A stretch of 64,000 nucleotides of DNA from Candidatus Omnitrophota bacterium (GTDB taxonomy: Bacteria; Omnitrophota; Gorgyraeia; Zapsychrales; Zapsychraceae): assembly GCA_020632515.1 (NCBI GenBank), contig JACKFK010000011.1, positions 1,284-65,283 of the forward strand, in the 5' to 3' direction. The first letter of the stretch is position 1. Each line of letters starts with the position of its first letter. The position numbers were made by a program, and so were the translations under genes. Under the pieces are notes generated by a model. It was not told the DNA's origin, did no database searches, and was given only the letters and a program-made list of their open reading frames with translations. Below, piece by piece: positions 1 through 64,000 of the stretch.

Positions 1-374
1 AGCTCATGCACGGTTCATTAATGTATCGAGATAAGAGATTTAGTGGATTTGATGCAGCCACAGCGATTGAAGTTATAGAACACTTGGATCCACCTCGTTT
101 GGCTGCTTTCGAAAGGGTATTATTTGAATTTGCAAAACCTAAGATGGCTGTCATTACCACTCCCAATGTCGAATATAATGTAATGTGGGAGAATTTACCC
201 GCTGGAAAGTTTAGGCATAACGATCATAGGTTTGAATGGACAAGAAAAGAATTTCAAGAATGGGCGTGTCGAGTGGCAGAGAAGTTTGGGTATGGTGTTA
301 AATACTTGCCTATTGGACCAGAAGATAAAAAAGTTGGTTCGCCAACACAAATGGCGATCTTTATAAAAGAATAA
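1..374 (+). CDS. hen1: Hen1 RNA 3'-terminal ribose 2'-O-methyltransferase, C-terminal part (5' end lies outside the window)
   Basis: The reading frame is open to the window edge. AIEVIEHLD and FRHNDHRFEWTR match the metal-binding E-x-x-E-H and H-R-F-E-W signatures of the bacterial Hen1 methyltransferase domain. The stop lies 2 nt before the pnkp start. Confidence 0.75.
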   Translation, partial: LMHGSLMYRDKRFSGFDAATAIEVIEHLDPPRLAAFERVLFEFAKPKMAVITTPNVEYNVMWENLPAGKFRHNDHRFEWTRKEFQEWACRVAEKFGYGVKYLPIGPEDKKVGSPTQMAIFIKE

Positions 375-375
375 G

Positions 376-3003
376 ATGGAAATTAAATTACCAAAATTAT
401 CATTAGTCGTATTAGTCGGGCCTTCGGGATCAGGAAAGTCGTCCTTTGCGAAAAAGCATTTTCTGCCAACCGAGATTCTGTCTTCAGATTATTGTCGTTC
501 GCTTGTTTCAGATGATGAGAATGATCAGAAAGTAACCTCAGAAGCCTTTGAAGTCTTGCATTTCATTGCTCGAAAAAGATTGGCAGCTGGTAAAATGACC
601 GTTATTGATGCGACAAATGTTCAGAAAGAAGCAAGAAAGCCATTAGTCGAATTAGCGAGAGAATTTCACTGTCTTCCTTGTGCTATCGTGTTTGACCTTC
701 CTCGCAGTGTTTGTCATGAAAGAAACAAAACCCGACCTGACCGTGATTTTGGACGACATGTCATTCAACAACAGATTTCACAAATGAAACGCAACATGCG
801 GAGTCTAAAATATGAAGGGTTCCGTCATATCTATCGTTTAAACTCTGAAGAGCAAGTTAATGAATCTTTTATTACTCGAACACCTTTATGGAATGATAAA
901 ACAGATGAAAAAGGGCCATTCGATATTATCGGCGACATTCATGGTTGTTGCGATGAGTTGGAAGAATTGTTGCAAAAACTTGGTTATGAAGTCAAAGGAC
1001 AGTCTGAGGGTGTGTTAGGGGGACCGATTTATTCTCATCCTGAAGGAAGAAAGGCTGTCTTCGTCGGTGATTTAGTTGATCGAGGTCCAAGAAACCTTGA
1101 TGCTATGAAGTTAGCCTATAACATGGTTAGTACAGAAAATGCTCTTTGTGTGCCTGGAAATCACGATATGAAGTTTATGCGCAAACTTCAGGGAAAAGAT
1201 GTTCAGATTACACATGGCTTAGCTGAAACATTGGCGGAAGTCGATGCTATTCCTGAAGAAACAAAAGCCGAATTTACGGAAGCAGCAAAGAAGTTTCTTT
1301 ATAGTTTGGTAAGCCATTATCTTCTTGACGGTGGAAAGTTAGTTGTATCTCATGCTGGATTAAAGCAAGAAATGCAAGGACGAGGTTCCGGAAAGGTTCG
1401 GGATTTTTGTCTTTATGGAGAGACAACAGGCGAAACCGATGAGTTTGGGTTGCCTGTTCGTTACAATTGGGCAGCGGAGTATCGAGGTCCAGCAATGGTT
1501 GTTTATGGCCATACTCCTGTTGTCGAGCCAGAGTGGTTAAATCGAACAGTCAACATTGACACAGGTTGTGTTTTTGGAGGCAAACTAACAGCCCTTCGTT
1601 ATCCTGAGAAAGAATTTGTAGAGGTTTCATCGAAGAAAATCTATTGTGAGCCTAAGAAGCCAATGGATTTTGACGATAAAGATAAACCAGTTTTAACTCA
1701 GCAACAGCATTTAGATGATCTATTGGATGCTGAAGATGTTATTGGCAAAAGGATCGTTTTAACTCGATTAAGATCAAACGTGACTATTCGAGAGGAGAAC
1801 GCTATTGCGGCATTAGAGGTTATGAGCAGATTTGCCATTAATCCTAAGTGGCTCATTTATTTGCCACCGACAATGTCACCTTCTGAAACAAGTCAAAAAG
1901 ATGGATATCTTGAATATCCTACAGAAGCATTTAGCTATTTTAGAAAGCTCGGTATCCCGAAAGTTATTTGTGAAGAGAAACATATGGGATCAAGAGCCGT
2001 TATTGTGATCTGTAAGGATGTGGATACATCAACGAAAAGGTTTGGAGTCGTTGAAAAAAAATTAGGCGTTATTTATACACGCACAGGCAGAAGTTTTTTT
2101 AATAATGATGAATTAGAACAACAATTTCTTGAGCGTTTAAAAGGCTCAATGGATAAGGCCAATTTTTGGGAGGAATTTGAAACAGACTGGGCGTGTTTTG
2201 ATTGCGAATTGATGCCCTGGTCTGAGAAAGCAAAGGAACTTTTAAAGACGCAATATGCAGCCGTCGGCTCAAGCGCTACGGCTTCATTAGCTGAGTCGGT
2301 CAAGCTTCTAAAAAAGACAGTTAAGCGAGGTGGCATCACAACAAAGAAATCTTCAAGAAGTGAGTCGTCGTTTGATACAGATATTAATCTGTTGATGGAT
2401 CGATTTGCTAATAGACAAGGGCTTATCAAGCAATATATATCCGCTTATCAACAATATTGTTGGCCTGTTCAGTCCATTGATGATTATAAATTAGCACCGT
2501 TTCATCTTTTGGCGACAGAAAAACAAGTTCATGTCGACAAGAATCATGAATGGCATATGAACACACTTGCTAAGATTTGTGAAAAAGATAAAAAAGTTTT
2601 GCTAGCAACTCCATTTAAGATTGTAGATGTTACCGACAAGGCTTCCGAAGATGAAGCTATTCAGTGGTGGATTCAACACACCAATAAGGGTGGTGAGGGA
2701 ATGGTTATTAAACCATTAGATTTTGTTGCTAAGGGAAAAAGAGGTTTAGTTCAGCCAGCATTAAAATGCCGAGGCAAAGAATATTTGAGAATCATTTATG
2801 GACCAGAATATTCGACGGATGAAAACCTTGAGCGACTGCGAAACAGAGGGCTTGGGACAAAACGTTCTTTGGCGATGCGTGAATTTGCTATTGGTATTGA
2901 AGGGTTGGAAAGATTTGTCAGAAAGGAACCATTAAGACGAGTCCATGAATGTACATTTGGTGTTTTAGCGCTTGAAAGCGAACCAGTTGATCCGAGGTTG
3001 TGA
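376..3003 (+). CDS. pnkp: Polynucleotide kinase-phosphatase (Pnkp): kinase + metallophosphoesterase + ligase-like adenylyltransferase
   Basis: 875 aa. P-loop GPSGSGKS at aa 15-22. Calcineurin-type phosphoesterase motifs GDIHGC, GDLVDRGP and GNHD. C-terminal module carries an EEKHMGSR lysine motif. Adjacent to hen1, as in the bacterial RNA repair cassette. Confidence 0.9.
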   Translation: MEIKLPKLSLVVLVGPSGSGKSSFAKKHFLPTEILSSDYCRSLVSDDENDQKVTSEAFEVLHFIARKRLAAGKMTVIDATNVQKEARKPLVELAREFHCLPCAIVFDLPRSVCHERNKTRPDRDFGRHVIQQQISQMKRNMRSLKYEGFRHIYRLNSEEQVNESFITRTPLWNDKTDEKGPFDIIGDIHGCCDELEELLQKLGYEVKGQSEGVLGGPIYSHPEGRKAVFVGDLVDRGPRNLDAMKLAYNMVSTENALCVPGNHDMKFMRKLQGKDVQITHGLAETLAEVDAIPEETKAEFTEAAKKFLYSLVSHYLLDGGKLVVSHAGLKQEMQGRGSGKVRDFCLYGETTGETDEFGLPVRYNWAAEYRGPAMVVYGHTPVVEPEWLNRTVNIDTGCVFGGKLTALRYPEKEFVEVSSKKIYCEPKKPMDFDDKDKPVLTQQQHLDDLLDAEDVIGKRIVLTRLRSNVTIREENAIAALEVMSRFAINPKWLIYLPPTMSPSETSQKDGYLEYPTEAFSYFRKLGIPKVICEEKHMGSRAVIVICKDVDTSTKRFGVVEKKLGVIYTRTGRSFFNNDELEQQFLERLKGSMDKANFWEEFETDWACFDCELMPWSEKAKELLKTQYAAVGSSATASLAESVKLLKKTVKRGGITTKKSSRSESSFDTDINLLMDRFANRQGLIKQYISAYQQYCWPVQSIDDYKLAPFHLLATEKQVHVDKNHEWHMNTLAKICEKDKKVLLATPFKIVDVTDKASEDEAIQWWIQHTNKGGEGMVIKPLDFVAKGKRGLVQPALKCRGKEYLRIIYGPEYSTDENLERLRNRGLGTKRSLAMREFAIGIEGLERFVRKEPLRRVHECTFGVLALESEPVDPRL

Positions 3004-4283
3004 TGAAAAGAAATACTTTAGAGAACTTTAAAAAGAAAGCTTATCTTGGGGATGTTAATGCAATGCTTGATTTAAGTTATTGTTATCATGACGGAGAAGT
3101 AGTTTCTAAAAATATGAGACGAGCTGTTTATTGGGCACGAAAAGCAGCAGAGATTGGAAATCCAACAGCTCAACGAAATGTTGGTGTTTCTTATTATTAT
3201 GGTGATGGTGTTCGTAAAGACGAAAAGAAATCTTTTAAATGGTTTAAGAAAGCAGCTTTAAATGGTGATATTTATGCGCAGTATTATTTAGCACGAGCCT
3301 ATGATTGGGGTGAAGGTACAAAGAAAAGTGTTAGTCAAGCTGTCGATTGGTATAAGAAGGCGGCTAAAAGTAAAAATGTTGATGCAATTGCTGCCCTTGC
3401 TGAATGTTATAATAATGGAAATGGTGTTACGAGAAGTTTGAAAAAATACGTTGAATTATATCAGCAAGCAGCTGATTTAGGTGATGATTCATGTCAAACG
3501 ACATTAGGTGTTATGTATAATGGGGGTGAATATTTTAAACAAGATTATAAGAAGTCGGTTGAGTATTATCGGAAAGCAACTCGACAAGATAATAAATATG
3601 CACAATCAAATTTAGGATTGTGTTACCGCTATGGCGATGGAGTAAAGCAAGATTATAAAAAGGCCTTTAAATGGTTTAAAAAAGCGGTGTCTAATGATAA
3701 CAAACGAGCACTTTATTATGTAGCACAGTGTTATCGTTATGGTGAAGGAATAAGAAAAAATAAAAAGAAAGCTTTTGAATTTTATAAAAAAGCTGCCGAA
3801 CATGATTTTGCTGATGCTATATATGAATTGGCTGAGTTTTATGATGATGGTGAGGTTGTAAAAAAGAATAAAAGAAAAGCCATTCAGTTGCTTAAGAAAT
3901 CAGTCAAGATGAAGAATTCTGATGCGCAATGTTTTTTAGGGGCTTGTTATCACAATGGTGATGGCGTAAGAAAGAGTTTTAGACAAAGCGTTGAATTGTA
4001 TAAAAAATCTGCTAAACAAGAGAATAGTACAGCGCAATGTAATTTGGGTCGATGTTATTTGGATGGGGAGGGTGTTAAGAAAGATCACAAAAAGGCCTAT
4101 GAATGGTTTAGAAAATCTGCTCTTGATAATGATGATGGGCAATACTATTTAGCAATTTGTTATTTGGAAGGCTGCGGGGTTCGAAAGAATTTAAAACTAG
4201 CGATTAAATGGTTAAAGAAATCCAGCGACGGTGGAAATAAAGATGCTATAAAGGAGTTAGATAGAATATTGAAAGAGAAGTAA
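3003..4283 (+). CDS. Sel1-like repeat (SLR/TPR-like) protein, about 11 repeats
   Basis: Recurrent ~36-aa units of the form A..W(F/Y)(K/R)KAA..G...AQ..LG.CY..G.GV.K(D/N). The ATG overlaps the pnkp stop (TGATG), which implies translational coupling. Confidence 0.85.
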   Translation: MKRNTLENFKKKAYLGDVNAMLDLSYCYHDGEVVSKNMRRAVYWARKAAEIGNPTAQRNVGVSYYYGDGVRKDEKKSFKWFKKAALNGDIYAQYYLARAYDWGEGTKKSVSQAVDWYKKAAKSKNVDAIAALAECYNNGNGVTRSLKKYVELYQQAADLGDDSCQTTLGVMYNGGEYFKQDYKKSVEYYRKATRQDNKYAQSNLGLCYRYGDGVKQDYKKAFKWFKKAVSNDNKRALYYVAQCYRYGEGIRKNKKKAFEFYKKAAEHDFADAIYELAEFYDDGEVVKKNKRKAIQLLKKSVKMKNSDAQCFLGACYHNGDGVRKSFRQSVELYKKSAKQENSTAQCNLGRCYLDGEGVKKDHKKAYEWFRKSALDNDDGQYYLAICYLEGCGVRKNLKLAIKWLKKSSDGGNKDAIKELDRILKEK

Positions 4284-4645
4284 TGAGAAAATTTATAATT
4301 GTGGTTTTGATTACATTATTTTTTAATTCGAACGCATTTAGCGTTCAGAATTTAAGTGAAGTATTTTCTTGAATTCAAATATAAAAAAGAAGAGTTGCAA
4401 GAAAAAGGTATTGCAAGACATTTAAAAAAAATAACAAAGGATCAGAAGAAATGTTCGGTTGGCGTTTAGGATATTAAAGTATTTTAGCCAAATGATGAGG
4501 CTTTTAAACGGTGGTTGGGGCGATATAAGGATACAGAAGTTAAGAGGATGGAATATAAAATTAGTAACCGTACCTATGAGTAGTAGTATATACGGGTTAA
4601 GAAAAAGAAGTTGGGTTGTTCACAACCGTTTAGAATTTCAAATAA

Positions 4646-5521
4646 ATGAGGCAGCTATTCATACCTATTCTATTTATTTTTTTATTGAGCGGATGTACAA
4701 CCTTAGGCTATGTTGAGAGACGATATAACAATATTTCATTCTCTGATGGAATCGATAAGAATGAAGCTAAGATAATTGCACAGCGTGAATGTCTTCAGAA
4801 TAACATCAGTGATAGTTATAAGATTAGAAGCGCTAAAGTATATGGTTCAGAAGAGGTATTAGGGTTAGACTCAGATAAAGCAGAGTTCGTCACTCATGAT
4901 AAGATTTATGAAGAATACAGACGAAAGCTTAAGTACGAAAATAGCTGGTTTGTTTCATTTAGACCTGGATTTTTGAGTTTCTTTAGCAATTATTATTTGG
5001 TCGTACTGGATAAAAAAGATGGTGAGATTCAATACATACATGATTCCAATAGCATTATCGCCATAGGGCAAGTGATGTTTGCTCATATTAAACTTAAATT
5101 GGTTAGCTCGATGCTAATAGGTAAGTATTATAGAGACAAAAATGAACTACCTGAAAATATCGAACAACTTAGAAGGTATTTATCAGAAAAATCGGAGGGT
5201 GAATCTAAAGAAGTAGAAACATTGAAAAGATATGAGATTCAAAAACTTTCAAATACAAGAGTTAAAGTAAAGTATGTGTCAGAAGAAGAAATGCAGGATA
5301 TTTGCAATGCTTTATCTGAGATTACGACAAATTTGACTCCAAAAGGTGAGTACGAGTTGGAGGTCAGTACGGAAGGGGATAAAACTATTCTCCAAATTTA
5401 TGGTGATATGGATATGAAATTTACATTAATGGATTTTGCGGTGTCTACAGGTGAGTCAAAGAATTTTTCCCTAGAAGATGTCGAATCAGTTGAAAAGAAT
5501 TTTGATAAGCTTATTGAATAA
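4646..5521 (+). CDS. Hypothetical lipoprotein
   Basis: N-terminal MRQLFIPILFIFLLSGCTT has a hydrophobic core and an L-S-G-C lipobox. I recognise no other motif. Confidence 0.6.
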   Translation: MRQLFIPILFIFLLSGCTTLGYVERRYNNISFSDGIDKNEAKIIAQRECLQNNISDSYKIRSAKVYGSEEVLGLDSDKAEFVTHDKIYEEYRRKLKYENSWFVSFRPGFLSFFSNYYLVVLDKKDGEIQYIHDSNSIIAIGQVMFAHIKLKLVSSMLIGKYYRDKNELPENIEQLRRYLSEKSEGESKEVETLKRYEIQKLSNTRVKVKYVSEEEMQDICNALSEITTNLTPKGEYELEVSTEGDKTILQIYGDMDMKFTLMDFAVSTGESKNFSLEDVESVEKNFDKLIE

Positions 5522-5653
5522 TATGACATATTATTCAATTTTGTGTTATATGTTGTTTCCAACATGACGGGCAAGGTTATGTTGAACGGTAAAATAGGAG
5601 GGGCATCATGAAAAGGCATATTAAAAACAAGAAATCGGAGTTTTTTCGAACCG

Positions 5654-5856
5654 ATGAGTAAACGAAGACGAGGATATCCTTCCGAGACGAATGTCAAAAA
5701 AAGGAACCAGAGTAGTTCATGGAAATAAGGAGTTGTTCGAGAAATTAGGACGTAACGACCCTTGTCCATGCGGTTCAGGGAGGTTATTTTAAACGGTGTT
5801 GCATGAAGTCAAAAAAGTATGACGGTGAATTGAGAAATTATTACTTTAGAGAATAA
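5654..5856 (+). pseudogene. Small SEC-C-motif (PCPCGSG..KRCC) protein gene broken by two frameshifts
   Basis: Three frames concatenate to [16 protein letters not shown] / [29 protein letters not shown] / KRCCMKSKKYDGELRNYYFRE. The breaks fall at an A-run (about 5694-5701) and a T-run (about 5786-5789). The C-x-C-G-S-G...C-C zinc motif is split across frames. Confidence 0.4.
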
Positions 5857-5877
5857 TGCAACAAATACATATACAGC

Positions 5878-5909
5878 GGGCCTGAAATTTTCAGGTCCGT
5901 TGTTGTTTT
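5878..5909 (+). terminator. Rho-independent terminator
   Basis: GGGCCTG-AAATTTT-CAGGTCC hairpin (7 bp, one G-U pair) followed by GTTGTTGTTTT. Confidence 0.55.
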
Positions 5910-5910
5910 C

Positions 5911-5933
5911 GGACAATATACGGACAATGGAAT
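5911..5933 (+). repeat. Left copy of a perfect 23-bp direct repeat, GGACAATATACGGACAATGGAAT
   Basis: An identical 23-mer recurs at 17862-17884. It contains an internal GGACAAT duplication with 11-bp spacing. Confidence 0.9.
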
Positions 5934-6040
5934 ACCCACAAATAGGGCAGAAAACGGTCTAACAAGAGAGAATAAAATTTTTCGTAAGTGTCAGCAGTAG
6001 ATAAGATTATAGAAAATCAGCGAATAACTAAAAATATCAA

Positions 6041-6080
6041 ACCTTCGCTCATAACCTGAAGGTCACAGGTTCTCCCGCAA
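6041..6080 (+). pseudogene. Decayed 3'-half remnant of an initiator tRNA-Met gene
   Basis: GCTCATAACCtGAAGGTCaCAGGTTC...tCCCGCAA compares with the E. coli tRNA-fMet sequence GCTCATAACCCGAAGGTCGTCGGTTCAAATCCGGCCCCCGCAA. The T-loop and half of the T-stem are deleted, the 5' half is absent, and there is no cloverleaf. Confidence 0.55.
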
Positions 6081-6153
6081 TTTCTTAAGGTTAAAAATTG
6101 GGGTATTTATGGTTCAATAAAGGGTATTTTCTGACAGATAAGTTGGCAATATA

Positions 6154-6182
6154 TTGACAGGTTATCCAACATATGCTATAGT
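6154..6182 (+). promoter_or_regulatory. Sigma70-type promoter for the XRE-Panacea operon
   Basis: TTGACA (6154-6159), a 17-nt spacer, then TATAGT (6177-6182). The AAAGGAG RBS sits 9 nt before the ATG at 6219. Confidence 0.55.
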
Positions 6183-6218
6183 CCTACTATTGAAACCTGT
6201 GAAAAAGGAGCAAAATCT

Positions 6219-7013
6219 ATGAGCGAGAATTTTAATAAAAAATTAGGTCAAAGAATTAGAGAATTAAGGGGCCAATATGGATTTAATCAGGAGAAGGTTG
6301 CAAAACATTTGGGGATTAAGCGTACATCATTTTCTCAAATTGAGATTGGTGAACGAAAAATTAGTGTTGAAGAAATTGCCAAACTTTCAAAATTGTTCAA
6401 TATTCCAACCGATTCGCTTTTAGATTTAAATGCAGAAATAAAAGTTGAATTAATGAAAGAGCCTCCAAAGAAAGAAAAACAGGAATTAAGAATTAGTGTT
6501 CCTCAAAATAGGATAGACAAATTCAAGGAAGTTTTACTTTATATTTTGGATAGAGTCGGCTCAAAATCTAATGTTGGAGAAACAGTAATTTATAAATTGT
6601 TATACTTTATTGATTTTGATTTTTATGAACTTTATGAAGAGCAATTAATTGGTGCATCTTATCAAAAAAATCATTATGGGCCAACTCCAGTTGAGTTTGC
6701 AAAGATAGTAAGCGATATGGAGCAAAGTGAAGAGGTAGTAAAAGTAAAAGAACAATACTATCAATTTCCACAAACAAAATATTTACCATTGAGAAAACCT
6801 GATTTAAGTAAATTAAAAGCTAATGAAATTAAATTAATCGACGAGGTTCTAGAGAAATTGTCAGATTATAATGCTAATAAGATAAGTGAGTATTCGCATG
6901 ATGACGTTCCCTGGATGACAACGGATGAAGGAGAAATTATAGATTATGAATCAGTATTTTATCGCACCAAGCCATATTCCGTGAGGTCATACAGTGAAGA
7001 AGAAGTTCAATGA
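6219..7013 (+). CDS. XRE-family HTH fused to a Panacea (DUF4065/SocA-like) antitoxin domain
   Basis: N-terminal LGQRIRELRGQYGFNQEKVAKHLGIKRTSFSQIEIGERKISVEE is a Cro/C1 HTH. The C-terminal half carries VIYKLLYFIDFDFY...Y.KNHYGPTP, typical of DUF4065. Confidence 0.75.
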   Translation: MSENFNKKLGQRIRELRGQYGFNQEKVAKHLGIKRTSFSQIEIGERKISVEEIAKLSKLFNIPTDSLLDLNAEIKVELMKEPPKKEKQELRISVPQNRIDKFKEVLLYILDRVGSKSNVGETVIYKLLYFIDFDFYELYEEQLIGASYQKNHYGPTPVEFAKIVSDMEQSEEVVKVKEQYYQFPQTKYLPLRKPDLSKLKANEIKLIDEVLEKLSDYNANKISEYSHDDVPWMTTDEGEIIDYESVFYRTKPYSVRSYSEEEVQ

Positions 7014-7371
7014 TATTAAAAGACTCACGGAATTTGATAAAGACTTTAAGAAATTGTTAAAGAAGTATCGTTCTTTAGAAGAAGATTTAGATGCATTTAT
7101 CGACAATCAGTTAGTTCTTTATCATAAATTAAACGTTGATAATAACGGTATATTTCAAATACCTAATTTAGGTTTTGAGGAACCCAAGATTTATAAAGCC
7201 AAGAAGTTTGCGTGTAAAGCTTTAAAAGGAAAGGGAGTTCAAAGTGGTATCCGAATCGTTTATGCTCATTATCCTGACGAGGATATGTTGGAATTTATAG
7301 AAATTTATCACAAGTCGGATAAGGAGAATGAAGATAGGGAGAGGATAAGGCGTTATTACGCCAAGAATTGA
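6994..7371 (+). CDS. RelE/ParE-superfamily toxin-like protein
   Basis: GTG start overlaps the upstream gene by 20 nt. FDKDFKKLLKKY...KGKGVQSGIRIVYAHYPDEDMLEFIEIYHKSDKEN fits the RelE/HigB-type pattern (F.K.lKKL...KGkSgGyRiiY...l..iY.Ksdk). Confidence 0.6.
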   Translation: MKKKFNDIKRLTEFDKDFKKLLKKYRSLEEDLDAFIDNQLVLYHKLNVDNNGIFQIPNLGFEEPKIYKAKKFACKALKGKGVQSGIRIVYAHYPDEDMLEFIEIYHKSDKENEDRERIRRYYAKN

Positions 7372-7413
7372 ATCTGCACTGTCGCCTATTATTTTAGGTA
7401 ATTAAGGTTGTTG

Positions 7414-8007
7414 ATGAAAAAAACATCTGTACAGAAAAGAGAATATGCTAGTGAGCATCATAATTGGGATATGACAATGAGGGCATCTTCCGATTTGCTT
7501 ACAATTGGAGAGTTGTCTAAAGGGGTATCGTATCGTTTTTCTGCATTTACTGGATCAATGCTTTTATCCATCAGTGCCTTGGAATCATTTTTAAATTCTT
7601 TTGCTTCTTTCTTCGAAAAAGGCGATAGTTTTTCTTGGGAGGAATATGAGAGAAAAAGCATTGAAGATAAATTAGAATTTTGTTTTCAGCGATATTCTTT
7701 AGAAATAAAAAAAGGTGAGAGGCCATTTCAAACGGTAAAGAAAGCAATCTCCTGGAGAAATAGTTTAATACATTATAAGCCAATTTATGTTGATCCTGTT
7801 GTTATTGCTTCTGATTATGATATTAAAAAATTACCACAAAGGTCTATTTCAAATAAGAAAAGTAAACCTTATGAGAATTTAGTGGATAGAAAATTTGCGA
7901 AACAATTTAATAATGACATTATTATGATTATCCAGGGCTTAATAAAAGTTAGTGGTATTAATCCAAGGGCACAGTGCTCTTATAAAGTATTAGATCAAAG
8001 CTTCTGA
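7414..8007 (+). CDS. Hypothetical protein, possible HEPN-type RNase
   Basis: 197 aa with predicted helical character and a W-R-N-S-L-I-H (R-x4-H) motif at nt 7753-7773. I recognise no other motif. Confidence 0.4.
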   Translation: MKKTSVQKREYASEHHNWDMTMRASSDLLTIGELSKGVSYRFSAFTGSMLLSISALESFLNSFASFFEKGDSFSWEEYERKSIEDKLEFCFQRYSLEIKKGERPFQTVKKAISWRNSLIHYKPIYVDPVVIASDYDIKKLPQRSISNKKSKPYENLVDRKFAKQFNNDIIMIIQGLIKVSGINPRAQCSYKVLDQSF

Positions 8008-8109
8008 TTGTGAACTGTATTTTTTTGAAGGTATTCCAATAAAAACTCCCTAATCATTCCCCCCCCATAATCGTTCCTCTCGCCAGGGGGCTGTGTTATA
8101 ATCGGATTT

Positions 8110-8313
8110 ATGCTCAAGAAAATGATTCCAGCGGCCACGTTCAGTGCTTTGGTTAAAGTTATCCGACGGGAGATTGAGGTATCCCGCACCCGGATTGAAC
8201 AGCAACCCGTGCTTACGTACTGGACGATCGGCGGCAATATCAATGCTTTCTTAAGCGACACAACGCGCCGGAGAAAAGTACAACCGCCGGACGCCGCGCC
8301 GCGGCCTGGGTAA
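8110..8313 (+). pseudogene. Fragment resembling the N-terminus of a DUF1016/YhcG-type PD-(D/E)xK nuclease
   Basis: IRREIEVSRTRIEQQPVLTYWTIGGNINAFL resembles the YhcG N-terminal pattern (I..AR......VN..LV.LYW.IG..I). The ORF is truncated and sits in a GC-rich patch. Confidence 0.3.
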
Positions 8314-8315
8314 CT

Positions 8316-8495
8316 GTGCGTTTGAAAGATTGCCAGTTTGTAGTGATCAAGACTTACAAAACAGATAAATATGCCAGGTATCTGGTGGATGTGTTTTATC
8401 AGTCGGGGGAAACGGATCCTAACGTGGTGGCGCGGGAAGGCGCGTATTTAAATTCCCAGCTGCTGGAAGAAGGCCTGGCGGTAAAATGGAGTTGA
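8316..8495 (+). pseudogene. C-terminal fragment of a thermonuclease (SNase-like) gene
   Basis: There is no start codon. KTDKYARYLVDVFYQSGETDPNVVAREGAYLNSQLLEEGLAVKW matches the SNase C-terminal pattern (D.YgR.La.v......N..Lv.eGlA). GC is well above the flanks. Confidence 0.4.
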
Positions 8496-8656
8496 ACGAG
8501 GTAAAGGAGAGATTGGTATGAGTGTCTCCTTAAAGGTGATGAATACTTATTTTACTTAATGCCGATTAAGCATGTGAATGTGGGGTCGAAGTTAGATAAG
8601 AAGGTGTTTGGTTTCAATAATGAAATATATAAAGTAACAGTAAATAATCTGAATAG

Positions 8657-8685
8657 TTGACAGGTGAATGGTTGAGTGGTATACT
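8657..8685 (+). promoter_or_regulatory. Promoter of the MarR-1 operon, with repeated RGTTRA units in the spacer
   Basis: TTGACA (8657-8662), a 17-nt spacer, then TATACT (8680-8685). The spacer reads GGTGAATGGTTGAGTGG, and AATAGTTGA sits immediately upstream. Confidence 0.6.
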
Positions 8686-8706
8686 ATTAAAAAATCAGGA
8701 GAGGCG

Positions 8707-9186
8707 ATGTTTGAATTAGAACAATATGGAATTGGTACAGGTGATAAGAAGAAGCATGAGGAGTTGGTTTACATGACAGCCCTCATCTATAATCTCCTTA
8801 ATAATGACATTACGTCATATCTTACCAAATATAATTTATCCCCTGGAAAGCTGAATATATTGGTTGCCATGCGTCATCATGGAGGCAATCAAGGTCTGGC
8901 ACAGATTGAGATTAGTCGCCATCTTATTGTTACTAAATCTAATATGACCAAGCATCTGGATAAACTTGAGAATGAAGGGATGATTACTCGATCTGCAAGA
9001 CCAGGAGATAAAAGAGTTAAGATTATTAAAATCACTAAAAAGGCAGAAGAATTATTAGATGCAATGTGGGATGAATATAATCAAAGGTTGGAATCGCTGA
9101 CATCGAGATTAAGTAAGGAGAAAAAAATACAATTATCTGAATTACTTTTTGAATGGTTTGGTACGTTAATACCAGGGGATAAATAA
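8707..9186 (+). CDS. MarR-family transcriptional regulator (paralog 1)
   Basis: The winged-HTH core ISRHLIVTKSNMTKHLDKLENEGMITRSARPGDKRVKIIKITKKAEELL is present. The start is moved to the ATG behind the AGGAGAGG RBS, because the ORF-track start lies inside the promoter. Confidence 0.85.
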   Translation: MFELEQYGIGTGDKKKHEELVYMTALIYNLLNNDITSYLTKYNLSPGKLNILVAMRHHGGNQGLAQIEISRHLIVTKSNMTKHLDKLENEGMITRSARPGDKRVKIIKITKKAEELLDAMWDEYNQRLESLTSRLSKEKKIQLSELLFEWFGTLIPGDK

Positions 9187-9187
9187 A

Positions 9188-10177
9188 ATGGTAAAACTTT
9201 TTAACAATTCTAAATATTTAGTTAGCAGTTGGTATGCTTTGATTCCTTCTAAGAAATTAAAAAAAAGAGAAGCTCAATCATTCAAACTTTTTGACAGGAA
9301 AATTGCACTTTATCGAGGTGATGATAACACGGTTAGAGCTCTCAATGCCAGATGCCCTCATTTGGGAACCGATCTAGGTCAAGGGTGTGTTGTTGGAAAT
9401 CAGTTACAATGTGCTTTTCATCACTGGAAGTTTGGTGACGATGGAAGCTGTACGCATATTCCTAATTCGGATGATATTCCTAAATTCGCAAAAACATTTT
9501 CATACCCATGCCAGGAGAAATTTGGTTTTATTTGGATTTTTAATGGAGAAAATCCAACATTCGATTTGCCTACCTTTGAGGAGTGGAAAATGGAGGAGTT
9601 GGAATGCATCGCTTTACCTGCTTCAAAATTAAATTGCCATCCACATCTCATTTCTAGTAATGGATTAGACATTGAACATATGAAAGCATTGCACAACATG
9701 GAATTTGTAGAAGAACCAGAGGTTGAGCAGTTTGATCATTATCGTATTCAAACAAGATTTAAGATTGCTGTTAAAGGTAATGGTTTTCGAGAGCGAATTA
9801 TAAAGGCAACATTAGGAAAAGAAGTTACGTTACATCTAACAACTTGGGGTGGAAACATGGCCGTTGGAGAGGCTATTCATAAAAACAATCCAGTTTTAAT
9901 TATTTTCGCCCATAATCCACAACTAGATGGAACCAGTGCTTGCCGTGGTTTTATTTTTCTTCCTAAACTTAATCGACTTGGTTTAAAAGTAAATTATCTC
10001 AAATTACCTCAAGTATTTGCAGCCTTACATTATATTCTTCATGCTGATCATGAAATATTAAACAATATAGAATTTCATCCTCGTCTTGTTGATAGTGATA
10101 GACCTATAAAACTCTTTATCGATCAAATAAACAAGATGGATTATTTTCCAAGAGAGGGAAGTAAGGAAGCTGTATGA
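9188..10177 (+). CDS. Rieske [2Fe-2S] non-heme-iron oxygenase, alpha-subunit-like
   Basis: Rieske motif C-P-H-x16-C-A-F-H (CPHLGTDL...CAFHHW), plus the mononuclear iron motif D-I-E-H-M-K-A-L-H (D-x2-H-x4-H). Confidence 0.8.
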   Translation: MVKLFNNSKYLVSSWYALIPSKKLKKREAQSFKLFDRKIALYRGDDNTVRALNARCPHLGTDLGQGCVVGNQLQCAFHHWKFGDDGSCTHIPNSDDIPKFAKTFSYPCQEKFGFIWIFNGENPTFDLPTFEEWKMEELECIALPASKLNCHPHLISSNGLDIEHMKALHNMEFVEEPEVEQFDHYRIQTRFKIAVKGNGFRERIIKATLGKEVTLHLTTWGGNMAVGEAIHKNNPVLIIFAHNPQLDGTSACRGFIFLPKLNRLGLKVNYLKLPQVFAALHYILHADHEILNNIEFHPRLVDSDRPIKLFIDQINKMDYFPREGSKEAV

Positions 10178-11538
10178 AAATTGCATTAATGGCACCAGCA
10201 GGTGCAATGCATAGATATAAGGGGAGTTTTGCCAAAGCACTTCATTATTCTCCTTTAACATTAACAACCTTGGCTGCATTAGTCCCACCTGAATTGGATG
10301 CAGAAATTGAAATCTATGATGAGACTGTTGAGTTTCTTCCAAAGAATCCAGATGCAGATTTAATTGGTATGACAGTTATTACAGGAACGAGTCAGCGTGC
10401 GTATGAATGGGCTGGGTACTATAGAAGTTTGGGTAAAACGGTTATTTTAGGGGGAGTTCATCCATCGTTTGTTCCGAATGAAGCTAAAGAACACGCAGAT
10501 GCGGTTGTTGTAGGTGCTGCAGAACAAACTTTTCCAGAGTTATTGATGGATTATAAAAAAGGGCAACTCAAACCATTTTATCATCAAGGCAGTAATTTTA
10601 CACTTGTAGGAAGACCGCAACCACGAAGAGATTTATTAAAAAAAGACAGATATATTACGACGAATACTATTGAAGCGACAAAAGGATGTATACATTCATG
10701 TCGATTTTGTGTAACACCAGCAATGACAGGTCAAAATGTTTCAACTCGACCTGTCAAAGAGGTGATTGCCGAGATTGAACAGTTACCAGGCAAAGAAATG
10801 GTTTTTGTTGATGTCAATTTAATAGCAAATCCTGGGTATGCTAAAGAATTATTTAGGGAGCTCATTCCTTTGAAGAAAATGTGGTTTGGTTTAGTGACTG
10901 TCAATATTGGTAAGAATAAGGAGTTATTTGATTTAATGGTTAAAAGTGGGTGCCGTGGAGTATTAATTGGATTTGAAGCTATCACATCCGATTCACTTAA
11001 AAGTATTGATAAAGGTTTTAATAGAGTCAGTGAATATGAATTGTTGGTCAAGAAATTACATGATGCAGGAATCATTATTAACGGAACTTTTGTACTTGGG
11101 ACGGATGGTGATGATAATTCAGTTTTTTCAAGAACATTTAATATGATCCAAAAACTTAAAATAGATCTACCAAGATTTTCTGTGATGACACCATTTCCAG
11201 GAACACCATTATATCGATCGTTAGAACAAGCAGGACGTATCATTGATCGTAATTGGGCAAATTATGATGTAGAGCATTGTGTTATTCAACCAAATCAAAT
11301 GACACCAGAAGAATTAGAAAAAGGATTAGAGTGGACTTGGAAGCAAACATATAAGTACTCATCAATTCTTCAAAGAATTGCGGGAATTAATTCTAGATTG
11401 ATGTTAAACGTTCCTGTTAATCTCGGTTATCGACAGTATGCCACCAAATTACCAAAGTTTCCTAAAGAAGTCATGATGGATAATTCGGATGTACCATATT
11501 ATGAAAAAAATAACATTTATATACCCAGCAGTAGGTAA
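10174..11538 (+). CDS. B12-binding-domain radical SAM enzyme (class B type)
   Basis: N-terminal Rossmann-like cobalamin-domain pattern (DLIGMTV...VILGGVHPS). Radical SAM cluster motif C-IHS-C-RF-C. ATGA start/stop overlap with the Rieske gene. Confidence 0.8.
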   Translation: MKIALMAPAGAMHRYKGSFAKALHYSPLTLTTLAALVPPELDAEIEIYDETVEFLPKNPDADLIGMTVITGTSQRAYEWAGYYRSLGKTVILGGVHPSFVPNEAKEHADAVVVGAAEQTFPELLMDYKKGQLKPFYHQGSNFTLVGRPQPRRDLLKKDRYITTNTIEATKGCIHSCRFCVTPAMTGQNVSTRPVKEVIAEIEQLPGKEMVFVDVNLIANPGYAKELFRELIPLKKMWFGLVTVNIGKNKELFDLMVKSGCRGVLIGFEAITSDSLKSIDKGFNRVSEYELLVKKLHDAGIIINGTFVLGTDGDDNSVFSRTFNMIQKLKIDLPRFSVMTPFPGTPLYRSLEQAGRIIDRNWANYDVEHCVIQPNQMTPEELEKGLEWTWKQTYKYSSILQRIAGINSRLMLNVPVNLGYRQYATKLPKFPKEVMMDNSDVPYYEKNNIYIPSSR

Positions 11539-12838
11539 AAAGCCAGGCACTAAGTATATTAGGACGTGGAAGATGGAACCTCTACCAATTGCAGCTTTGG
11601 CGTCGTTAACTCCTGATGATATTGAAACGGAATTCTTCGACGATCGATTAGAGCTTATTGATTACGAAACAGAAACGGATTTGGTCGCAATCACAGCGGA
11701 AACATATACTGCTATGAGAGCTTATGATATTGCCGATAAGTTTCGCAAAAGAGGTATTAAAGTAGTATTGGGAGGCTATCATCCAACACATTTACCAGAA
11801 GAGTCTGGAAAATATGCGGATAGTGTTGTCATAGGAAATGCAGAGAGTGTGTGGGAGCAGTTACTTAAAGATGCGAATAACGGTGGGCTTAAAAAAGTAT
11901 ACAAAGGAGTAGTAGGAGAATTCTCTGGATTACCAAATCGTGATATTTTTAAAGGGAAAAATTATGTAAAGCTCGGGTTAGTTGAAACAGGACGTGGGTG
12001 TCCTTTTAAATGTGAGTTTTGTCATATAACAACATATTATAATGCTAAATATTATTCTAGACCAATAAAGGATGTTGTTGAAGATATCAAACGTTCAGGA
12101 AAAAAATTATTCTTTTTTTGTGATGATAATTTTGTGGCTAATCCAAAGTATACAATTGAGTTATGCAAAGAGTTAGTAAAATTAAATATCAAATTTTCTG
12201 GGCAAGGAACCATTACAATGGCAAAAAATAAAGAACTGTTGTATTGGTTGAAAAAGGCTGGATGTGTACTGTTATTGATCGGCTTTGAATCTATGGAAGA
12301 TGAGAATCTAAAAAGAGTCAATAAGGATTGGATGAGTGAAGTTGGAGATCGAGGAGAGTTAGTTGATAATATTCATCGAGCAGGAATCAGTATCTATGCA
12401 ACGTTCATTTTTGGATTAGATCATGATACACAAGATACTTTTAAAAAAGCTATTGATTTTGCCCATGAAAAAGGATTTTATTATACCGCGTTTAATCATT
12501 TATTACCTTTTCCAGAAACGCCATTATACAGGCGGTTAGATAAAGAAAATCGATTGATTAATCGACACTGGTGGCTAGATAGGAATTATAAGTATGGGGA
12601 TATTGCGTATCAACCGATAAATATGACACCCCAGCAATTAACAGAAGGTTGCCTTAGTGCACGAAGAAAGTTTTTCTGTTATTCATCTATATTTAAAAGA
12701 GCTATTCGTCTTTTGAAAAGAAATCCTTCGTTATCGTTTCTTTACGTATTTTTACATTCAAATTTAAATTTAAAAGATGAAGTGGAAGGGAAATATAGTC
12801 TTCCCCTTGGGAGTGGTCTTGATGAATTGCCTAAGTAA
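11501..12838 (+). CDS. B12-binding-domain radical SAM enzyme (paralog of the previous gene)
   Basis: DLVAITA...VVLGGYHPT cobalamin-domain pattern and a C-PFK-C-EF-C cluster motif. Same architecture as 10174-11538. The start is ambiguous (11489 or 11501). Confidence 0.8.
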   Translation: MKKITFIYPAVGKKPGTKYIRTWKMEPLPIAALASLTPDDIETEFFDDRLELIDYETETDLVAITAETYTAMRAYDIADKFRKRGIKVVLGGYHPTHLPEESGKYADSVVIGNAESVWEQLLKDANNGGLKKVYKGVVGEFSGLPNRDIFKGKNYVKLGLVETGRGCPFKCEFCHITTYYNAKYYSRPIKDVVEDIKRSGKKLFFFCDDNFVANPKYTIELCKELVKLNIKFSGQGTITMAKNKELLYWLKKAGCVLLLIGFESMEDENLKRVNKDWMSEVGDRGELVDNIHRAGISIYATFIFGLDHDTQDTFKKAIDFAHEKGFYYTAFNHLLPFPETPLYRRLDKENRLINRHWWLDRNYKYGDIAYQPINMTPQQLTEGCLSARRKFFCYSSIFKRAIRLLKRNPSLSFLYVFLHSNLNLKDEVEGKYSLPLGSGLDELPK

Positions 12839-13931
12839 CAGATTTATAATAGAACCTGCTAAAGCATCAGATGGTCTTGAAATGCTTCAGTTATTAGAGC
12901 AAACGCCTTTTGAGGGCAAGGTGTCGTTATTATATACACGTCGACCAGATGCCTATCAATCTTTTCTATATGAGGGAAGAAATATGGAAGTATCTGTTTG
13001 CAGAGATCTTCAAGAAGGAAAGATTATTGCTATAGGGGCATATGTTATTCAAGTTGTTTATATCAACAATAAAGAGGAGCAGGTGGCGTATATATTTGGA
13101 TTGAAAGGGTATTCTGATTATTTAAAGTCACATCCTTTGTTGCATAGGTTTTATGCCTATCTGGAGGAGAATCTTAAAAGGAATAATATACGGTTTTGTT
13201 ATACGACTATTTTGGAAAGTAACCATTATGCACAAAGGTTATTGGAAAAGAAGAGAAGAATTATGCCACATTATGAAAAATTTGGGAGGTATGAAACATT
13301 TGCAATAAGGAATACATCAAGAAGAAAGAAACATAACGGTTATGTCTTTACGAAAGCCTCTAAAGAAGATCTTCCAGAAATGGTTCGATTCTTGAATCAA
13401 GAAGGATCTAAGTGTCAGTTCTTTCCTGTAGTTAAATTAGACGATATTTTAAGTGAAACATTTAAAGGGATAAATACTGATAGTTTTTATATTGTTAAGC
13501 AAGATGACAAAATTATAGCTGCGGGTGCTATTTGGGATCAGGGAGATTATAAACAATATATTGTTCAGCAATACTCAGGTTTCTTAAGAATCTTTAATAA
13601 GTTGCAACTATTGTCTGCACTATTTCAAATACCGTCTCTTCCTGATCCAGGACAAGCATTAAAATTTTATACATTGTCTCGCTGGGCTATTAAAGATAAT
13701 GATAAAACGATCTTCAATGTTTTCATGGATAATTTGAAAGATCATACCCAAGATTATCCATTTATGCTCATTGGAGTTCATGAAAGTCATCCTTTGAGAA
13801 ATGAGTTAATGAATCGTAAGCATATAAAATATAGTAGCAATGTCTATCTTGTTGATTGGGTTAAGAAGATAAGTCCCCTAACATTACTTAATACAGAGAT
13901 GTCATCTTATATTGAATGCGGAGCCTTATGA
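12822..13931 (+). CDS. Hypothetical protein, acyltransferase-like (tentative GNAT/FemAB-like fold)
   Basis: About 370 aa in two halves. Only the N-terminal half shows an acetyltransferase-like sequence segment (IIAIGAYVIQVVYINNKEE...AYIFGLKG). No named motif is recognised. The start is ambiguous (12777 or 12822). Confidence 0.35.
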   Translation: MNCLSNRFIIEPAKASDGLEMLQLLEQTPFEGKVSLLYTRRPDAYQSFLYEGRNMEVSVCRDLQEGKIIAIGAYVIQVVYINNKEEQVAYIFGLKGYSDYLKSHPLLHRFYAYLEENLKRNNIRFCYTTILESNHYAQRLLEKKRRIMPHYEKFGRYETFAIRNTSRRKKHNGYVFTKASKEDLPEMVRFLNQEGSKCQFFPVVKLDDILSETFKGINTDSFYIVKQDDKIIAAGAIWDQGDYKQYIVQQYSGFLRIFNKLQLLSALFQIPSLPDPGQALKFYTLSRWAIKDNDKTIFNVFMDNLKDHTQDYPFMLIGVHESHPLRNELMNRKHIKYSSNVYLVDWVKKISPLTLLNTEMSSYIECGAL

Positions 13932-14647
13932 TGCTGAGTAATCGAATAGTAAGAATTTATGAACTATCGCAATCTGAAATTGAGGTGATGTATCAATTGA
14001 TGAAGCAATATTACGATAATATTTTTCGAGATAAGTTTCTAAAGGATTTAAAAGAGAAGGAAGGCGTGCTCTTGGTACTTGATGGAAATCAAAATATATG
14101 TGGTTTCACGACGTATGATCTGTATCAAACAAATTTTCAGAACGAATGCATTAATGTTTTATATTCAGGAGATACGGTCATCAGGAAAGAATATTGGGGG
14201 CAAGTGAATACCAGTAAAATGTTTATGTCTTTGTTAATGAAGTGTAAAGAGGAATGCAATGGATTGTTATTCTGGTTTTTGATCACTAAAGGAATTCGAA
14301 CGTATCGTCTCCTACCGTTGTTTTTCAAAAATTACTATCCCAGTTATCACGTCGCTACACCCGAATATGAAAAAAATATCATTAAACATTTAGCAAGGTT
14401 GCAGTTTAAAGAATACTACATAATGGCTGAAGGAGTTATTCGGTTTGAAAAGGGAAGTGATTGTCTTAAAAATGAATTCTGCCATATAGATAAAAATAAG
14501 AAAATAAATCCACACATACAATATTTTCTCAAGGTTAATCCTGGGTATATTTCTGGTGACAATCTCCCGTGTATTGCCGAGATTGATTTAGATAATTTTA
14601 CTAATAGGGCTCTTAAGTTTATAGATAACGTTGTTGTTAAGGTTTAA
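13928..14647 (+). CDS. Hypothetical protein, possibly an acyltransferase
   Basis: The ATGA overlap with the upstream stop supports co-translation. Sequence ICGFTTYDLY...YSGDTVIRKEYWGQ...LITKGIRTYRLL. I cannot assign a family by eye. Confidence 0.3.
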   Translation: MMLSNRIVRIYELSQSEIEVMYQLMKQYYDNIFRDKFLKDLKEKEGVLLVLDGNQNICGFTTYDLYQTNFQNECINVLYSGDTVIRKEYWGQVNTSKMFMSLLMKCKEECNGLLFWFLITKGIRTYRLLPLFFKNYYPSYHVATPEYEKNIIKHLARLQFKEYYIMAEGVIRFEKGSDCLKNEFCHIDKNKKINPHIQYFLKVNPGYISGDNLPCIAEIDLDNFTNRALKFIDNVVVKV

Positions 14648-14649
14648 TT

Positions 14650-16260
14650 ATGAAGATAAATAGTCTAATGATAAATAAATTATGGCACATGAGTTGTATG
14701 CCTAAATATAAGTATTTCTTAACTAACATGGAGTATGCACGGAATGAACAAATAAAAATTCTATTAGAATTGATTAGGAAAAATGAAGACACTGTCTTTG
14801 GTAGAGAGCATAAATTTAAAGAAATAAACAATTATGATATGTATCAAAAGAATATACCTCTCATGAACTCTGATGAATATTTACCCTTTATGGATAAAAT
14901 TAGGAATGGTGAGAATAGCGTATTAACAAAAGAGAACGTTTTTTTATTAGAGCCTACAGGTGGTAGTAGTGGTGGAACAAAGCTTATTCCGTATACTTCT
15001 TCTTTGAGGAGAGAGTTTTTATTAGCTATCTGTCCGTGGGTGGTAAATATGATGAATAATTATCCAGGTCTTATGAAAGGGAGAAGTTATTGGACGATAA
15101 CACCTAAAATATCTAAAGAGGACGATGGAGAGAGTGAGATTCCAATCGGCTTTGATGATGATTTCGAATATTTTGGATCAATAGGAAAAATTCTTAGATT
15201 TAATTCTGTTATACCAAGCAAAATTAACGAATTGACTGAAATAAATCGTTTTAAACACATCACATCTTGTTGTTTATTATCTGCGAATGATCTCTCCTTT
15301 ATTTCCATCTGGAATCCATCGTTATTTTCTTTGTTCATAGATCATATTGAAAATTCAACACCTCAGCTCATAAAGGATATTCATGATGGAATAAAGGGTT
15401 TTGTTGAGTCTTCTCCTCAAAGAGCGAAAGAGATTGAAGAGTGTATGAAGTTAGACTTTTCACAGCGATATGAAGCCATTTGGAAGGAGCTATCTCTAAT
15501 TTCTTGTTGGATGGATGGAGCATCGAGCGTCCATGCTAACAGGTTGAAAGATTGTTTTCCTAATGTTCAATTTCAGAATAAAGGCTTATTAGCAACTGAA
15601 GGAGTTATTACAATTCCCTGGAAGGAATCTGGAGGAAACGTACCAGCTTATACATCTCACTTTTTTGAGTTTATTAATAAAAGTGGTTCTTTTAAATTGA
15701 TTGATGAGTTAAAAGAGCAAGAAGAATATACTGTTGTTATTACTACTGGATCTGGATTGTATCGGTATAATATGGGAGATAGGGTGAAAGTTGAGAGTTT
15801 TTATAATGGTTTACCTGTTCTTAAATTTATTGGGCGAGAAAAGCTATCAGATTTGGTAGGAGAGAAATTAGACGATGTATTTGTTTCACGGGCGATAGAG
15901 AATACAATAAAGGAAATGGGCATTGAAAGTGATTTCGTAATGTTAGCTCCTGAGATTAAGAGCAATGGAGGTCAGTATATTTTGTATATTCATTTAAACG
16001 GAAATAGTGAAAAATATAATTTATTGGATCTTAGAAGTAAATTGGAATTACGTTTGATGGATAATTTTCATTATAGACATGCTTTGGAGGTAGAGCAGTT
16101 AACACCTCTAAAGATATTCTTGATCAATAATGATGCTAAAAATGTTTATACTAATCGGTGTATTAGCGAAGGACAAAAATTAGGTGATGTAAAGTCTGCC
16201 TATTTAGATAATCGCCATGGATGGATAGATTATTTTCAAGGGGAGTTATTAAATATATAA
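14650..16260 (+). CDS. GH3-family acyl-acid amido synthetase (adenylating enzyme)
   Basis: LEPTGGSSGGTKLIPYT (GH3 nucleotide-binding motif) and GLYRYNMGDRVKV (GH3 motif 3-like). The length (536 aa) is typical of the family. Confidence 0.75.
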   Translation: MKINSLMINKLWHMSCMPKYKYFLTNMEYARNEQIKILLELIRKNEDTVFGREHKFKEINNYDMYQKNIPLMNSDEYLPFMDKIRNGENSVLTKENVFLLEPTGGSSGGTKLIPYTSSLRREFLLAICPWVVNMMNNYPGLMKGRSYWTITPKISKEDDGESEIPIGFDDDFEYFGSIGKILRFNSVIPSKINELTEINRFKHITSCCLLSANDLSFISIWNPSLFSLFIDHIENSTPQLIKDIHDGIKGFVESSPQRAKEIEECMKLDFSQRYEAIWKELSLISCWMDGASSVHANRLKDCFPNVQFQNKGLLATEGVITIPWKESGGNVPAYTSHFFEFINKSGSFKLIDELKEQEEYTVVITTGSGLYRYNMGDRVKVESFYNGLPVLKFIGREKLSDLVGEKLDDVFVSRAIENTIKEMGIESDFVMLAPEIKSNGGQYILYIHLNGNSEKYNLLDLRSKLELRLMDNFHYRHALEVEQLTPLKIFLINNDAKNVYTNRCISEGQKLGDVKSAYLDNRHGWIDYFQGELLNI

Positions 16261-16298
16261 TAAGTTTATCGTTGTAACCTTAACCAAGGGAGGAAGTG

Positions 16299-16913
16299 AT
16301 GAAAGAGAATGTAATTAAAAGAGTTTTGTACTTAGGCATATTATTAATACTGGGGTTTGTTTTTATTACGCCAAGTTTTGCTCAGGTTGATAGTGCAAGA
16401 GAAAAGGATCATCAAGAAATACGCCAATTACTTGCGGATGTAACTAATGCTATCAATACCGAAGACACAGATAATATTAGTAGCTTTTTTACAAAAGAAT
16501 ATATATACGTGGGTGCCGATCAATCAGTCATTACTCATCGGAAAGAATTTTTAGAGTATTATAATAAATTATTAGGTGGAGAAGATGCACTTCTTAAATC
16601 TCTTAATTTTAAACCAAAAGCATTAACGAAAACAAAATTTATTCAAGATAATGTTGGAATCGTTCATGGAGAGAGTGATGATACATATGTGTTAGCGAAT
16701 GGTCATAAAACAAACGTTCAATCAAAATGGTCAGCTACTCTTTTGAAAGAAGGTGGTAAGTGGAAAGTTGCATCGCTTCATAATGGAGTTAATTTTTATG
16801 ACAATCCAGAGATTGATAATTTTATTAATTTTTGGAAGATGATAGCTCTCGGGGCTTTAGTTGTCGGATTTATATTAGGATTTGTAGTTAAAGGAAAAGC
16901 AAAGTCAGCGTAG
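16299..16913 (+). CDS. Secreted, C-terminally anchored NTF2/SnoaL-like (DUF4440-like) protein
   Basis: Signal peptide ...ITPSFAQV. EIRQLLADVTNAINTEDTDNISSFFTKEY is typical of the SnoaL/DUF4440 N-terminus. C-terminal TM helix IALGALVVGFILGFVV. Confidence 0.5.
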   Translation: MKENVIKRVLYLGILLILGFVFITPSFAQVDSAREKDHQEIRQLLADVTNAINTEDTDNISSFFTKEYIYVGADQSVITHRKEFLEYYNKLLGGEDALLKSLNFKPKALTKTKFIQDNVGIVHGESDDTYVLANGHKTNVQSKWSATLLKEGGKWKVASLHNGVNFYDNPEIDNFINFWKMIALGALVVGFILGFVVKGKAKSA

Positions 16914-16921
16914 GTTATGCC

Positions 16922-17857
16922 ATGATTAAAGATGAAAAATACCCCATACCAGGAACATTGAATATTGTCATTTCGATTGTTCAGCTAACCTTATTATGTT
17001 CAATACTTATAGGTGTAAGTATGGTTCAGTCGTGGATGTCTATTTTCTGGTTGGCTATTTGCTACGGTATCGTGATGAATTCCAGCTATGCAATGGTTCA
17101 TGAAGCTGAGCATAATCTATTGCATCCTAATCGAAGAATTAATAATGCTTTTGGGGTAGTTCTGGCGCTTTTTTTTCCAGCTCCTTTTCACCTAATCCGC
17201 CAAGGGCACCTTGGTCATCATATGAGAAATCGTTCAGATGATGAGGCATTTGATATCTATTTTGAAGGAGACAATGTTGTCATAAAACAATTACAGTTTT
17301 ATGGAATTTTAACGGGTATGTTTTGGGTTATGATTCTGTTAAGCAATTTTATATCGGCATTCTATCCTCAAATGCTTTCTTCAAAATCAGTTTATAAGAA
17401 AAAGTTTGACCGACCTATGAATGCTTTGCTTGAGACATTAAATCCTAAATATCTCGTGCATATTCGATTAGAAGCGATGGCGATCTTTATATTGCATGGA
17501 AGTTTAATGTGGTTATTTCAAATGTCATTCTTGAAGTATATGGCTGTGATTTTTGGTTTTGGTTTTATGTGGTCTGCGATGCAGTATGTGCATCATTACG
17601 GAACAGAAAGAGATGTTCAAAAAGGGGCGTTGAATTTAAAGACATTTGCTTTATTAGATTTTATTTGGCTTAACCATAATTGGCATTTAAGACATCATTT
17701 AAATCCAACGATATCCTGGATATATTTACCTAAAATTTATGAGGGTAAAAAAGAGAGCCGAGATAATATGTTTGTGACTTATTTTAAAATGTGGAAGGGT
17801 GCTCAAAAGTCGGATGAGCATGTTATGAATCAATATTCAGGGAGAGTTATAAGATGA
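16922..17857 (+). CDS. Membrane fatty-acid desaturase family protein
   Basis: Three histidine boxes (HEAEH, HLGHH, HLRHH) separated by hydrophobic spans. Confidence 0.8.
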   Translation: MIKDEKYPIPGTLNIVISIVQLTLLCSILIGVSMVQSWMSIFWLAICYGIVMNSSYAMVHEAEHNLLHPNRRINNAFGVVLALFFPAPFHLIRQGHLGHHMRNRSDDEAFDIYFEGDNVVIKQLQFYGILTGMFWVMILLSNFISAFYPQMLSSKSVYKKKFDRPMNALLETLNPKYLVHIRLEAMAIFILHGSLMWLFQMSFLKYMAVIFGFGFMWSAMQYVHHYGTERDVQKGALNLKTFALLDFIWLNHNWHLRHHLNPTISWIYLPKIYEGKKESRDNMFVTYFKMWKGAQKSDEHVMNQYSGRVIR

Positions 17858-17861
17858 TCTT

Positions 17862-17884
17862 GGACAATATACGGACAATGGAAT
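17862..17884 (+). repeat. Right copy of the perfect 23-bp direct repeat, GGACAATATACGGACAATGGAAT
   Basis: Identical to 5911-5933. It begins 5 nt after the desaturase stop codon. Confidence 0.9.
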
Positions 17885-17988
17885 GTAAAAACTATATAGG
17901 GGTGAAATGTTGGATGGGAAGATATTTCGTGTAGATAATGGAGTCCTATGCTCTATAAGGTATAGTTAAATGTTTTCTGTTATGATTA

Positions 17989-18080
17989 TATACCCATTTG
18001 GGTATAATATAATTAAATATATGCCTTTTAGGGTATAATAATTTATAAAAATATTGAAATTATACCCGATAGGTGGTATA
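17989..18080 (+). promoter_or_regulatory. hipBST promoter/operator region with three TATACCC-N-GGGTATA type inverted repeats
   Basis: TATACCC-ATTT-GGGTATA (17989-18006, perfect), TATATGCC-TTTTA-GGGTATA (18018-18037) and TATACCC-GATAGGT-GGTATA (18061-18080). TATAAT boxes at 18003-18008 and 18034-18039 overlap the first two operators. Confidence 0.6.
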
Positions 18081-18089
18081 TTAAAAGCA

Positions 18090-18371
18090 ATGAATAAGAT
18101 AAATGAACAAATAAAACGATTAAGAAAGAATTCGGGATTAACTCAAGTCGAATTTTCTAAACGATCTGGTGTAGGTTTAAGATTTCTTAGAGAGCTTGAA
18201 CAGGGGAAAACAACTGTGCGTTTGGATAAAGTAAACCAAGTGTTAGAATTTTTAGGTCACCATTTAGAAATAGGTAAAGATGATCGAAGAATGATAACAA
18301 AAGGTGTAACAGCTCATGAAGATAAAATTCCCGAGGGGAGTGCTATATTTAAAGAAATACCAGAAAAATAA
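18090..18371 (+). CDS. hipB: HipB-like XRE-family HTH protein
   Basis: IKRLRKNSGLTQVEFSKRSGVGLRFLRELEQGKTTVRLDKVNQVLEFLG is a Cro/C1 HTH. The start is moved to 18090 because the ORF-track start covers the third operator. Confidence 0.75.
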   Translation: MNKINEQIKRLRKNSGLTQVEFSKRSGVGLRFLRELEQGKTTVRLDKVNQVLEFLGHHLEIGKDDRRMITKGVTAHEDKIPEGSAIFKEIPEK

Positions 18372-18376
18372 TAATT

Positions 18377-18727
18377 ATGAATAAAGAGAAGATTTATAGA
18401 AGTGCAAAAGTTTATTATAAAGATGAATTCGCGGGAGTCTTAAAAGAAGCAGAGAAAGGGTATATTTTTCAATATGATAAAGATTTCATGAAAAAAAATA
18501 TATCGATATCTGTAACGCTGCCTGTTCAAGAGGAGCCTTTTGAGTCAGAAAAATTATTTCCATTTTTTCGAGGGTTACTTCCTGAAGGTTGGTATTTGAA
18601 TATTGTTAGTACAACACAGCATGTTGATACTAAAGATTGGTTTGGAGTGCTCTTAGCAACTACAAGTGTAGATACAATTGGTGCAGTTACTGTACGTAAA
18701 GATACTCATAATAAAAATAATGGATAA
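18377..18727 (+). CDS. hipS: HipS-like protein (stand-alone HipA N-terminal subdomain)
   Basis: 116 aa. YKDEFAGVL...YIFQYDKDF...ISVTLP...PFFRGLLPEGW matches the HipA N-terminal 'couple_hipA' pattern. Confidence 0.7.
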   Translation: MNKEKIYRSAKVYYKDEFAGVLKEAEKGYIFQYDKDFMKKNISISVTLPVQEEPFESEKLFPFFRGLLPEGWYLNIVSTTQHVDTKDWFGVLLATTSVDTIGAVTVRKDTHNKNNG

Positions 18728-19586
18728 CGCTAAATTATTAAAGAAAATTTTTAACATACCTAAATGGCCTAGTATTGATTTCAGCTTATCAGAGGTTTCA
18801 TTAGAAGCTCAGGAGTTGGCAGGAAAGCTATCTATATCAGGAGTGCAGCCAAAATTGTCTGTAAAATTGGATAGAAGGAAAAATGCGTTGATTTCAACAA
18901 TCAAAGGGGGAGAATTTATTTTAAAGCCTCAAACATCAGTTTATCCGAATATACCAGAAAATGAGCAATGTTGTATGGATATGGCAGCGGCGTTGGGTAT
19001 TGCTGTACCTGATCATTGCTTATTACCTCTGAAAGATAATAGTTTGGCTTATATTGTAAAGAGGTATGACAGAAATAAGGTGGATAAATATAACCAAGAA
19101 GATTTTCAGCAAATATTAGAAAAAGACGACAAATATATGGGTTCTGTTGAAGAAATTTGCCGCGCAATTAATTCGATTTCAGCAGTTCCCGGTTTGGATG
19201 TTCAACTTTTATACGAGCGGGTAATTTTTAATTTTATAATAGGTAATGGCGATGCGCATTTTAAGAATTACTCTATGATTACATATAATGATATCGATAG
19301 GCGATTAGCTCCCGCCTATGATTTAGTGTGTTCAAAATTAATTATCCCTAAAGGAAAAGATTCCGCCTTAGCTATTAATGGAAAGCAAAATAATCTTAAA
19401 CGGAAAGATTTTGATATATTGGGCGACTATTGTAAGATTCCTGAAAAAATAAGATATGAGAAATTTGATCAGAAATTCGATATTATGAGAAAAATGATAG
19501 AATCCTCTCAAGTAGATCAAGAGAAGAAAAAAAATTTCATTGAAATAATAAAGGAACGATTACATCGGTTAAAGTTGTCAGAATAA
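18720..19586 (+). CDS. hipT: HipT-like Ser/Thr kinase toxin (HipA kinase core lacking N-subdomain 1)
   Basis: SISGVQPKLSV (Gly-rich loop region), GNGDAHFKNYS (catalytic D-x-H-x-K-N) and APAYDLV are present. The ATG overlaps the hipS stop by 8 nt. Confidence 0.75.
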   Translation: MDNAKLLKKIFNIPKWPSIDFSLSEVSLEAQELAGKLSISGVQPKLSVKLDRRKNALISTIKGGEFILKPQTSVYPNIPENEQCCMDMAAALGIAVPDHCLLPLKDNSLAYIVKRYDRNKVDKYNQEDFQQILEKDDKYMGSVEEICRAINSISAVPGLDVQLLYERVIFNFIIGNGDAHFKNYSMITYNDIDRRLAPAYDLVCSKLIIPKGKDSALAINGKQNNLKRKDFDILGDYCKIPEKIRYEKFDQKFDIMRKMIESSQVDQEKKKNFIEIIKERLHRLKLSE

Positions 19587-19626
19587 ATAATATTTTGGAT
19601 GCCCAATTTGAACGGAAAAAGGGTGT

Positions 19627-20583
19627 CTACTCCCACCATCCCTGGGCGAGAATTTCCTGGGCTAAAAGATTTTGTCCTTTATGTGTTAGGTGAGGATCAT
19701 TGTCGTAGTAAAGATCATATTGATCATGTGTTTTCAAGATGGGCAGCATGTCTAGGTAGGGAACGTTCATTTGCGTTACCAGTGTTTTGATGCGGTCTTG
19801 GGGGCCGGTGAGTTGATCGGTTGCCGGGATCATATTGTATCCAGTATCGATATACAGTTTTTGATACCGATCAGAAACCTGAATATGTTCCGGGATGATA
19901 ACAATGGCTAACGGGTTGTTATGCCGTCGGGAAAAATTAATAAACTGCTTTGTAAAGTCTGCGAATAATTTCCACTTTCCTTGATAGATTCCTTTATCTA
20001 CCAGCAAATTATCAATAACAATATCAGGATTTGCGGCTGAACGCCGGGATAAAAGCGGGTTAAGGATATTTGTTTCTTTGCTTTCCTTTAATAATTCTTT
20101 TTTCCTTTTGGTGTATTTTACATTCACCCAGGCCCAGCGGAGCATATGATATGAAAAAAAACGGCTGCCCAGAAACATCTTAATTTTTTCTCTGCGGTTA
20201 TTGTGATAATCTTCGTCCAGGTTAAGAATGTCGTTGCCGACAAAGATCGATAAGATGACAAATTGAGGAGAGGGTTCAATTTTCTGAGCAAGTTTAACGT
20301 TCATTAAATAATGCTCAGGGCCGAATCCGTTTTCAGAGATGTTTAAAATATTTACCTTCCCTTTAAAGTGCTTGGCCAAAACAAAAGGAAAAGAACCGCC
20401 GATGGCGGCAAAGGAATCACCGATTACAACTACAGTTTCCTTGTCGGAATCAAACTGGTTAACACTGTATTTATTAATAAACGTCTTTTTGGCCAGCATT
20501 TCCAGTAAAACAAAGAATAGCAGACCATAAACCAGCGTCAACAAAGAGTATTTCAATAAGGGATGTTTGTTTCTGAAAGGCAT
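19627..20583 (-). CDS. Membrane-anchored SGNH/GDSL-family hydrolase
   Basis: N-terminal TM helix, block I VVVIGDSFAA and block V DNDPHLTHKG (D-x-x-H). Confidence 0.6.
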   Translation of the reverse strand: MPFRNKHPLLKYSLLTLVYGLLFFVLLEMLAKKTFINKYSVNQFDSDKETVVVIGDSFAAIGGSFPFVLAKHFKGKVNILNISENGFGPEHYLMNVKLAQKIEPSPQFVILSIFVGNDILNLDEDYHNNRREKIKMFLGSRFFSYHMLRWAWVNVKYTKRKKELLKESKETNILNPLLSRRSAANPDIVIDNLLVDKGIYQGKWKLFADFTKQFINFSRRHNNPLAIVIIPEHIQVSDRYQKLYIDTGYNMIPATDQLTGPQDRIKTLVTQMNVPYLDMLPILKTHDQYDLYYDNDPHLTHKGQNLLAQEILAQGWWE

Positions 20584-20714
20584 AAATTTTTCTCAAGCAC
20601 GGTACTGTTGGAAACAGCTTATTTGGTACAGACATTTTAGCATAAAATGAAAGACGATCAGGTGTTTTTCGGGATATATAGATATGATATATCTTTTATT
20701 TTTTTATAAAAACG

Positions 20715-20752
20715 TTGACAATATATTAGAATATGCTTATATTCTAATATAT
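20715..20752 (+). promoter_or_regulatory. Promoter -35 box plus a perfect 14-4-14 palindromic operator upstream of the ArsR gene
   Basis: TTGACA (20715-20720) is followed directly by ATATATTAGAATAT-GCTT-ATATTCTAATATAT (20721-20752). The GGAGGTGA RBS follows. Confidence 0.7.
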
Positions 20753-20763
20753 GGAGGTGAGAT

Positions 20764-21069
20764 ATGAAAAAGGATAACGAGATGAGGGTGTTTGCTCTGG
20801 CGGCAAGAATGTTAAAGTCGGTGGCACACCCGGTTAGGATTGAAATCATTAACTATTTAATCAAGATGCAGAAGGTTTCTGTCAATGATTTAAAGGATAA
20901 GTTGAAAATAACTCAGTCAATGACCTCTCAACATTTAGCCGTTCTTAAGAATGTAGGGATTGTAGATTGCGATAAGCAAGCAAATGTTTGCTATTATTTT
21001 ATCCGTAATAAGAACATTTTAAAGTTGCTTGATTGCGTTGAACGTTGCGCTAAAGAACATCTAATCTAA
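20764..21069 (+). CDS. ArsR/SmtB-family transcriptional regulator
   Basis: LKSVAHPVRIEIINYL...VSVNDLKDKLKITQSMTSQHLAVLKNVGIV is the ArsR winged HTH. Confidence 0.8.
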   Translation: MKKDNEMRVFALAARMLKSVAHPVRIEIINYLIKMQKVSVNDLKDKLKITQSMTSQHLAVLKNVGIVDCDKQANVCYYFIRNKNILKLLDCVERCAKEHLI

Positions 21070-21078
21070 GGAGGGGGT

Positions 21079-23409
21079 ATGATTAAAAGATCAATTATAT
21101 ATTCTTTAAATCATCCAAAGACGATCGTTGGATTTAGTATTTTCTTTCTTATTTTTGCCCTTACGCAGTTGTCGAGAATTGAGATTGATACAGATCCAGA
21201 AAATATGCTTCCCGCTGACGCCCCAGTACGTATTTTTCATCACCAAACCAAAGAAGAGTTCTCTCTTTATGATTTTATTGTTCTTGGGATCGTCAATGAG
21301 AAAAATGTGGATGGAGTTTTTAATCCTGGAACGCTAAAAATAATCTACGACTTAACAGAGGAAATTAAGAAAGTTGATGGTGTTATCGCGCATGAAATTG
21401 TCGCCCCTTCTACGAAAGATAATATAGAGCAGGCTGATTTAGGTAGTGTGCGGTTTCAATGGTTAATGGAGGAGCCGCCGTCAACACAAGAACAGGCTTT
21501 AAAAATACGTGATGAAGCTATGGATCATCCAATGTTTAAGGGAAGTGTTGTTTCTGATGATGGAAAGGCCTTGGCTCTATATATTCCGCTTGCGAGAAAA
21601 GATATAAGTTATGAAGTTGCCAATGAAATAAGAAAAATTACCCAAAGATATTCTGGTGATGAAGATTATTACATTACCGGCCTTCCTGTTGCCGAGGATC
21701 AGTTTGGGGTAGAGATGTTTAAGCAAATGGCTGTTTCAGCACCTCTAGCTGGTTTAATTATATTTCTCTTAATGTTATTTTTTTTTCGTTCAGTTAAATT
21801 GGTTGTCGCTCCGATGATTGTTGCTGTGTTGACTGTTATTCTGACGATGGGGTTGTTGATAGGTCTGGGATATCCGGTGCATATAATGAGTTCAATGATT
21901 CCGATATTTTTAATGCCTATCGCAGTTTTAGATTCTGTGCACATTTTAAGTGAGTTTTTTGATAAATATAAACAGTTTAATGATCGTAAGAAGACGATTG
22001 TTTTTGTTTTAGATGAACTATTTAAACCTATGCTTTTTACATCTTTGACATCTGCGGTTGGATTTTTTTCTCTCTCGTTTTCTCCGATACCGCCGGTGCA
22101 GGTATTTGGGGTTTTTGTCGCTGTGGGCGTTATGCTGGCATGGGTTCTAACGATTCTTTTGATTCCCGCTTATATCATGCTTTTAAATGAGAAAAGTTTT
22201 AAAGATTTTGGTCATACTTCAAAAGAAGGCGAATCTCATTTTATTGATAAAATGCTTACAGGTGTTCGTGAAGCTTGCCTAAAACATTTTAAATTAATTT
22301 TAGCTGTTACGGTTTGTCTTGTTATTGTTTCTGTTTATGGAATCAGCCATATTCGTGTTAACGATAATCCGGTTCGTTGGTTTTCGTTGAATCATCCAAT
22401 CCGTATTGCTGATCGAATTCTTAACGCGCATTTTTCCGGGACCTATGAGGCTTATTTAGTATTAGAAGCCCGGAACACAAAGGATGAAGTATTTATGCAT
22501 CCTGATATGCTAAAGTACGTTGAGAAATTGCAAACAGAATTAATTAGAAGTCCGTATGTTGGAAAAACAACATCATTAGCGGACATTGTTAAGAAAGTTT
22601 ACTATGAATTATTAGGCGGGGATAAAGTAAATAATGTTATTCCAACTACGAAGGCCGCAGTTGCGCAAAGCCTTATTTCATTTGAGAATTCACATAAACC
22701 AGACGATCTTTGGCATTTAACAACGCCGGATTATTCGAAGGTAAATATTTGGCTGCAGCTTAAGAGCGGAGATAATAAAGACATGAGTGAGGTTGTTGAT
22801 TTTGTTGACACGTATATTAAAGGAAATCCACCGCCATTAATGTTGAAATATAATTGGGCGGGTTTATCGTATATCAATGTTGTTTGGCAGAATAACATGG
22901 TTATGGGGATGTTGCGTAATTTTCTTGGGTCGTTTGTTATTGTTTTTTTTATGATGATTTTTTTGTTTCGGTCTTTAATCAAGGCTGTTATTTCTATGAT
23001 TCCATTAACAGTGACAATCTTATTTATTTATAGTCTTCTGGGGTTTGTCGGTAAAGATTACGATATGCCTGTGGCGGTTTTATCTGCGTTGACTTTAGGG
23101 TTGTCGATTGATTTTGCTATACATTTTATTCAGCGCTCCATTGAGGTTCAACATAAACAAAGAGACTGGCAGAAAACAATTGTTGAAATGTTTAAAGGAC
23201 CAGGGAGGGCTATCGTGCGTAATGCGCTTGTGGTTGCTATCGGATTTTTACCGCTATTAGCAGCGCCGTTAATACCATATAAAACTGTAGGTTTTTTTAT
23301 GTTCATGATCATGAGCGTGTCAAGTGTTGCGACGTTAATGATTATTCCTGCAATAATTTCAGTTAATCCAAAGAAATTTTTTATGTGCAAAAACGGAGGG
23401 GGAAAATGA
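21079..23409 (+). CDS. RND-superfamily (MMPL/HpnN-like) exporter
   Basis: 776 aa. Two repeated halves, each with one N-terminal TM helix, a soluble loop and a five-helix hydrophobic bundle (about aa 215-370 and 620-760). Confidence 0.7.
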   Translation: MIKRSIIYSLNHPKTIVGFSIFFLIFALTQLSRIEIDTDPENMLPADAPVRIFHHQTKEEFSLYDFIVLGIVNEKNVDGVFNPGTLKIIYDLTEEIKKVDGVIAHEIVAPSTKDNIEQADLGSVRFQWLMEEPPSTQEQALKIRDEAMDHPMFKGSVVSDDGKALALYIPLARKDISYEVANEIRKITQRYSGDEDYYITGLPVAEDQFGVEMFKQMAVSAPLAGLIIFLLMLFFFRSVKLVVAPMIVAVLTVILTMGLLIGLGYPVHIMSSMIPIFLMPIAVLDSVHILSEFFDKYKQFNDRKKTIVFVLDELFKPMLFTSLTSAVGFFSLSFSPIPPVQVFGVFVAVGVMLAWVLTILLIPAYIMLLNEKSFKDFGHTSKEGESHFIDKMLTGVREACLKHFKLILAVTVCLVIVSVYGISHIRVNDNPVRWFSLNHPIRIADRILNAHFSGTYEAYLVLEARNTKDEVFMHPDMLKYVEKLQTELIRSPYVGKTTSLADIVKKVYYELLGGDKVNNVIPTTKAAVAQSLISFENSHKPDDLWHLTTPDYSKVNIWLQLKSGDNKDMSEVVDFVDTYIKGNPPPLMLKYNWAGLSYINVVWQNNMVMGMLRNFLGSFVIVFFMMIFLFRSLIKAVISMIPLTVTILFIYSLLGFVGKDYDMPVAVLSALTLGLSIDFAIHFIQRSIEVQHKQRDWQKTIVEMFKGPGRAIVRNALVVAIGFLPLLAAPLIPYKTVGFFMFMIMSVSSVATLMIIPAIISVNPKKFFMCKNGGGK

Positions 23410-24191
23410 AAAGAATCATTTTAATTGTATTTTGTGCTTTTGGTATTCTTGGTGATGTTCAGGCTCAAGAATTATCTGTTGAAGAAATCGTTCGGAAAGC
23501 TAACGCAGTTGCTTATTATTCCGGCGAAGATGGTTTGTCTGATGTTAAGATGACAATTATTGATTCACAAGAAAGAGAACGTATTCGTGAATTCAGAATT
23601 ATGCGTTTTGATGTGCAGGATGGCGGGGATCAGAAGTTTTATGTTTATTTTAAGAAACCTGCGGATGTATCGAAGATGGTTTATATGGTGTGGAAACATT
23701 TAGGTGCCGATGATGACAGGTGGCTTTATCTACCAGCTCTTGATTTGGTTAAAAGGATCGCCGCTAGTGATAAACGCTCAAGTTTTGTGGGTTCTCATTT
23801 TGTGTATGAGGATGTTTCCGGACGTAATATTGAGGCTGATGAGCACATTATTGATGAAACAACGGAGCGGTTTTATAAACTTAAAAATGTTCCTAAAGAT
23901 ATATCCGGATTAGAATTTGCTTATTATATGATTTGGGTGGATAAGGTTAATTTTTTACCTATGAGAGCCGAATATTATGATAATGAAAATAAATTAATCC
24001 GTTCTATTGAAGCGTTAGAAGTTGAAGACATTCAAGGCCATCCAACAGTGAAGAAGTCTGTTGCCCGTGATCTAAATCGTGGTGGGAAGACGGTGATGGA
24101 GTTCTCAAATGTGCAATACGATGTTGGATTAACAGAAAATATTTTCGCGGAACGATATTTGAGAAAAGCTCCTATAGAATGGTTAAAATGA
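23406..24191 (+). CDS. LolA-like outer-membrane lipoprotein-sorting family protein
   Basis: ATGA overlap with the RND stop, and a signal peptide. LSVEEIVRKANAVAYYSGEDGLSDVKMTIIDSQERERIREFRIMRFD matches the LolA-like family often paired with MMPL exporters. Confidence 0.5.
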   Translation: MKRIILIVFCAFGILGDVQAQELSVEEIVRKANAVAYYSGEDGLSDVKMTIIDSQERERIREFRIMRFDVQDGGDQKFYVYFKKPADVSKMVYMVWKHLGADDDRWLYLPALDLVKRIAASDKRSSFVGSHFVYEDVSGRNIEADEHIIDETTERFYKLKNVPKDISGLEFAYYMIWVDKVNFLPMRAEYYDNENKLIRSIEALEVEDIQGHPTVKKSVARDLNRGGKTVMEFSNVQYDVGLTENIFAERYLRKAPIEWLK

Positions 24192-25468
24192 AGAAAATAT
24201 TTATACATTTGGTAATTTTAATGTTAAACGTCGGGGGGAATCCTCAGCTTGCTAAAGCGGCTTTTCCTGAAGTTCATGGATTTACAGAGTTTGATTTTGG
24301 GGCTAAGGTTAGCGATGATAACACAAAGAATGATAGTTACAATCTGTTTGAACAGCGTTTGCAGCTTAAGTCGACATATTTTTTTGAAGGAGATAATTAT
24401 TTCTCTAATAAAAGCGCATCATTTTATTTCAAAGGTGACTTTTTAGTTGATGAATATTTTAATGGAAAAACAGATTTTGATTTAAGAGAATTAAATTTAT
24501 CTTTGACGCCTTATGATTTTATGGATCTAAAGCTTGGTCGTCAGATATTGACATGGGGAACCGGTGATTATTTGTTTGTGAATGATTTTTTTCCAAAAGA
24601 TTATGTTTCGTTTTTTGCGGGGCGCGCGGATGAATATTTAAAGAAACCATCGGACGCTGTTAAAATGTCATTTTATCCTAAGTGGGGTAATATAGATTTT
24701 ATTATTTCAGTATTTGAAGCTAACACGCAAGCTAAAGGGGATCGACTGTCTTTTTTTGATTTATTTCAAGGGGAAATCGCAGGGCGAAATTCAGATCGGG
24801 ATTTGTTGGAGCCTCCCTTACAGTTGTCTAATAATGAATATTATGTGCGTTATTATCGGAATTTTGGAAGTAATGAGCTTGCATTTTATTATTTTCGTGG
24901 ATTTGACAAGAATGCGATTAGTGTAAAGAGTGAAATGGATAGGCAATTATATTATCGGCGATTAGATGTTTATGGATGGAGCGTTCGTGGACCTATTGCC
25001 ACTGGAATCGGAAATTTAGAATTTGGTTATTATAATTCCCGTGAAGATTCCAACGGAAGTGATCGTTTAATTGAGAATTCAATGGTGAAGGTTTTAACAG
25101 GATATGAGAAAGATTTAGGGGATGATTTCAAAGTAGGGTTTCAGTATTTGTATGAACAGAGGCTTAATTATGACAGGTATAGCGCGAATTTATTGCCAAC
25201 AGATTTTATTTTTGATGAATTTAGGCATTTATTGACGCAAAGAATTACAAAGCAGTATAAGAATCAAACGATTGCGGTTTCTTTGTTTAATTTTTATTCG
25301 CCGTCAGATAATGATGGATATGTCCGGCCAAGCATTAGTTTTGATTTGACAGATCAGTGGAGACTGGTGGTGGGGGCGAATATCCCTTGGGGGGAAGATG
25401 ATAGTACAGAATTTGGTCAAATGAAAAAGAATAAAAATGTTTATGTGCGAGTAAGATATAGTTTTTAA
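24188..25468 (+). CDS. Outer-membrane beta-barrel protein
   Basis: ATGA overlap with the upstream stop, a signal peptide, alternating amphipathic strands, and a C-terminal ...VRVRYSF beta-signal. Confidence 0.6.
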   Translation: MKKIFIHLVILMLNVGGNPQLAKAAFPEVHGFTEFDFGAKVSDDNTKNDSYNLFEQRLQLKSTYFFEGDNYFSNKSASFYFKGDFLVDEYFNGKTDFDLRELNLSLTPYDFMDLKLGRQILTWGTGDYLFVNDFFPKDYVSFFAGRADEYLKKPSDAVKMSFYPKWGNIDFIISVFEANTQAKGDRLSFFDLFQGEIAGRNSDRDLLEPPLQLSNNEYYVRYYRNFGSNELAFYYFRGFDKNAISVKSEMDRQLYYRRLDVYGWSVRGPIATGIGNLEFGYYNSREDSNGSDRLIENSMVKVLTGYEKDLGDDFKVGFQYLYEQRLNYDRYSANLLPTDFIFDEFRHLLTQRITKQYKNQTIAVSLFNFYSPSDNDGYVRPSISFDLTDQWRLVVGANIPWGEDDSTEFGQMKKNKNVYVRVRYSF

Positions 25469-25482
25469 AAAGGAGGGATAGA

Positions 25483-25662
25483 ATGGAAAGGATGCTAAGA
25501 GGAATCGCTGGAATATTTATTGTATTCAGTTTAGTAATGGCGCAGTATGTTCATTCAGGATGGTTATGGTTTACACTTTTTATTGGTTTGAATTTATTGC
25601 AGTCAGCCTTCACGAACTGGTGTCCGATGATGTGGATTTTGAGAAAAAATGGAATTAAATAA
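25483..25662 (+). CDS. DUF2892 (YgaP-like) small membrane protein; not in the ORF track (59 aa)
   Basis: AGGAGGG RBS 5 nt upstream. MERMLRGIAGIFIVFSLVMAQYVHSGWLWFTLFIGLNLLQSAFTNWCPMMWILRKNGIK shows the R..G...two TM...Q.a.T.wCP pattern of DUF2892. Confidence 0.6.
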   Translation: MERMLRGIAGIFIVFSLVMAQYVHSGWLWFTLFIGLNLLQSAFTNWCPMMWILRKNGIK

Positions 25663-25723
25663 AGAATATTACAGAAAGAGATAGTTGGTATTTAACATGT
25701 ATTTTTATTCAGTTTAAGGATTT

Positions 25724-26515
25724 ATGAAATTGAATCCTGTCGATATTTTACCTTTTATCGGGGTGTTGGGTATCGGATTTTTTTTAATTATTGAAACAAG
25801 AATCCCTCAACGCATGTGGCATATGTCCCGATGGAAACATTGTTTTGTTAATTTATCCTTAAGTTTTTGTAATCTTATTATTGTCGACACGTTTTTTGTC
25901 ACTCTTTTGCAAAAGAGCGTGGTATTTGATCATTTAAAAATAATTAATATTTTTGAGCTGTTGGGATTAAATGCTTTTTTGCGAATTGCTCTATGTATTA
26001 TTCTTTTTGATATGATGATGTATTTTTGGCATCGGCTTAATCATAAGGTGCCTCTGTTATGGCGGTTTCATCGTGTTCATCATACGGATATGGATTTAGA
26101 TGTAACGTCGGCCAGTCGTTTTCATTTTGGTGAAACAACTATGGCTGCTGTTCTAACTTATACGTTGATGCTTTCATTGGGGGCTTCACTCTTTGAAGTG
26201 CGTATTTTTAAGTTAATTTTTGTCTTAATGACAGAGTTTCAACACAGTAATATTGCTATGAGCAAATCGTTAGAAAAATATATTTGGTTGATATTTGTGC
26301 CTCCGGCAATGCATCGCGTGCATCATTCAGATATTAAAAAACAAACAGATTCAAACTATGGAGCGATTTTTTCTGTTTGGGATCGAATGTTTAAGACATT
26401 ATGCCGTGTCGAAGATGAAGATAAGATTATTTTTGGTCTTAAAGAATATAGAGATCCTAAGGAATTAACAGTTTTTAAATTACTTGCGTTGCCTTTTCGC
26501 AAAGAAAAAAAGTAA
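25724..26515 (+). CDS. Fatty acid hydroxylase/sterol desaturase superfamily protein
   Basis: Histidine boxes HRLNH, HRVHH and HRVHHSD within a four-TM protein. Confidence 0.75.
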   Translation: MKLNPVDILPFIGVLGIGFFLIIETRIPQRMWHMSRWKHCFVNLSLSFCNLIIVDTFFVTLLQKSVVFDHLKIINIFELLGLNAFLRIALCIILFDMMMYFWHRLNHKVPLLWRFHRVHHTDMDLDVTSASRFHFGETTMAAVLTYTLMLSLGASLFEVRIFKLIFVLMTEFQHSNIAMSKSLEKYIWLIFVPPAMHRVHHSDIKKQTDSNYGAIFSVWDRMFKTLCRVEDEDKIIFGLKEYRDPKELTVFKLLALPFRKEKK

Positions 26516-26733
26516 AGGTGCAGTTTTTTTGTTGTCTATTGTTCGTTTTTTAAAAGAAGTTATCTTTCCATTATTTTTATCTTTTTAAAAGATGTATATA
26601 TTGTCTTTACTTTTCTCATAGATAAGATGTTTTTTATTTTTTTAATTGAAATTTATTGATTTGTTTTAGAATTGTAGATAAAATTATCCATAATAATGAG
26701 ATTAACTAAAATATAATTTTATTAGTGGATATT

Positions 26734-27273
26734 ATGACGGCAGAAAATAAAAAAAGAAATGTGATGGCTGGTGTGGTTGTCATCCTTTTAGGAGTTTTCT
26801 TAGGTTTGGGGGCTTTTACGTTTCATTATGGAGAAGGTCTTTCGTACTTTAGTAAAGATCCAAAAGCGTGCGTGAATTGTCATATTATGCAGCCGCAGTT
26901 TGATTCTTGGCAGAAGGCGAGTCATCATGCTGTTGCCAGTTGTGTTGAGTGCCATTTGCCGCACAGTTTTGTTCCGAAATGGATCGCTAAAGGAGAAAAC
27001 GGATTTTTACATTCTAAAGGATTTACTATGCAGAATTTTCATGAACCGATTTTTATTCGTGAAAATAATATGAAAATCCTTCAGGAGAATTGTCTGCATT
27101 GTCATAAAGATTTTATTCACGATATCCTGCCTGTGTCTTCACAGCCTGAATCAATTCGCTGCGTTCATTGTCATCGTTCCGTTGGTCATGGTGAAACAGT
27201 GGGGTTGGGAAAATATGAACCGGTTAAAAATATGACATCATATAAAGAGAGGAGCAAATATGAGGCTCAATAA
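26734..27273 (+). CDS. nrfH: NrfH, membrane-anchored tetraheme cytochrome c (NapC/NirT family)
   Basis: One TM helix and four CXXCH motifs (CVNCH, CVECH, CLHCH, CVHCH). Overlaps the nrfA start. Confidence 0.85.
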
Positions 27274-28693
27274 AAAAGCGAATGTTTATGTTTTTGTGAT
27301 TATTTTGATCGCGGTTGCGGTGTTTCTGGTAGCGGGGTTACTGATGAGTATTCAGGAACGCAAAAGCGAAGCTAAAGACCGCTATGTTCGTCTTGTCGAG
27401 GTGACTGAGGATGATACTGATCCAAAATTGTGGGGTACCAATTGGCCTAAACAGTATGAATCATATCTATTAACGTCTTTATCAACAAAAACACGTTTCG
27501 GTGGGCATGGCGGGAGTGAAGCTTTGCCGGAAGAAAAAATTGAGCGGGATCCGTGGTTGAAACGGATGTTTCTTGGTTACGCGTTTTCTATTGATTATCG
27601 CGACCGAAGAGGTCACGCGTATATGTTGCAAGATCAGGAAGAAACTCAACGTCAGACAAAACCGCAGTCTGGTTCATGTTTGCATTGTCACGCGTCGGTC
27701 ATGCCGTTATACCGTAAATTAGGTGATGGCGATGCAATGGCTGGATTTAAGGAAACTCATAAGATTCCTTATAAGGAATTGAATGCTATGTTGCATGAAA
27801 TGGAAGGCGGAGCTCATCCGGTTTCTTGTGTGGATTGTCATGATCCAAATACGATGCAATTGCGTGTCACACGGCCTGGTTTTATTAACGGGATTCAGGC
27901 TTTAGCGAAGTCTAACGTGTCGTTGCCGCAAATGCCGTCGATTGAACGTTGGCGTGAATCAAAGCAGGAAGGAAAATATGATCCGAACACGATGGCCTCA
28001 CGTACAGAAATGCGTTCATTTGTCTGCGCGCAGTGTCATGTGGAATACTATTGCAGTAGTGCGTTTCCTTTAACGTTTCCGTGGGGTGAAGGGTTAAAGG
28101 TCGAGGAGCAGGAACGTTTTTGGAATAATACCAAGCTGCCTGATGGTAAAAGATTTTTCGATTACAAACATGCTGAAAGCGGAGCGGAGATTTTAAAAGC
28201 GCAGCATCCAGAGTTTGAGCTTTGGTCGCAGGGGATTCATGCGCGATCTGGTGTCGCATGCGCGGATTGTCATATGCCTTATCAGCGTGACGGCGCAACA
28301 AAAGTTTCCGATCATTGGGTGCGCAGCCCGCTTCTAAATGTTAATCGCGCGTGTCAAACCTGCCATCATATCGAGGAGAAAGAAATTTTAGCAAGGGTAG
28401 ATGCGATTCAGGATCGGAATTATCAATTGTTACAGCGGGGAGGTCAGGCTATTACCGATCTATTGGATGCGGTGAAAGCGGCCAAAGAACAAGGCGCTTC
28501 ACCAGAACAGTTAAATGACGCGCTTGAGTTGCAGCGAAAAGCGCAATGGCGGTTGGATTTTATTGCAGCGGAGAATTCTATGGGTTTTCACGCACCGCAA
28601 GAAGCTGCGCGGATTTTAGGCGAAGCGATTGATTATGCCCGGCAAGGACAAATCGCAGCGCAGAGTATTTTTAGTTCTAAGTCAGAGAAATAA
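27260..28693 (+). CDS. nrfA: NrfA, pentaheme cytochrome c nitrite reductase
   Basis: Five heme motifs (CLHCH, CVDCH, CAQCH, CADCH, CQTCH), including the NrfA-typical CAQCHVEYY. The first site is CXXCH rather than CXXCK. Confidence 0.85.
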
Positions 28694-28720
28694 TTAAGAA
28701 GATAGTGTTAGAAAAAGTAA

Positions 28721-28758
28721 GGGGATGGTTTCAAAACGGAACCATCCCCTTTTGTTTG
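28721..28758 (+). terminator. Rho-independent terminator after nrfA
   Basis: GGGGATGGTT-loop-AACCATCCCC followed by TTTTGTTTG. Confidence 0.8.
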
Positions 28759-28881
28759 ACAACTTGCTTCCATGAATTATAATAAATCGTTTATTATAGA
28801 AGCTATTCTAAGGGTTTTATTACAAATTTAAGATATAAAAATAAGTATAAATGCATTCGAAATCTCCCTTTTAAAGGTTTT

Positions 28882-29544
28882 ATGGCAAAGCAAAATAAAG
28901 TGAAAGAGGTTGTACGTAACTTACGTCGTGCGTTGAATTATTCTGGATTGAACGAAGATAAAGCTTCTTTGGATCCGTTTGAACAATTTGAGGCTTGGAT
29001 GAAAGACGCGGTGGAGAAAGAATCGTTTGAGCCTAATGCCATGACTTTAGCCACTGCTTCAAAAAAAGGCATCCCGACGGCGCGTACAGTTTTATTGAAA
29101 GATTATGGACCGGAGGGGTTTGTGTTTTTCACGAACTTTAACAGTCGTAAAGGTAAAAATCTGACAGAAAATTCTCAGGCGAGTTTAGTTTTTTATTGGG
29201 GAATTTTAAGTCGACAGGTTTTAATTGATGGTGAAGTAATAAAAACAAACCGTGAGGGATCGGTTGAATATTTTCATTCCCGGCCGCGTAAAAGCCAAAT
29301 TGCAGCTTATATTTCCAGCCAAAGTGAAGTGGTGGCCAGCCGTCAACAGCTTGAAACGCAAATGAAAGCGGCTGAGGCGCAGTTTAAGGGAAAGGATATT
29401 CCTTGTCCGGAGCATTGGGGTGGCTTTTGTTTAGTTCCGCGAAGGATTGAATTCTGGCAAGGCCGGCCTGATCGCTTGCATGATCGCTTATGTTACACTA
29501 AAGTGGATGCGCAGAATTGGAAGCGGGAACGTCTTGCGCCGTGA
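28882..29544 (+). CDS. pdxH: Pyridoxamine 5'-phosphate oxidase
   Basis: MTLATASKKGIPTARTVLLKDY...FFTNFNSRKG...RIEFWQGRPDRLHDR is the canonical PdxH pattern. Confidence 0.85.
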   Translation: MAKQNKVKEVVRNLRRALNYSGLNEDKASLDPFEQFEAWMKDAVEKESFEPNAMTLATASKKGIPTARTVLLKDYGPEGFVFFTNFNSRKGKNLTENSQASLVFYWGILSRQVLIDGEVIKTNREGSVEYFHSRPRKSQIAAYISSQSEVVASRQQLETQMKAAEAQFKGKDIPCPEHWGGFCLVPRRIEFWQGRPDRLHDRLCYTKVDAQNWKRERLAP

Positions 29545-29596
29545 AGAAATAATGGATTAAAAGATTAACATTTAATTTAGTTTGGAAAGGGTCTCA

Positions 29597-31486
29597 ATGG
29601 CAAATCAAAATATTATTTCCTGGGAGGATATGAATTTATCGGAGGAGCTAAGAAAGGTTTTATCTTCTGCTAAGAAAGTTCATGTCCCTAAAAATAAAGA
29701 TGAACTAGTTGAATTATCTATGGGCAGCAACGGAGCGGAGACATTTGAAGTTGCCTATGATATTGACGGTAAGCAACGGATTATTGAAGCTCATGTGAAT
29801 CGCTGCCGTAACGGGGTATCTGTTAACTATACCGAAAGTTATATGCGTCGGCGAGATCCTAACAGTATGGTGATTGCTGATGATAAACCCACGGATAAGC
29901 CAAAATATGCAAAACGTTTTCAGAAACCTTTTATTGATTTACGTAAAGAAATATTTGACTGGCTGGGCAAACAGGAATTAGTTGTTCTTCCTTTTTATGC
30001 AGGTAGTCAAGATTTGAATTATTCTGCGTTGTTGGTCGGGCCGGCGAACGCGTCTTTCTTTGCCGCGGCCTTGGCGGAACTGCAGGGTATGGTTTTTCCT
30101 GATCAATTTAAAAAAGGTTTTTCACCAAAAGCGATAATTTATTTAGCCCCGACATTTCGTCATACGCATTGCGATGGGAAGCAGGTGGTAGTTCATAATC
30201 GCGCGGATGATTGTCATGAGATTTTTTCGTTAAATCTTTATCCAGGCCCGAGTGCGAAAAAAGGGATTTACGGGGTTCTGTTGGATTTTGGCGAGAAAGA
30301 AGGGTGGGTTACGGCGCATGGTTCAGCTGTGCTTGTTACAACGCCGTATGACAATGAGTTTGTCATTATGCATGAAGGAGCAAGCGGTGGTGGAAAGAGT
30401 GAGATGCTGCAGTATCCTCATCGTGAACCCGACGGGCGTTTGTTAATTGGCGAAAATATTCTGACCAAAAAAAGCCGATATATTCCACTTTTTCAAGGGT
30501 GTGCATTAAATCCGATTACAGACGATATGGCATTATGTCATAATGGCATTCAAAATGACAGCGGACGACTAGTAATTAAAGATGCAGAAAAAGGATGGTT
30601 CGTTCGTGTAAATCATATTGATCATTATGGGATTGATCGTTATTTAGAGGAGTTATGCACAAATCCACCGGAACCATTAGTGTTTTTGAATCTTTATTCG
30701 GTGGCTAAGGCTACTTGTCTGATTTGGGAGCATACGGAAGATAGTCCTGGTGAACCGTGCCCGAATCCTCGTGTTATTCTTCCTCGGAATATTGTTCCAG
30801 GGATTGTGAGTGATCCTGTGGAAGTTAATGTGCGAAGTTTTGGTGTGAGAACTCCTCCATGTACGAAAGAAGCTCCAACCTATGGGATTATCGGAATGCT
30901 GCATATTTTACCGCCGGCGCTGGCCTGGTTGTGGCGATTGGTTTCGCCCCGAGGTCATGCTAATCCAAGCATTACTGAAACAACAGGAATGTCTAGTGAA
31001 GGTGTTGGATCATATTGGCCGTTTGCCACGGGCCGTCGGGTGGATCAGGCAAATTTACTGTTGCGGCAAATTTTAAAAACGCCACGTACAAGGTTTACTT
31101 TGTCACCGAATCAATATATTGGTTCTTGGAAAGTTGGGTTTATGCCACAGTGGGTGGCTCGCGAATATTTATCCAGACGAGGAAGCGCGAAATTTAAATC
31201 CAGTCAGATTGAGCCTGCACGTTGTCCATTGCTGGGATACGCTATTCATTCTATGCAGATTGAAGGGTTCTTTATCAATAAAGAGTTTTTGCAAGTTGAA
31301 TCTCAGCCGGAAGTTGGCGAGGAGGCGTACGATAAAGGCGCAAAAATCTTAGCAGATTTCTTTAAAAAAGAATTGGAACAATATCTTAAAGAAAAAGATT
31401 TAGATCCTGCCGGACGTGAAATTATCGAATGCTGTATGCGTGACGGCAGTTTAGACGACTATCAAAATTTGATTAAAGAAGATTGA
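29597..31486 (+). CDS. Large P-loop protein of unknown function (HprK/PEPCK-like Walker motif; resembles the DUF4914 family)
   Basis: 630 aa. HEGASGGGKSEML resembles the G-x-S-G-x-G-K-S-E loop of HPr kinase/PEPCK-fold enzymes. I cannot place anything else. Confidence 0.4.
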   Translation: MANQNIISWEDMNLSEELRKVLSSAKKVHVPKNKDELVELSMGSNGAETFEVAYDIDGKQRIIEAHVNRCRNGVSVNYTESYMRRRDPNSMVIADDKPTDKPKYAKRFQKPFIDLRKEIFDWLGKQELVVLPFYAGSQDLNYSALLVGPANASFFAAALAELQGMVFPDQFKKGFSPKAIIYLAPTFRHTHCDGKQVVVHNRADDCHEIFSLNLYPGPSAKKGIYGVLLDFGEKEGWVTAHGSAVLVTTPYDNEFVIMHEGASGGGKSEMLQYPHREPDGRLLIGENILTKKSRYIPLFQGCALNPITDDMALCHNGIQNDSGRLVIKDAEKGWFVRVNHIDHYGIDRYLEELCTNPPEPLVFLNLYSVAKATCLIWEHTEDSPGEPCPNPRVILPRNIVPGIVSDPVEVNVRSFGVRTPPCTKEAPTYGIIGMLHILPPALAWLWRLVSPRGHANPSITETTGMSSEGVGSYWPFATGRRVDQANLLLRQILKTPRTRFTLSPNQYIGSWKVGFMPQWVAREYLSRRGSAKFKSSQIEPARCPLLGYAIHSMQIEGFFINKEFLQVESQPEVGEEAYDKGAKILADFFKKELEQYLKEKDLDPAGREIIECCMRDGSLDDYQNLIKED

Positions 31487-31507
31487 GAAAATCAATAGGA
31501 GAAAATC

Positions 31508-32101
31508 ATGAAAAGAATGAATTTATTTTTAATTGTGATTCTTTTTGGAAGTTTGACATTTCAGGTATCTTTAGTTCAGGCTGATGATGTGTTGGATGCG
31601 GCGGAAGAAGCAATTAAATTATATAAAGAAGGAAAATATTCAGAAGCGGCTGGAAATTTTGAATATGCCGGACAGCTTGCCCGACAGAAACGCAGCGGAC
31701 AGCTTTCTGATTATTTACCAGCCGCGCTTGATGGATGGGAAGCTGAAGAGGTGGAAACACAGGCTGTGGCTGCAGGAATGTTTGGTGTTACGTCAGCGGA
31801 ACGGACTTATACAAAAGGCGATTCTTCGATAACAGTGAGTATTATGGCGGATTCTCCGATGATTCAAGGAATGATTATGATGTTACAAAATCCAATGATT
31901 GCAGCTTCTCAAGGAGGAGAGTTAATCAAAGTAGACGGCCGAAAAGCGCTATTGCAATATGATGCGGCGAACAAAAGTGGACAGGTTCAGCTGGTGGCTG
32001 CGAATCAATATTTTATTCAAGTGGAGGGTTCTCAGGCTGAGAAAGAGGATGTTTTAAAGTATGCCGTTGGTGTTAATTATGGCGGTTTAGAAGAAAAATG
32101 A
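31508..32101 (+). CDS. Secreted hypothetical protein
   Basis: Signal peptide MKRMNLFLIVILFGSLTFQVSLVQA and a GGAG RBS. No recognisable motif. Confidence 0.55.
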   Translation: MKRMNLFLIVILFGSLTFQVSLVQADDVLDAAEEAIKLYKEGKYSEAAGNFEYAGQLARQKRSGQLSDYLPAALDGWEAEEVETQAVAAGMFGVTSAERTYTKGDSSITVSIMADSPMIQGMIMMLQNPMIAASQGGELIKVDGRKALLQYDAANKSGQVQLVAANQYFIQVEGSQAEKEDVLKYAVGVNYGGLEEK

Positions 32102-32114
32102 AATAGGAGATTTC

Positions 32115-32687
32115 GTGGATAAGAATCGGATGGAGGCTTTCAGCGATGGGGTGATTGCAATTATTATCACCATCATGGTGTTAGAGATGAAGGCTCCGCA
32201 CGGCACCAGCTGGAAATCGTTGGAGCCTGTTTTTCCGGCTTTTTTAAGTTATATTCTCAGTTTTACTTATTTGGCTATTTATTGGAATAATCACCATCAT
32301 CTTTTAAAAGCAGTGAAAGAAGTTGACGGACGCGTATTATGGGCGAATCTTCATTTACTGTTTTGGCTTTCCTTAATTCCGTTTGCCAGCGCCTGGATGG
32401 GTGAAAATCACTTTGCGCAAATTCCGGTTATTCTTTATGGAATCGATTTATTGTGCGCAGCAGTAAGCTATCAATTGCTTGTTCAAGCGCTATTGGCTCG
32501 GCATGGACGTGAATCTCTTTTAGCTAAAGCGATTGGGAAGGATGTTAAGGGAAAGATTTCAATTGTAATTTATATTTTGGCAATCGGAGTATCTTTTCTT
32601 CATCCGCTATGGGCGTGTTTTTTATATGCGTTAGTTGCGGTGATGTGGATTGTTCCGGATCAAAGAATCGAACGGGTTTTGAAGTAA
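32115..32687 (+). CDS. TMEM175/DUF1211-family potassium channel-like membrane protein
   Basis: RMEAFSDGVIAIIITIMVLE is the family signature (R.eaFSDGV.AI..T). Six TM spans. GTG start. Confidence 0.75.
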   Translation: MDKNRMEAFSDGVIAIIITIMVLEMKAPHGTSWKSLEPVFPAFLSYILSFTYLAIYWNNHHHLLKAVKEVDGRVLWANLHLLFWLSLIPFASAWMGENHFAQIPVILYGIDLLCAAVSYQLLVQALLARHGRESLLAKAIGKDVKGKISIVIYILAIGVSFLHPLWACFLYALVAVMWIVPDQRIERVLK

Positions 32688-32744
32688 ATTATATTTGAGG
32701 TAATAATTAGTAAAAATTAATTTTTACTTTCTTTGATTTTAAAA

Positions 32745-32777
32745 GAGATTGACAATCATTATTCGATTGGATAATAT
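32745..32777 (+). promoter_or_regulatory. Sigma70-type promoter overlapped by a Fur-box-like sequence
   Basis: TTGACA (32749-32754), a 17-nt spacer, then TAATAT (32772-32777). GAGATTGACAATCATTATT (32745-32763) matches 15 of 19 positions of the Fur consensus GATAATGATAATCATTATC. Confidence 0.55.
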
Positions 32778-32783
32778 TTAGAA

Positions 32784-32960
32784 AAATTTAAAAGGACTGA
32801 TGTTTTCCTTGATCTCTCCAGAATTTCTCAGATTTATGTGAGGGGCAAAGCCGGGTAATGTGTCATTACAGGCTTTAAGGAAAAATAATAATAATGCATG
32901 TGTGTCAAATGGGCTCTTCTGTGGAAGAGTTTTCTTATTGAGCATACATGCGTTTTTTTG
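32784..32960 (+). ncRNA. Candidate Fur-controlled small RNA or terminated leader (about 175 nt)
   Basis: Lies downstream of the promoter above. Hairpin GCCGGGTAATG-TGT-CATTACAGGC. Terminal structure GCATGTGTG(32896-32904)...CTCTTC-TGTG-GAAGAG...CATACATGC(32943-32951) followed by GTTTTTTT. Only ORFs without recognisable motifs or an RBS lie inside. Confidence 0.45.
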
Positions 32961-32971
32961 TAGAGGTATAA

Positions 32972-33592
32972 ATGCTTATAGAAATTTATCGATATATGCA
33001 AGTAATATGGTCGGGGAGGAATTGTCAGAAAAACCAATTGATAAAAATTTGGCGTTTAGCAGGTGTTTATTTTAAACTAGATAATCATATAAAAAGATTC
33101 CGACGGAAGACTAATATCAATTGTTTGAAAGGTTGTGGAAAGTGCTGTGAACGTGTGTATGTGGAGACCGCTCCTTTGGAAATGATTCCTTTGGCAGCCA
33201 TTATTCTAAAAAGGGCTAAAAGCGGATTGTGGATTCGTAAGTTGATGAATGTCTCTGTTGAAGGCCGATGTATGTTTTATCGTAAATTGAAAGACGTTCC
33301 AGGTAAAGGTCGTTGTCTAATTTATCCTTTGCGACCGCTCACATGTCGGCTTTTTGGGTTTGCCGCGAAGAAAAATAAGAATGGACAAAAGCAGTGGGTG
33401 ACTTGTTCATTGTTAAAAATGTTAGCGGGTTCCAATCAAGTAGAGATTACAGTAGAAATTAATAAAGGATTGTCAATCCCCGTAGCTGGTTCTTATCGTT
33501 GGTTAGTGCATGACATAGGTTCTTCTGCAGAAAGTCGTTTATTGCCGCTTCCCTTTGCTTTATATGAGGCGATGGCGATTCTTTCCCGATAA
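32972..33592 (+). CDS. YkgJ-family (CxxCxxCC) cysteine-cluster protein
   Basis: The C-LKG-C-GK-C-C motif followed by further Cys residues (RCMFY, RCLIYPLRPLTCRLFG) is typical of UPF0153/YkgJ. The exact start is uncertain. Confidence 0.6.
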   Translation: MLIEIYRYMQVIWSGRNCQKNQLIKIWRLAGVYFKLDNHIKRFRRKTNINCLKGCGKCCERVYVETAPLEMIPLAAIILKRAKSGLWIRKLMNVSVEGRCMFYRKLKDVPGKGRCLIYPLRPLTCRLFGFAAKKNKNGQKQWVTCSLLKMLAGSNQVEITVEINKGLSIPVAGSYRWLVHDIGSSAESRLLPLPFALYEAMAILSR

Positions 33593-33687
33593 AAGGTGCT
33601 ATTTTGTTATACGGATGCTATTCATAATGAAATATCACTTTTTTTTTATTGTCACTGGTTGTAAAATAAAACAAAAAGGAGATAAAT

Positions 33688-34194
33688 ATGCTAACGAAAA
33701 AAATTGAAAAAGCGTTAAATGATCAAATTGTATTAGAAGCTTATGCGTCCAATTCTTATTTAGCTATGGCCAGCTGGTGTGAAGGTAAAGGTTTGCGAGG
33801 GGCGACAAAATTCTACTACGCGCAATCCGACGAGGAAAGGGTTCATATGTTGAAACTCGTTAAATATGTGAATGCATCCGGTGGAAGCGCGAATATTACA
33901 GCGGTCAAGTCTCCGGAAAGCAGTTATAAAACCCTGCAGGAAACATTTGAGGCGGCGTTAAAACAAGAAAAAGCTGTAAGTCAGTCGATTAATCAATTAG
34001 TGGAACTAACTTTTAATGATAAAGATTATACAACGCATAATTTTCTGCAATGGTATGTTCAGGAACAGCATGAAGAAGAAGCTTTATTTCGATCAATCTT
34101 AGACTTGTTTGCCTTGGCCGATAAAGACGGAAAAAGTCTGATTATTATTGATAATGAAATTATGAAAATTCGGAATGAAGTTGAAGCTGGGTGA
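33688..34194 (+). CDS. ftn: Non-heme ferritin
   Basis: LNDQIVLEAYASNSYLAMASWC...AQSDEERVHMLKLVKYV...QWYVQEQHEEE carries the ferroxidase-centre residues (E, E-x-x-H, E, Q/E). Confidence 0.85.
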   Translation: MLTKKIEKALNDQIVLEAYASNSYLAMASWCEGKGLRGATKFYYAQSDEERVHMLKLVKYVNASGGSANITAVKSPESSYKTLQETFEAALKQEKAVSQSINQLVELTFNDKDYTTHNFLQWYVQEQHEEEALFRSILDLFALADKDGKSLIIIDNEIMKIRNEVEAG

Positions 34195-34204
34195 ATAATT
34201 TGTA

Positions 34205-35032
34205 ATGAATAATCCATTTTTCAGCGTTATTATTCCAACTTATAATCGACGAAATTTCTTGAAAAAGGCGGTTGATTCTGTTTTAGCGCAAACGTCTCGC
34301 AATTTTGAATTGATTGTTGTGGATGATGGTTCAACCGATGGAACGGATCAGCTTATTCGTACATATCAAGATTCGCGTATTCTTTATTTACATCAGGAGA
34401 ATAAAGGTGTGGCAGCGGCTCGTAATTATGGTTTGGCTAAGGCGCAAGCCCAATGGATTGCCTTTTTAGATTCCGATGACTGGTGGTTGCCGCGGAAATT
34501 AGAAACCGGGAAAAAGTTTATTCAAAGAAATTCAAAAATTGAAATTCTTCATACGCAGGAAAAATGGCTTCGCGCTGGAATTCGTGCACAGCAGAAAGCA
34601 AAACATCGAAATCCTTGCGGTTATGTTTACGCGAAAGTGATTAAAGTTTGTTGTGTTTCAATATCGACGGCAATTATTAATAAGAGTGTTTTTGACGCGA
34701 TCGGCGCTTTTGATGAATCTTTCCCAGCCTGCGAAGATTATGATTTTTGGTTAAGGGCAGCGTATCAATATGAAATCCATTTGATACCGGAATATTTGAC
34801 AGTCAAAGAAGGAGGTCGAGAAGATCAGTTGTCTGCTCAATGGGGATTAGATAAATTTCGGGCTCAAGCGCTACGTAAAATTTTATTGTCGGGTAAACTT
34901 GATCAGGCGGCATATGATCTTACATTTCAGGAATTAGAGAAAAAAGTGAAGATTTATGCGCATGGGGCTGAGAAGAGAGGTCGGATTGAAGAGGCGGCGA
35001 GTTGGCGGGAAATGTTAGAGGTGTCCGGATGA
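34205..35032 (+). CDS. Family 2 glycosyltransferase
   Basis: FSVIIPTYNRRNFLKKAVDSVLAQT, VVDDGSTD, and a DSDD (DxD) motif. Confidence 0.8.
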   Translation: MNNPFFSVIIPTYNRRNFLKKAVDSVLAQTSRNFELIVVDDGSTDGTDQLIRTYQDSRILYLHQENKGVAAARNYGLAKAQAQWIAFLDSDDWWLPRKLETGKKFIQRNSKIEILHTQEKWLRAGIRAQQKAKHRNPCGYVYAKVIKVCCVSISTAIINKSVFDAIGAFDESFPACEDYDFWLRAAYQYEIHLIPEYLTVKEGGREDQLSAQWGLDKFRAQALRKILLSGKLDQAAYDLTFQELEKKVKIYAHGAEKRGRIEEAASWREMLEVSG

Positions 35033-36213
35033 AAATTAATAAAAATATTTTTCCTAAAAGTATTTTCTTTTATTTTTTCTTAATGCTTCTTTTCAGTATG
35101 TGTTTTATTTTTTTTGCCGGACAATTGAAACTGGCCGCGGAAAAACACTTTTGGCTAGATGAAGAATATGGGATGAGAACCTCGATGAAGGATCATTCTT
35201 ATTTTGATATTTTACTTCATGGCGCGAAAGGTCAGGGCAGTCCGGCTCCATTGGATTATCTGGTTGGTAAATTGTTTATTGATGTGAAGCAGGCGTTTAA
35301 TATTCACCTTCAAGATGAAGTTTATTTTCGGTTGTGGCCGATTAGTGTGACGGTTTTGAATGTATTCTTTATTGCTATTTTATTTTTAAAGAATATTGCA
35401 GACAAGTCGTTATCTTTGCCTGTAGAAGCTTTATTGATGGCGATGGTGGTGATGGCGGGATACGCGTATTTATTCAGCCGCATGGTTTATTATTATGCGA
35501 TAGAAACGCGTCCTTACGCGTTATGGAACGCGTTATGGATGCTATCTTTAGGTATAAGCTTATTGAATCGAAAAACTAATCGTTTATTAGTGACAATTTT
35601 AGTATTGTTAGCGTTGTCTGCCACAGCATCCCTTTTTCAATTGGGGATGATGGCGGTGGCATTTTTTTTCTTAGAATGGAAGAGACAGTCTTCGTTATCG
35701 AAAGGAATTTTTTCAACAGTTAGGGTTTTTATTCTTCCTTTACTTGTATCCTTTTATTATTGCTTGCAAGCGGGAGAGTGGAGTGTGCGCGGGGCTGGCG
35801 GAACCTTTGATGGATTTATGGATTTTTGGATGAATAAAGCTGTGTTGATTCCGCTGATGGGATCTGCTTTGGTAATGTGTTTTGTTCGATTAGAAAATCG
35901 ACAATATGCATTGGCACCGCTTAGTGCTTTATTATTATTTTTAATTGGCCCAATGATTTTTTATATCACAAAATTAAAAGGTTTTTTCTATGTTGAGCGG
36001 CAGTTTATTTATTATGAAATGACCAATGCTGTATTTTTGTTGACGATTGTGCAGTGTTTGCCTGCTTTACTGAAGAATTTAAAATTAGGAAAAGTGATGT
36101 ACAGCATATTAGCGATTATTTTTATTATTTCTTTCAATCTTACTTTTCGATCAAAATTGAATAATAAATTTATTCAATCCATAGCGAAAACATACGAAAT
36201 TATAAAAAATTAA
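35029..36213 (+). CDS. Polytopic membrane protein, possible GT-C-type glycosyltransferase
   Basis: ATGA overlap with the GT2 stop. About 11 hydrophobic spans. I cannot name a motif. Confidence 0.35.
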   Translation: MKINKNIFPKSIFFYFFLMLLFSMCFIFFAGQLKLAAEKHFWLDEEYGMRTSMKDHSYFDILLHGAKGQGSPAPLDYLVGKLFIDVKQAFNIHLQDEVYFRLWPISVTVLNVFFIAILFLKNIADKSLSLPVEALLMAMVVMAGYAYLFSRMVYYYAIETRPYALWNALWMLSLGISLLNRKTNRLLVTILVLLALSATASLFQLGMMAVAFFFLEWKRQSSLSKGIFSTVRVFILPLLVSFYYCLQAGEWSVRGAGGTFDGFMDFWMNKAVLIPLMGSALVMCFVRLENRQYALAPLSALLLFLIGPMIFYITKLKGFFYVERQFIYYEMTNAVFLLTIVQCLPALLKNLKLGKVMYSILAIIFIISFNLTFRSKLNNKFIQSIAKTYEIIKN

Positions 36214-36383
36214 TAAGAATTGGATTTCTTGTCGTCGGGAAATATTATGTGTGTACTAACCTGTGTGTAGATATAAAATATTTCTATAAAGTGTTGCTAT
36301 TGAATGATTTCGCTTTACAATAAATATAATTATAAAAATTGATAGAAATTTTTAAATAAATCTAAATTTAAAAAGGGGGCAAA

Positions 36384-37628
36384 ATGAAACGCATCATCGG
36401 TCTCACAAGTTTTATTTTAATGGTAGTTTGTAGTATAAGCGTAAACTCAGCTTTTGCTGGAGAGTCTCTCAAAGATGCTCTTATGGAAGGGAAGCCTTAC
36501 GCAGATGTTCGTTATCGGTATGAGTATGTTGATCAAAAGAATGTAAACGAAAATGCTAAGGCGAGCACCTTACGTACACGCTTAGGGTATAAATCTGGAA
36601 AATGGTATGATTTTGTTGGTGTTATTGAAGGAGAGAATGTCTCTTATATAGGAAGCGATGATTACAATGATACGGTTAATAGACGAACAGATCACCCCGT
36701 TGTTGCTGATCCGGAAAATACACAGATTAATCAGGCTTATTTAGAGTATTCAGGAATTCCAAATACAATAATTAAAGGCGGACGTCAAGTGATTGCTTTA
36801 GATGATCATCGTTTTATCGGTCATGTTGGCTGGCGGCAAAATAATCAGGTCTTTGACGCAGGGGTGTTGACAAATAATTCTATTGAAAATACCACTGTGA
36901 TGTATGGATTTATTTATAATGTGAACCGTATTTTTGGTGAACAATCTGCTGCTGGAGATTGGAAATCGCAAAGCCATTTTTATAATATATCTAATACTAG
37001 TTTACCAATAGGTAAAATTACTACTTATGGATATATTTTAGACTTTGGGGATGATTCTTCAGCAAATTCAAGTGCAACATTTGGTCTTAGTTTGTCAGGT
37101 AAAAAGGCCTTAAATGATGAGATTAATTTAAAATATTATGGGGCGTATGCAAATCAATCTGATTTTGCGAGTAATGCAACTGATTATAATGCGAATTATT
37201 ATCATATTGCGCCGGCACTCGAATGGAAAGGGTTAACAACCACGGTAGGATATGAGGTTTTAGGGAGTGATAGTAGTAAATTTGGTTTTGCGACTCCTTT
37301 AGCAACGCTTCACAAATTTAATGGTTGGGCGGATAAATTTCTTTCAACTCCTGCCACTGGGCTTGAAGATTTTTATGTTGATTTGGGTTACAAAGTAGCT
37401 GGTTTAGAAGGAAATTTAGAGTTTTTTAATGGATTATTAGCTAAATTTCAATATCATGATTTTCAAGCCGAAGATGGTGGGGCTGATTATGGTAATGAAT
37501 GGGGTATTTATCTAAAACATCCCATAAAGAAAAATATGTATGTAGAAACAAAATATGCTGATTACAATGCAGATTCCTTTTCAACAGATACAAAGAAATG
37601 GATTCTTGGGTTTGGTTTGACCTATTAG
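36384..37628 (+). CDS. Outer-membrane beta-barrel (porin-like) protein
   Basis: Signal peptide ...VNSAFAGE, amphipathic beta pattern, and C-terminal ...ILGFGLTY. Confidence 0.6.
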   Translation: MKRIIGLTSFILMVVCSISVNSAFAGESLKDALMEGKPYADVRYRYEYVDQKNVNENAKASTLRTRLGYKSGKWYDFVGVIEGENVSYIGSDDYNDTVNRRTDHPVVADPENTQINQAYLEYSGIPNTIIKGGRQVIALDDHRFIGHVGWRQNNQVFDAGVLTNNSIENTTVMYGFIYNVNRIFGEQSAAGDWKSQSHFYNISNTSLPIGKITTYGYILDFGDDSSANSSATFGLSLSGKKALNDEINLKYYGAYANQSDFASNATDYNANYYHIAPALEWKGLTTTVGYEVLGSDSSKFGFATPLATLHKFNGWADKFLSTPATGLEDFYVDLGYKVAGLEGNLEFFNGLLAKFQYHDFQAEDGGADYGNEWGIYLKHPIKKNMYVETKYADYNADSFSTDTKKWILGFGLTY

Positions 37629-37647
37629 AAAGTCAATTTGATTTAAG

Positions 37648-37682
37648 GGGCTGACAAATTATATTTTGTCAGCCCTTTTTTA
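37648..37682 (+). terminator. Rho-independent terminator
   Basis: GGGCTGACAAA-loop-TTTGTCAGCCC followed by TTTTTT. Confidence 0.8.
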
Positions 37683-37687
37683 ATGCG

Positions 37688-37715
37688 TTGACAGTCGATT
37701 AGATCTTAGTATAAT
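37688..37715 (+). promoter_or_regulatory. Promoter of radC
   Basis: TTGACA (37688-37693), a 16-nt spacer, then TATAAT (37710-37715). Confidence 0.6.
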
Positions 37716-37768
37716 CATATTAATCTTCATCCCCCTTTCGGCTCTTCTTAAAATGAAAGGGGTTTTTT

Positions 37769-38461
37769 ATGCGCTATGCAAAATCAATTTGTCACTGGCC
37801 TCGTGATGATCGCCCGCGGGAAAAGCTTGCCAAATACGGAGAACAATCTTTAAATAACTCTGAGCTTCTTGCCATTTTATTACGAACAGGTATTAAAGGT
37901 GAAAGTGCTGTTGACTTAGCCCGACGTATTCTACAGAAATTTAAAACATTTCGTGAAATGAGTGCTGCTGGGCCGGAGTTTTGGATGAATATTAAAGGCC
38001 TGGGACCAGCTAAAATTGCGCAGATTAAAGCTGCGCTTGAAATTGGCCGACGTTTCCGGGAGGATGAGCATTTACAACAATCATTTCAAATCAAAAATGC
38101 AGAAGATGCTGTGAAGATTTTAATGCCGCAGATGCGGGATTTGAAAAAGGAGATTTTCAAGACGATTTATTTGGATGGTTCGCATCGGGTTATTCAAATT
38201 ATTACGGAAGCTCAAGGGACGGTTAATTTTGCTAATCCTATCATTCGCGAAATCTTGCAAAAAGCGTTACAATTTTGCGCGGTCGCCATTATTTGTGCGC
38301 ATAACCATCCTTCAGGTGATATTTCGCCAAGTTCGGAAGATCGCCAGTTTACGCGGCGGTTGGCTGATGCGGGACGTATAATGCAAGTTACATTACTTGA
38401 TCATATTATTATTGGAGATAATCAGTCTTATAGTTTTGCGGATCAAGGAGAAATGAAATGA
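37769..38461 (+). CDS. radC: RadC-like JAB/MPN domain protein
   Basis: N-terminal DRPREKL...LSNSELLAILLRTG and the JAMM motif HNHPSGDISPSSED. Confidence 0.85.
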   Translation: MRYAKSICHWPRDDRPREKLAKYGEQSLNNSELLAILLRTGIKGESAVDLARRILQKFKTFREMSAAGPEFWMNIKGLGPAKIAQIKAALEIGRRFREDEHLQQSFQIKNAEDAVKILMPQMRDLKKEIFKTIYLDGSHRVIQIITEAQGTVNFANPIIREILQKALQFCAVAIICAHNHPSGDISPSSEDRQFTRRLADAGRIMQVTLLDHIIIGDNQSYSFADQGEMK

Positions 38462-38597
38462 AGGAAAATGATGATTAGGGCGGTATCTATTAGAAAATTA
38501 AGAGGTTTTGTGCTTATATAACGTTAATTTTAAGATTTAGATTTCCACATCTATTTGCTATATAATATGTTAAGATAAAAATAGTTTATTTTCATCC

Positions 38598-38625
38598 TTG
38601 ACAATCGTTTACCATATGGTAATCT
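38598..38625 (+). promoter_or_regulatory. Promoter driving the riboswitch leader
   Basis: TTGACA (38598-38603), a 16-nt spacer, then TAATCT (38620-38625). Confidence 0.5.
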
Positions 38626-38649
38626 TAAAAAGTCTGAGTTCTTTTATAT

Positions 38650-38815
38650 AGTCTTTTGAAAAAGGCAAACTATCCGAAAGGATAATCCAAAGATTTTTTT
38701 GGATCATCAATAAGTATTATTGGTGGGGCGCAAAGCTAATAGAACCTTAATTTTCTTTAAGTATATTTTAGAGAAAATATGGTAGTCAGCTGCCAATGAG
38801 TCGATTTTTAGACTT
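38650..38815 (+). promoter_or_regulatory. c-di-GMP-I (GEMM-I)-like riboswitch aptamer with an inserted pair of hairpins
   Basis: GGCAAAC-TATCC-GAAA-GGATA (38664-38685), GGGGCGCAAAGC (38725-38736) and GGTAGTCAGCTGCC (38781-38794) parallel GGCAAACC..CGAAAG..GGGACGCAAAGCC...GGUAGGUAGCGGGG of the Vc2 GEMM-I RNA. The closing helix is AGTCT/AAAAA (38650-38663) with TTTTT/AGACT (38805-38814). Confidence 0.6.
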
Positions 38816-38818
38816 TTT

Positions 38819-38848
38819 AGCCCATCAAAATTTTTGATGGGCTTTTTT
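38819..38848 (+). terminator. Intrinsic terminator forming the riboswitch expression platform
   Basis: AGCCCATCAAAA-TT-TTTGATGGGCT followed by TTTTTT, about 100 nt upstream of the 38953 start. Confidence 0.75.
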
Positions 38849-38952
38849 ATTTGATGCCCTATTTAAGGAAGGGTGAATTATCTTTTAATTTAGGAAGAGT
38901 TTAAGTAGTTAAAATTTATAAAATTGGTGAAGTAAAAAATTAGGAGAAAAAA

Positions 38953-40872
38953 ATGAAATTATTAAACAATCAAAGAAAATTAATAACTTTTCTTACTGTT
39001 GGTGCTTTTGTTGTTTTTTCTTTTCCCTTAAATGTATTTGCTCAGGCGCAATTTGGAGCAGATAATTTTGTTGAAGGTGTGGGAGTTCCAGAAGGAGAGT
39101 TTGTTGAAGGGGCAGAAGTTCCAGAAGGAGAATTTGTCGAAGGGGCTGGTTCTCCAGAGGGAGAGTTTGTTGAAGGTGCTGAAGTTCCAGAGGGAGAATT
39201 CGTTGAAGGGGCAGAAGTTCCAGAAGGAGAGTTTGTCGAAGGCGCAGAAGTTCCAGAAGGAGAATTTGTCGAAGGTGCTGGTGCTCCAGAGGGAGAATTC
39301 GTTGAAGGGGCAGAAGTTCCAGAAGGAGAGTTTGTTGAAGGGGCAGAAGTTCCAGAAGGAGAATTCGTTGAAGGTGCAGAAGTTCCGGAAGGAGAATTTG
39401 TCGAAGGGGCTGTTGAAGGTGAAGAGCTTGTTGGAAAAAATGATAGTGTGAACAAATCAAATATACCAAATACACAACAAGCAAAACAATTAACTATTGA
39501 TCAGTCAAAAGAATTAATTGCTTTGCCTCAATCTGAAATGAAAGAATTACAACGGGCTTTGGCAGAAATGGCAAGAGATTCGTCGCAGAAAGATTTGTAT
39601 CAAGAGTTAGGAGGTATTTTAGCTGCCGAAGTACAACTTGTCATTGAACCAGAGGCATTATCAAAGAATGATGGGGTAAAGGGAATTAATCCTGCAAATG
39701 AAAATGGATTTCAAGGGCCTGGACCAAATGGAGAGATGCTAGTAGATGCTCCTCAACAGGGAACAGGAGCTCCAATGCCCGGTGAAATGGCTTTAGGTCC
39801 ACAAGGTCCATTGATGGGAGGCGGAGTAGGTCCTGAAGGTATTATGGGCGCACCAGGCGAGCAGGGGGTAATGATGATGGGGATGGATGGTGGTGTTAGG
39901 CCAGGGATGGAAGGACCCCGTATCATGGATTTTGGTGAATTTATGCAAGGTGTTCAAATGCAATCTATGGGATTGGAAATGGAAAAGCATGGGATGTCTA
40001 AAGAAAAAGTAAATGAATTAATGGATAAGGGAATGGATATGTTAGCCCAAGCTAATGGAAATCAAAATGTTTTTGGTGAAATTGTTCAGCTAGCCATGAA
40101 TTTCTCACAAGGCCCTCAAGGACCGATGGGACCAGCTCCTGATGGTAATATGGGGCCGCCTATACCAGGACAAGATGGTATGATGGGGCCAGGGCCGATG
40201 ATGGGACAAGATGGTATGATAGGACCGGGACCAGGTGGAGAAATGGGGATGTTTGATATGCAGGGTTTTGCTCAAGCCTTAGGATTTGATCCAAATGGAA
40301 TGGGACCTGCAGGACCTAATGGTCCAAATGAATTTGGTCCCCATGATGGTGTTATGGGACCGGCACCGGGAGAATTTTTTGGACCCGGACCAGGAGATGG
40401 ATTTTTTGGACCAGCGCCAGGAGAGTTTTTTGGACCAGAAGGTGATTTTATAGGGCCTCCTCCTGGAGAATTTGAGTTTGTAGAGCCTCCAGAGTTTGAT
40501 CCTGATAATCCTCCTGGACCCCCGCCAGGATGTGATAGTGCTTGTCTTTTTGAAACAGCGTTAAATGAAGCGCGGGTGGTGGCCACTATTGTAGGTTTTA
40601 ATCCCGCAGATAATGGAATTACTAATAGAAATTTAGAAAATCCAGCAACAAATTATGTAGTTAATTTAGCTGGAATTGCAAATGCTGATTTAACAAATAA
40701 ATATGCTCAATTGAATCCAGGGATTCAGCAGCAAATATATTTAGAATCACTATTTGATCAATATAGTGCTTCTGATGAAGCTAGAAAAGATGCTATTTGT
40801 GATTTGAATCATGATCATGGGCATTCTCATACGAGTTTGACAGAACAATGTCATACTGATGGGAATAATTAA
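38953..40872 (+). CDS. Secreted repeat protein: 11-aa acidic tandem repeats, a Gly/Pro/Met-rich low-complexity region, and a Cys/His-containing C-terminal domain
   Basis: GGAGAAAAAA RBS and signal peptide ...FPLNVFAQA. Contains (FVEGAEVPEGE)x10, a long G/P/M-rich segment with recurring GEF(F) units, and a C-terminal DLNHDHGHSHTSLTEQCHTDGNN. Confidence 0.7.
   Translation: MKLLNNQRKLITFLTVGAFVVFSFPLNVFAQAQFGADNFVEGVGVPEGEFVEGAEVPEGEFVEGAGSPEGEFVEGAEVPEGEFVEGAEVPEGEFVEGAEVPEGEFVEGAGAPEGEFVEGAEVPEGEFVEGAEVPEGEFVEGAEVPEGEFVEGAVEGEELVGKNDSVNKSNIPNTQQAKQLTIDQSKELIALPQSEMKELQRALAEMARDSSQKDLYQELGGILAAEVQLVIEPEALSKNDGVKGINPANENGFQGPGPNGEMLVDAPQQGTGAPMPGEMALGPQGPLMGGGVGPEGIMGAPGEQGVMMMGMDGGVRPGMEGPRIMDFGEFMQGVQMQSMGLEMEKHGMSKEKVNELMDKGMDMLAQANGNQNVFGEIVQLAMNFSQGPQGPMGPAPDGNMGPPIPGQDGMMGPGPMMGQDGMIGPGPGGEMGMFDMQGFAQALGFDPNGMGPAGPNGPNEFGPHDGVMGPAPGEFFGPGPGDGFFGPAPGEFFGPEGDFIGPPPGEFEFVEPPEFDPDNPPGPPPGCDSACLFETALNEARVVATIVGFNPADNGITNRNLENPATNYVVNLAGIANADLTNKYAQLNPGIQQQIYLESLFDQYSASDEARKDAICDLNHDHGHSHTSLTEQCHTDGNN
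39067..39415 (+). repeat. In-frame 33-nt tandem repeat, about 10.5 copies
   Basis: The unit is TTT GTT GAA GGN GCA GAA GTT CCA GAA GGA GAR. Most differences between copies are third-position synonymous changes; units 1, 3 and 7 also carry amino-acid replacements (VG, GS, GA for AEV). Confidence 0.95.
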
Positions 40873-40900
40873 GAAGAGTTTTGATTGTATTGAAATTAAA

Positions 40901-40932
40901 AAGGCCTTCGAGAGAATATTCTCGAAGGCCTT
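40901..40932. terminator. Bidirectional terminator between convergent genes
   Basis: Perfect 13-bp stem AAGGCCTTCGAGA-GAATAT-TCTCGAAGGCCTT, flanked by an A-run upstream and T-rich sequence downstream. Confidence 0.8.
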
Positions 40933-40951
40933 CTTAATTTCTAAGTTTATT

Positions 40952-42079
40952 TTAAAAGTTTAAAGTAAAACCCATTTTATTGGTAAAGTCTTCAAAATTT
41001 CCAGTTCCTGCATTTGAACTAGATTTCTTATGTGTAAACGTATAATTTAATTTGGAATATTTGTTAAGTGTATAATTTGCGCTTAACCGATGGGAGAGGG
41101 CTTGATCCCAGCGAGCTGTAGAAGCGGCAACTCGGGCGAAATATTGTTTGACTTCAAAATCAGTAGTATAACTTAAATATAGTTTATTTTGTTCAAGAAA
41201 ACCTGCAGACAAAGTTATTTCGCCTTTATGGGCATCATAATCATTGAAATCTTGGTACTCGTCATTTGATTTGTTTCTATAAGATTTTCCTTTTACTTTT
41301 ATACTGTATTTTCCAATGAATCGTTTAATCCAAAGTTCGCCAGTATGGCGCGTATCGTTACGTATTAAATCTTTAATATCCGTCTGGCTGCTGTTGCGGG
41401 CGAGATCATGATCATAATCTTTTGATGTATATTCATATTTTCCTCCCCAATTCCATTTTGATGTAAAGTAGTGTGTGAATTGAAGAAAATATTTTGATTG
41501 TTCGTAGCTGGAATCTTCGGCTTTGGGATAGATTAACCATTGATAGGATGTTCCAGGTGTAATGGCCAGTTTGCCGTTAAGCAATCGATAGGTAATGTCT
41601 CCAGATATGGTGTAATCACGAGTGCTTAATGTTTTATTGTTATCATAATCAAAATTGATAAGACTGAAACCAGCATTTCCGCTTAAATTAGGGGTAAATT
41701 TTGGGGTCCAATTAAGATTGAGGGTTTCTTCGAAGGCAAAGTCATCTTTGGCTGATCCCTGAACGGCGCTTGTGGGATTCGTTTCTACTTGATAGGTAAA
41801 ACCTGTGGAGATGCGTGTCTGAAGAAGTTCACGTCTACGTTTTTCAGCGCGGCGTTCTTCGGCTCGTTTTTTCAGCATATCAAGTACTTCTTCAGCTGTT
41901 TTTGGTTTCTCCTGCAAACGGCGCATTTCTTCAAGTTCTTCTTTTCGGCGTTCACGTTCTAGTTCAATTTGTTCTCGGGCTTCTTCAGCGGCTGTTTGCG
42001 CATAGGTCAAGGAAGGATAGACAAAGAGTAAGGAAAATAAAAAGAATAAGAGTGAAGGTGCTTTTATGTAAAATTTCAT
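40952..42079 (-). CDS. Outer-membrane beta-barrel protein with an N-terminal charged coiled-coil segment
   Basis: Signal peptide ...SLTYAQT, an E/R/K-rich helix (aa 30-85), beta-strand pattern, and C-terminal ...MGFTLNF. Confidence 0.6.
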   Translation of the reverse strand: MKFYIKAPSLLFFLFSLLFVYPSLTYAQTAAEEAREQIELERERRKEELEEMRRLQEKPKTAEEVLDMLKKRAEERRAEKRRRELLQTRISTGFTYQVETNPTSAVQGSAKDDFAFEETLNLNWTPKFTPNLSGNAGFSLINFDYDNNKTLSTRDYTISGDITYRLLNGKLAITPGTSYQWLIYPKAEDSSYEQSKYFLQFTHYFTSKWNWGGKYEYTSKDYDHDLARNSSQTDIKDLIRNDTRHTGELWIKRFIGKYSIKVKGKSYRNKSNDEYQDFNDYDAHKGEITLSAGFLEQNKLYLSYTTDFEVKQYFARVAASTARWDQALSHRLSANYTLNKYSKLNYTFTHKKSSSNAGTGNFEDFTNKMGFTLNF

Positions 42080-42195
42080 TTATATATTCCATTTCTATAA
42101 TGGTTTCAAGTAGTTATATAATATAATTTTTATTTTATTAGAATTTTATTTCGATGCTATCTTTTTTTTCTTTTTTTTGTTAAAGTGATTTCAAT

Positions 42196-42744
42196 ATGTT
42201 GAATTTTAGAGCGAGTATTTTTTTAAATAAAAGAAAAATTATAAAAATTTGTTTAGTAGGTGTAATTTTTTTTATAGTGCATTCGGAACCTATTCTTATA
42301 AAGAAAGCAATGGGTGAAGAGAATCTTTCCAATAATAATTCTCAAAAACCTTCATTAATTGATCAGCTCGCTCCTAATTTTTTATTAACAACACTTAATG
42401 GAGAAACGTTTAATTTATCTGAGGTTATTAAGAATCGAAGGGCGATGATTTATTTTTGGGCTACGTGGTGTCCAAATTGTCTTAAGAAGTTACAATATTT
42501 CAGTGAGTCAGCAGAAATGTTTGAGCAACAGAATATAGCTTTGGTGATTATAAATTACGGAGAGGAAAAAGAACGCGTTGTAGAATATATTAATCAATAT
42601 AATATTGATCTAAACATTGTATTGGATCAAGAAAAGTCATTGCAAAAATCTTATGATTTGAATTCTTTGCCAACGTTGATTTTTATTAATTCAGAAGGAC
42701 TTATAAAGAATATAAAACATGATCTTGATTTGCATAATTTATAA
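42196..42744 (+). CDS. TlpA/redoxin-like thiol:disulfide oxidoreductase, membrane-anchored
   Basis: N-terminal TM helix and a W-C-P-N-C thioredoxin-fold active site (FWATWCPNC). Confidence 0.75.
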   Translation: MLNFRASIFLNKRKIIKICLVGVIFFIVHSEPILIKKAMGEENLSNNNSQKPSLIDQLAPNFLLTTLNGETFNLSEVIKNRRAMIYFWATWCPNCLKKLQYFSESAEMFEQQNIALVIINYGEEKERVVEYINQYNIDLNIVLDQEKSLQKSYDLNSLPTLIFINSEGLIKNIKHDLDLHNL

Positions 42745-42752
42745 CTTTGGTT

Positions 42753-43577
42753 ATGACCGATAGTGAATTTCAACATAAAATTAGTGAAAAGTTGCTCGCT
42801 GCAGTTGTTCGTTTTTCTCAAGATTCAATTATTATTACTTCCATTGATTTAGATTCTCCGGGTCCGCGTATTATTTATGTGAATCCTGGGTTTACTCAAA
42901 TGACCGGATATTCTCCCGAAGAAGTGTTAGGTAAAACGCCGCGGATTCTTCAAGGGCCTAAAACTGACAGTGAGGTGTTGAGACGGCTGCGAAAGGCGTT
43001 AGAGTCGCAAGAAGTGTTTTATGGTCAAGCTATTAATTATCGAAAGGATGGTACAGAGTTCTGGAATGAATGGCATATTGAGCCAATTCGAGATGACGAT
43101 GGTAATTTGACGCATTACCTTGCAATCCAACGGGATGTTACTCAGCGTAAGATGGCAGAGCAGGCCTTGGAGCAAAAAAATGTGGCTTTAAAGGAGGTGT
43201 TAGAGCAAATTGAGATTGAAAAAAAGAAGATCAGAGATGATGTGGTTCTCAATGTTGAGGAGGTTTTGCTCCCTGTGTTTCAGAAATTGCGCCGTAAAGG
43301 AAACTCCATGGATCGCAAGTATTTAGATATATTAGAGCAAAATTTGAAGGATTTAACTTCTTCTTTTGGGATGAGCGTGTCTGAGAAAAAGTTTAAGTTG
43401 TCCCCAAGGGAGGTTGAAATTGCTAATTTGATAAAAAGTGGGTTAACAGGCAAGGAGATATGTGGTATACTTCACATATCATTTAAGACTGTTGAAACTC
43501 ACCGTAATAAAATTCGGAAAAAACTAGGCATCTTAAATAAAGACATCAATTTAACTACTTATTTACAAAGTATTTAA
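42753..43577 (+). CDS. LOV-like PAS domain (lacking the adduct-forming Cys) + coiled-coil linker + LuxR-type HTH
   Basis: GFTQMTGYSPEEVLGKTPRILQGPKTD...NYRKDGTEFWN...LAIQRDVT aligns to the LOV consensus GF..LTGY..eEvlGrNCRFLQGp.TD...NYrKdG..FWN...Q.DvT. Thr-Pro replaces Asn-Cys. C-terminal LSPREVEIANLIKSGLTGKEICGILHISFKTVETHRNKIRKKLG. Confidence 0.7.
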   Translation: MTDSEFQHKISEKLLAAVVRFSQDSIIITSIDLDSPGPRIIYVNPGFTQMTGYSPEEVLGKTPRILQGPKTDSEVLRRLRKALESQEVFYGQAINYRKDGTEFWNEWHIEPIRDDDGNLTHYLAIQRDVTQRKMAEQALEQKNVALKEVLEQIEIEKKKIRDDVVLNVEEVLLPVFQKLRRKGNSMDRKYLDILEQNLKDLTSSFGMSVSEKKFKLSPREVEIANLIKSGLTGKEICGILHISFKTVETHRNKIRKKLGILNKDINLTTYLQSI

Positions 43578-43598
43578 GGATTTTTACGACTTTCTTTA

Positions 43599-43622
43599 AT
43601 CATGTATTATAATATACATGAT
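43599..43622 (+). promoter_or_regulatory. Inverted repeat bracketing a TATAAT box
   Basis: ATCATGTAT-TATAAT-ATACATGAT (9-6-9, arms perfect), located between the LOV-LuxR gene and the chalcone-isomerase-like gene. Confidence 0.5.
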
Positions 43623-43682
43623 ATATGGGGTATAAATTAGCGTTGATCTTTATTTTCATTCTGGTATCATAGAAAGTAAGGA

Positions 43683-44321
43683 ATGAAAAATAAGATGAAA
43701 GAACAGACAAAAATTTATATGAAAACAAAAATACTTCAAATGCTGATCATTCTTGGGTTAAGCAGTTTTCTGGCTAACTATGGAAATGCTGCTGAAATTT
43801 CAGGTAGCCAATTTCTTCCTAAATATAAAGATGGTGCTGTTGAGATGAATTTACAAGGGATAGGTAGTAAATCGGTTTTATTTATGAAGGCTTTTGTAGC
43901 CGCTTTTTATATAGAAGAGGGAATGGCTGAGAATCCAATGGCAAATATTCCCAAACATCTTGAGGTTGAATATTTTGTCAGAATTCCTGCTAAAAAATTA
44001 AACAATTATACTGTTGAACGAATGGCGGAAAATATTTCTCAAGAAGAAATGGCTGCGTTGAATAAAGAGATTGAATTGATGGGGCAGTATTTTGTAGATT
44101 TAGCTCCGGGTGATCGTTTTGCATTAACGTATATACCTGATTTGGGAACGAAATTTACTCACAATGATCAATTGGTTGGAGTTGTTCAAGGAGCACAATT
44201 TGCTAAGGCGCTGTTTTCCGTGTGGATCGGAGAAAAGCCTTTCGATGAAAGGTTAAAAAATCAAATTCTTGGGCTTGAAAATATAGAAGTTCATGATAAT
44301 CTGGTATTAAGTATTAAATAA
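43683..44321 (+). CDS. Secreted chalcone-isomerase-like (fatty-acid-binding fold) protein
   Basis: Signal peptide. LQGIGSKSVLFMKAFVAAFYIEEG matches the l.G.G.R.k..fkvY.aaLY pattern of the bacterial chalcone_3 family. Confidence 0.55.
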   Translation: MKNKMKEQTKIYMKTKILQMLIILGLSSFLANYGNAAEISGSQFLPKYKDGAVEMNLQGIGSKSVLFMKAFVAAFYIEEGMAENPMANIPKHLEVEYFVRIPAKKLNNYTVERMAENISQEEMAALNKEIELMGQYFVDLAPGDRFALTYIPDLGTKFTHNDQLVGVVQGAQFAKALFSVWIGEKPFDERLKNQILGLENIEVHDNLVLSIK

Positions 44322-44399
44322 TAATTTCCTTCCTAAATAAGATTTTCATCACAATTTAAATTTAATTTAAAATGGTTATTTTAAAGTAAGAGTATAAGC

Positions 44400-44729
44400 G
44401 TGAAGACGATTATTCTCTTGGTAATTTCTAATATTTTTATGACGTTTGCCTGGTATGGGCATTTACGCTTTAAAAGCGCCCCGTTGTTTAACGTTATTGT
44501 GATTAGCTGGTTAATAGCTTTTTTAGAATATTGTTTTCAAGTTCCAGCAAATCGTATAGGTCATGGGATGTTTACGGCTGCGCAGTTAAAGACTATTCAA
44601 GAAGTGATTACATTGTTGGTTTTTTGTTTTTTTTCGATTTTTTATTTAAAAGAGGAGTTGAGATGGAATTATTTGGTAGGTTTTGCATTAATGATAGGTG
44701 CTGTATTCTTTATTTTTAAAAAATGGTAA
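44400..44729 (+). CDS. DMT-superfamily small membrane protein (DUF486)
   Basis: MKTIILLVISNIFMTFAWYGHLRF is the DUF486 signature. Four TM spans. GTG start. Confidence 0.65.
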   Translation: MKTIILLVISNIFMTFAWYGHLRFKSAPLFNVIVISWLIAFLEYCFQVPANRIGHGMFTAAQLKTIQEVITLLVFCFFSIFYLKEELRWNYLVGFALMIGAVFFIFKKW

Positions 44730-44748
44730 TGTTTGAAAGGAGTTTATT

Positions 44749-45177
44749 TTGAAGAAAAAAGTATTGTTTGTTTGTATTCATAATTCAGCGCGAAGTCAGA
44801 TGGCTGAGGAGATGTTAAGAAAACTTGGTGGAGAAGATTTTTTTACAGAAAGCGCGGGTATTGAACCTGGCCAGTTGAATCCTATTGTCGTCAAGGTTTT
44901 GCAGGAAGAAGGGATTAATATAGCTGGTAAAAAAACGCAGGCTGTGGCGGATTTAATTCAGGAAAAGCGGCAGTATGATTATGTGATTACGGTTTGTGAT
45001 GAAACGTCTGCTGAACGTTGTCCGATGTTTCCCGGGAAGCATCAACGGATTCATTGGAGTTTTACTGACCCCTCTCAATTTGTCGGTACGGATGAAGAGA
45101 AGATGGAAAAGGTGCGTGTGGTAAAGGGGGAGATTGAAGCAAAACTGAAAAGTTGGCTGACATCCTTAGCAAAATAA
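44749..45177 (+). CDS. arsC: Arsenate reductase / low-molecular-weight phosphatase family protein
   Basis: VLFVCIHNSARSQMAE carries the C-x5-R-S P-loop. The downstream CDE..ERCP region is consistent with thioredoxin-coupled ArsC. TTG start. Confidence 0.7.
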   Translation: MKKKVLFVCIHNSARSQMAEEMLRKLGGEDFFTESAGIEPGQLNPIVVKVLQEEGINIAGKKTQAVADLIQEKRQYDYVITVCDETSAERCPMFPGKHQRIHWSFTDPSQFVGTDEEKMEKVRVVKGEIEAKLKSWLTSLAK

Positions 45178-45178
45178 A

Positions 45179-45556
45179 ATGTTTACGCAGATTACAGAGG
45201 ATTCTATTAAAGTACTTGTCGATGAATTTTATACGAGGGTGCGGGCGGATCAGCAATTAGCGCCGATTTTTGAACAAGCGATCGGAGAGCATTGGAATCA
45301 GCATCTGCCTAAGATGTATGATTTTTGGTCGTCGATTATGTTAGCCACTGGACGGTATAAAGATAATCCAGTACAAAAACATCGGGATTTGCCTTATTTC
45401 TCTCCAGCACTTTTTGATCAATGGCTTTATTTATTCGCTCAGACAGCAGACGAAGTTTTTAATAAAGACTGTTCTGAAAAGTTTAAATATAAAGCTGAAA
45501 ATATCGCCAGAAGTTTGAAATATATGTTGTATGAATATCCGACCACTAATAAATAG
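45179..45556 (+). CDS. Group III truncated hemoglobin
   Basis: FYTRVRADQQLAPIFEQAIGEHWNQHLPKMYDFWSSIMLATGRYKDNPVQKH closely parallels the Campylobacter Ctb-type trHb pattern. The start lies 2 nt after the arsC stop. Confidence 0.65.
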   Translation: MFTQITEDSIKVLVDEFYTRVRADQQLAPIFEQAIGEHWNQHLPKMYDFWSSIMLATGRYKDNPVQKHRDLPYFSPALFDQWLYLFAQTADEVFNKDCSEKFKYKAENIARSLKYMLYEYPTTNK

Positions 45557-45665
45557 ATTTAAGGCTTTTCCTATCTTGATATTTCTTTACAGCATTTTAA
45601 TTGTCTGTTATAAGTAGAGCATTAATCATTGAAGTCTATTATCCTCTCAGTCTATTGATATTTCT

Positions 45666-46604
45666 ATGAGCAAAAATCAGCTGCTTTCCATTATCCTGCC
45701 AATTCATAATGAAGAGGAAAATATTGAGCCTCTTTATGAACGTCTTGCCAAGGTTTGTCAAAAAAATCAAATTAATTATGAAATTATTTTCGTCAATGAC
45801 GGTAGTAATGATCAAGGGTTGCAGAGAGTGCTTCATTTGCAGAAGAAAGATTCTCGTGTTAAAGCTATAGATTTTTCAAGGAACTTTGGTCATCAGATTG
45901 CCATTAGCGCAGGGATGGAGTTTGCCAAAGGCGCTGCAGTATTGGTGATGGATGCGGATTTACAAGATCCTCCGGAGATGATTCCTAAATTTGTTGAAAA
46001 ATGGAAACAGGGTTTTGATGTGGTCTACGCGATTCGTAAGAATCGAAAGGGGAGCCCTTTAAAACGAATTATGTATAAATTGTATTATCGTATTTTAAAT
46101 AAATTGGCTGATTTAGATATGCCTCTTGATTCGGGAGATTTTCGATTGTTTAGTCGCAGGGCAGTGGATCGTATTATTCAATTTGGTGAGAAGCGTCGTT
46201 ATTTACGCGGGCTTTCCAGTTTGATTGGATTTGATCAGATTGGAATTGAATATGACCGGCCACAACGTCGGGCGGGAAAGACAAAATATTCTTATCGTAA
46301 ATTATTTAATTTGGCTTGGGAAGGTGTTACAGCGTTGAGTATTAAACCTCTTCGTGTGGCGACTTATTTAGGAGTTACGGTAGCATTCATCGCGGTTGCT
46401 TATATGATACGTGTTTTTTATATGCGTCTTTTTACAGATACGTATATTCCAGGATGGTCCTCGCTTATGACGGTGTTATTACTGTTAGGATCGGTGCAAT
46501 TAATTTGTATAGGAATTATTGGGGAGTATATTGGGCGAACGGCTGAAGAGGTGCGCGATCGACCATTATATATTATCCGAAAAATATACGAGAAAGAATC
46601 ATGA
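45666..46604 (+). CDS. Polyprenyl-phosphate glycosyltransferase (GT2, ArnC/GtrB/DPM1-like)
   Basis: LSIILPIHNEEENI, VNDGSND, DADLQDPPE, and two C-terminal TM helices. Confidence 0.8.
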   Translation: MSKNQLLSIILPIHNEEENIEPLYERLAKVCQKNQINYEIIFVNDGSNDQGLQRVLHLQKKDSRVKAIDFSRNFGHQIAISAGMEFAKGAAVLVMDADLQDPPEMIPKFVEKWKQGFDVVYAIRKNRKGSPLKRIMYKLYYRILNKLADLDMPLDSGDFRLFSRRAVDRIIQFGEKRRYLRGLSSLIGFDQIGIEYDRPQRRAGKTKYSYRKLFNLAWEGVTALSIKPLRVATYLGVTVAFIAVAYMIRVFYMRLFTDTYIPGWSSLMTVLLLLGSVQLICIGIIGEYIGRTAEEVRDRPLYIIRKIYEKES

Positions 46605-47617
46605 CGTCAAAACAGATGTTTTTCATTGTTGGTCGTGGCCGTTCAGGTACGTCGCTGTTGCAGACAATTTTAAATCAGCATCCGCACATCGCAGTGGCGC
46701 CGGAAGCTCAGTTTGTTATGCTTTTATATCGGAAGTATCGAAGGCGGAAATTTGATGAGAAAGTTATATTGAATTTTTATCAGGATTTATTTTTGGAGGC
46801 TAGACTGAAGAATTGGAAAATCGATAAAACTCTACTTAAAAAAGAGTTATTAGCTATTGATAAACCAGATTTTTCTAAATTAACGCACTGTGTGTATGCT
46901 CATTATGGACATCAGCGAGGAAAGATAAAACCGTTGATTTTGGGAGATAAAAATCCGCATTATGCTCTTTTCGTTAAAGATTTGATTCAAATTTTTCCCA
47001 AAGCAAAATTTATTCATCTTATAAGGGACGCGCGCGATAACGTTCTTTCTTATCGAAATGTTTCTTTTGATATGAAATCCACGACTGCTTTGGCTTATCG
47101 GTGGAATTTTTATCATAAAGAAATTCTTAAGGTAAGTGAACAGTATAATGCGCAGTTTACACGATTGTATTTTGAGCAATTAATTGAATCTCCAGAGAAA
47201 GAACTACGACGTATTTGTCGATTTCTTGGTGTTGGCTATAATCCGGGGATGCTTCAATTCTATCAATCTGTGGAATGGGATACGCCATGGCGGAGAAATT
47301 TATATAAACCGTTAGATAGAAACTTGCCGCAAAATTGGCGGCAAAAGATGTCGCAAGAGGATATTGGTGCTGTTGAGTGTGTTTGTGGAAAGTTATTATC
47401 TAAATTTTCTTATTCAGTAAGTTTAAGCAATGTTACACCAATAAAATATTACTTTATTAAAATTTTTGGTTTTTTTTGTGCAGGTATTTATACTTGCTTG
47501 GAGAAGGTTATTTATTATTTCCCCATTAGATTTGTTGCGTGGTTTTTGATCGGTTATCGTAAATTAACAGGAACGTGGATTACCGAGGAGAAATCAACGG
47601 CAGGCGTGCATGCGTAG
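46601..47617 (+). CDS. Sulfotransferase with a C-terminal membrane anchor
   Basis: 5'-PSB-like IVGRGRSGTSLL and 3'-PB-like LIRDARDNVLSY. The hydrophobic tail is IKIFGFFCAGIYTCL...FVAWFLIGY. ATGA overlap with the GT2 gene. Confidence 0.7.
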   Translation: MTSKQMFFIVGRGRSGTSLLQTILNQHPHIAVAPEAQFVMLLYRKYRRRKFDEKVILNFYQDLFLEARLKNWKIDKTLLKKELLAIDKPDFSKLTHCVYAHYGHQRGKIKPLILGDKNPHYALFVKDLIQIFPKAKFIHLIRDARDNVLSYRNVSFDMKSTTALAYRWNFYHKEILKVSEQYNAQFTRLYFEQLIESPEKELRRICRFLGVGYNPGMLQFYQSVEWDTPWRRNLYKPLDRNLPQNWRQKMSQEDIGAVECVCGKLLSKFSYSVSLSNVTPIKYYFIKIFGFFCAGIYTCLEKVIYYFPIRFVAWFLIGYRKLTGTWITEEKSTAGVHA

Positions 47618-49418
47618 AAAAATCAGCAGGCAAGAGGGGTCCCTTTCGAATAAATTTTTCTTTCCTGGGGTTATTTCTTTAGTTTTCTTTTATTATAGTT
47701 TTTATTTTTGGGCAGAATTTTTTATCAAATATTTTTTTGATCAAGGCCGCTTTGATTTGCTAAATGTGTGGTCAGGGGCACTGCAGAATTATCCGTTGGA
47801 TTATTATCTTGGTCAGATAGAAAATCGTTTTTTTGGTCCTGGTAAGATGATTTTAAGCGGCGGAGCATTTATGGCAATTGCCTGGAGGTATTTGAAAACT
47901 AGAAGTCTTTGGATGTATATGTTGGCGGTGTTTTTATATTTTTTAGTTACACGTCCAGAGGTCTTGATGTATCCCCCATTTGGAGAATCAGTAACTGCTC
48001 CGTATGCGGAGGCAGTTTGGCTTGTACGAAATTCTTTAAACTATTTTGAGTTGCAGCAACAGTTGCCCAAGACTTTAGGTGGGATGTTGTATTATCCGTT
48101 CTCCATTTATTCCTTTCTCGCAGCTGTATTTTTAAAATTCTTACCGGGTGCTATTGTTTTTAATCTGACAATGCATGTAATAACTTTCTTAATGTCAGCC
48201 AGTATTGTGGCTGTTTTAAGAGAAATTTTACGACAGTATTTCAATGATGAAATAGCGTTATTAGGATCTTTCTTATTATTATCACTGCCGATTTATCAGT
48301 GTATGACAGAAATGATTAATATGGAAATGTCTTTAGTTTTTTTTGCTGTTTTTAGTTTCTATTATTTAATTAAAAATAGAATGATCCAAGCTTTTGTGTT
48401 TGCTGTTTTATCGATGCTAATTAAGCTCCCAGGAGCTATAGCATGTGGGGCTGTTTTTATTTATAGTTTCTTTTTAGCAGCGCAGAAAAACATTAAATCA
48501 GAAAGAATTAAAATTGTTTTTTTAGGCGTGTTAGCTGTTCTTTTGACGGGAGGGAAGCTAGTGTTAAGGTTAATCTTTCGGCAAGGGCAGACAAAGCAAA
48601 ATACAATTAATTTTTTAAATGGGTTGTCAAATATAATCATTATGCCGGAATTTTGGATGTTTTGTGCTATTTCGATAATATTTTTTTTGCAATTTATAGT
48701 AAAACTTTTAAGAAAAGAAAACCTTTCTAAAGAAGTTTTACGAAAACATACTGTTTTATGGTTGTCTTGGTTTATGTCACTGGTATGGTTTGGGTTATAT
48801 GCAAATTTTTCTGTTATGGGGCCGCGGTATAAATTGCTGCTTTATCCTTTTTTGATTATTGTTTTGACTGTTTGTTTACATAGACTTTTTTTGATAAAGA
48901 AAAATGTTTTGAAAGTGATTTTTTCAGTAATGATACTGTGGAATTTAATTGGGTCTTTTGGCTGGCCAACAACAGACTATGTGGCATCGGGGGTCTATGG
49001 ATTTAATTCTTTAGAGAGGTCGTTAGAATATCGTAATATGCTGAAATTGCAAATAAAATTATCGGCATTGATTGAAGAGAAATATTCTGATTTTATTATC
49101 GGAGCCCCGCATGTTATTGCACAGGCGTTGCATTTTAAGGAATTGGGATATGTATCTAAAGAGATGGAGGTGGTTGTTTACGGGATGAATCCAACACATG
49201 GGTTAAGACCTGTTCCTCCAATGACGACATATACGCTTTTGAATATGCGTTGGATTGCTTTTGATACAAGTTCTAATCCACGGATTCCCTTTCCGTATCC
49301 GATGGATCCTAAAGATGTTGTTTTGGATCATTTATGGGTGGGAGATCGGCATATTTATATTTTTCAGGGTGGATTTGCGATTGAGAAAATGCGTGAAATT
49401 ATTTCCAGAATGGATTAA
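47610..49418 (+). CDS. Large polytopic membrane protein, putative GT-C (ArnT/PMT-like) glycosyltransferase
   Basis: 602 aa with more than 12 hydrophobic spans and a C-terminal soluble domain. Overlaps the sulfotransferase stop by 8 nt. The family assignment is inferred from context. Confidence 0.4.
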   Translation: MRRKISRQEGSLSNKFFFPGVISLVFFYYSFYFWAEFFIKYFFDQGRFDLLNVWSGALQNYPLDYYLGQIENRFFGPGKMILSGGAFMAIAWRYLKTRSLWMYMLAVFLYFLVTRPEVLMYPPFGESVTAPYAEAVWLVRNSLNYFELQQQLPKTLGGMLYYPFSIYSFLAAVFLKFLPGAIVFNLTMHVITFLMSASIVAVLREILRQYFNDEIALLGSFLLLSLPIYQCMTEMINMEMSLVFFAVFSFYYLIKNRMIQAFVFAVLSMLIKLPGAIACGAVFIYSFFLAAQKNIKSERIKIVFLGVLAVLLTGGKLVLRLIFRQGQTKQNTINFLNGLSNIIIMPEFWMFCAISIIFFLQFIVKLLRKENLSKEVLRKHTVLWLSWFMSLVWFGLYANFSVMGPRYKLLLYPFLIIVLTVCLHRLFLIKKNVLKVIFSVMILWNLIGSFGWPTTDYVASGVYGFNSLERSLEYRNMLKLQIKLSALIEEKYSDFIIGAPHVIAQALHFKELGYVSKEMEVVVYGMNPTHGLRPVPPMTTYTLLNMRWIAFDTSSNPRIPFPYPMDPKDVVLDHLWVGDRHIYIFQGGFAIEKMREIISRMD

Positions 49419-49496
49419 GAAAGTTTAGCGAATATATAAAAGAGAAAGTAGCTATTTAATTGATTTTTATATTGGTCTTTAATTCGAAGATATATA

Positions 49497-49525
49497 TTGA
49501 CAAGTTAATAGTTGAATGGTAAACT
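49497..49525 (+). promoter_or_regulatory. Promoter of MarR-2 carrying the TAATAGTTGAATGGT motif in its spacer
   Basis: TTGACA (49497-49502), the 17-nt spacer AGTTAATAGTTGAATGG, then TAAACT (49520-49525). Confidence 0.6.
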
Positions 49526-49545
49526 TTCTAAAAAAGGAGGATGAG

Positions 49546-50010
49546 ATGAAGGATTTAAAGACATTCGGGATTAATAAAGGAGCAGGAAAGCATCATGAGG
49601 AAATCATTTATAGTTTGGCTCTTCTCTATAATATTATCAGTAATGATATTGAAAACTATTTGAAAGATTATGATTTGACGATTGGTAAGTTGAATATTCT
49701 TCTGGCTATTCAGCATCAGGGAGGACAAGACGGGCTGCGCCAAGTTCAAATCAGCAAACATTTAATTGTAACGCCTTCTAATATGACAAAAATGATTGAT
49801 AAATTGGAGAACGAAGGTTTTGTTTCACGAAGCGATTTAGAGGGTGATCGAAGGGTGAATATTGTGCGAATAACTAAAAAGGGAACAGAATTGTTAGATA
49901 AGGTTTGGGAGGGATATAATCAGAAATTAAAGAACGCGATTGGATGTTTAAAAAAAGATCAACAGAAACAATTGGCGGAACTTTTAACGCAATGGTTTGA
50001 AAAGATTTAA
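49546..50010 (+). CDS. MarR-family transcriptional regulator (paralog 2)
   Basis: Aligns along its length with MarR-1 (for example ISKHLIVTPSNMTKMIDKLENEGFVSRS vs ISRHLIVTKSNMTKHLDKLENEGMITRS). The AAGGAGG RBS lies before the ATG at 49546. Confidence 0.85.
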   Translation: MKDLKTFGINKGAGKHHEEIIYSLALLYNIISNDIENYLKDYDLTIGKLNILLAIQHQGGQDGLRQVQISKHLIVTPSNMTKMIDKLENEGFVSRSDLEGDRRVNIVRITKKGTELLDKVWEGYNQKLKNAIGCLKKDQQKQLAELLTQWFEKI

Positions 50011-50022
50011 ATTTTTTTAGGA

Positions 50023-50041
50023 TAATAGTTGAATGGTTAAC
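50023..50041 (+). promoter_or_regulatory. Second copy of the TAATAGTTGAATGGT motif (putative MarR operator)
   Basis: A 15-nt exact match to 49506-49520, followed by TAAC, 23 nt upstream of the 50064 start. Confidence 0.5.
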
Positions 50042-50063
50042 ATTCTTATGAGGAGAAAGTACA

Positions 50064-53000
50064 ATGGAACGAAAAACAAACGGTAAAGGATTTAGGGCGT
50101 TATTAACGACGCAGTTTTTAGGAGCGTTTAACGATAATGCTTTTAAATTTGTAATCGCTGCGCTTATTATTGATTCAATTGATCAATCTTCTGGTGAGAC
50201 GTTATTTTTGGCCTTATCGGGTGCAGTTTTTATTTTACCTTTTATTGTCTTTTCCACACTTGCCGGATTTTTAGCAGATCGATTCAGCAAGCGTCGTGTA
50301 ATTATCGGTGCGAAAATTTTAGAGCTCGTAGTTATGGGGGCTGGTTTGGCTGCGCTTATAAGCGGGCACATTGTACCGATGTTGGTTGTTTTATTTTTTA
50401 TGGGTTTACAAAGCGCGTTATTGAGTCCATCGAAATATGGCATTTTACCGGAAATATTAAATGATCAGGAACTATCCGAGGGGAATGGTCAGATTCAGAT
50501 GTGGACATATGTCGCGATTCTTTTAGGGCAAACATGCTATGGATTTATTATGCATTATACCTCACCTCATCCCTATAAAGCTGCCTATGTCTTCATTGCT
50601 GTTTCCATCTTAGGAATTTTTACAAGTTTATTTATTACGAAAGTTAAACCTTCCGGAAGTGTAAGGCCGTTGGAGATTAATGTTTTCAAAGAGATTGCGG
50701 CTAATATTCAATGGATTAAACAGGATCGAAGTATCTTTTTGTCAATTATCGGATTAATGTATTTTGGATTCTTGGGTGGATTGTTTCAGCCGAATGTTCT
50801 TTTATATGCCAGACAATTGCTGCAAATTAATCATTTGCAGACGGGATTTTTGATTTCATCCATGACAGTTGGTATTGGTTTGGGATGCATTCTGGCTGGA
50901 AAGTTGTCGGATAAGAAGGTGGAATTAGGATTAGTTCCCTTGGGATCTATTGGATTGAGTTTTTTTGCGATTCTTATGGGTTTTTCCGCGCATTCATTTG
51001 TGATGGCGGTGAGTGTGATCTTTCTGTTGGGCTTATCATGTGGATTCTACATTGTGCCGTTAAATACGCTTATTCAACAGGGGAGTCCGCGCGACCGCCG
51101 TGGCCAGGTTTTAGCGACGAATACATTTTTGTCTTTCACGGCTATTTTAACAGGGTCGCTTTTTCTATATGTGTTACGGGATATCTTCCATTTAAATGCC
51201 GCACAGATTTTTATATTTATTGGATGTCTGACGATTGGCGGAACAATTTATATTACTTCCTTATTGCCGTATGCATTTGTTCGTTTTTTAATTTGGATGT
51301 TTACGCATTCGATTTATAAAATCCGGACACGCGGCCTTGAAAATGTTCCTGAAAAGGGCGGCGCGCTTTTGGTTTGTAATCATATTTCCTATATCGATGC
51401 TTTAATGCTGGTTGTTACCGTGCAGCGTCCGATCCGTTTTATGGTCTATAAAAATATTTATGAAATGAAAACATTTAATCCAATTTTACGACTGGCTAAA
51501 GCTATTCCTATTTCTGGTAAAGATAATCCTAAAGAATTAATTCGATCGATTAATCGGGCCAAACAAGCCTTGCGAGATGGTGAATTGGTATGTATTTTTC
51601 CGGAAGGACAGTTGACGCGGACAGGAAATATGTTGAAATTTAATAGAGGGATGGAACGGATTATGCAAGGTGTTTCGGTGCCAATTGTTCCGGTTAATTT
51701 GGATCGTGTTTGGGGAAGTATTTTTAGTTACGAACGTGGACGGTATTTTATGAAATGGCCGAAAACAATTCCGTATCCCATTACGGTTTCTTACGGGCCG
51801 CCAATGCCGTCGGATTCATCAGCTTTTGCTGTTCGCAATCAGATTATGGAGTTGAGTGCGGATTCCTTTTGTCACCGTTTAGACGAAAAGCTGACTTTGC
51901 CAGAGGCTTTTTGGCAGGAAGCAAGAAAACATCCCTTTCGATTTTGTATGGCAGACTCTAATGGAAAGTCATTAAATTATCTACAAACATTAATAACAGC
52001 AGTGACTTTATCAAAAAGTTTAAAGAAAAGAATGGGTGGAGAAGAAAAGATAGGGGTTTTGCTGCCGCCAACCATAGTAGGGGTGTTAACAAATATCACG
52101 TTGGCTATTCTCAATAAAGTTCCAGTAAATCTAAATTACACAGCTTCGAAAGAAGCTTTAGTTTCAACCATTCATCAATGCGGGATGAAAAATATTATTT
52201 CTTCGCGAATTTTTTTGGAGAAAACAAAGATTGCGCTGACAGAAAATGTAATTTATATTGAAGATCTAATAAAAAATGTTTCTGCTTTGGATAAAATAAA
52301 AGGTCTTATTCAATCAATATTGTTTCCTTCCCGTTTTTCTTATTTATTTATTTTTGGAAAACGATCCCAGCGTTCTATGGATCAATTAGCAACGGTTATG
52401 TTTACCTCTGGAAGTACAGGTGACCCGAAAGGTGTTAAGCTAACGCACGCCAATATTATCTCTAATCTAGAGGGGCTTTATCAGGTTTTTCATGTGAATA
52501 AGAAAGATTGTGTTATGGGGGTTCTTCCGTTGTTTCATTCGTTTGGTTTTACGGCGACCATGTGGTTTCCTTTAATCAGTGGAATTGGTGTTGTTTATCA
52601 TGCTAATCCGCTGGATGCGAAAATGATAAGTAAATTGGTTCAACGGTATCGGGCAACAATCCTTATGGCTACACCGACATTTCTAAACGCGTATATTCGA
52701 CGATGTGAGAAAGAACAGTTTCAAAGTTTACGGCTTGTTGTTGTCGGTGCGGAAAAAATGAAAGAGCAGACGGCGCAAGCTTTTAAAGATAAATTTGGTC
52801 TTGAACCGATGGAAGGATATGGATGCACGGAGTTATCGCCGATTGTTTCTTTAAATCTTCCTGATTATCGTGAAAACGGTGTTAAGCAAAAGGCTTATAA
52901 ACCTGGAAAAATTGGTTTGCCGCTGCCAGGGATTGCCGTCAGAATTGTTCATCAGGAGACTATGCAGCCGGCTGGGGCTAATGAAAACGGATTGCTTTAT

Positions 53001-53462
53001 ATTAAAGGACCGAATGTAATGCAAGGATATTTGAACAAAGAGGCGTTGACGAATGAAGTTCTTATAGATGGATGGTATAAAACTGGAGACATTGCTAATT
53101 TAGATGAAGACGGATTTTTAATGATCACCGATCGTCTAAGTCGTTTTAGTAAAATTGCGGGAGAAATGGTTCCGCATGTTAAGATTGAAGAAACAATTCA
53201 GGAGATTTTAAATGCGTCGGAGCAGGTTTGTGCTGTGACATCTGTTCCAGATGAAAAGAAAGGGGAGCAGTTGGCGGTATTATGTTTAAAGGATATCGAC
53301 ACGGTTGGATTAGTTGATGAATTAAGGCGGTATGGATTGCCTAATTTGTGGATTCCGGATGCGCAGAATTTTATTAAAATTGATGCGATTCCGTTGTTAG
53401 GATCAGGCAAAATGGATTTAGGAAAGATAAAACAAATTGCTAAACAATGTTTATTGGGTTAA
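50064..53462 (+). CDS. Tri-domain fusion: MFS lysophospholipid transporter (LplT-like) + PlsC-type acyltransferase + acyl-ACP/CoA synthetase (Aas-like)
   Basis: 1132 aa. 12-TM MFS N-terminus, H-x4-D acyltransferase motif CNHISYID, and AMP-binding motifs MFTSGSTGDPKGV and YKTGD. Confidence 0.8.
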   Translation: MERKTNGKGFRALLTTQFLGAFNDNAFKFVIAALIIDSIDQSSGETLFLALSGAVFILPFIVFSTLAGFLADRFSKRRVIIGAKILELVVMGAGLAALISGHIVPMLVVLFFMGLQSALLSPSKYGILPEILNDQELSEGNGQIQMWTYVAILLGQTCYGFIMHYTSPHPYKAAYVFIAVSILGIFTSLFITKVKPSGSVRPLEINVFKEIAANIQWIKQDRSIFLSIIGLMYFGFLGGLFQPNVLLYARQLLQINHLQTGFLISSMTVGIGLGCILAGKLSDKKVELGLVPLGSIGLSFFAILMGFSAHSFVMAVSVIFLLGLSCGFYIVPLNTLIQQGSPRDRRGQVLATNTFLSFTAILTGSLFLYVLRDIFHLNAAQIFIFIGCLTIGGTIYITSLLPYAFVRFLIWMFTHSIYKIRTRGLENVPEKGGALLVCNHISYIDALMLVVTVQRPIRFMVYKNIYEMKTFNPILRLAKAIPISGKDNPKELIRSINRAKQALRDGELVCIFPEGQLTRTGNMLKFNRGMERIMQGVSVPIVPVNLDRVWGSIFSYERGRYFMKWPKTIPYPITVSYGPPMPSDSSAFAVRNQIMELSADSFCHRLDEKLTLPEAFWQEARKHPFRFCMADSNGKSLNYLQTLITAVTLSKSLKKRMGGEEKIGVLLPPTIVGVLTNITLAILNKVPVNLNYTASKEALVSTIHQCGMKNIISSRIFLEKTKIALTENVIYIEDLIKNVSALDKIKGLIQSILFPSRFSYLFIFGKRSQRSMDQLATVMFTSGSTGDPKGVKLTHANIISNLEGLYQVFHVNKKDCVMGVLPLFHSFGFTATMWFPLISGIGVVYHANPLDAKMISKLVQRYRATILMATPTFLNAYIRRCEKEQFQSLRLVVVGAEKMKEQTAQAFKDKFGLEPMEGYGCTELSPIVSLNLPDYRENGVKQKAYKPGKIGLPLPGIAVRIVHQETMQPAGANENGLLYIKGPNVMQGYLNKEALTNEVLIDGWYKTGDIANLDEDGFLMITDRLSRFSKIAGEMVPHVKIEETIQEILNASEQVCAVTSVPDEKKGEQLAVLCLKDIDTVGLVDELRRYGLPNLWIPDAQNFIKIDAIPLLGSGKMDLGKIKQIAKQCLLG

Positions 53463-53542
53463 ATTTTTGGATATGCAGTTATTTAATCTTGTTTATGATT
53501 TTTCCTTTATGGGGAAAACTGAATCAGGTAGAAGGAGAAGAA

Positions 53543-54862
53543 ATGTTTTTCCATAAACCGAAGCATGTTATTTTTCTTATTCATGGAATCGGCGGCGATA
53601 AGACCCATTTTGGGTATATGTCCAAAGCCTTACCTAAGATTTTGAATGAAAAAGATCCGTCGACTAAATATCTTGTAAAAAGTATTGAATATGATACAGG
53701 TCATGATGAGAAAACGCCGTATGAATTTGCTCAAGATATTAATTTAGTCATTCAAAGAACAACAGCCTCGGGGAAGTTTCGAAAAGAAGATAAGATTTCG
53801 CTGATTATGCATTCTCAAGGAGGTTTGGTGGGTGCAATCTGGGTCATGCAGTCATTGATGGGATCGCCGGGGTATAGTTCGCCAGCGACGATTAAACATC
53901 TAAATGCCTTTATTACTTTAGGAGCGCCGTTTTGGGGGGCCAAGACAGCGCAATGGGGCAGTGAGATTAAGGCCTTAACAAATCGTTTAGGCGTAAAGGT
54001 GGCTTTACCTTATGGGAAGAGGGAATTGGAGCAGATGTCTTTTGGGAGTGACTTGATTTTTGATTTTCGTATGGCCATGATTGATCCACAGTATCAGCCG
54101 TATATTAACCATTTGCGGGAGAATGTCAGATTCTTAAATATTGTCGGTGTCGCTGACTTATTAAATCCTTTAGGGATTTTTGTTTCCGGATCTGATAAGT
54201 ACGAAGACGATGGTGCAGTTCCATTAGCCAGCGCACGTTTTAATTTTTTGTATATTCAATCTTTGAAAAATAGTTATGACGATGATGATCTCGTCTTATT
54301 AGAAGAAGTTCGTGAGGTTGATATGGCTCCTTATGTGGTGGTCAACGCGATGCATCGTTCGCCTTTGCCGGAATTGGAAAATTTTGCGGGAATTGCGCAG
54401 ATTCCGAAAAAATGTATTAGAGATAAAAATTGTCTTCATCCAACCTTTCCTTATTTGTGGAATCATATTTTAGGGAACCCCGTTCAGCAGTTGGATCGGA
54501 ATTTGGGAGATTTCAAAACGTTTTTATTAGATTTAAATATTCGAATTGAAGCGGAGCAATATTATCATTGCAATGATATTCATCTTGATTTTCGTGATTT
54601 AGACGGAAAGCCGATTAATCAATCAAATATTGAAATAAAGAAGTTTTTTGAATTTTATGCTCATGGTAAGAAAAATTCGCAGAAATATCCTAATCATTGT
54701 CGATTTTATTTCACTGGAACAATTAAGCGGGTATTGCCAGGGCGAGATGAGGCTGTACGAATTAAGATTTTTGCCAAAGGGCTTAAGACAAGAGTTGTTG
54801 AAATGAAGTTGAGGGAAAGTTATTCTTCTTTTGTCGACGTTAATTTGATTCCGGCAAAGTAA
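53543..54862 (+). CDS. Alpha/beta-hydrolase lipase/esterase
   Basis: The AGGAG RBS lies before MFFHKPKHVIFLIHGIGGD. The nucleophile elbow is IMHSQGG. The ORF-track N-terminal extension is rejected. Confidence 0.65.
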   Translation: MFFHKPKHVIFLIHGIGGDKTHFGYMSKALPKILNEKDPSTKYLVKSIEYDTGHDEKTPYEFAQDINLVIQRTTASGKFRKEDKISLIMHSQGGLVGAIWVMQSLMGSPGYSSPATIKHLNAFITLGAPFWGAKTAQWGSEIKALTNRLGVKVALPYGKRELEQMSFGSDLIFDFRMAMIDPQYQPYINHLRENVRFLNIVGVADLLNPLGIFVSGSDKYEDDGAVPLASARFNFLYIQSLKNSYDDDDLVLLEEVREVDMAPYVVVNAMHRSPLPELENFAGIAQIPKKCIRDKNCLHPTFPYLWNHILGNPVQQLDRNLGDFKTFLLDLNIRIEAEQYYHCNDIHLDFRDLDGKPINQSNIEIKKFFEFYAHGKKNSQKYPNHCRFYFTGTIKRVLPGRDEAVRIKIFAKGLKTRVVEMKLRESYSSFVDVNLIPAK

Positions 54863-54872
54863 ATTACTCAAT

Positions 54873-54897
54873 ACAAATTCCAAGAGTATTTGTTTTT
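54873..54897 (+). terminator. Weak AT-rich terminator-like hairpin
   Basis: ACAAAT-TCCAAGAGT-ATTTGT followed by TTTT. Confidence 0.35.
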
Positions 54898-54942
54898 ATC
54901 TTATTTTATTGGTATGATGTCTCTCCAAAAAGGAGTGTGTGT

Positions 54943-55656
54943 ATGCTAAATCTAATTAATGGCGGTATTCAGCATTCAAACATTTTTCTGCATATGCCTT
55001 TATTTGATGAAATTTTTTATGAAGGTTATTTAGAAGGAAAGGTTCGAAAATATAAAGCTGTCCGTGAAGATCAGTCTTGTCGGTTTCTTGTATTGAATGT
55101 TATTCGTAAGGACGAATGTATAATCTGGGATGCGGTGCAAGATTTTCTCAAACGCAGTGTCATTGAGGCTGCGGTAAAAGTTCGAGGGGTATATGTTTTT
55201 GATTTATTGACAGTGGATATTCATAAGGAAATTAATACGTTTAATCTGAATGAATTGACAACAGTTATGATTAATCATTCACAAAAATGTCAGCCGGGGC
55301 AGCAGCGTTTAGTTAAATATTCATCAGTTTACGGATTGCTGCAAAAGATGGTTCATGAAGATTGGGGGAAGATTTCTCTAAAGACATCAGTTGAAGTTTT
55401 TAAAGATAAGCCGGTGTTTTTAGATTTGCTGGTAAAGCAGCTTATTAAAAATTTTGAATTTTCTCATGATCCAGGTATTTTGTTGTTAAATGATTTAAGT
55501 CAAAGTCCTCTATTTGATCCGCAGGATGCTCTGCAGCAAGAGCGCCTTCATAAAATGATTGAAGCGCAGATTCCAAAAGCGATTGAATTCCCTCCGGAAG
55601 TCTACATCCAAGATAAAAATGGGGTGCGGGAATTGTTGTCGCAAACAGTTATTTAG
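54943..55656 (+). CDS. Hypothetical protein
   Basis: 237-aa ORF with an AAAGGAG RBS. No motif recognised. Confidence 0.5.
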   Translation: MLNLINGGIQHSNIFLHMPLFDEIFYEGYLEGKVRKYKAVREDQSCRFLVLNVIRKDECIIWDAVQDFLKRSVIEAAVKVRGVYVFDLLTVDIHKEINTFNLNELTTVMINHSQKCQPGQQRLVKYSSVYGLLQKMVHEDWGKISLKTSVEVFKDKPVFLDLLVKQLIKNFEFSHDPGILLLNDLSQSPLFDPQDALQQERLHKMIEAQIPKAIEFPPEVYIQDKNGVRELLSQTVI

Positions 55657-55735
55657 TTAATCTGTTTTAGACAATTCTCATAACATTATATTTTATAAAT
55701 ATTTATGAGTTTTTGTGATGTTTTTAATAAATTAT

Positions 55736-55764
55736 TTGACATATCAAATTTTGATATGTTAATC
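55736..55764 (+). promoter_or_regulatory. Promoter of MarR-3 overlapped by a perfect 10-1-10 palindrome
   Basis: TTGACA (55736-55741). ACATATCAAA-T-TTTGATATGT (55739-55759) fills the spacer. A weak -10, TTAATC, follows. Confidence 0.6.
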
Positions 55765-55774
55765 TTATATTAAG

Positions 55775-56284
55775 ATGGAAAAAGTAAAGAGAATGAAAAA
55801 TTTTTATTTAGACACGGTCAAAGGGCGGCCCAGTGCGGAAGCATTTAATGGGATGCTTTGTGTCTATTCGCTATTACAGAGAAAGATGGATGAATACTTC
55901 AAACCGTATTCTTTAACACCGGTGAAATTTAATGCTTTGATGTTGATTAAGCATTTAGGTGAATCAGAAGGGATGAGTCAGAACGAAATTTGCCATCATC
56001 TTATTGTAAGTCCGTCCAATATTACTCGCTTGATTGACCGCTTAATTGCTGATGGTCTTGTTCAACGGATTGTTTCGGAAAAAGATAGAAGGATCAAGTT
56101 GATCAAAATTACAGCTAAAGGAGATGAGATTTTAAATCAGCTTTTTCATGGGTATGGTGAAATGATTCAGAAGTCCGTATATGTTTTAGAGCGGTCAGAG
56201 GTGGAAGATTTGGCGCGCTTACTCTTAAAATGGTTTATAAAGTTAAATGAAAATTCATTAAGCAAGGATGGTGGACATGAATAA
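55775..56284 (+). CDS. MarR-family transcriptional regulator (paralog 3)
   Basis: ICHHLIVSPSNITRLIDRLIADGLVQRIVSEKDRRIKLIKITAKGDEIL shows the same subfamily pattern as paralogs 1 and 2. Confidence 0.8.
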   Translation: MEKVKRMKNFYLDTVKGRPSAEAFNGMLCVYSLLQRKMDEYFKPYSLTPVKFNALMLIKHLGESEGMSQNEICHHLIVSPSNITRLIDRLIADGLVQRIVSEKDRRIKLIKITAKGDEILNQLFHGYGEMIQKSVYVLERSEVEDLARLLLKWFIKLNENSLSKDGGHE

Positions 56285-56627
56285 TAAATGGAATAAATTA
56301 GCGATGGTGGTGAGTCTGGGGATGTCTGTGTTTATGGTTGGGCTGGTTATTGTTACATCGTTACAAAGCAATTTGCTTGAGGCTCTTCCTCGGTTAAATC
56401 AAGAACCTTGGTTTGTTACAACAATTGTTGATTTTTATTTTAATATAGCTCTTATTTCATTTTGGATTTTGTATAAAGAGAAAAGTCCTTTTATCGCGCT
56501 GATCTGGATTTTTTCATTTATTTGTTTAGGTAGTATTACAACAGCTTTTTATGTTTTTCTTCAGTTTTTCAAAATGCGTAATGAAAAATCTTGCAATAGA
56601 GTTTTGTTGCGTGAAGGGAGCCTATGA
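56277..56627 (+). CDS. Small four-TM membrane protein
   Basis: Hydrophobic spans LAMVVSLGMSVFMVGLVIV, FVTTIVDFYFNIALISFWIL, FIALIWIFSFICLGSITTAFYVFL. Overlaps both neighbouring genes. Confidence 0.5.
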   Translation: MNNKWNKLAMVVSLGMSVFMVGLVIVTSLQSNLLEALPRLNQEPWFVTTIVDFYFNIALISFWILYKEKSPFIALIWIFSFICLGSITTAFYVFLQFFKMRNEKSCNRVLLREGSL

Positions 56628-57421
56628 TGTTTGAACTTGTTGCGTCCATGGTTTTAACAGGGGCGTTGAGTGTTATTGTGTTATTTTTTATTTTATGGAT
56701 TATTCATATTTTTCTCAATAACGCCGGAGTTGTCGATGTAGGGTGGGGGATGGGGTTTATTATTTTATCGGGGATTTATTCGTGGATGGGGCAAGGATTC
56801 AATTTCCGTAACACATTGTATTTTATTTTGGTAAGTTTGTGGGGCTTACGAATTGTCTTTTTTTTACTCAAGCGTTTAGTTAAAGAGGGTTATGAAGATC
56901 GCCGTTATCAAAAGATTCGTAAGGATTGGGGCGGTAATATGACTTTGAAGTTTTTTTTCTTTTTCGAATTTCAAGCTCTGCTTGAGGTGATTCTGGCCGT
57001 GCCGTTTCTTATCGTGAGTCTTAATCCATCAGATAATTTTACTATTATGGAATTTTTAGGATCTTTTATCTTTATCGGAGCGTTGTTAGGAGAGACGATA
57101 GCAGATGAACAGTTGCAGCGCTTCAAATCTGATGCTCGTAACAAAGGAAAAGTTTGTGATGTTGGATTGTGGCGTTTTTCACGTCATCCGAATTATTTTT
57201 TTGAATGGCTGATTTGGGTTGGATTTTTTATCTTTGCTTTAGGAAGTTCAATGGGGTGGTTGGGAATTATTAGTCCGGTGATTATGTATTATCTATTGAA
57301 TTATGTAAGTGGAGTTCCTTTAGCTGAAGAGCAGTCATTGCAGTCTCGAGGAGATGCTTATCGTCAATATCAGAAAAGAACAAGCGTGTTCTTTCCAATG
57401 CCGCCAAAGGAAAATATATGA
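56624..57421 (+). CDS. DUF1295 (steroid 5-alpha-reductase/ICMT-like) membrane protein
   Basis: GLWRFSRHPNYFFEWLIWVGFF is the family signature. ATGA overlaps at both ends. Confidence 0.75.
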   Translation: MMFELVASMVLTGALSVIVLFFILWIIHIFLNNAGVVDVGWGMGFIILSGIYSWMGQGFNFRNTLYFILVSLWGLRIVFFLLKRLVKEGYEDRRYQKIRKDWGGNMTLKFFFFFEFQALLEVILAVPFLIVSLNPSDNFTIMEFLGSFIFIGALLGETIADEQLQRFKSDARNKGKVCDVGLWRFSRHPNYFFEWLIWVGFFIFALGSSMGWLGIISPVIMYYLLNYVSGVPLAEEQSLQSRGDAYRQYQKRTSVFFPMPPKENI

Positions 57422-58467
57422 AGAAATTTTTAAATTTGTCCCAAAAGTTATTGGAAAAAGGGCTTATTCCCGATCCTTTGATTCGTATGGGGATTCGTGG
57501 ATTGTTAAGGGAAAAGCTAGAAGAAGAAAAAAAGGTTCTCAACAAATTAGGCGAAAAACGAAAGTATGATTTGATTGAACAGTTAAAAAATTCTCCAATT
57601 GCTGTCAATACGCAAGATGCAAATCAACAACATTATGAACTGCCGACCGAATTCTTTCAATTGATCATGGGGTCGAATATGAAATACAGTTGTGGCTATT
57701 GGAAAGACGGAGTAAATGATTTTAATCAGTCGGAAGCGGATATGCTGCAATTGACACTTGAGCGTAGTGAAATTCAAAATGGACAGAGTATTTTAGAGTT
57801 AGGCTGTGGATGGGGATCGTTGACGTTATTTATGGCTGAACATTTTCCTGAAAACAAAATTGTTGCTGTCTCAAATTCGCGGACACAAAAACAGTTTATT
57901 GATAGTCAAGCATGCCAGCGCGGGTTGAAAAATATTCGTGTTATTACGGCAGACATGAATACATTTTTCATTGACGAAAAGTTTGACCGTATTGTTTCAG
58001 TAGAAATGTTTGAACATATGCGTAATTACAGCCAACTTTTGAAAAAACTTTCCGAATTTATTAAGGAAGATGGGAAATTATTTATTCATATTTTCACACA
58101 TCGGGAGTTTGCGTATTTATATGATGAAAAAGATGAATCTGATTGGATCGCTAAATACTTTTTTACAGGCGGGATTATGCCATCGGATGATCTTTTACTA
58201 TCGTTTCAAGATGATTTCGAGATTGAAGAGCAGTGGCAGGTTAATGGAAAACATTATCAAAGAACATCGGAAGCATGGTTGTCAAATATGGATAAAAACA
58301 AAAATAAAATTATACCGATTTTAACGAAGACGTATGGAGAGAATCAATGTAAGAAGTGGTGGATGTATTGGAGAGTTTTTTTTATGTCTTGCGCGGAATT
58401 ATGGGGATATAAAAATGGAACGGAATGGATTGTTAGTCATTATCGTTTTAGAAAAAGGATTAGTTAA
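57418..58467 (+). CDS. Cyclopropane/mycolic-acid-synthase-family SAM-dependent methyltransferase
   Basis: HYELPTEFFQLIMGSNMKYSCGYW and the SAM motif ILELGCGWGSLTLFMAE. Confidence 0.8.
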   Translation: MKKFLNLSQKLLEKGLIPDPLIRMGIRGLLREKLEEEKKVLNKLGEKRKYDLIEQLKNSPIAVNTQDANQQHYELPTEFFQLIMGSNMKYSCGYWKDGVNDFNQSEADMLQLTLERSEIQNGQSILELGCGWGSLTLFMAEHFPENKIVAVSNSRTQKQFIDSQACQRGLKNIRVITADMNTFFIDEKFDRIVSVEMFEHMRNYSQLLKKLSEFIKEDGKLFIHIFTHREFAYLYDEKDESDWIAKYFFTGGIMPSDDLLLSFQDDFEIEEQWQVNGKHYQRTSEAWLSNMDKNKNKIIPILTKTYGENQCKKWWMYWRVFFMSCAELWGYKNGTEWIVSHYRFRKRIS

Positions 58468-59717
58468 TGCAGAAAATTGCAATCATTGGAACTGGTATTG
58501 CCGGTATGGGCGCTGGGTATTTTCTTAAAGATAAATTTGATATTACTTTTTTTGAAAAAAATAGTTATCCCGGTGGGCATACAAATACATTAAGTGTTGA
58601 CGAGGAGGGGGAGCCTATATATATCGATTCGGCCTTTATGGTTTACAACGAAATTACGTATCCTAATTTAGTCAGGTTATTTAACGAATTGGATGTAAAG
58701 ACTAAGCCAACAGATATGTCCTTTAGCGTTCAACACTTACCTAGTGGGTTGGAATATTGCGGAACAGGGCTCAATGGGCTCTTCGCACAAAGAAGGAATT
58801 TATTTAATGTCAATCATTGGAAGATGCTTTTGGAGATGGATCGATTTAATAAAGAATCTTTAGAAGTATTAGAGGGGGATCAATTTTTAACTTATTCGTT
58901 GAGTGATTATGTTAAAGAGAAAAATTATAGTGAAGATTTTTTTCATAAATTTCTTATTCCAATCAGTTCAGCTGTTTGGTCAACCCCGCCTGATTTGATG
59001 TTAGAATTCTCTGTTGTTACACTGGTGCGTTTCTTTAAAAATCATGGTTTTTTAGGGTTGCATGGGCATTATCAATGGAGAACCGTTGTCGATGGTAGTC
59101 AAAGGTACCGGGATAAAATTCTTCAGTTTTTCAAAGGTAAGATTTTGTTGAATCAATCTCTTAAGACGGTTATCCGTCAGGAAAATAAAGTTATTTTGGT
59201 GGATAAACAAGGTCGGAAACAAGAATTTGATAAAGTGATAATGGCTTGTCATGCTGATCAAGCATTAGCGTTATTAGAGCGTCCGACGATTTTAGAAAAA
59301 GGATTGTTGGAGAAATATAAATATCACCGCAATCGTGCGACGTTACATACAGATGAAACAGTTATGCCAAAAACTCGTTTGGCTTGGTCATCTTGGAATT
59401 ATCGAATCAATGACCGTTATCCAGCGACAATTTATTGGATGAATAACCTGCAGCATGTATCAAAGAGAAATAATTATTTTGTTTCAATTAATGATGATGG
59501 AGTTGTTAACTCCTCTAAGATTTTATGGGATTCGGAATATACTCATCCAATTTTTGATGTTGCCGCTATTAAAGAGCAGCCACGACTACCTTCATTAAAT
59601 AATACTGGGCCGATTTATTTTTGTGGTGCTTATTTTAAATATGGTTTTCATGAAGATGCTTTGACGTCAGGGTTGCAGGTAGCCAGAGTGATTTCAGGGG
59701 AAAATTTATGGGATTGA
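58467..59717 (+). CDS. FAD-dependent oxidoreductase (amine-oxidase/phytoene-desaturase-like)
   Basis: N-terminal dinucleotide fold KIAIIGTGIAGMGAGYFL...FEKNSYPGGH. Confidence 0.75.
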   Translation: MQKIAIIGTGIAGMGAGYFLKDKFDITFFEKNSYPGGHTNTLSVDEEGEPIYIDSAFMVYNEITYPNLVRLFNELDVKTKPTDMSFSVQHLPSGLEYCGTGLNGLFAQRRNLFNVNHWKMLLEMDRFNKESLEVLEGDQFLTYSLSDYVKEKNYSEDFFHKFLIPISSAVWSTPPDLMLEFSVVTLVRFFKNHGFLGLHGHYQWRTVVDGSQRYRDKILQFFKGKILLNQSLKTVIRQENKVILVDKQGRKQEFDKVIMACHADQALALLERPTILEKGLLEKYKYHRNRATLHTDETVMPKTRLAWSSWNYRINDRYPATIYWMNNLQHVSKRNNYFVSINDDGVVNSSKILWDSEYTHPIFDVAAIKEQPRLPSLNNTGPIYFCGAYFKYGFHEDALTSGLQVARVISGENLWD

Positions 59718-60493
59718 ATTCATGCCTTTATGAAACGCTTGTTATGCATTGCCGGATTCGGCCTAAACGATATCGGTTTGTGCATAAAATCTTTATGTTT
59801 TATTTAGACTTGGATGAGTTGAATGTTATTACAAAAAATATTTTTCTGATTAGTCACAATAAAAGGAATATTTATAATTTTAGGGATAAGGATCATTTTG
59901 ATTTAGATGGGAAAAATATTAAGGAGAAAGTTATTGCCTTCCTGCAATCAAAGGGAGTTTATTTTAATAAAGGCAAGATTATGCTTTTAACGAATTTACG
60001 GACATTCGGATATTTGTTTAATCCTGTTTCATTTTACTTTTGTTTTGACGAAAGAGATGTTCCTATTTGTGTTATTCCGGAGATTGGTAATACTTTCGGC
60101 GAAATAAAACCTTTTTTGATTGATTCTGCTTCATTCCATAATGGAAAATTTGTTAGTCAACAAAAGAAATTTTTTTATATTTCGCCTTTTATTGATCTGG
60201 ATATTCCGTTAGATTTTCAATTACATGTTCCTGATGACCGGTTGAATATTCAAATTGATGATTTTGATAAGGAGGGAAAATTTTTATATGCAACTATGTC
60301 AGGAAAAAGAAAAGAATTGAATAATAGAAATTTATTTTGGCATACTATGAGATATCCGTTTATAACATTGAAAGTTATTGTTTTAATTCATTATCATGCT
60401 CTTCGTCTTTGGATGAAAAAAGTACCGTATAATGAAAAGACAAACAATTCTCATTTACAAAGGGAGGTTTATCGTGGATGGAATAAAAATTAA
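59708..60493 (+). CDS. DUF1365 family protein
   Basis: LYETLVMHCRIRPKRYRFVHKIFMFYLDLDEL matches the DUF1365 N-terminal pattern (G.V.H.R..P..H.F.Y.vf...lDLdel). Confidence 0.7.
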   Translation: MGLNSCLYETLVMHCRIRPKRYRFVHKIFMFYLDLDELNVITKNIFLISHNKRNIYNFRDKDHFDLDGKNIKEKVIAFLQSKGVYFNKGKIMLLTNLRTFGYLFNPVSFYFCFDERDVPICVIPEIGNTFGEIKPFLIDSASFHNGKFVSQQKKFFYISPFIDLDIPLDFQLHVPDDRLNIQIDDFDKEGKFLYATMSGKRKELNNRNLFWHTMRYPFITLKVIVLIHYHALRLWMKKVPYNEKTNNSHLQREVYRGWNKN

Positions 60494-61739
60494 ACAAAAA
60501 GATTCTATTCATATAAAAAAAAATAAGTTAAATCTTTATCAGAAGATTATTGATTATGTATTTCGACCTATGCGTTTGGGCCGTCTCACGATGCGTTTGC
60601 CTGATGGGAGGTTTTTAATTTATGGCAATGGTAAAGATGGGGTTGAAGCAGAAATTACAATACGGAACAATAATTTTTTTAAGAAATGTGTTTTTTTTGG
60701 AGATGTTGGATTTGGTGAGTCTTATGTTGATGGAGATTGGGACACCGAAGATATTACAAAGGTGATTGAATGGATGATTATCAATGTAGAACATCATCCA
60801 ACATTGATGTCAGATAAGAAAAAACGAGCGCCCGTTAATTGGTTAAAGGTAATTAATAATTTGATTAGTCTTGTCCGGAAAAATTCTCTCAATGGTAGTC
60901 GTAAGAATATTTATGAACATTATGATTTAGGAAATGATTTCTTCAAGCTGTTTCTGGATCCTTCTATGACATATTCATCAGCTTATTTTAAAAATGAACA
61001 GATGTCGCTTGAACAGGCACAATATCAGAAGTACGAACAGTTTTGTCAGAAAATCCGTTTAAGACATACGGATCATTTGTTAGAGATTGGTAGTGGTTGG
61101 GGTGGTTTTGCGATGTATGCGGTCAAAAATTTTGGTTGTCAGGTAACAACAATAACAGTTTCTAAAGAACAGCATGATTTTGTGGAGAAAAGAATTAAAG
61201 AGGAGGGTTTAGTGGATAAGATTAATGTTAAGCTTACAGATTACCGAAAGATCAAAGGAGTATATGATAAAATTGTTTCTATTGAAATGTTGGAGGCTGT
61301 CGGTCATGAATATTATGAAGAATATTTTCGGCAATGTCATAATCTTTTAAAGAAAGATGGAATAATGGCATTGCAGGTAATTTTATCACCGGATAATCGT
61401 TATGAAAGTTTTCGTAAAAATGTTGACTGGATTGAGAAACATATTTTTCCAGGGAGTTTATTGCCATCCACAGCGGTTCTGCTTAAAAATGTAAACAAAT
61501 CAGGGGATTTAGGTCTGTTCGATTTTGAGGATATAACACCTCACTATGTAAAGACGTTAGATTTATGGTGCCGGAATTTTAATCAGCAATTAGCGTCAAT
61601 TAAAGCTATGCGCTTTGATGAATCTTTTATTCGTCAATGGAATTATTATTGGTGTTATTGTAAAGCTGCTTTTCAAACGCGTAATATTAGTGTGGCGCAA
61701 ATGGTTTTCAGCCGGCCGAATAATTTAACACTTTCATAG
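60432..61739 (+). CDS. cfa: Cyclopropane-fatty-acyl-phospholipid synthase family methyltransferase
   Basis: HYDLGNDFFKLFLDPSMTYSSAYF, SAM motif LLEIGSGWGGFAMYA, and IEMLEAVGHEY. The start is uncertain (ATG 60432, or a GTG near 60473). Confidence 0.8.
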   Translation: MKRQTILIYKGRFIVDGIKIKQKDSIHIKKNKLNLYQKIIDYVFRPMRLGRLTMRLPDGRFLIYGNGKDGVEAEITIRNNNFFKKCVFFGDVGFGESYVDGDWDTEDITKVIEWMIINVEHHPTLMSDKKKRAPVNWLKVINNLISLVRKNSLNGSRKNIYEHYDLGNDFFKLFLDPSMTYSSAYFKNEQMSLEQAQYQKYEQFCQKIRLRHTDHLLEIGSGWGGFAMYAVKNFGCQVTTITVSKEQHDFVEKRIKEEGLVDKINVKLTDYRKIKGVYDKIVSIEMLEAVGHEYYEEYFRQCHNLLKKDGIMALQVILSPDNRYESFRKNVDWIEKHIFPGSLLPSTAVLLKNVNKSGDLGLFDFEDITPHYVKTLDLWCRNFNQQLASIKAMRFDESFIRQWNYYWCYCKAAFQTRNISVAQMVFSRPNNLTLS

Positions 61740-61789
61740 GTTATTTTAAAAAAAATCTTGACAATTAGTTTAATTAGTTATATTTTGGA

Positions 61790-61884
61790 ACTTAAATAAG
61801 TTTATAGTTAACTTATTTAAATGAGCGGCACGAGATCAGATGAATCCAAAGCCCAATTCTTTTTGTAATGAGTTGGGTTTTTTA
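61790..61884 (+). ncRNA. Candidate small RNA A (promoter at 61758, two hairpins, intrinsic terminator)
   Basis: TTGACA at 61758-61763, with TATATT or TATTTT 15-17 nt downstream. Hairpin TTAAATAAGTT...AACTTATTTAA. Terminator CCCAATTC-loop-GAGTTGGG followed by TTTTTTATTT. No ORF. Confidence 0.45.
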
Positions 61885-61974
61885 TTTAAACGGATTTTGA
61901 TAAAGGCTTGAAAGCCTATATTTTTCAATAGTTTAAATGGTTGAATAGTTGCTTAGTATTAGGATTCAACTATA

Positions 61975-62053
61975 CAACATTTAGAGGACAGAGATCAACG
62001 CATCCAGAGCCCATTTTCCTATCGAAGTTAATAGGGAGTGGGTTTCTTTTTTT
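61975..62053 (+). ncRNA. Candidate small RNA B (paralog of A)
   Basis: The core GAGGACAGAGATCAACGCATCCAGAGCCCATTT aligns with GAGCGGCACGAGATCAGATGAATCCAAAGCCCAATT of element A. It has a 12-bp terminator stem (62010-62042) followed by TTTCTTTTTTT. Confidence 0.4.
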
Positions 62054-62072
62054 CGGTTATAAAACGACTTGT

Positions 62073-62606
62073 TTATTTGACATTATTATAGAGGGAAGAT
62101 TTGAGGCCGTGTTGATGAACCAGTTTTCCTCCATAATGCGCGGTATTGATGACCAGGATCAGGGAGTATCCATAGAAGGCGAGGAATAGGCAAGAAGCGA
62201 TGATCCAAAAAGGTTGTTTTAGTTTTTTGAGGGATTTATGAAAAAATGAGTAAAGAGTAAAGCAAACAGTCAAAATGATAAAGTTTAATTTAAGGGATTC
62301 AGCCCCTTTATCATGTTGTTCTAAAGTAGCTAAAGTTTCGGGATTAATTTTTCCCAGAGCATCAGCAGCCTTTTCCCCAGCTTCAAATGCTAAAAGTAAG
62401 GTGATGGTGCCAATGATCAATAGAATTAATGCGCTCAAATGAAAACATTGTTTATGTTTTGGGAGAATTAAGCCAAGGATAACAAAGAGTGGAGTGACAA
62501 ATAAAAGTCCGATAGGAAAATGAACAAGAGCAGGGTGAAGGCTTCCTAAATCTTGCAAACCGGAATTTGCGATCTTTGAAATAATATTTAATAAATCGGT
62601 ATTCAT
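62073..62606 (-). CDS. DUF2231 membrane protein
   Basis: LHPALVHFPIGLLFVTPLF is the DUF2231 signature. Four TM spans. Confidence 0.65.
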   Translation of the reverse strand: MNTDLLNIISKIANSGLQDLGSLHPALVHFPIGLLFVTPLFVILGLILPKHKQCFHLSALILLIIGTITLLLAFEAGEKAADALGKINPETLATLEQHDKGAESLKLNFIILTVCFTLYSFFHKSLKKLKQPFWIIASCLFLAFYGYSLILVINTAHYGGKLVHQHGLKSSLYNNVK

Positions 62607-62691
62607 TACTAGAAAACTATAGTTAAAAATTTAAGTGAAGTCAATAAAGGACAATTTTTTTATTAACTGTAATTATTAAGGAGGAAGATGT

Positions 62692-64000
62692 ATGAAGTTA
62701 AAACATTGGATGGGCAGTATTTTGCTCGTATTATTTTTGGCAGTAAAGCCAGCGGCTGCAGATGAAATTTCAGATCTTAAAGCCATGGTTTTACAAATGC
62801 GAGAAGATTATGAAGAAAAGATTGAAATGTTAGAAGGGCGCATTCAACAATTGGAACAAGGTCGAGATCGTATGGTTTCCGAACGCGTGGCTGAAATTAA
62901 GAAAGATTTAAAAGAGGAGATTAAAAAGGAATCTATCAATGTTGAATATGCTGGACGACATAATGCGCCTGTTGGAGATGGGGGTGTTGTGGTTGAGAAT
63001 CCATTTGGTTTAAGCAGCGTTTCCTTAGGTGGATATGCGGATATGGAATATCATGATTTGAATAATGCGGAGTCGACATTTCGTCAACATCGATTTGTCT
63101 TGAATCTTGCGGCACAGATTAATGAGCGCTTAAGATTTAATTCCGAATATGAAATTGAATATGGTGGACCAAGCTCTGAAGGTGGTGATGGGGAGGCTAA
63201 AGTAGAGCAGGCCTACATTGATTATTTGATTAATGACAAGATCAATTTAAGAGGTGGAGCGATTTTGGTTCCATTTGGCCGATACAATCTTTACCATGAT
63301 TCTGACCTTCAAGATTTAACATTAAGACCGTTAGTTGCACGGGATATTGTGCCAACGACATGGACGGAGGCTGGTTATGGATTTTTTGGTGAGTTTGATC
63401 CTGTTTTTGGTGATTATGAAGATATGACTGTTAAATATGAAGTTTATGGGGTTAATGGTCTTGATGGCGGTTTTTCAGATACTGGATTGGGCGGCGCGCG
63501 TAACAGTTTAAAAACCGATAATAATGACGGTAAAGCGGTTGTTGGCCGTCTGGCCGTAAGTCCGTTCTTAGGACATGAAATTGGCTTCAGTGGTTATTGG
63601 GGTGAATATGCTGACGACGGCGATGCGATTAAAGGTGGAGCATTGGACACCTTTAATACATTTGGTCCATTTGAATTAATCACCGAGTATGCTTACTTTG
63701 ATGTTGAAGAATCGCCGACATTATTAACAGATCGTGCGAATTTCTTCCAAGGAGCTTACGCTCAATTAAATTATCATTTTTGGCCTGAGTTTTTAAGCGA
63801 TACATTTTTGGGGCGAGGTTTCGATAACCCAACGTTTACTTTGGTTGGCCGATATGATTGGGCACGGATTCATGATGATATTGATTCTGGAACTGGAGAT
63901 AATGAAGAAGAGCGATATACAATTGGTTTGAATTATCGCCCTGTTGATAATTTTGTGATAAAGTTCGAGTATATATTTAGTGATACCGATAATGAAAGCC
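62692..64000 (+). CDS. Porin-like outer-membrane protein with an N-terminal coiled coil (3' end outside the window; not in the ORF track)
   Basis: AAGGAGGAAG RBS and signal peptide MKLKHWMGSILLVLFLAVKPAAA. A heptad-like segment (LKAMVLQMREDYEEKIEMLEGRIQQLEQ) is followed by a beta-strand-rich region. The frame is open to the window end. Confidence 0.65.
   Translation, partial: MKLKHWMGSILLVLFLAVKPAAADEISDLKAMVLQMREDYEEKIEMLEGRIQQLEQGRDRMVSERVAEIKKDLKEEIKKESINVEYAGRHNAPVGDGGVVVENPFGLSSVSLGGYADMEYHDLNNAESTFRQHRFVLNLAAQINERLRFNSEYEIEYGGPSSEGGDGEAKVEQAYIDYLINDKINLRGGAILVPFGRYNLYHDSDLQDLTLRPLVARDIVPTTWTEAGYGFFGEFDPVFGDYEDMTVKYEVYGVNGLDGGFSDTGLGGARNSLKTDNNDGKAVVGRLAVSPFLGHEIGFSGYWGEYADDGDAIKGGALDTFNTFGPFELITEYAYFDVEESPTLLTDRANFFQGAYAQLNYHFWPEFLSDTFLGRGFDNPTFTLVGRYDWARIHDDIDSGTGDNEEERYTIGLNYRPVDNFVIKFEYIFSDTDNES

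Follow-up and report, generated by a model that had tools for sequence, protein, structure and literature searches.

A predicted c-di-GMP-I riboswitch with a two-hairpin expansion in the leader of a putative secreted-protein gene from Candidatus Omnitrophica

The monocistronic gene H6755_06600 (NCBI, MAG Candidatus Omnitrophica; 38953..40872, 639 aa) follows a leader that, judged from its sequence, carries a genuine c-di-GMP-I-class (GEMM-I) riboswitch, an ordinary addition to the known class. We consider it probable that this riboswitch acts as a transcriptional OFF switch, with c-di-GMP causing termination ahead of the gene. Coordinates refer to the whole 64 kb stretch of DNA that was analyzed (the window), and features lie on the + strand unless noted. 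A cmscan run of the window against all 4227 Rfam families, with matches reported at E ≤ 0.5 and overlapping clan matches removed, returned RF01051 as its sole match, covering the full model (1-87) at 38654..38797 with 46.5 bits against a gathering score of 35 (E 6.4e-6). The score is well past chance, and it bears out the GEMM-I-like aptamer of an initial annotation by the very check proposed there. At the same threshold, neither c-di-GMP-II (RF01786), nor the c-di-GMP-I-GGC variant (RF03167), nor any other Rfam family was found in the window.

The sequence blocks on which the initial annotation had based its parallel were all located: GGCAAAC (38664-38670), a GAAA-capped hairpin, GGGGCGCAAAGC (38726-38737), and GGTAGTCAGCTGCC (38781-38794). 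Vibrio cholerae Vc2, the crystallised GEMM-I reference, has the same series, namely GGCAAAC, a GAAA-capped P2, G(A/G)C-GC-AAAG, UAUGG, and a terminal GCC. P2 of the window is the hairpin CUAUCC-GAAA-GGAUAA (38670..38685, fold of -5.3 kcal/mol), with its GNRA tetraloop at 38676-38679. G21-C22 (38665-66) pair with 38730-31, and P3 occupies 38734-38791, with the receptor halves UAUGG (38778-38782) and CCUUAA (38745-38750), the latter a single base away from the consensus CCUAAG; P2 tetraloop and P3 receptor together give the type 1 architecture. By alignment G20 is 38664, A47 is 38732, and the C92 equivalent is 38793; these correspond to the ligand-contacting bases of the published Vc2 structures, and all three are retained. 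The C preceding G45 and the bulged G at 38785 are kept as well. With this set of bases in place, the window leader would be expected to bind c-di-GMP. The cmscan alignment itself paired CUAUCC with UGGUGG, leaving the insert described below in the loop; we rejected that pairing because the related aptamer L012, whose P2 is identical in sequence, has the local hairpin CUAUCCGAAAGGAUAA followed directly by GGCGCAAA.

Comparative data support this core. Across 10 related aptamers, from which inserted nucleotides were excised and for which the Rfam structure was counted explicitly, 97.5% of cells in the core helices are paired, and 13 of 21 pairs have changed on both sides. No slid control exceeded 41%, and none of 500 shuffles attained the observed score. 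The support extends to P2, P3, and the two junction G-C pairs. In the orthologous leader L001, for example, GGC..GC has become GGU..AC and AGCU/AGCU has become AACU/AGUU, both of them compensatory changes. An RNAalifold consensus was set aside because it mispaired GGCA with UGCC.

The alignment also bears on which ligand is sensed. One or two base changes are known to have retuned GEMM-I scaffolds, and the insert described below could in principle reshape the pocket; 3',3'-cGAMP (GEMM-Ib-like) or an RF03167/RF03168-type variant ligand might then be sensed. It would nevertheless be very surprising if either were the ligand here: all nine leaders of the gene family have G20 and A47, whereas the cGAMP-selective GEMM-Ib class has A20 and the GGC variant has G in place of A47, and the best window match is RF01051 rather than a variant model.

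The window departs from Vc2 in the connection between P2 and the junction. P2 of Vc2 runs straight into the GAC-GC junction, whereas in the window 41 nt intervene (38686..38726) and the P3 loop is longer. Direct joining of the P2 3' strand to GAC-GC, which gives the compact three-helix junction that is typical of the class though not strictly defining for it, is thus absent, and the insert makes a formal five-way junction. It consists of hairpin 1 (~38685-38704) and hairpin 2 (38705-38725), in agreement with the two extra hairpins described earlier between the conserved blocks. The accompanying remark that they are atypical for the class also stands: canonical relatives score 60-77 bits, insert-bearing ones 34-46 bits. 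Among the nine family leaders four are canonical (L014, 76.7 bits; L019, 70.3; L012, 66.1; L021, 60.4) and five bear an insert, including, besides the window, L016 (41.3 bits), L013 (37.3), L018 (34.5), and L001 (33.7); the last three, one-third of the family aptamers, are at, below, or close to the gathering score of 35. The canonical four have the same gene family and the same promoter and terminator layout as the window but no insert. We rejected the idea that the insert is mobile or belongs to a repeat, as no second copy of it occurs in the window.

Equivalent two-hairpin inserts of unrelated sequence occur in L001, L013, L016, and L018, and also in Candidatus Auribacterota (L004/L011), Planctomycetales (L005, L007), and metagenome contigs (L006, L008), where two adjacent hairpins occupy the same junction. 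These other insert-bearing aptamers score 34-56 bits on RF01051, apart from L007 with 30 bits on a variant model. By inspection, a terminator-like hairpin and a U run come after each member of the Auribacterota, Planctomycetales, and metagenome set, and most members precede a small or secreted protein gene. Their downstream genes differ from that of the window, however, as do the sequences, lengths, and loops of their hairpins. The insertion point differs too: the window insert lies 3 nt upstream of that in all other examples, before GGC and not after GGC/GAC. Four further hits of a gapped DNA pattern scan for insert-bearing aptamers, L002 (tandem canonical aptamers), L003, L009, and L010, were discarded as chance or irrelevant, having no covariance-model support. 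A literature search for GEMM-I insertion variants gave no relevant result.

Because it sits beside the ligand-binding junction, a 41-nt insert could impair binding, and the leader might then be a decayed or ligand-blind aptamer that serves as a constitutive attenuator or is otherwise regulated. The cost of the insert (~20-30 bits relative to canonical relatives), its deviant insertion point, and the weak antiterminator of the window (see below) are what one would cite for decay, yet we regard this explanation as improbable. The bases of ligand and tertiary contacts have all been kept: the trio G20, A47, and C92, the bulged G and the C preceding G45, and likewise the GAAA loop of P2 and the UAUGG half of the receptor. 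Moreover, nine or more other leaders have an insert-bearing aptamer with covarying core helices, a pattern unexpected for decaying elements, and a terminator and an ORF follow each of those for which downstream sequence was examined.

The aptamer is embedded in a leader whose order, conserved in relatives, is promoter, terminator, and ORF. A sigma-70-type promoter, noted previously, can be read from the sequence at 38598..38625, with a -35 box TTGACA (38598-38603), a 16-nt spacer ending in TGn, and a -10 box TAATCT (38620-38625). A simple promoter scan made no call at 38598-38625 because the -10 box matches at only three of six positions. The -35 box is aligned in five of six leaders; L001, which is cut short in that alignment, has TTGTCA (its promoter reads TTGTCA/TATCTT), and the -10 region lines up among homologous leaders as ATGG[C/T]A..T. 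Transcription is predicted to start at ~38631-38633, ~7 nt past the promoter. A ribosome-binding site, AGGAG (38942-38946), lies 6 nt ahead of the ATG. Between the aptamer and this site is an intrinsic terminator (38819..38852) with fully complementary arms (38819-38830 and 38832-38843, -15.2 kcal/mol) and a U tract, TTTTTTATTT; its hairpin ends ~104 nt ahead of the ATG at 38953, matching the strong terminator that had been described at about 100 nt from the start codon. The element GCCCAUyCU...AGrAUGGGC followed by a U run is kept in all nine family leaders.

The direction of control is suggested by the position of this terminator. The terminator shares no nucleotides with the aptamer, which in its bound state therefore cannot block the hairpin. 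The 5' arm of the terminator is complementary to the aptamer interior (in the window, to GGG together with the 3' strand of hairpin 2), an arrangement that implies an OFF switch. In six leaders (L001, L012, L013, L014, L016, and L021) the best pairing partner of the terminator 5' arm is the segment +14 to +30 from G20, made up of the P2 3' strand, GGC, and the following bases; the energies are -12.4 to -17.6 kcal/mol, and 1 to 27 of 500 shuffles are as good. The flank of this pairing covaries (GCAA:UUGU, UUCU:AGAA, C:G). For canonical L012 and L014, the minimum free energy structure of the nascent RNA contains a 12-19 bp antiterminator that sequesters A47. In L018 and L019, shuffled sequences are as complementary as the real ones. 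In canonical relatives the antiterminator is a contiguous helix that includes GGC-GC-AAAAC, whereas in the window this segment is split by the insert. The candidate strand there, UUGGUGGG (38720..38727), consists of the 3' strand of hairpin 2 and the junction G's and is complementary to 38821-38828. This antiterminator is weak: the duplex with the terminator 5' arm has -12.2 kcal/mol, a value reached by 13 of 500 shuffles (7 of 300 earlier), and it is not in the minimum free energy structure of the nascent transcript, with forcing costing 3.2 kcal/mol before the terminator 3' arm is made. The putative antiterminator thus draws on the 3' strand of hairpin 2 in the window and, in part, on the 5' strand of hairpin 1 in L001.

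Taken together with the fold, these pairings suggest the following sequence of events. RNA polymerase would start ~7 nt past the TTGACA/TGnTAATCT promoter, and the aptamer would fold with its GAAA-looped P2, P3 and receptor, G-C junction pairs, and two-hairpin expansion. Without ligand, 38720-38727 could pair with 38821-38828, allowing read-through into the gene. Binding of c-di-GMP at G20, A47, and C92 would lock the junction, the hairpin 38819-38843 would form, and transcription would stop at the U tract ~100 nt ahead of the start codon. The product would be Sec-exported and largely disordered, and may act at the cell envelope with the 14-strand barrel encoded by a convergent gene.

The opposite polarity, in which c-di-GMP stabilizes a long closing helix whose 3' strand hinders the terminator and the secreted protein is induced at high c-di-GMP, as one would expect of an adhesin or a biofilm matrix component, strikes us as rather unlikely. 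In its favor is the closing helix, which the initial annotation had placed next to the terminator: 38626-38635 and 38810-38819 can form a perfect 10-bp helix around the aptamer, directly adjoining the terminator, and a comparable helix in L001 extends over the A-rich stem base of its terminator. Many c-di-GMP-controlled surface proteins, moreover, are ligand-induced. Although the candidate exists, it remains an uncertain one, since its 5' arm straddles the predicted transcription start and most of that arm may be untranscribed. The overlap with the terminator amounts to 1 nt in the window and, in L001, is confined to the A:U stem base, leaving the GC-rich core and the U tract free. The complementarity that is conserved is that between aptamer interior and terminator 5' arm, the OFF-switch layout.

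An OFF switch of this kind has precedent. In Clostridioides difficile, 11 of 12 c-di-GMP-I riboswitches are OFF switches that act via premature termination, and one of these, Cdi1_12, precedes CD2830, an exported-protein precursor (PMC3649979). Cdi1_3 (flgB) and Cdi1_12 likewise have a GEMM-I aptamer followed by a terminator in a long 5' leader, and at least one riboswitch of that organism controls a secreted protein, as proposed for the window. The OFF logic was shown experimentally in C. difficile (PMC3649979), whereas for the window we infer it; and the C. difficile examples combine a Firmicute host with a conserved GEMM domain, in contrast to the Omnitrophica host, two-hairpin insert, and unrelated protein family found here.

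The regulated protein is probably secreted and mostly disordered. A signal peptide, also proposed previously, is predicted at aa 1-30/32 (..NVFA|QA), and an AlphaFold model has a mean pLDDT of 46, with 472 of 639 residues (~74%) below 50. The ten FVEGAEVPEGE repeats noted earlier correspond to a tandem repeat at 39067..39410 (33 bp, 10.4 copies; 99-bp higher-order unit, 3.5 copies) that encodes acidic 11-aa EFVEGAEVPEG units (E 33%, G 21%, V 17%). Two conserved folded modules are predicted. Module 1 (aa 181-235, 39493..39657, pLDDT 75-87) is strand-helix-helix-strand with the motif D..KE.I...E..LQ..IA and is conserved across the family, the region ahead of it varying among members in sequence, length, and repeats. 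Module 2 (aa 321-385, 39913..40107, pLDDT 80-87) has three helices and the motif F..F..GV...MG..M, and it is the best-conserved block relative to P0002 and P0007. Low complexity rich in Gly, Pro, Met, and Phe flanks it (aa 247-325: G 28%, P 15%, M 14%; aa 386-524: G 27%, P 24%, F 10%, M 9%), so that the roughly 270-aa low-complexity region of the initial annotation holds as to composition but is interrupted by a folded helical module. The C-terminal region (aa 525-639, 40525..40869; a low-confidence helical model) does contain Cys and His (..CDLNHDHGHSHTSLTEQCHTDGNN), but the protein does not end in DHGHSH as had been stated; the sequence runs on, TSLTEQCHTDGNN. With these corrections, and with the closing helix left uncertain, the elements listed in that annotation all lie at or adjoining the positions given there. 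The C-terminal region is common only to P0002, the closest homologue, in which DHGHSH itself is not conserved; other, more distant members end in a related HHDLGD..H.DGD.H.C..P.CS motif.

No recognized family could be assigned to the product, as the initial annotation had anticipated: the search against Pfam-A gave only Mucin-like (E 0.14, below cut-off), and NCBIfam and PDB sequences gave none. A collagen-like or metal-binding assignment was rejected for lack of profile support and because the closest homologue does not keep the His motif; a matrix, adhesin, or metal-binding role is a guess. A profile search of 1.84 billion proteins yielded 75 matches, of which ~65 were rejected as low-complexity noise that shares only the acidic repeat. 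The genuine relatives are only P0002, P0003, P0005, P0007, P0022, P0027, and P0044, and these seven have no curated-family match of note.

Each of the nine family-gene loci has a GEMM-I aptamer upstream and, directly downstream of the family gene, a conserved convergent gene of ~372 aa; aptamer, terminator, and family gene stay together. In the window this partner is on the - strand (40952..42079, 375 aa), and its product, with charged N-terminal helices, is modeled as a 14-strand outer-membrane beta-barrel (AlphaFold pLDDT 77). It has 14 homologues and is 40-57% identical across six loci. The sole family match is BBP2_2 (PF10082), whose 23.7 bits just equal the cut-off (23.7); EpsL (TIGR03014) gives 24.3 against a cut-off of 275. 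A search of PDB sequences was empty, and the nearest folds in Foldseek are the 14-strand channels CymA, OmpG, and FadL. The combination of barrel and charged helices had suggested an FapF-type amyloid channel, an idea we rejected because these folds are generic and give it no specific support. A 14-bp terminator hairpin between the convergent genes (40901..40932) was called on the + strand only; from its position it may serve the minus-strand gene.

These findings add a candidate c-di-GMP-controlled gene in Candidatus Omnitrophica; a literature search gave no publication that connects this phylum with c-di-GMP riboswitches. Understanding of the riboswitch class is unchanged. For RNA biology, GEMM-I appears to tolerate, and repeatedly to carry, a two-hairpin expansion adjoining the binding pocket, and standard models under-score such forms, so searches tuned to the canonical form miss members. 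The association of an unannotated protein family and its barrel partner with second-messenger control at nine loci offers a handle on function. A broader reading, which we put forward only tentatively and think doubtful as a whole, is that the expansion defines a recurrent GEMM-I subclass (in Omnitrophica and relatives, Auribacterota, and Planctomycetales), that the inserted helices have been recruited into the expression platform, and that the disordered protein and the 14-strand barrel form a new surface system. If true, this would be a cell-surface system repressed by c-di-GMP in ultra-small uncultured bacteria. As separate observations, repression by c-di-GMP agrees less well with the idea of a biofilm matrix protein that is induced, and a crude motif scan of the window ORFs found no GGDEF, EAL, HD-GYP, or PilZ; L013 has a CHASE2-GGDEF gene nearby.

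When the whole window was compared by cmscan with all 4227 Rfam families, one match reached the gathering threshold, the c-di-GMP-I (GEMM-I) model RF01051 at 38654-38797 (+), which spans the full model (1-87) at 46.5 bits (E 6.4e-6). This score exceeds the gathering score of 35 bits and bears out the c-di-GMP-I-like riboswitch of the initial annotation, which had named RF01051 and RF01786 for the check; a permissive scan gave no further Rfam family in the 64 kb, even at E <= 0.5. The conserved blocks that it listed are all in place on the + strand: GGCAAAC (38664-38670), a GAAA-capped hairpin (38670-38685), GGGGCGCAAAGC (38726-38737), and GGTAGTCAGCTGCC (38781-38794). Alignment to RF01051 puts the ligand-contact positions G20 at 38664, A47 at 38732, and the C92 equivalent at 38793 (+), with the G21-C22/G45-C46 pairs formed by 38665-66 and 38730-31. 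Judged by its sequence, the element is a true c-di-GMP-I riboswitch that any Rfam-based annotation would call. The class is already known, and what is particular to this leader is a recurrent type of junction insert together with a conserved, uncharacterised target.

A GEMM-I aptamer is found in the family-gene leader of all nine loci recovered. Four leaders are canonical, namely L014 (76.7 bits), L019 (70.3 bits), L012 (66.1 bits), and L021 (60.4 bits, best against the RF03167 model, with A47 retained), and five carry an insert: the window, L016 (41.3 bits), L013 (37.3 bits), L018 (34.5 bits, with the model mis-anchored), and L001 (33.7 bits). The true 5' half of the L018 aptamer is GGGCAAACUAUCUGAAAAGAUAGGGC, located 5' of a 59-nt insert; the aptamer and family gene occupy 7720-8090 (-) and 6219-7728 (-), and the gene is called as two ORFs of 156 and 344 aa, a split that may reflect a frameshift or decay. 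When the Rfam structure was laid on 10 distinct aptamers with the inserts excised, 97.5% of cells were standard pairs and 13 of 21 pairs were altered at both bases; in three sequences, for example, U-A replaces C22-G45. With the structure displaced by 1-3 columns, the figure was 41% at most, and none of 500 shuffles matched the observed covariation score. Pairing and covariation beyond these controls argue that the aptamer is under selection as an RNA structure. A ligand other than c-di-GMP is disfavoured because G at position 20 and A at position 47 are found throughout the family.

The RF01051 model skips 42 nt after P2 in the window aptamer, and this stretch folds into two hairpins (about 38685-38704 and 38705-38725), as had been noticed in the initial reading. 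Canonical L012 reads CUAUCCGAAAGGAUAA-GGC-GCAAA, where the window reads CUAUCCGAAAGGAUAA-[41 nt]-GGC-GCAAA; since the identical CUAUCCGAAAGGAUAA stands in L012 without an insert, the local GAAA-capped hairpin is P2 in the window, and the cmscan pairing of CUAUCC with UGGUGG was dismissed on this comparison. An alternative extended hairpin, GATAATCCAAA (38681-38691) with TTTGGATCATC (38698-38708), is 91% complementary; because it would take up some of the P2 3' strand as well as the beginning of hairpin 2, it would compete with both P2 and hairpin 2. When genome and metagenome collections were scanned by pattern for GEMM-I cores with an additional 35-65 nt in this junction, further insert-bearing aptamers came up in Candidatus Auribacterota (L004/L011; L004 3272-3402), in Planctomycetales (L005, 5387-5514; L007, 413-537), and on unassigned metagenome contigs (L006, 896-1032; L008, 1369-1489). 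On RF01051, five of these reach 35-56 bits; L007 was matched by a variant model, at 30 bits. The genes downstream of the L004-L008 aptamers are unrelated (a 527-aa Gly-rich secreted protein, 111-aa and 88-aa exported proteins, and a response-regulator receiver). In 7/7 sequences folded, the additional stretch gives two adjacent hairpins or allows them to be drawn, with stems, loops, and lengths that show no relation between the seven; no conserved loop motif was seen among the inserts, and the window holds no second copy of its own. By eye, L013, L016, and L018 carry the same kind of insert. It lies 3' of GGC/GAC in all other examples and 5' of GGC in the window alone. That the aptamer is dead is disfavoured because every contact base is kept and aptamers with inserts are found repeatedly, their cores covarying.

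The promoter that had been proposed for the leader can be read in the sequence as a -35 TTGACA (38598-38603), a 16-nt spacer with TGn at its end, and a -10 TAATCT (38620-38625), all on the + strand. A simple promoter scan did not detect it, because the -10 fits just 3 of 6 positions; the -35 box lines up in five of six leaders aligned, and L001, shortened in that alignment, has TTGTCA. The strong intrinsic terminator likewise held up, with perfectly complementary (100%) arms at 38819-38830 and 38832-38843 (+) and -15.2 kcal/mol, followed by TTTTTTATTT. Just past the U tract, TTTGATGCCCTATTT (38850-38864) is a near-copy of the terminator 3' arm TTTGATGGGCTTTTT and is 83% complementary to the 5' arm; it may serve as a decoy or second pairing partner. 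The aptamer sits wholly inside a 10-nt perfect inverted repeat, TAAAAAGTCT (38626-38635) and AGACTTTTTA (38810-38819), which ends on the terminator's first base and whose 5' arm is transcribed or not depending on the exact transcription start.

Because the terminator lies wholly downstream of the aptamer, the ligand-bound aptamer cannot occlude it. A segment inside the aptamer is complementary to the terminator 5' arm, an OFF-switch arrangement. In L001, L012, L013, L014, L016, and L021, the best duplex falls at the same site, +14 to +30 from G20 (the P2 3' strand, GGC, and the next bases), with energies of -12.4 to -17.6 kcal/mol that 1 to 27 of 500 composition-matched shuffles equaled. Covariation links the bases beside GGC to the terminator flank (canonical leaders, GCAA:UUGU; L001, UUCU:AGAA; L013, C:G), and the nascent-RNA minimum-free-energy (MFE) folds of canonical L012 and L014 contain an antiterminator of 12-19 bp in which G45, C46, and A47 are sequestered. 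For L018 and L019, complementarity to the terminator 5' arm was not above chance in the shuffles. In the window, UUGGUGGG (38720-38727), made up of the 3' strand of hairpin 2 and the junction G's, pairs with CCCAUCAA (38821-38828) at -12.2 kcal/mol (13/500 shuffles as good), the equivalent element being displaced along with GGC. This antiterminator is absent from the MFE fold and costs 3.2 kcal/mol when forced before the terminator 3' arm is made, and it is less well supported than those of its relatives. The free RNA would form the antiterminator and permit read-through, and ligand binding would release the terminator arm and cause termination near 38848, such that the protein would be expressed at low c-di-GMP. 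An ON switch would need a closing helix to invade the terminator, but the 10-bp perfect pairing 38626-35/38810-19 overlaps the terminator by 1 nt only and straddles the transcription start predicted at about 38632. The proposed OFF logic has experimental precedent in C. difficile, where 11 of 12 c-di-GMP-I riboswitches repress via premature termination, one of them preceding an exported-protein gene (PMC3649979).

The controlled ORF (38953-40872, +; 639 aa) follows an AGGAG ribosome-binding site by 6 nt, and its product opens with a Sec signal peptide of the usual type, whose end reads ..NVFA|QA. Tandem Repeats Finder places behind it, at 39067-39410, 10.4 copies of a 33-bp unit encoding EFVEGAEVPEG (99-bp higher-order unit), in agreement with the ten acidic repeats noted earlier; this region is 33% E, 21% G, and 17% V. 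The single low-complexity region of roughly 270 aa that had been described stands as to its G/P/M-rich composition (aa 247-325: G 28%, P 15%, M 14%; aa 386-524: G 27%, P 24%, F 10%, M 9%) but is not continuous, as a folded module at aa 321-385 interrupts it. In an AlphaFold model from a seven-sequence alignment (mean pLDDT 46; 472 of 639 residues below 50), only this module (three helices) and aa 181-235 (strand-helix-helix-strand) are confident. An identical protein, H6755_06600, belongs to an NCBI MAG that carries the label Candidatus Omnitrophica bacterium; Pfam, NCBIfam, and PDB sequences contain no relative. A word-indexed search gave one homologue, P0002 (34% identity), and a full HMMER profile search, run over 1.84 billion representatives, brought in P0003, P0005, P0007, P0022, P0027, and P0044; about 65 other matches, in which the acidic repeat alone aligned, were set aside as low-complexity noise. 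Family members have in common a signal peptide ending in ..FAQ, an N-terminal region that varies and is acidic or repetitive, both modules, and low complexity of GPxGF and Met-rich type plus a proline run. Most end in HHDLGD..H.DGD.H.C..P.CS, to which ..NHDHGHSH..C.. in the window protein is similar; the closest homologue, P0002, lacks the motif. A metal-binding role is suggested only by the Met-rich stretches and His/Cys tails.

Behind the family gene, in 9/9 loci, lies a tail-to-tail gene of 371-377 aa (40952-42079, -, 375 aa in the window). Besides the window, L001, L012, L013, L014/15, and L016 were reached via the protein and L018, L019, and L021/22 via this neighbour. Its conservation across loci (40-57% identity) is higher than that of the riboswitch-controlled gene. 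The neighbour has a separate promoter side and lies outside riboswitch control. PF10082 (BBP2_2) is its only match, exactly at threshold, and its model (pLDDT 77) combines charged N-terminal helices with a 14-strand beta-barrel that comes closest, among solved folds, to the monomeric channels CymA, OmpG, and FadL. From the signal peptide, predicted disorder, repeat variability, and invariant pairing with an outer-membrane barrel, we infer an envelope or surface role dependent on the barrel for the family protein. A FapF-like amyloid-export analogy was considered and found no specific support.

In L016 a group II intron fragment (RF01998, 6184-6266, +, 53.6 bits) lies between the family and barrel genes and widens the gap, and L021 has another at the locus end (11045-11119, -, partial Intron_gpII match). 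About 1.2 kb past the barrel gene, L013 encodes a CHASE2-GGDEF diguanylate cyclase (11575-13302, +); a crude scan found no GGDEF/EAL motif in the window. There, a ResA/TlpA-like thioredoxin gene (42196-42744, +), with a thioredoxin-family counterpart at the corresponding position in L001, immediately precedes a LOV/PAS domain fused to a LuxR-type HTH (42747-43577, +; YtvA-family match E 1.7e-36, plus HTH matches), which resembles a light-responsive transcription factor of the EL222 type. Many envelope and glycan genes at 34205-37628 and 45666-49418, namely two GT2 glycosyltransferases, PMT/TMEM260-like membrane proteins, an alginate-export-like porin, a sulfotransferase, and an EpsG-like protein, suggest a cell-surface neighbourhood around the riboswitch locus.
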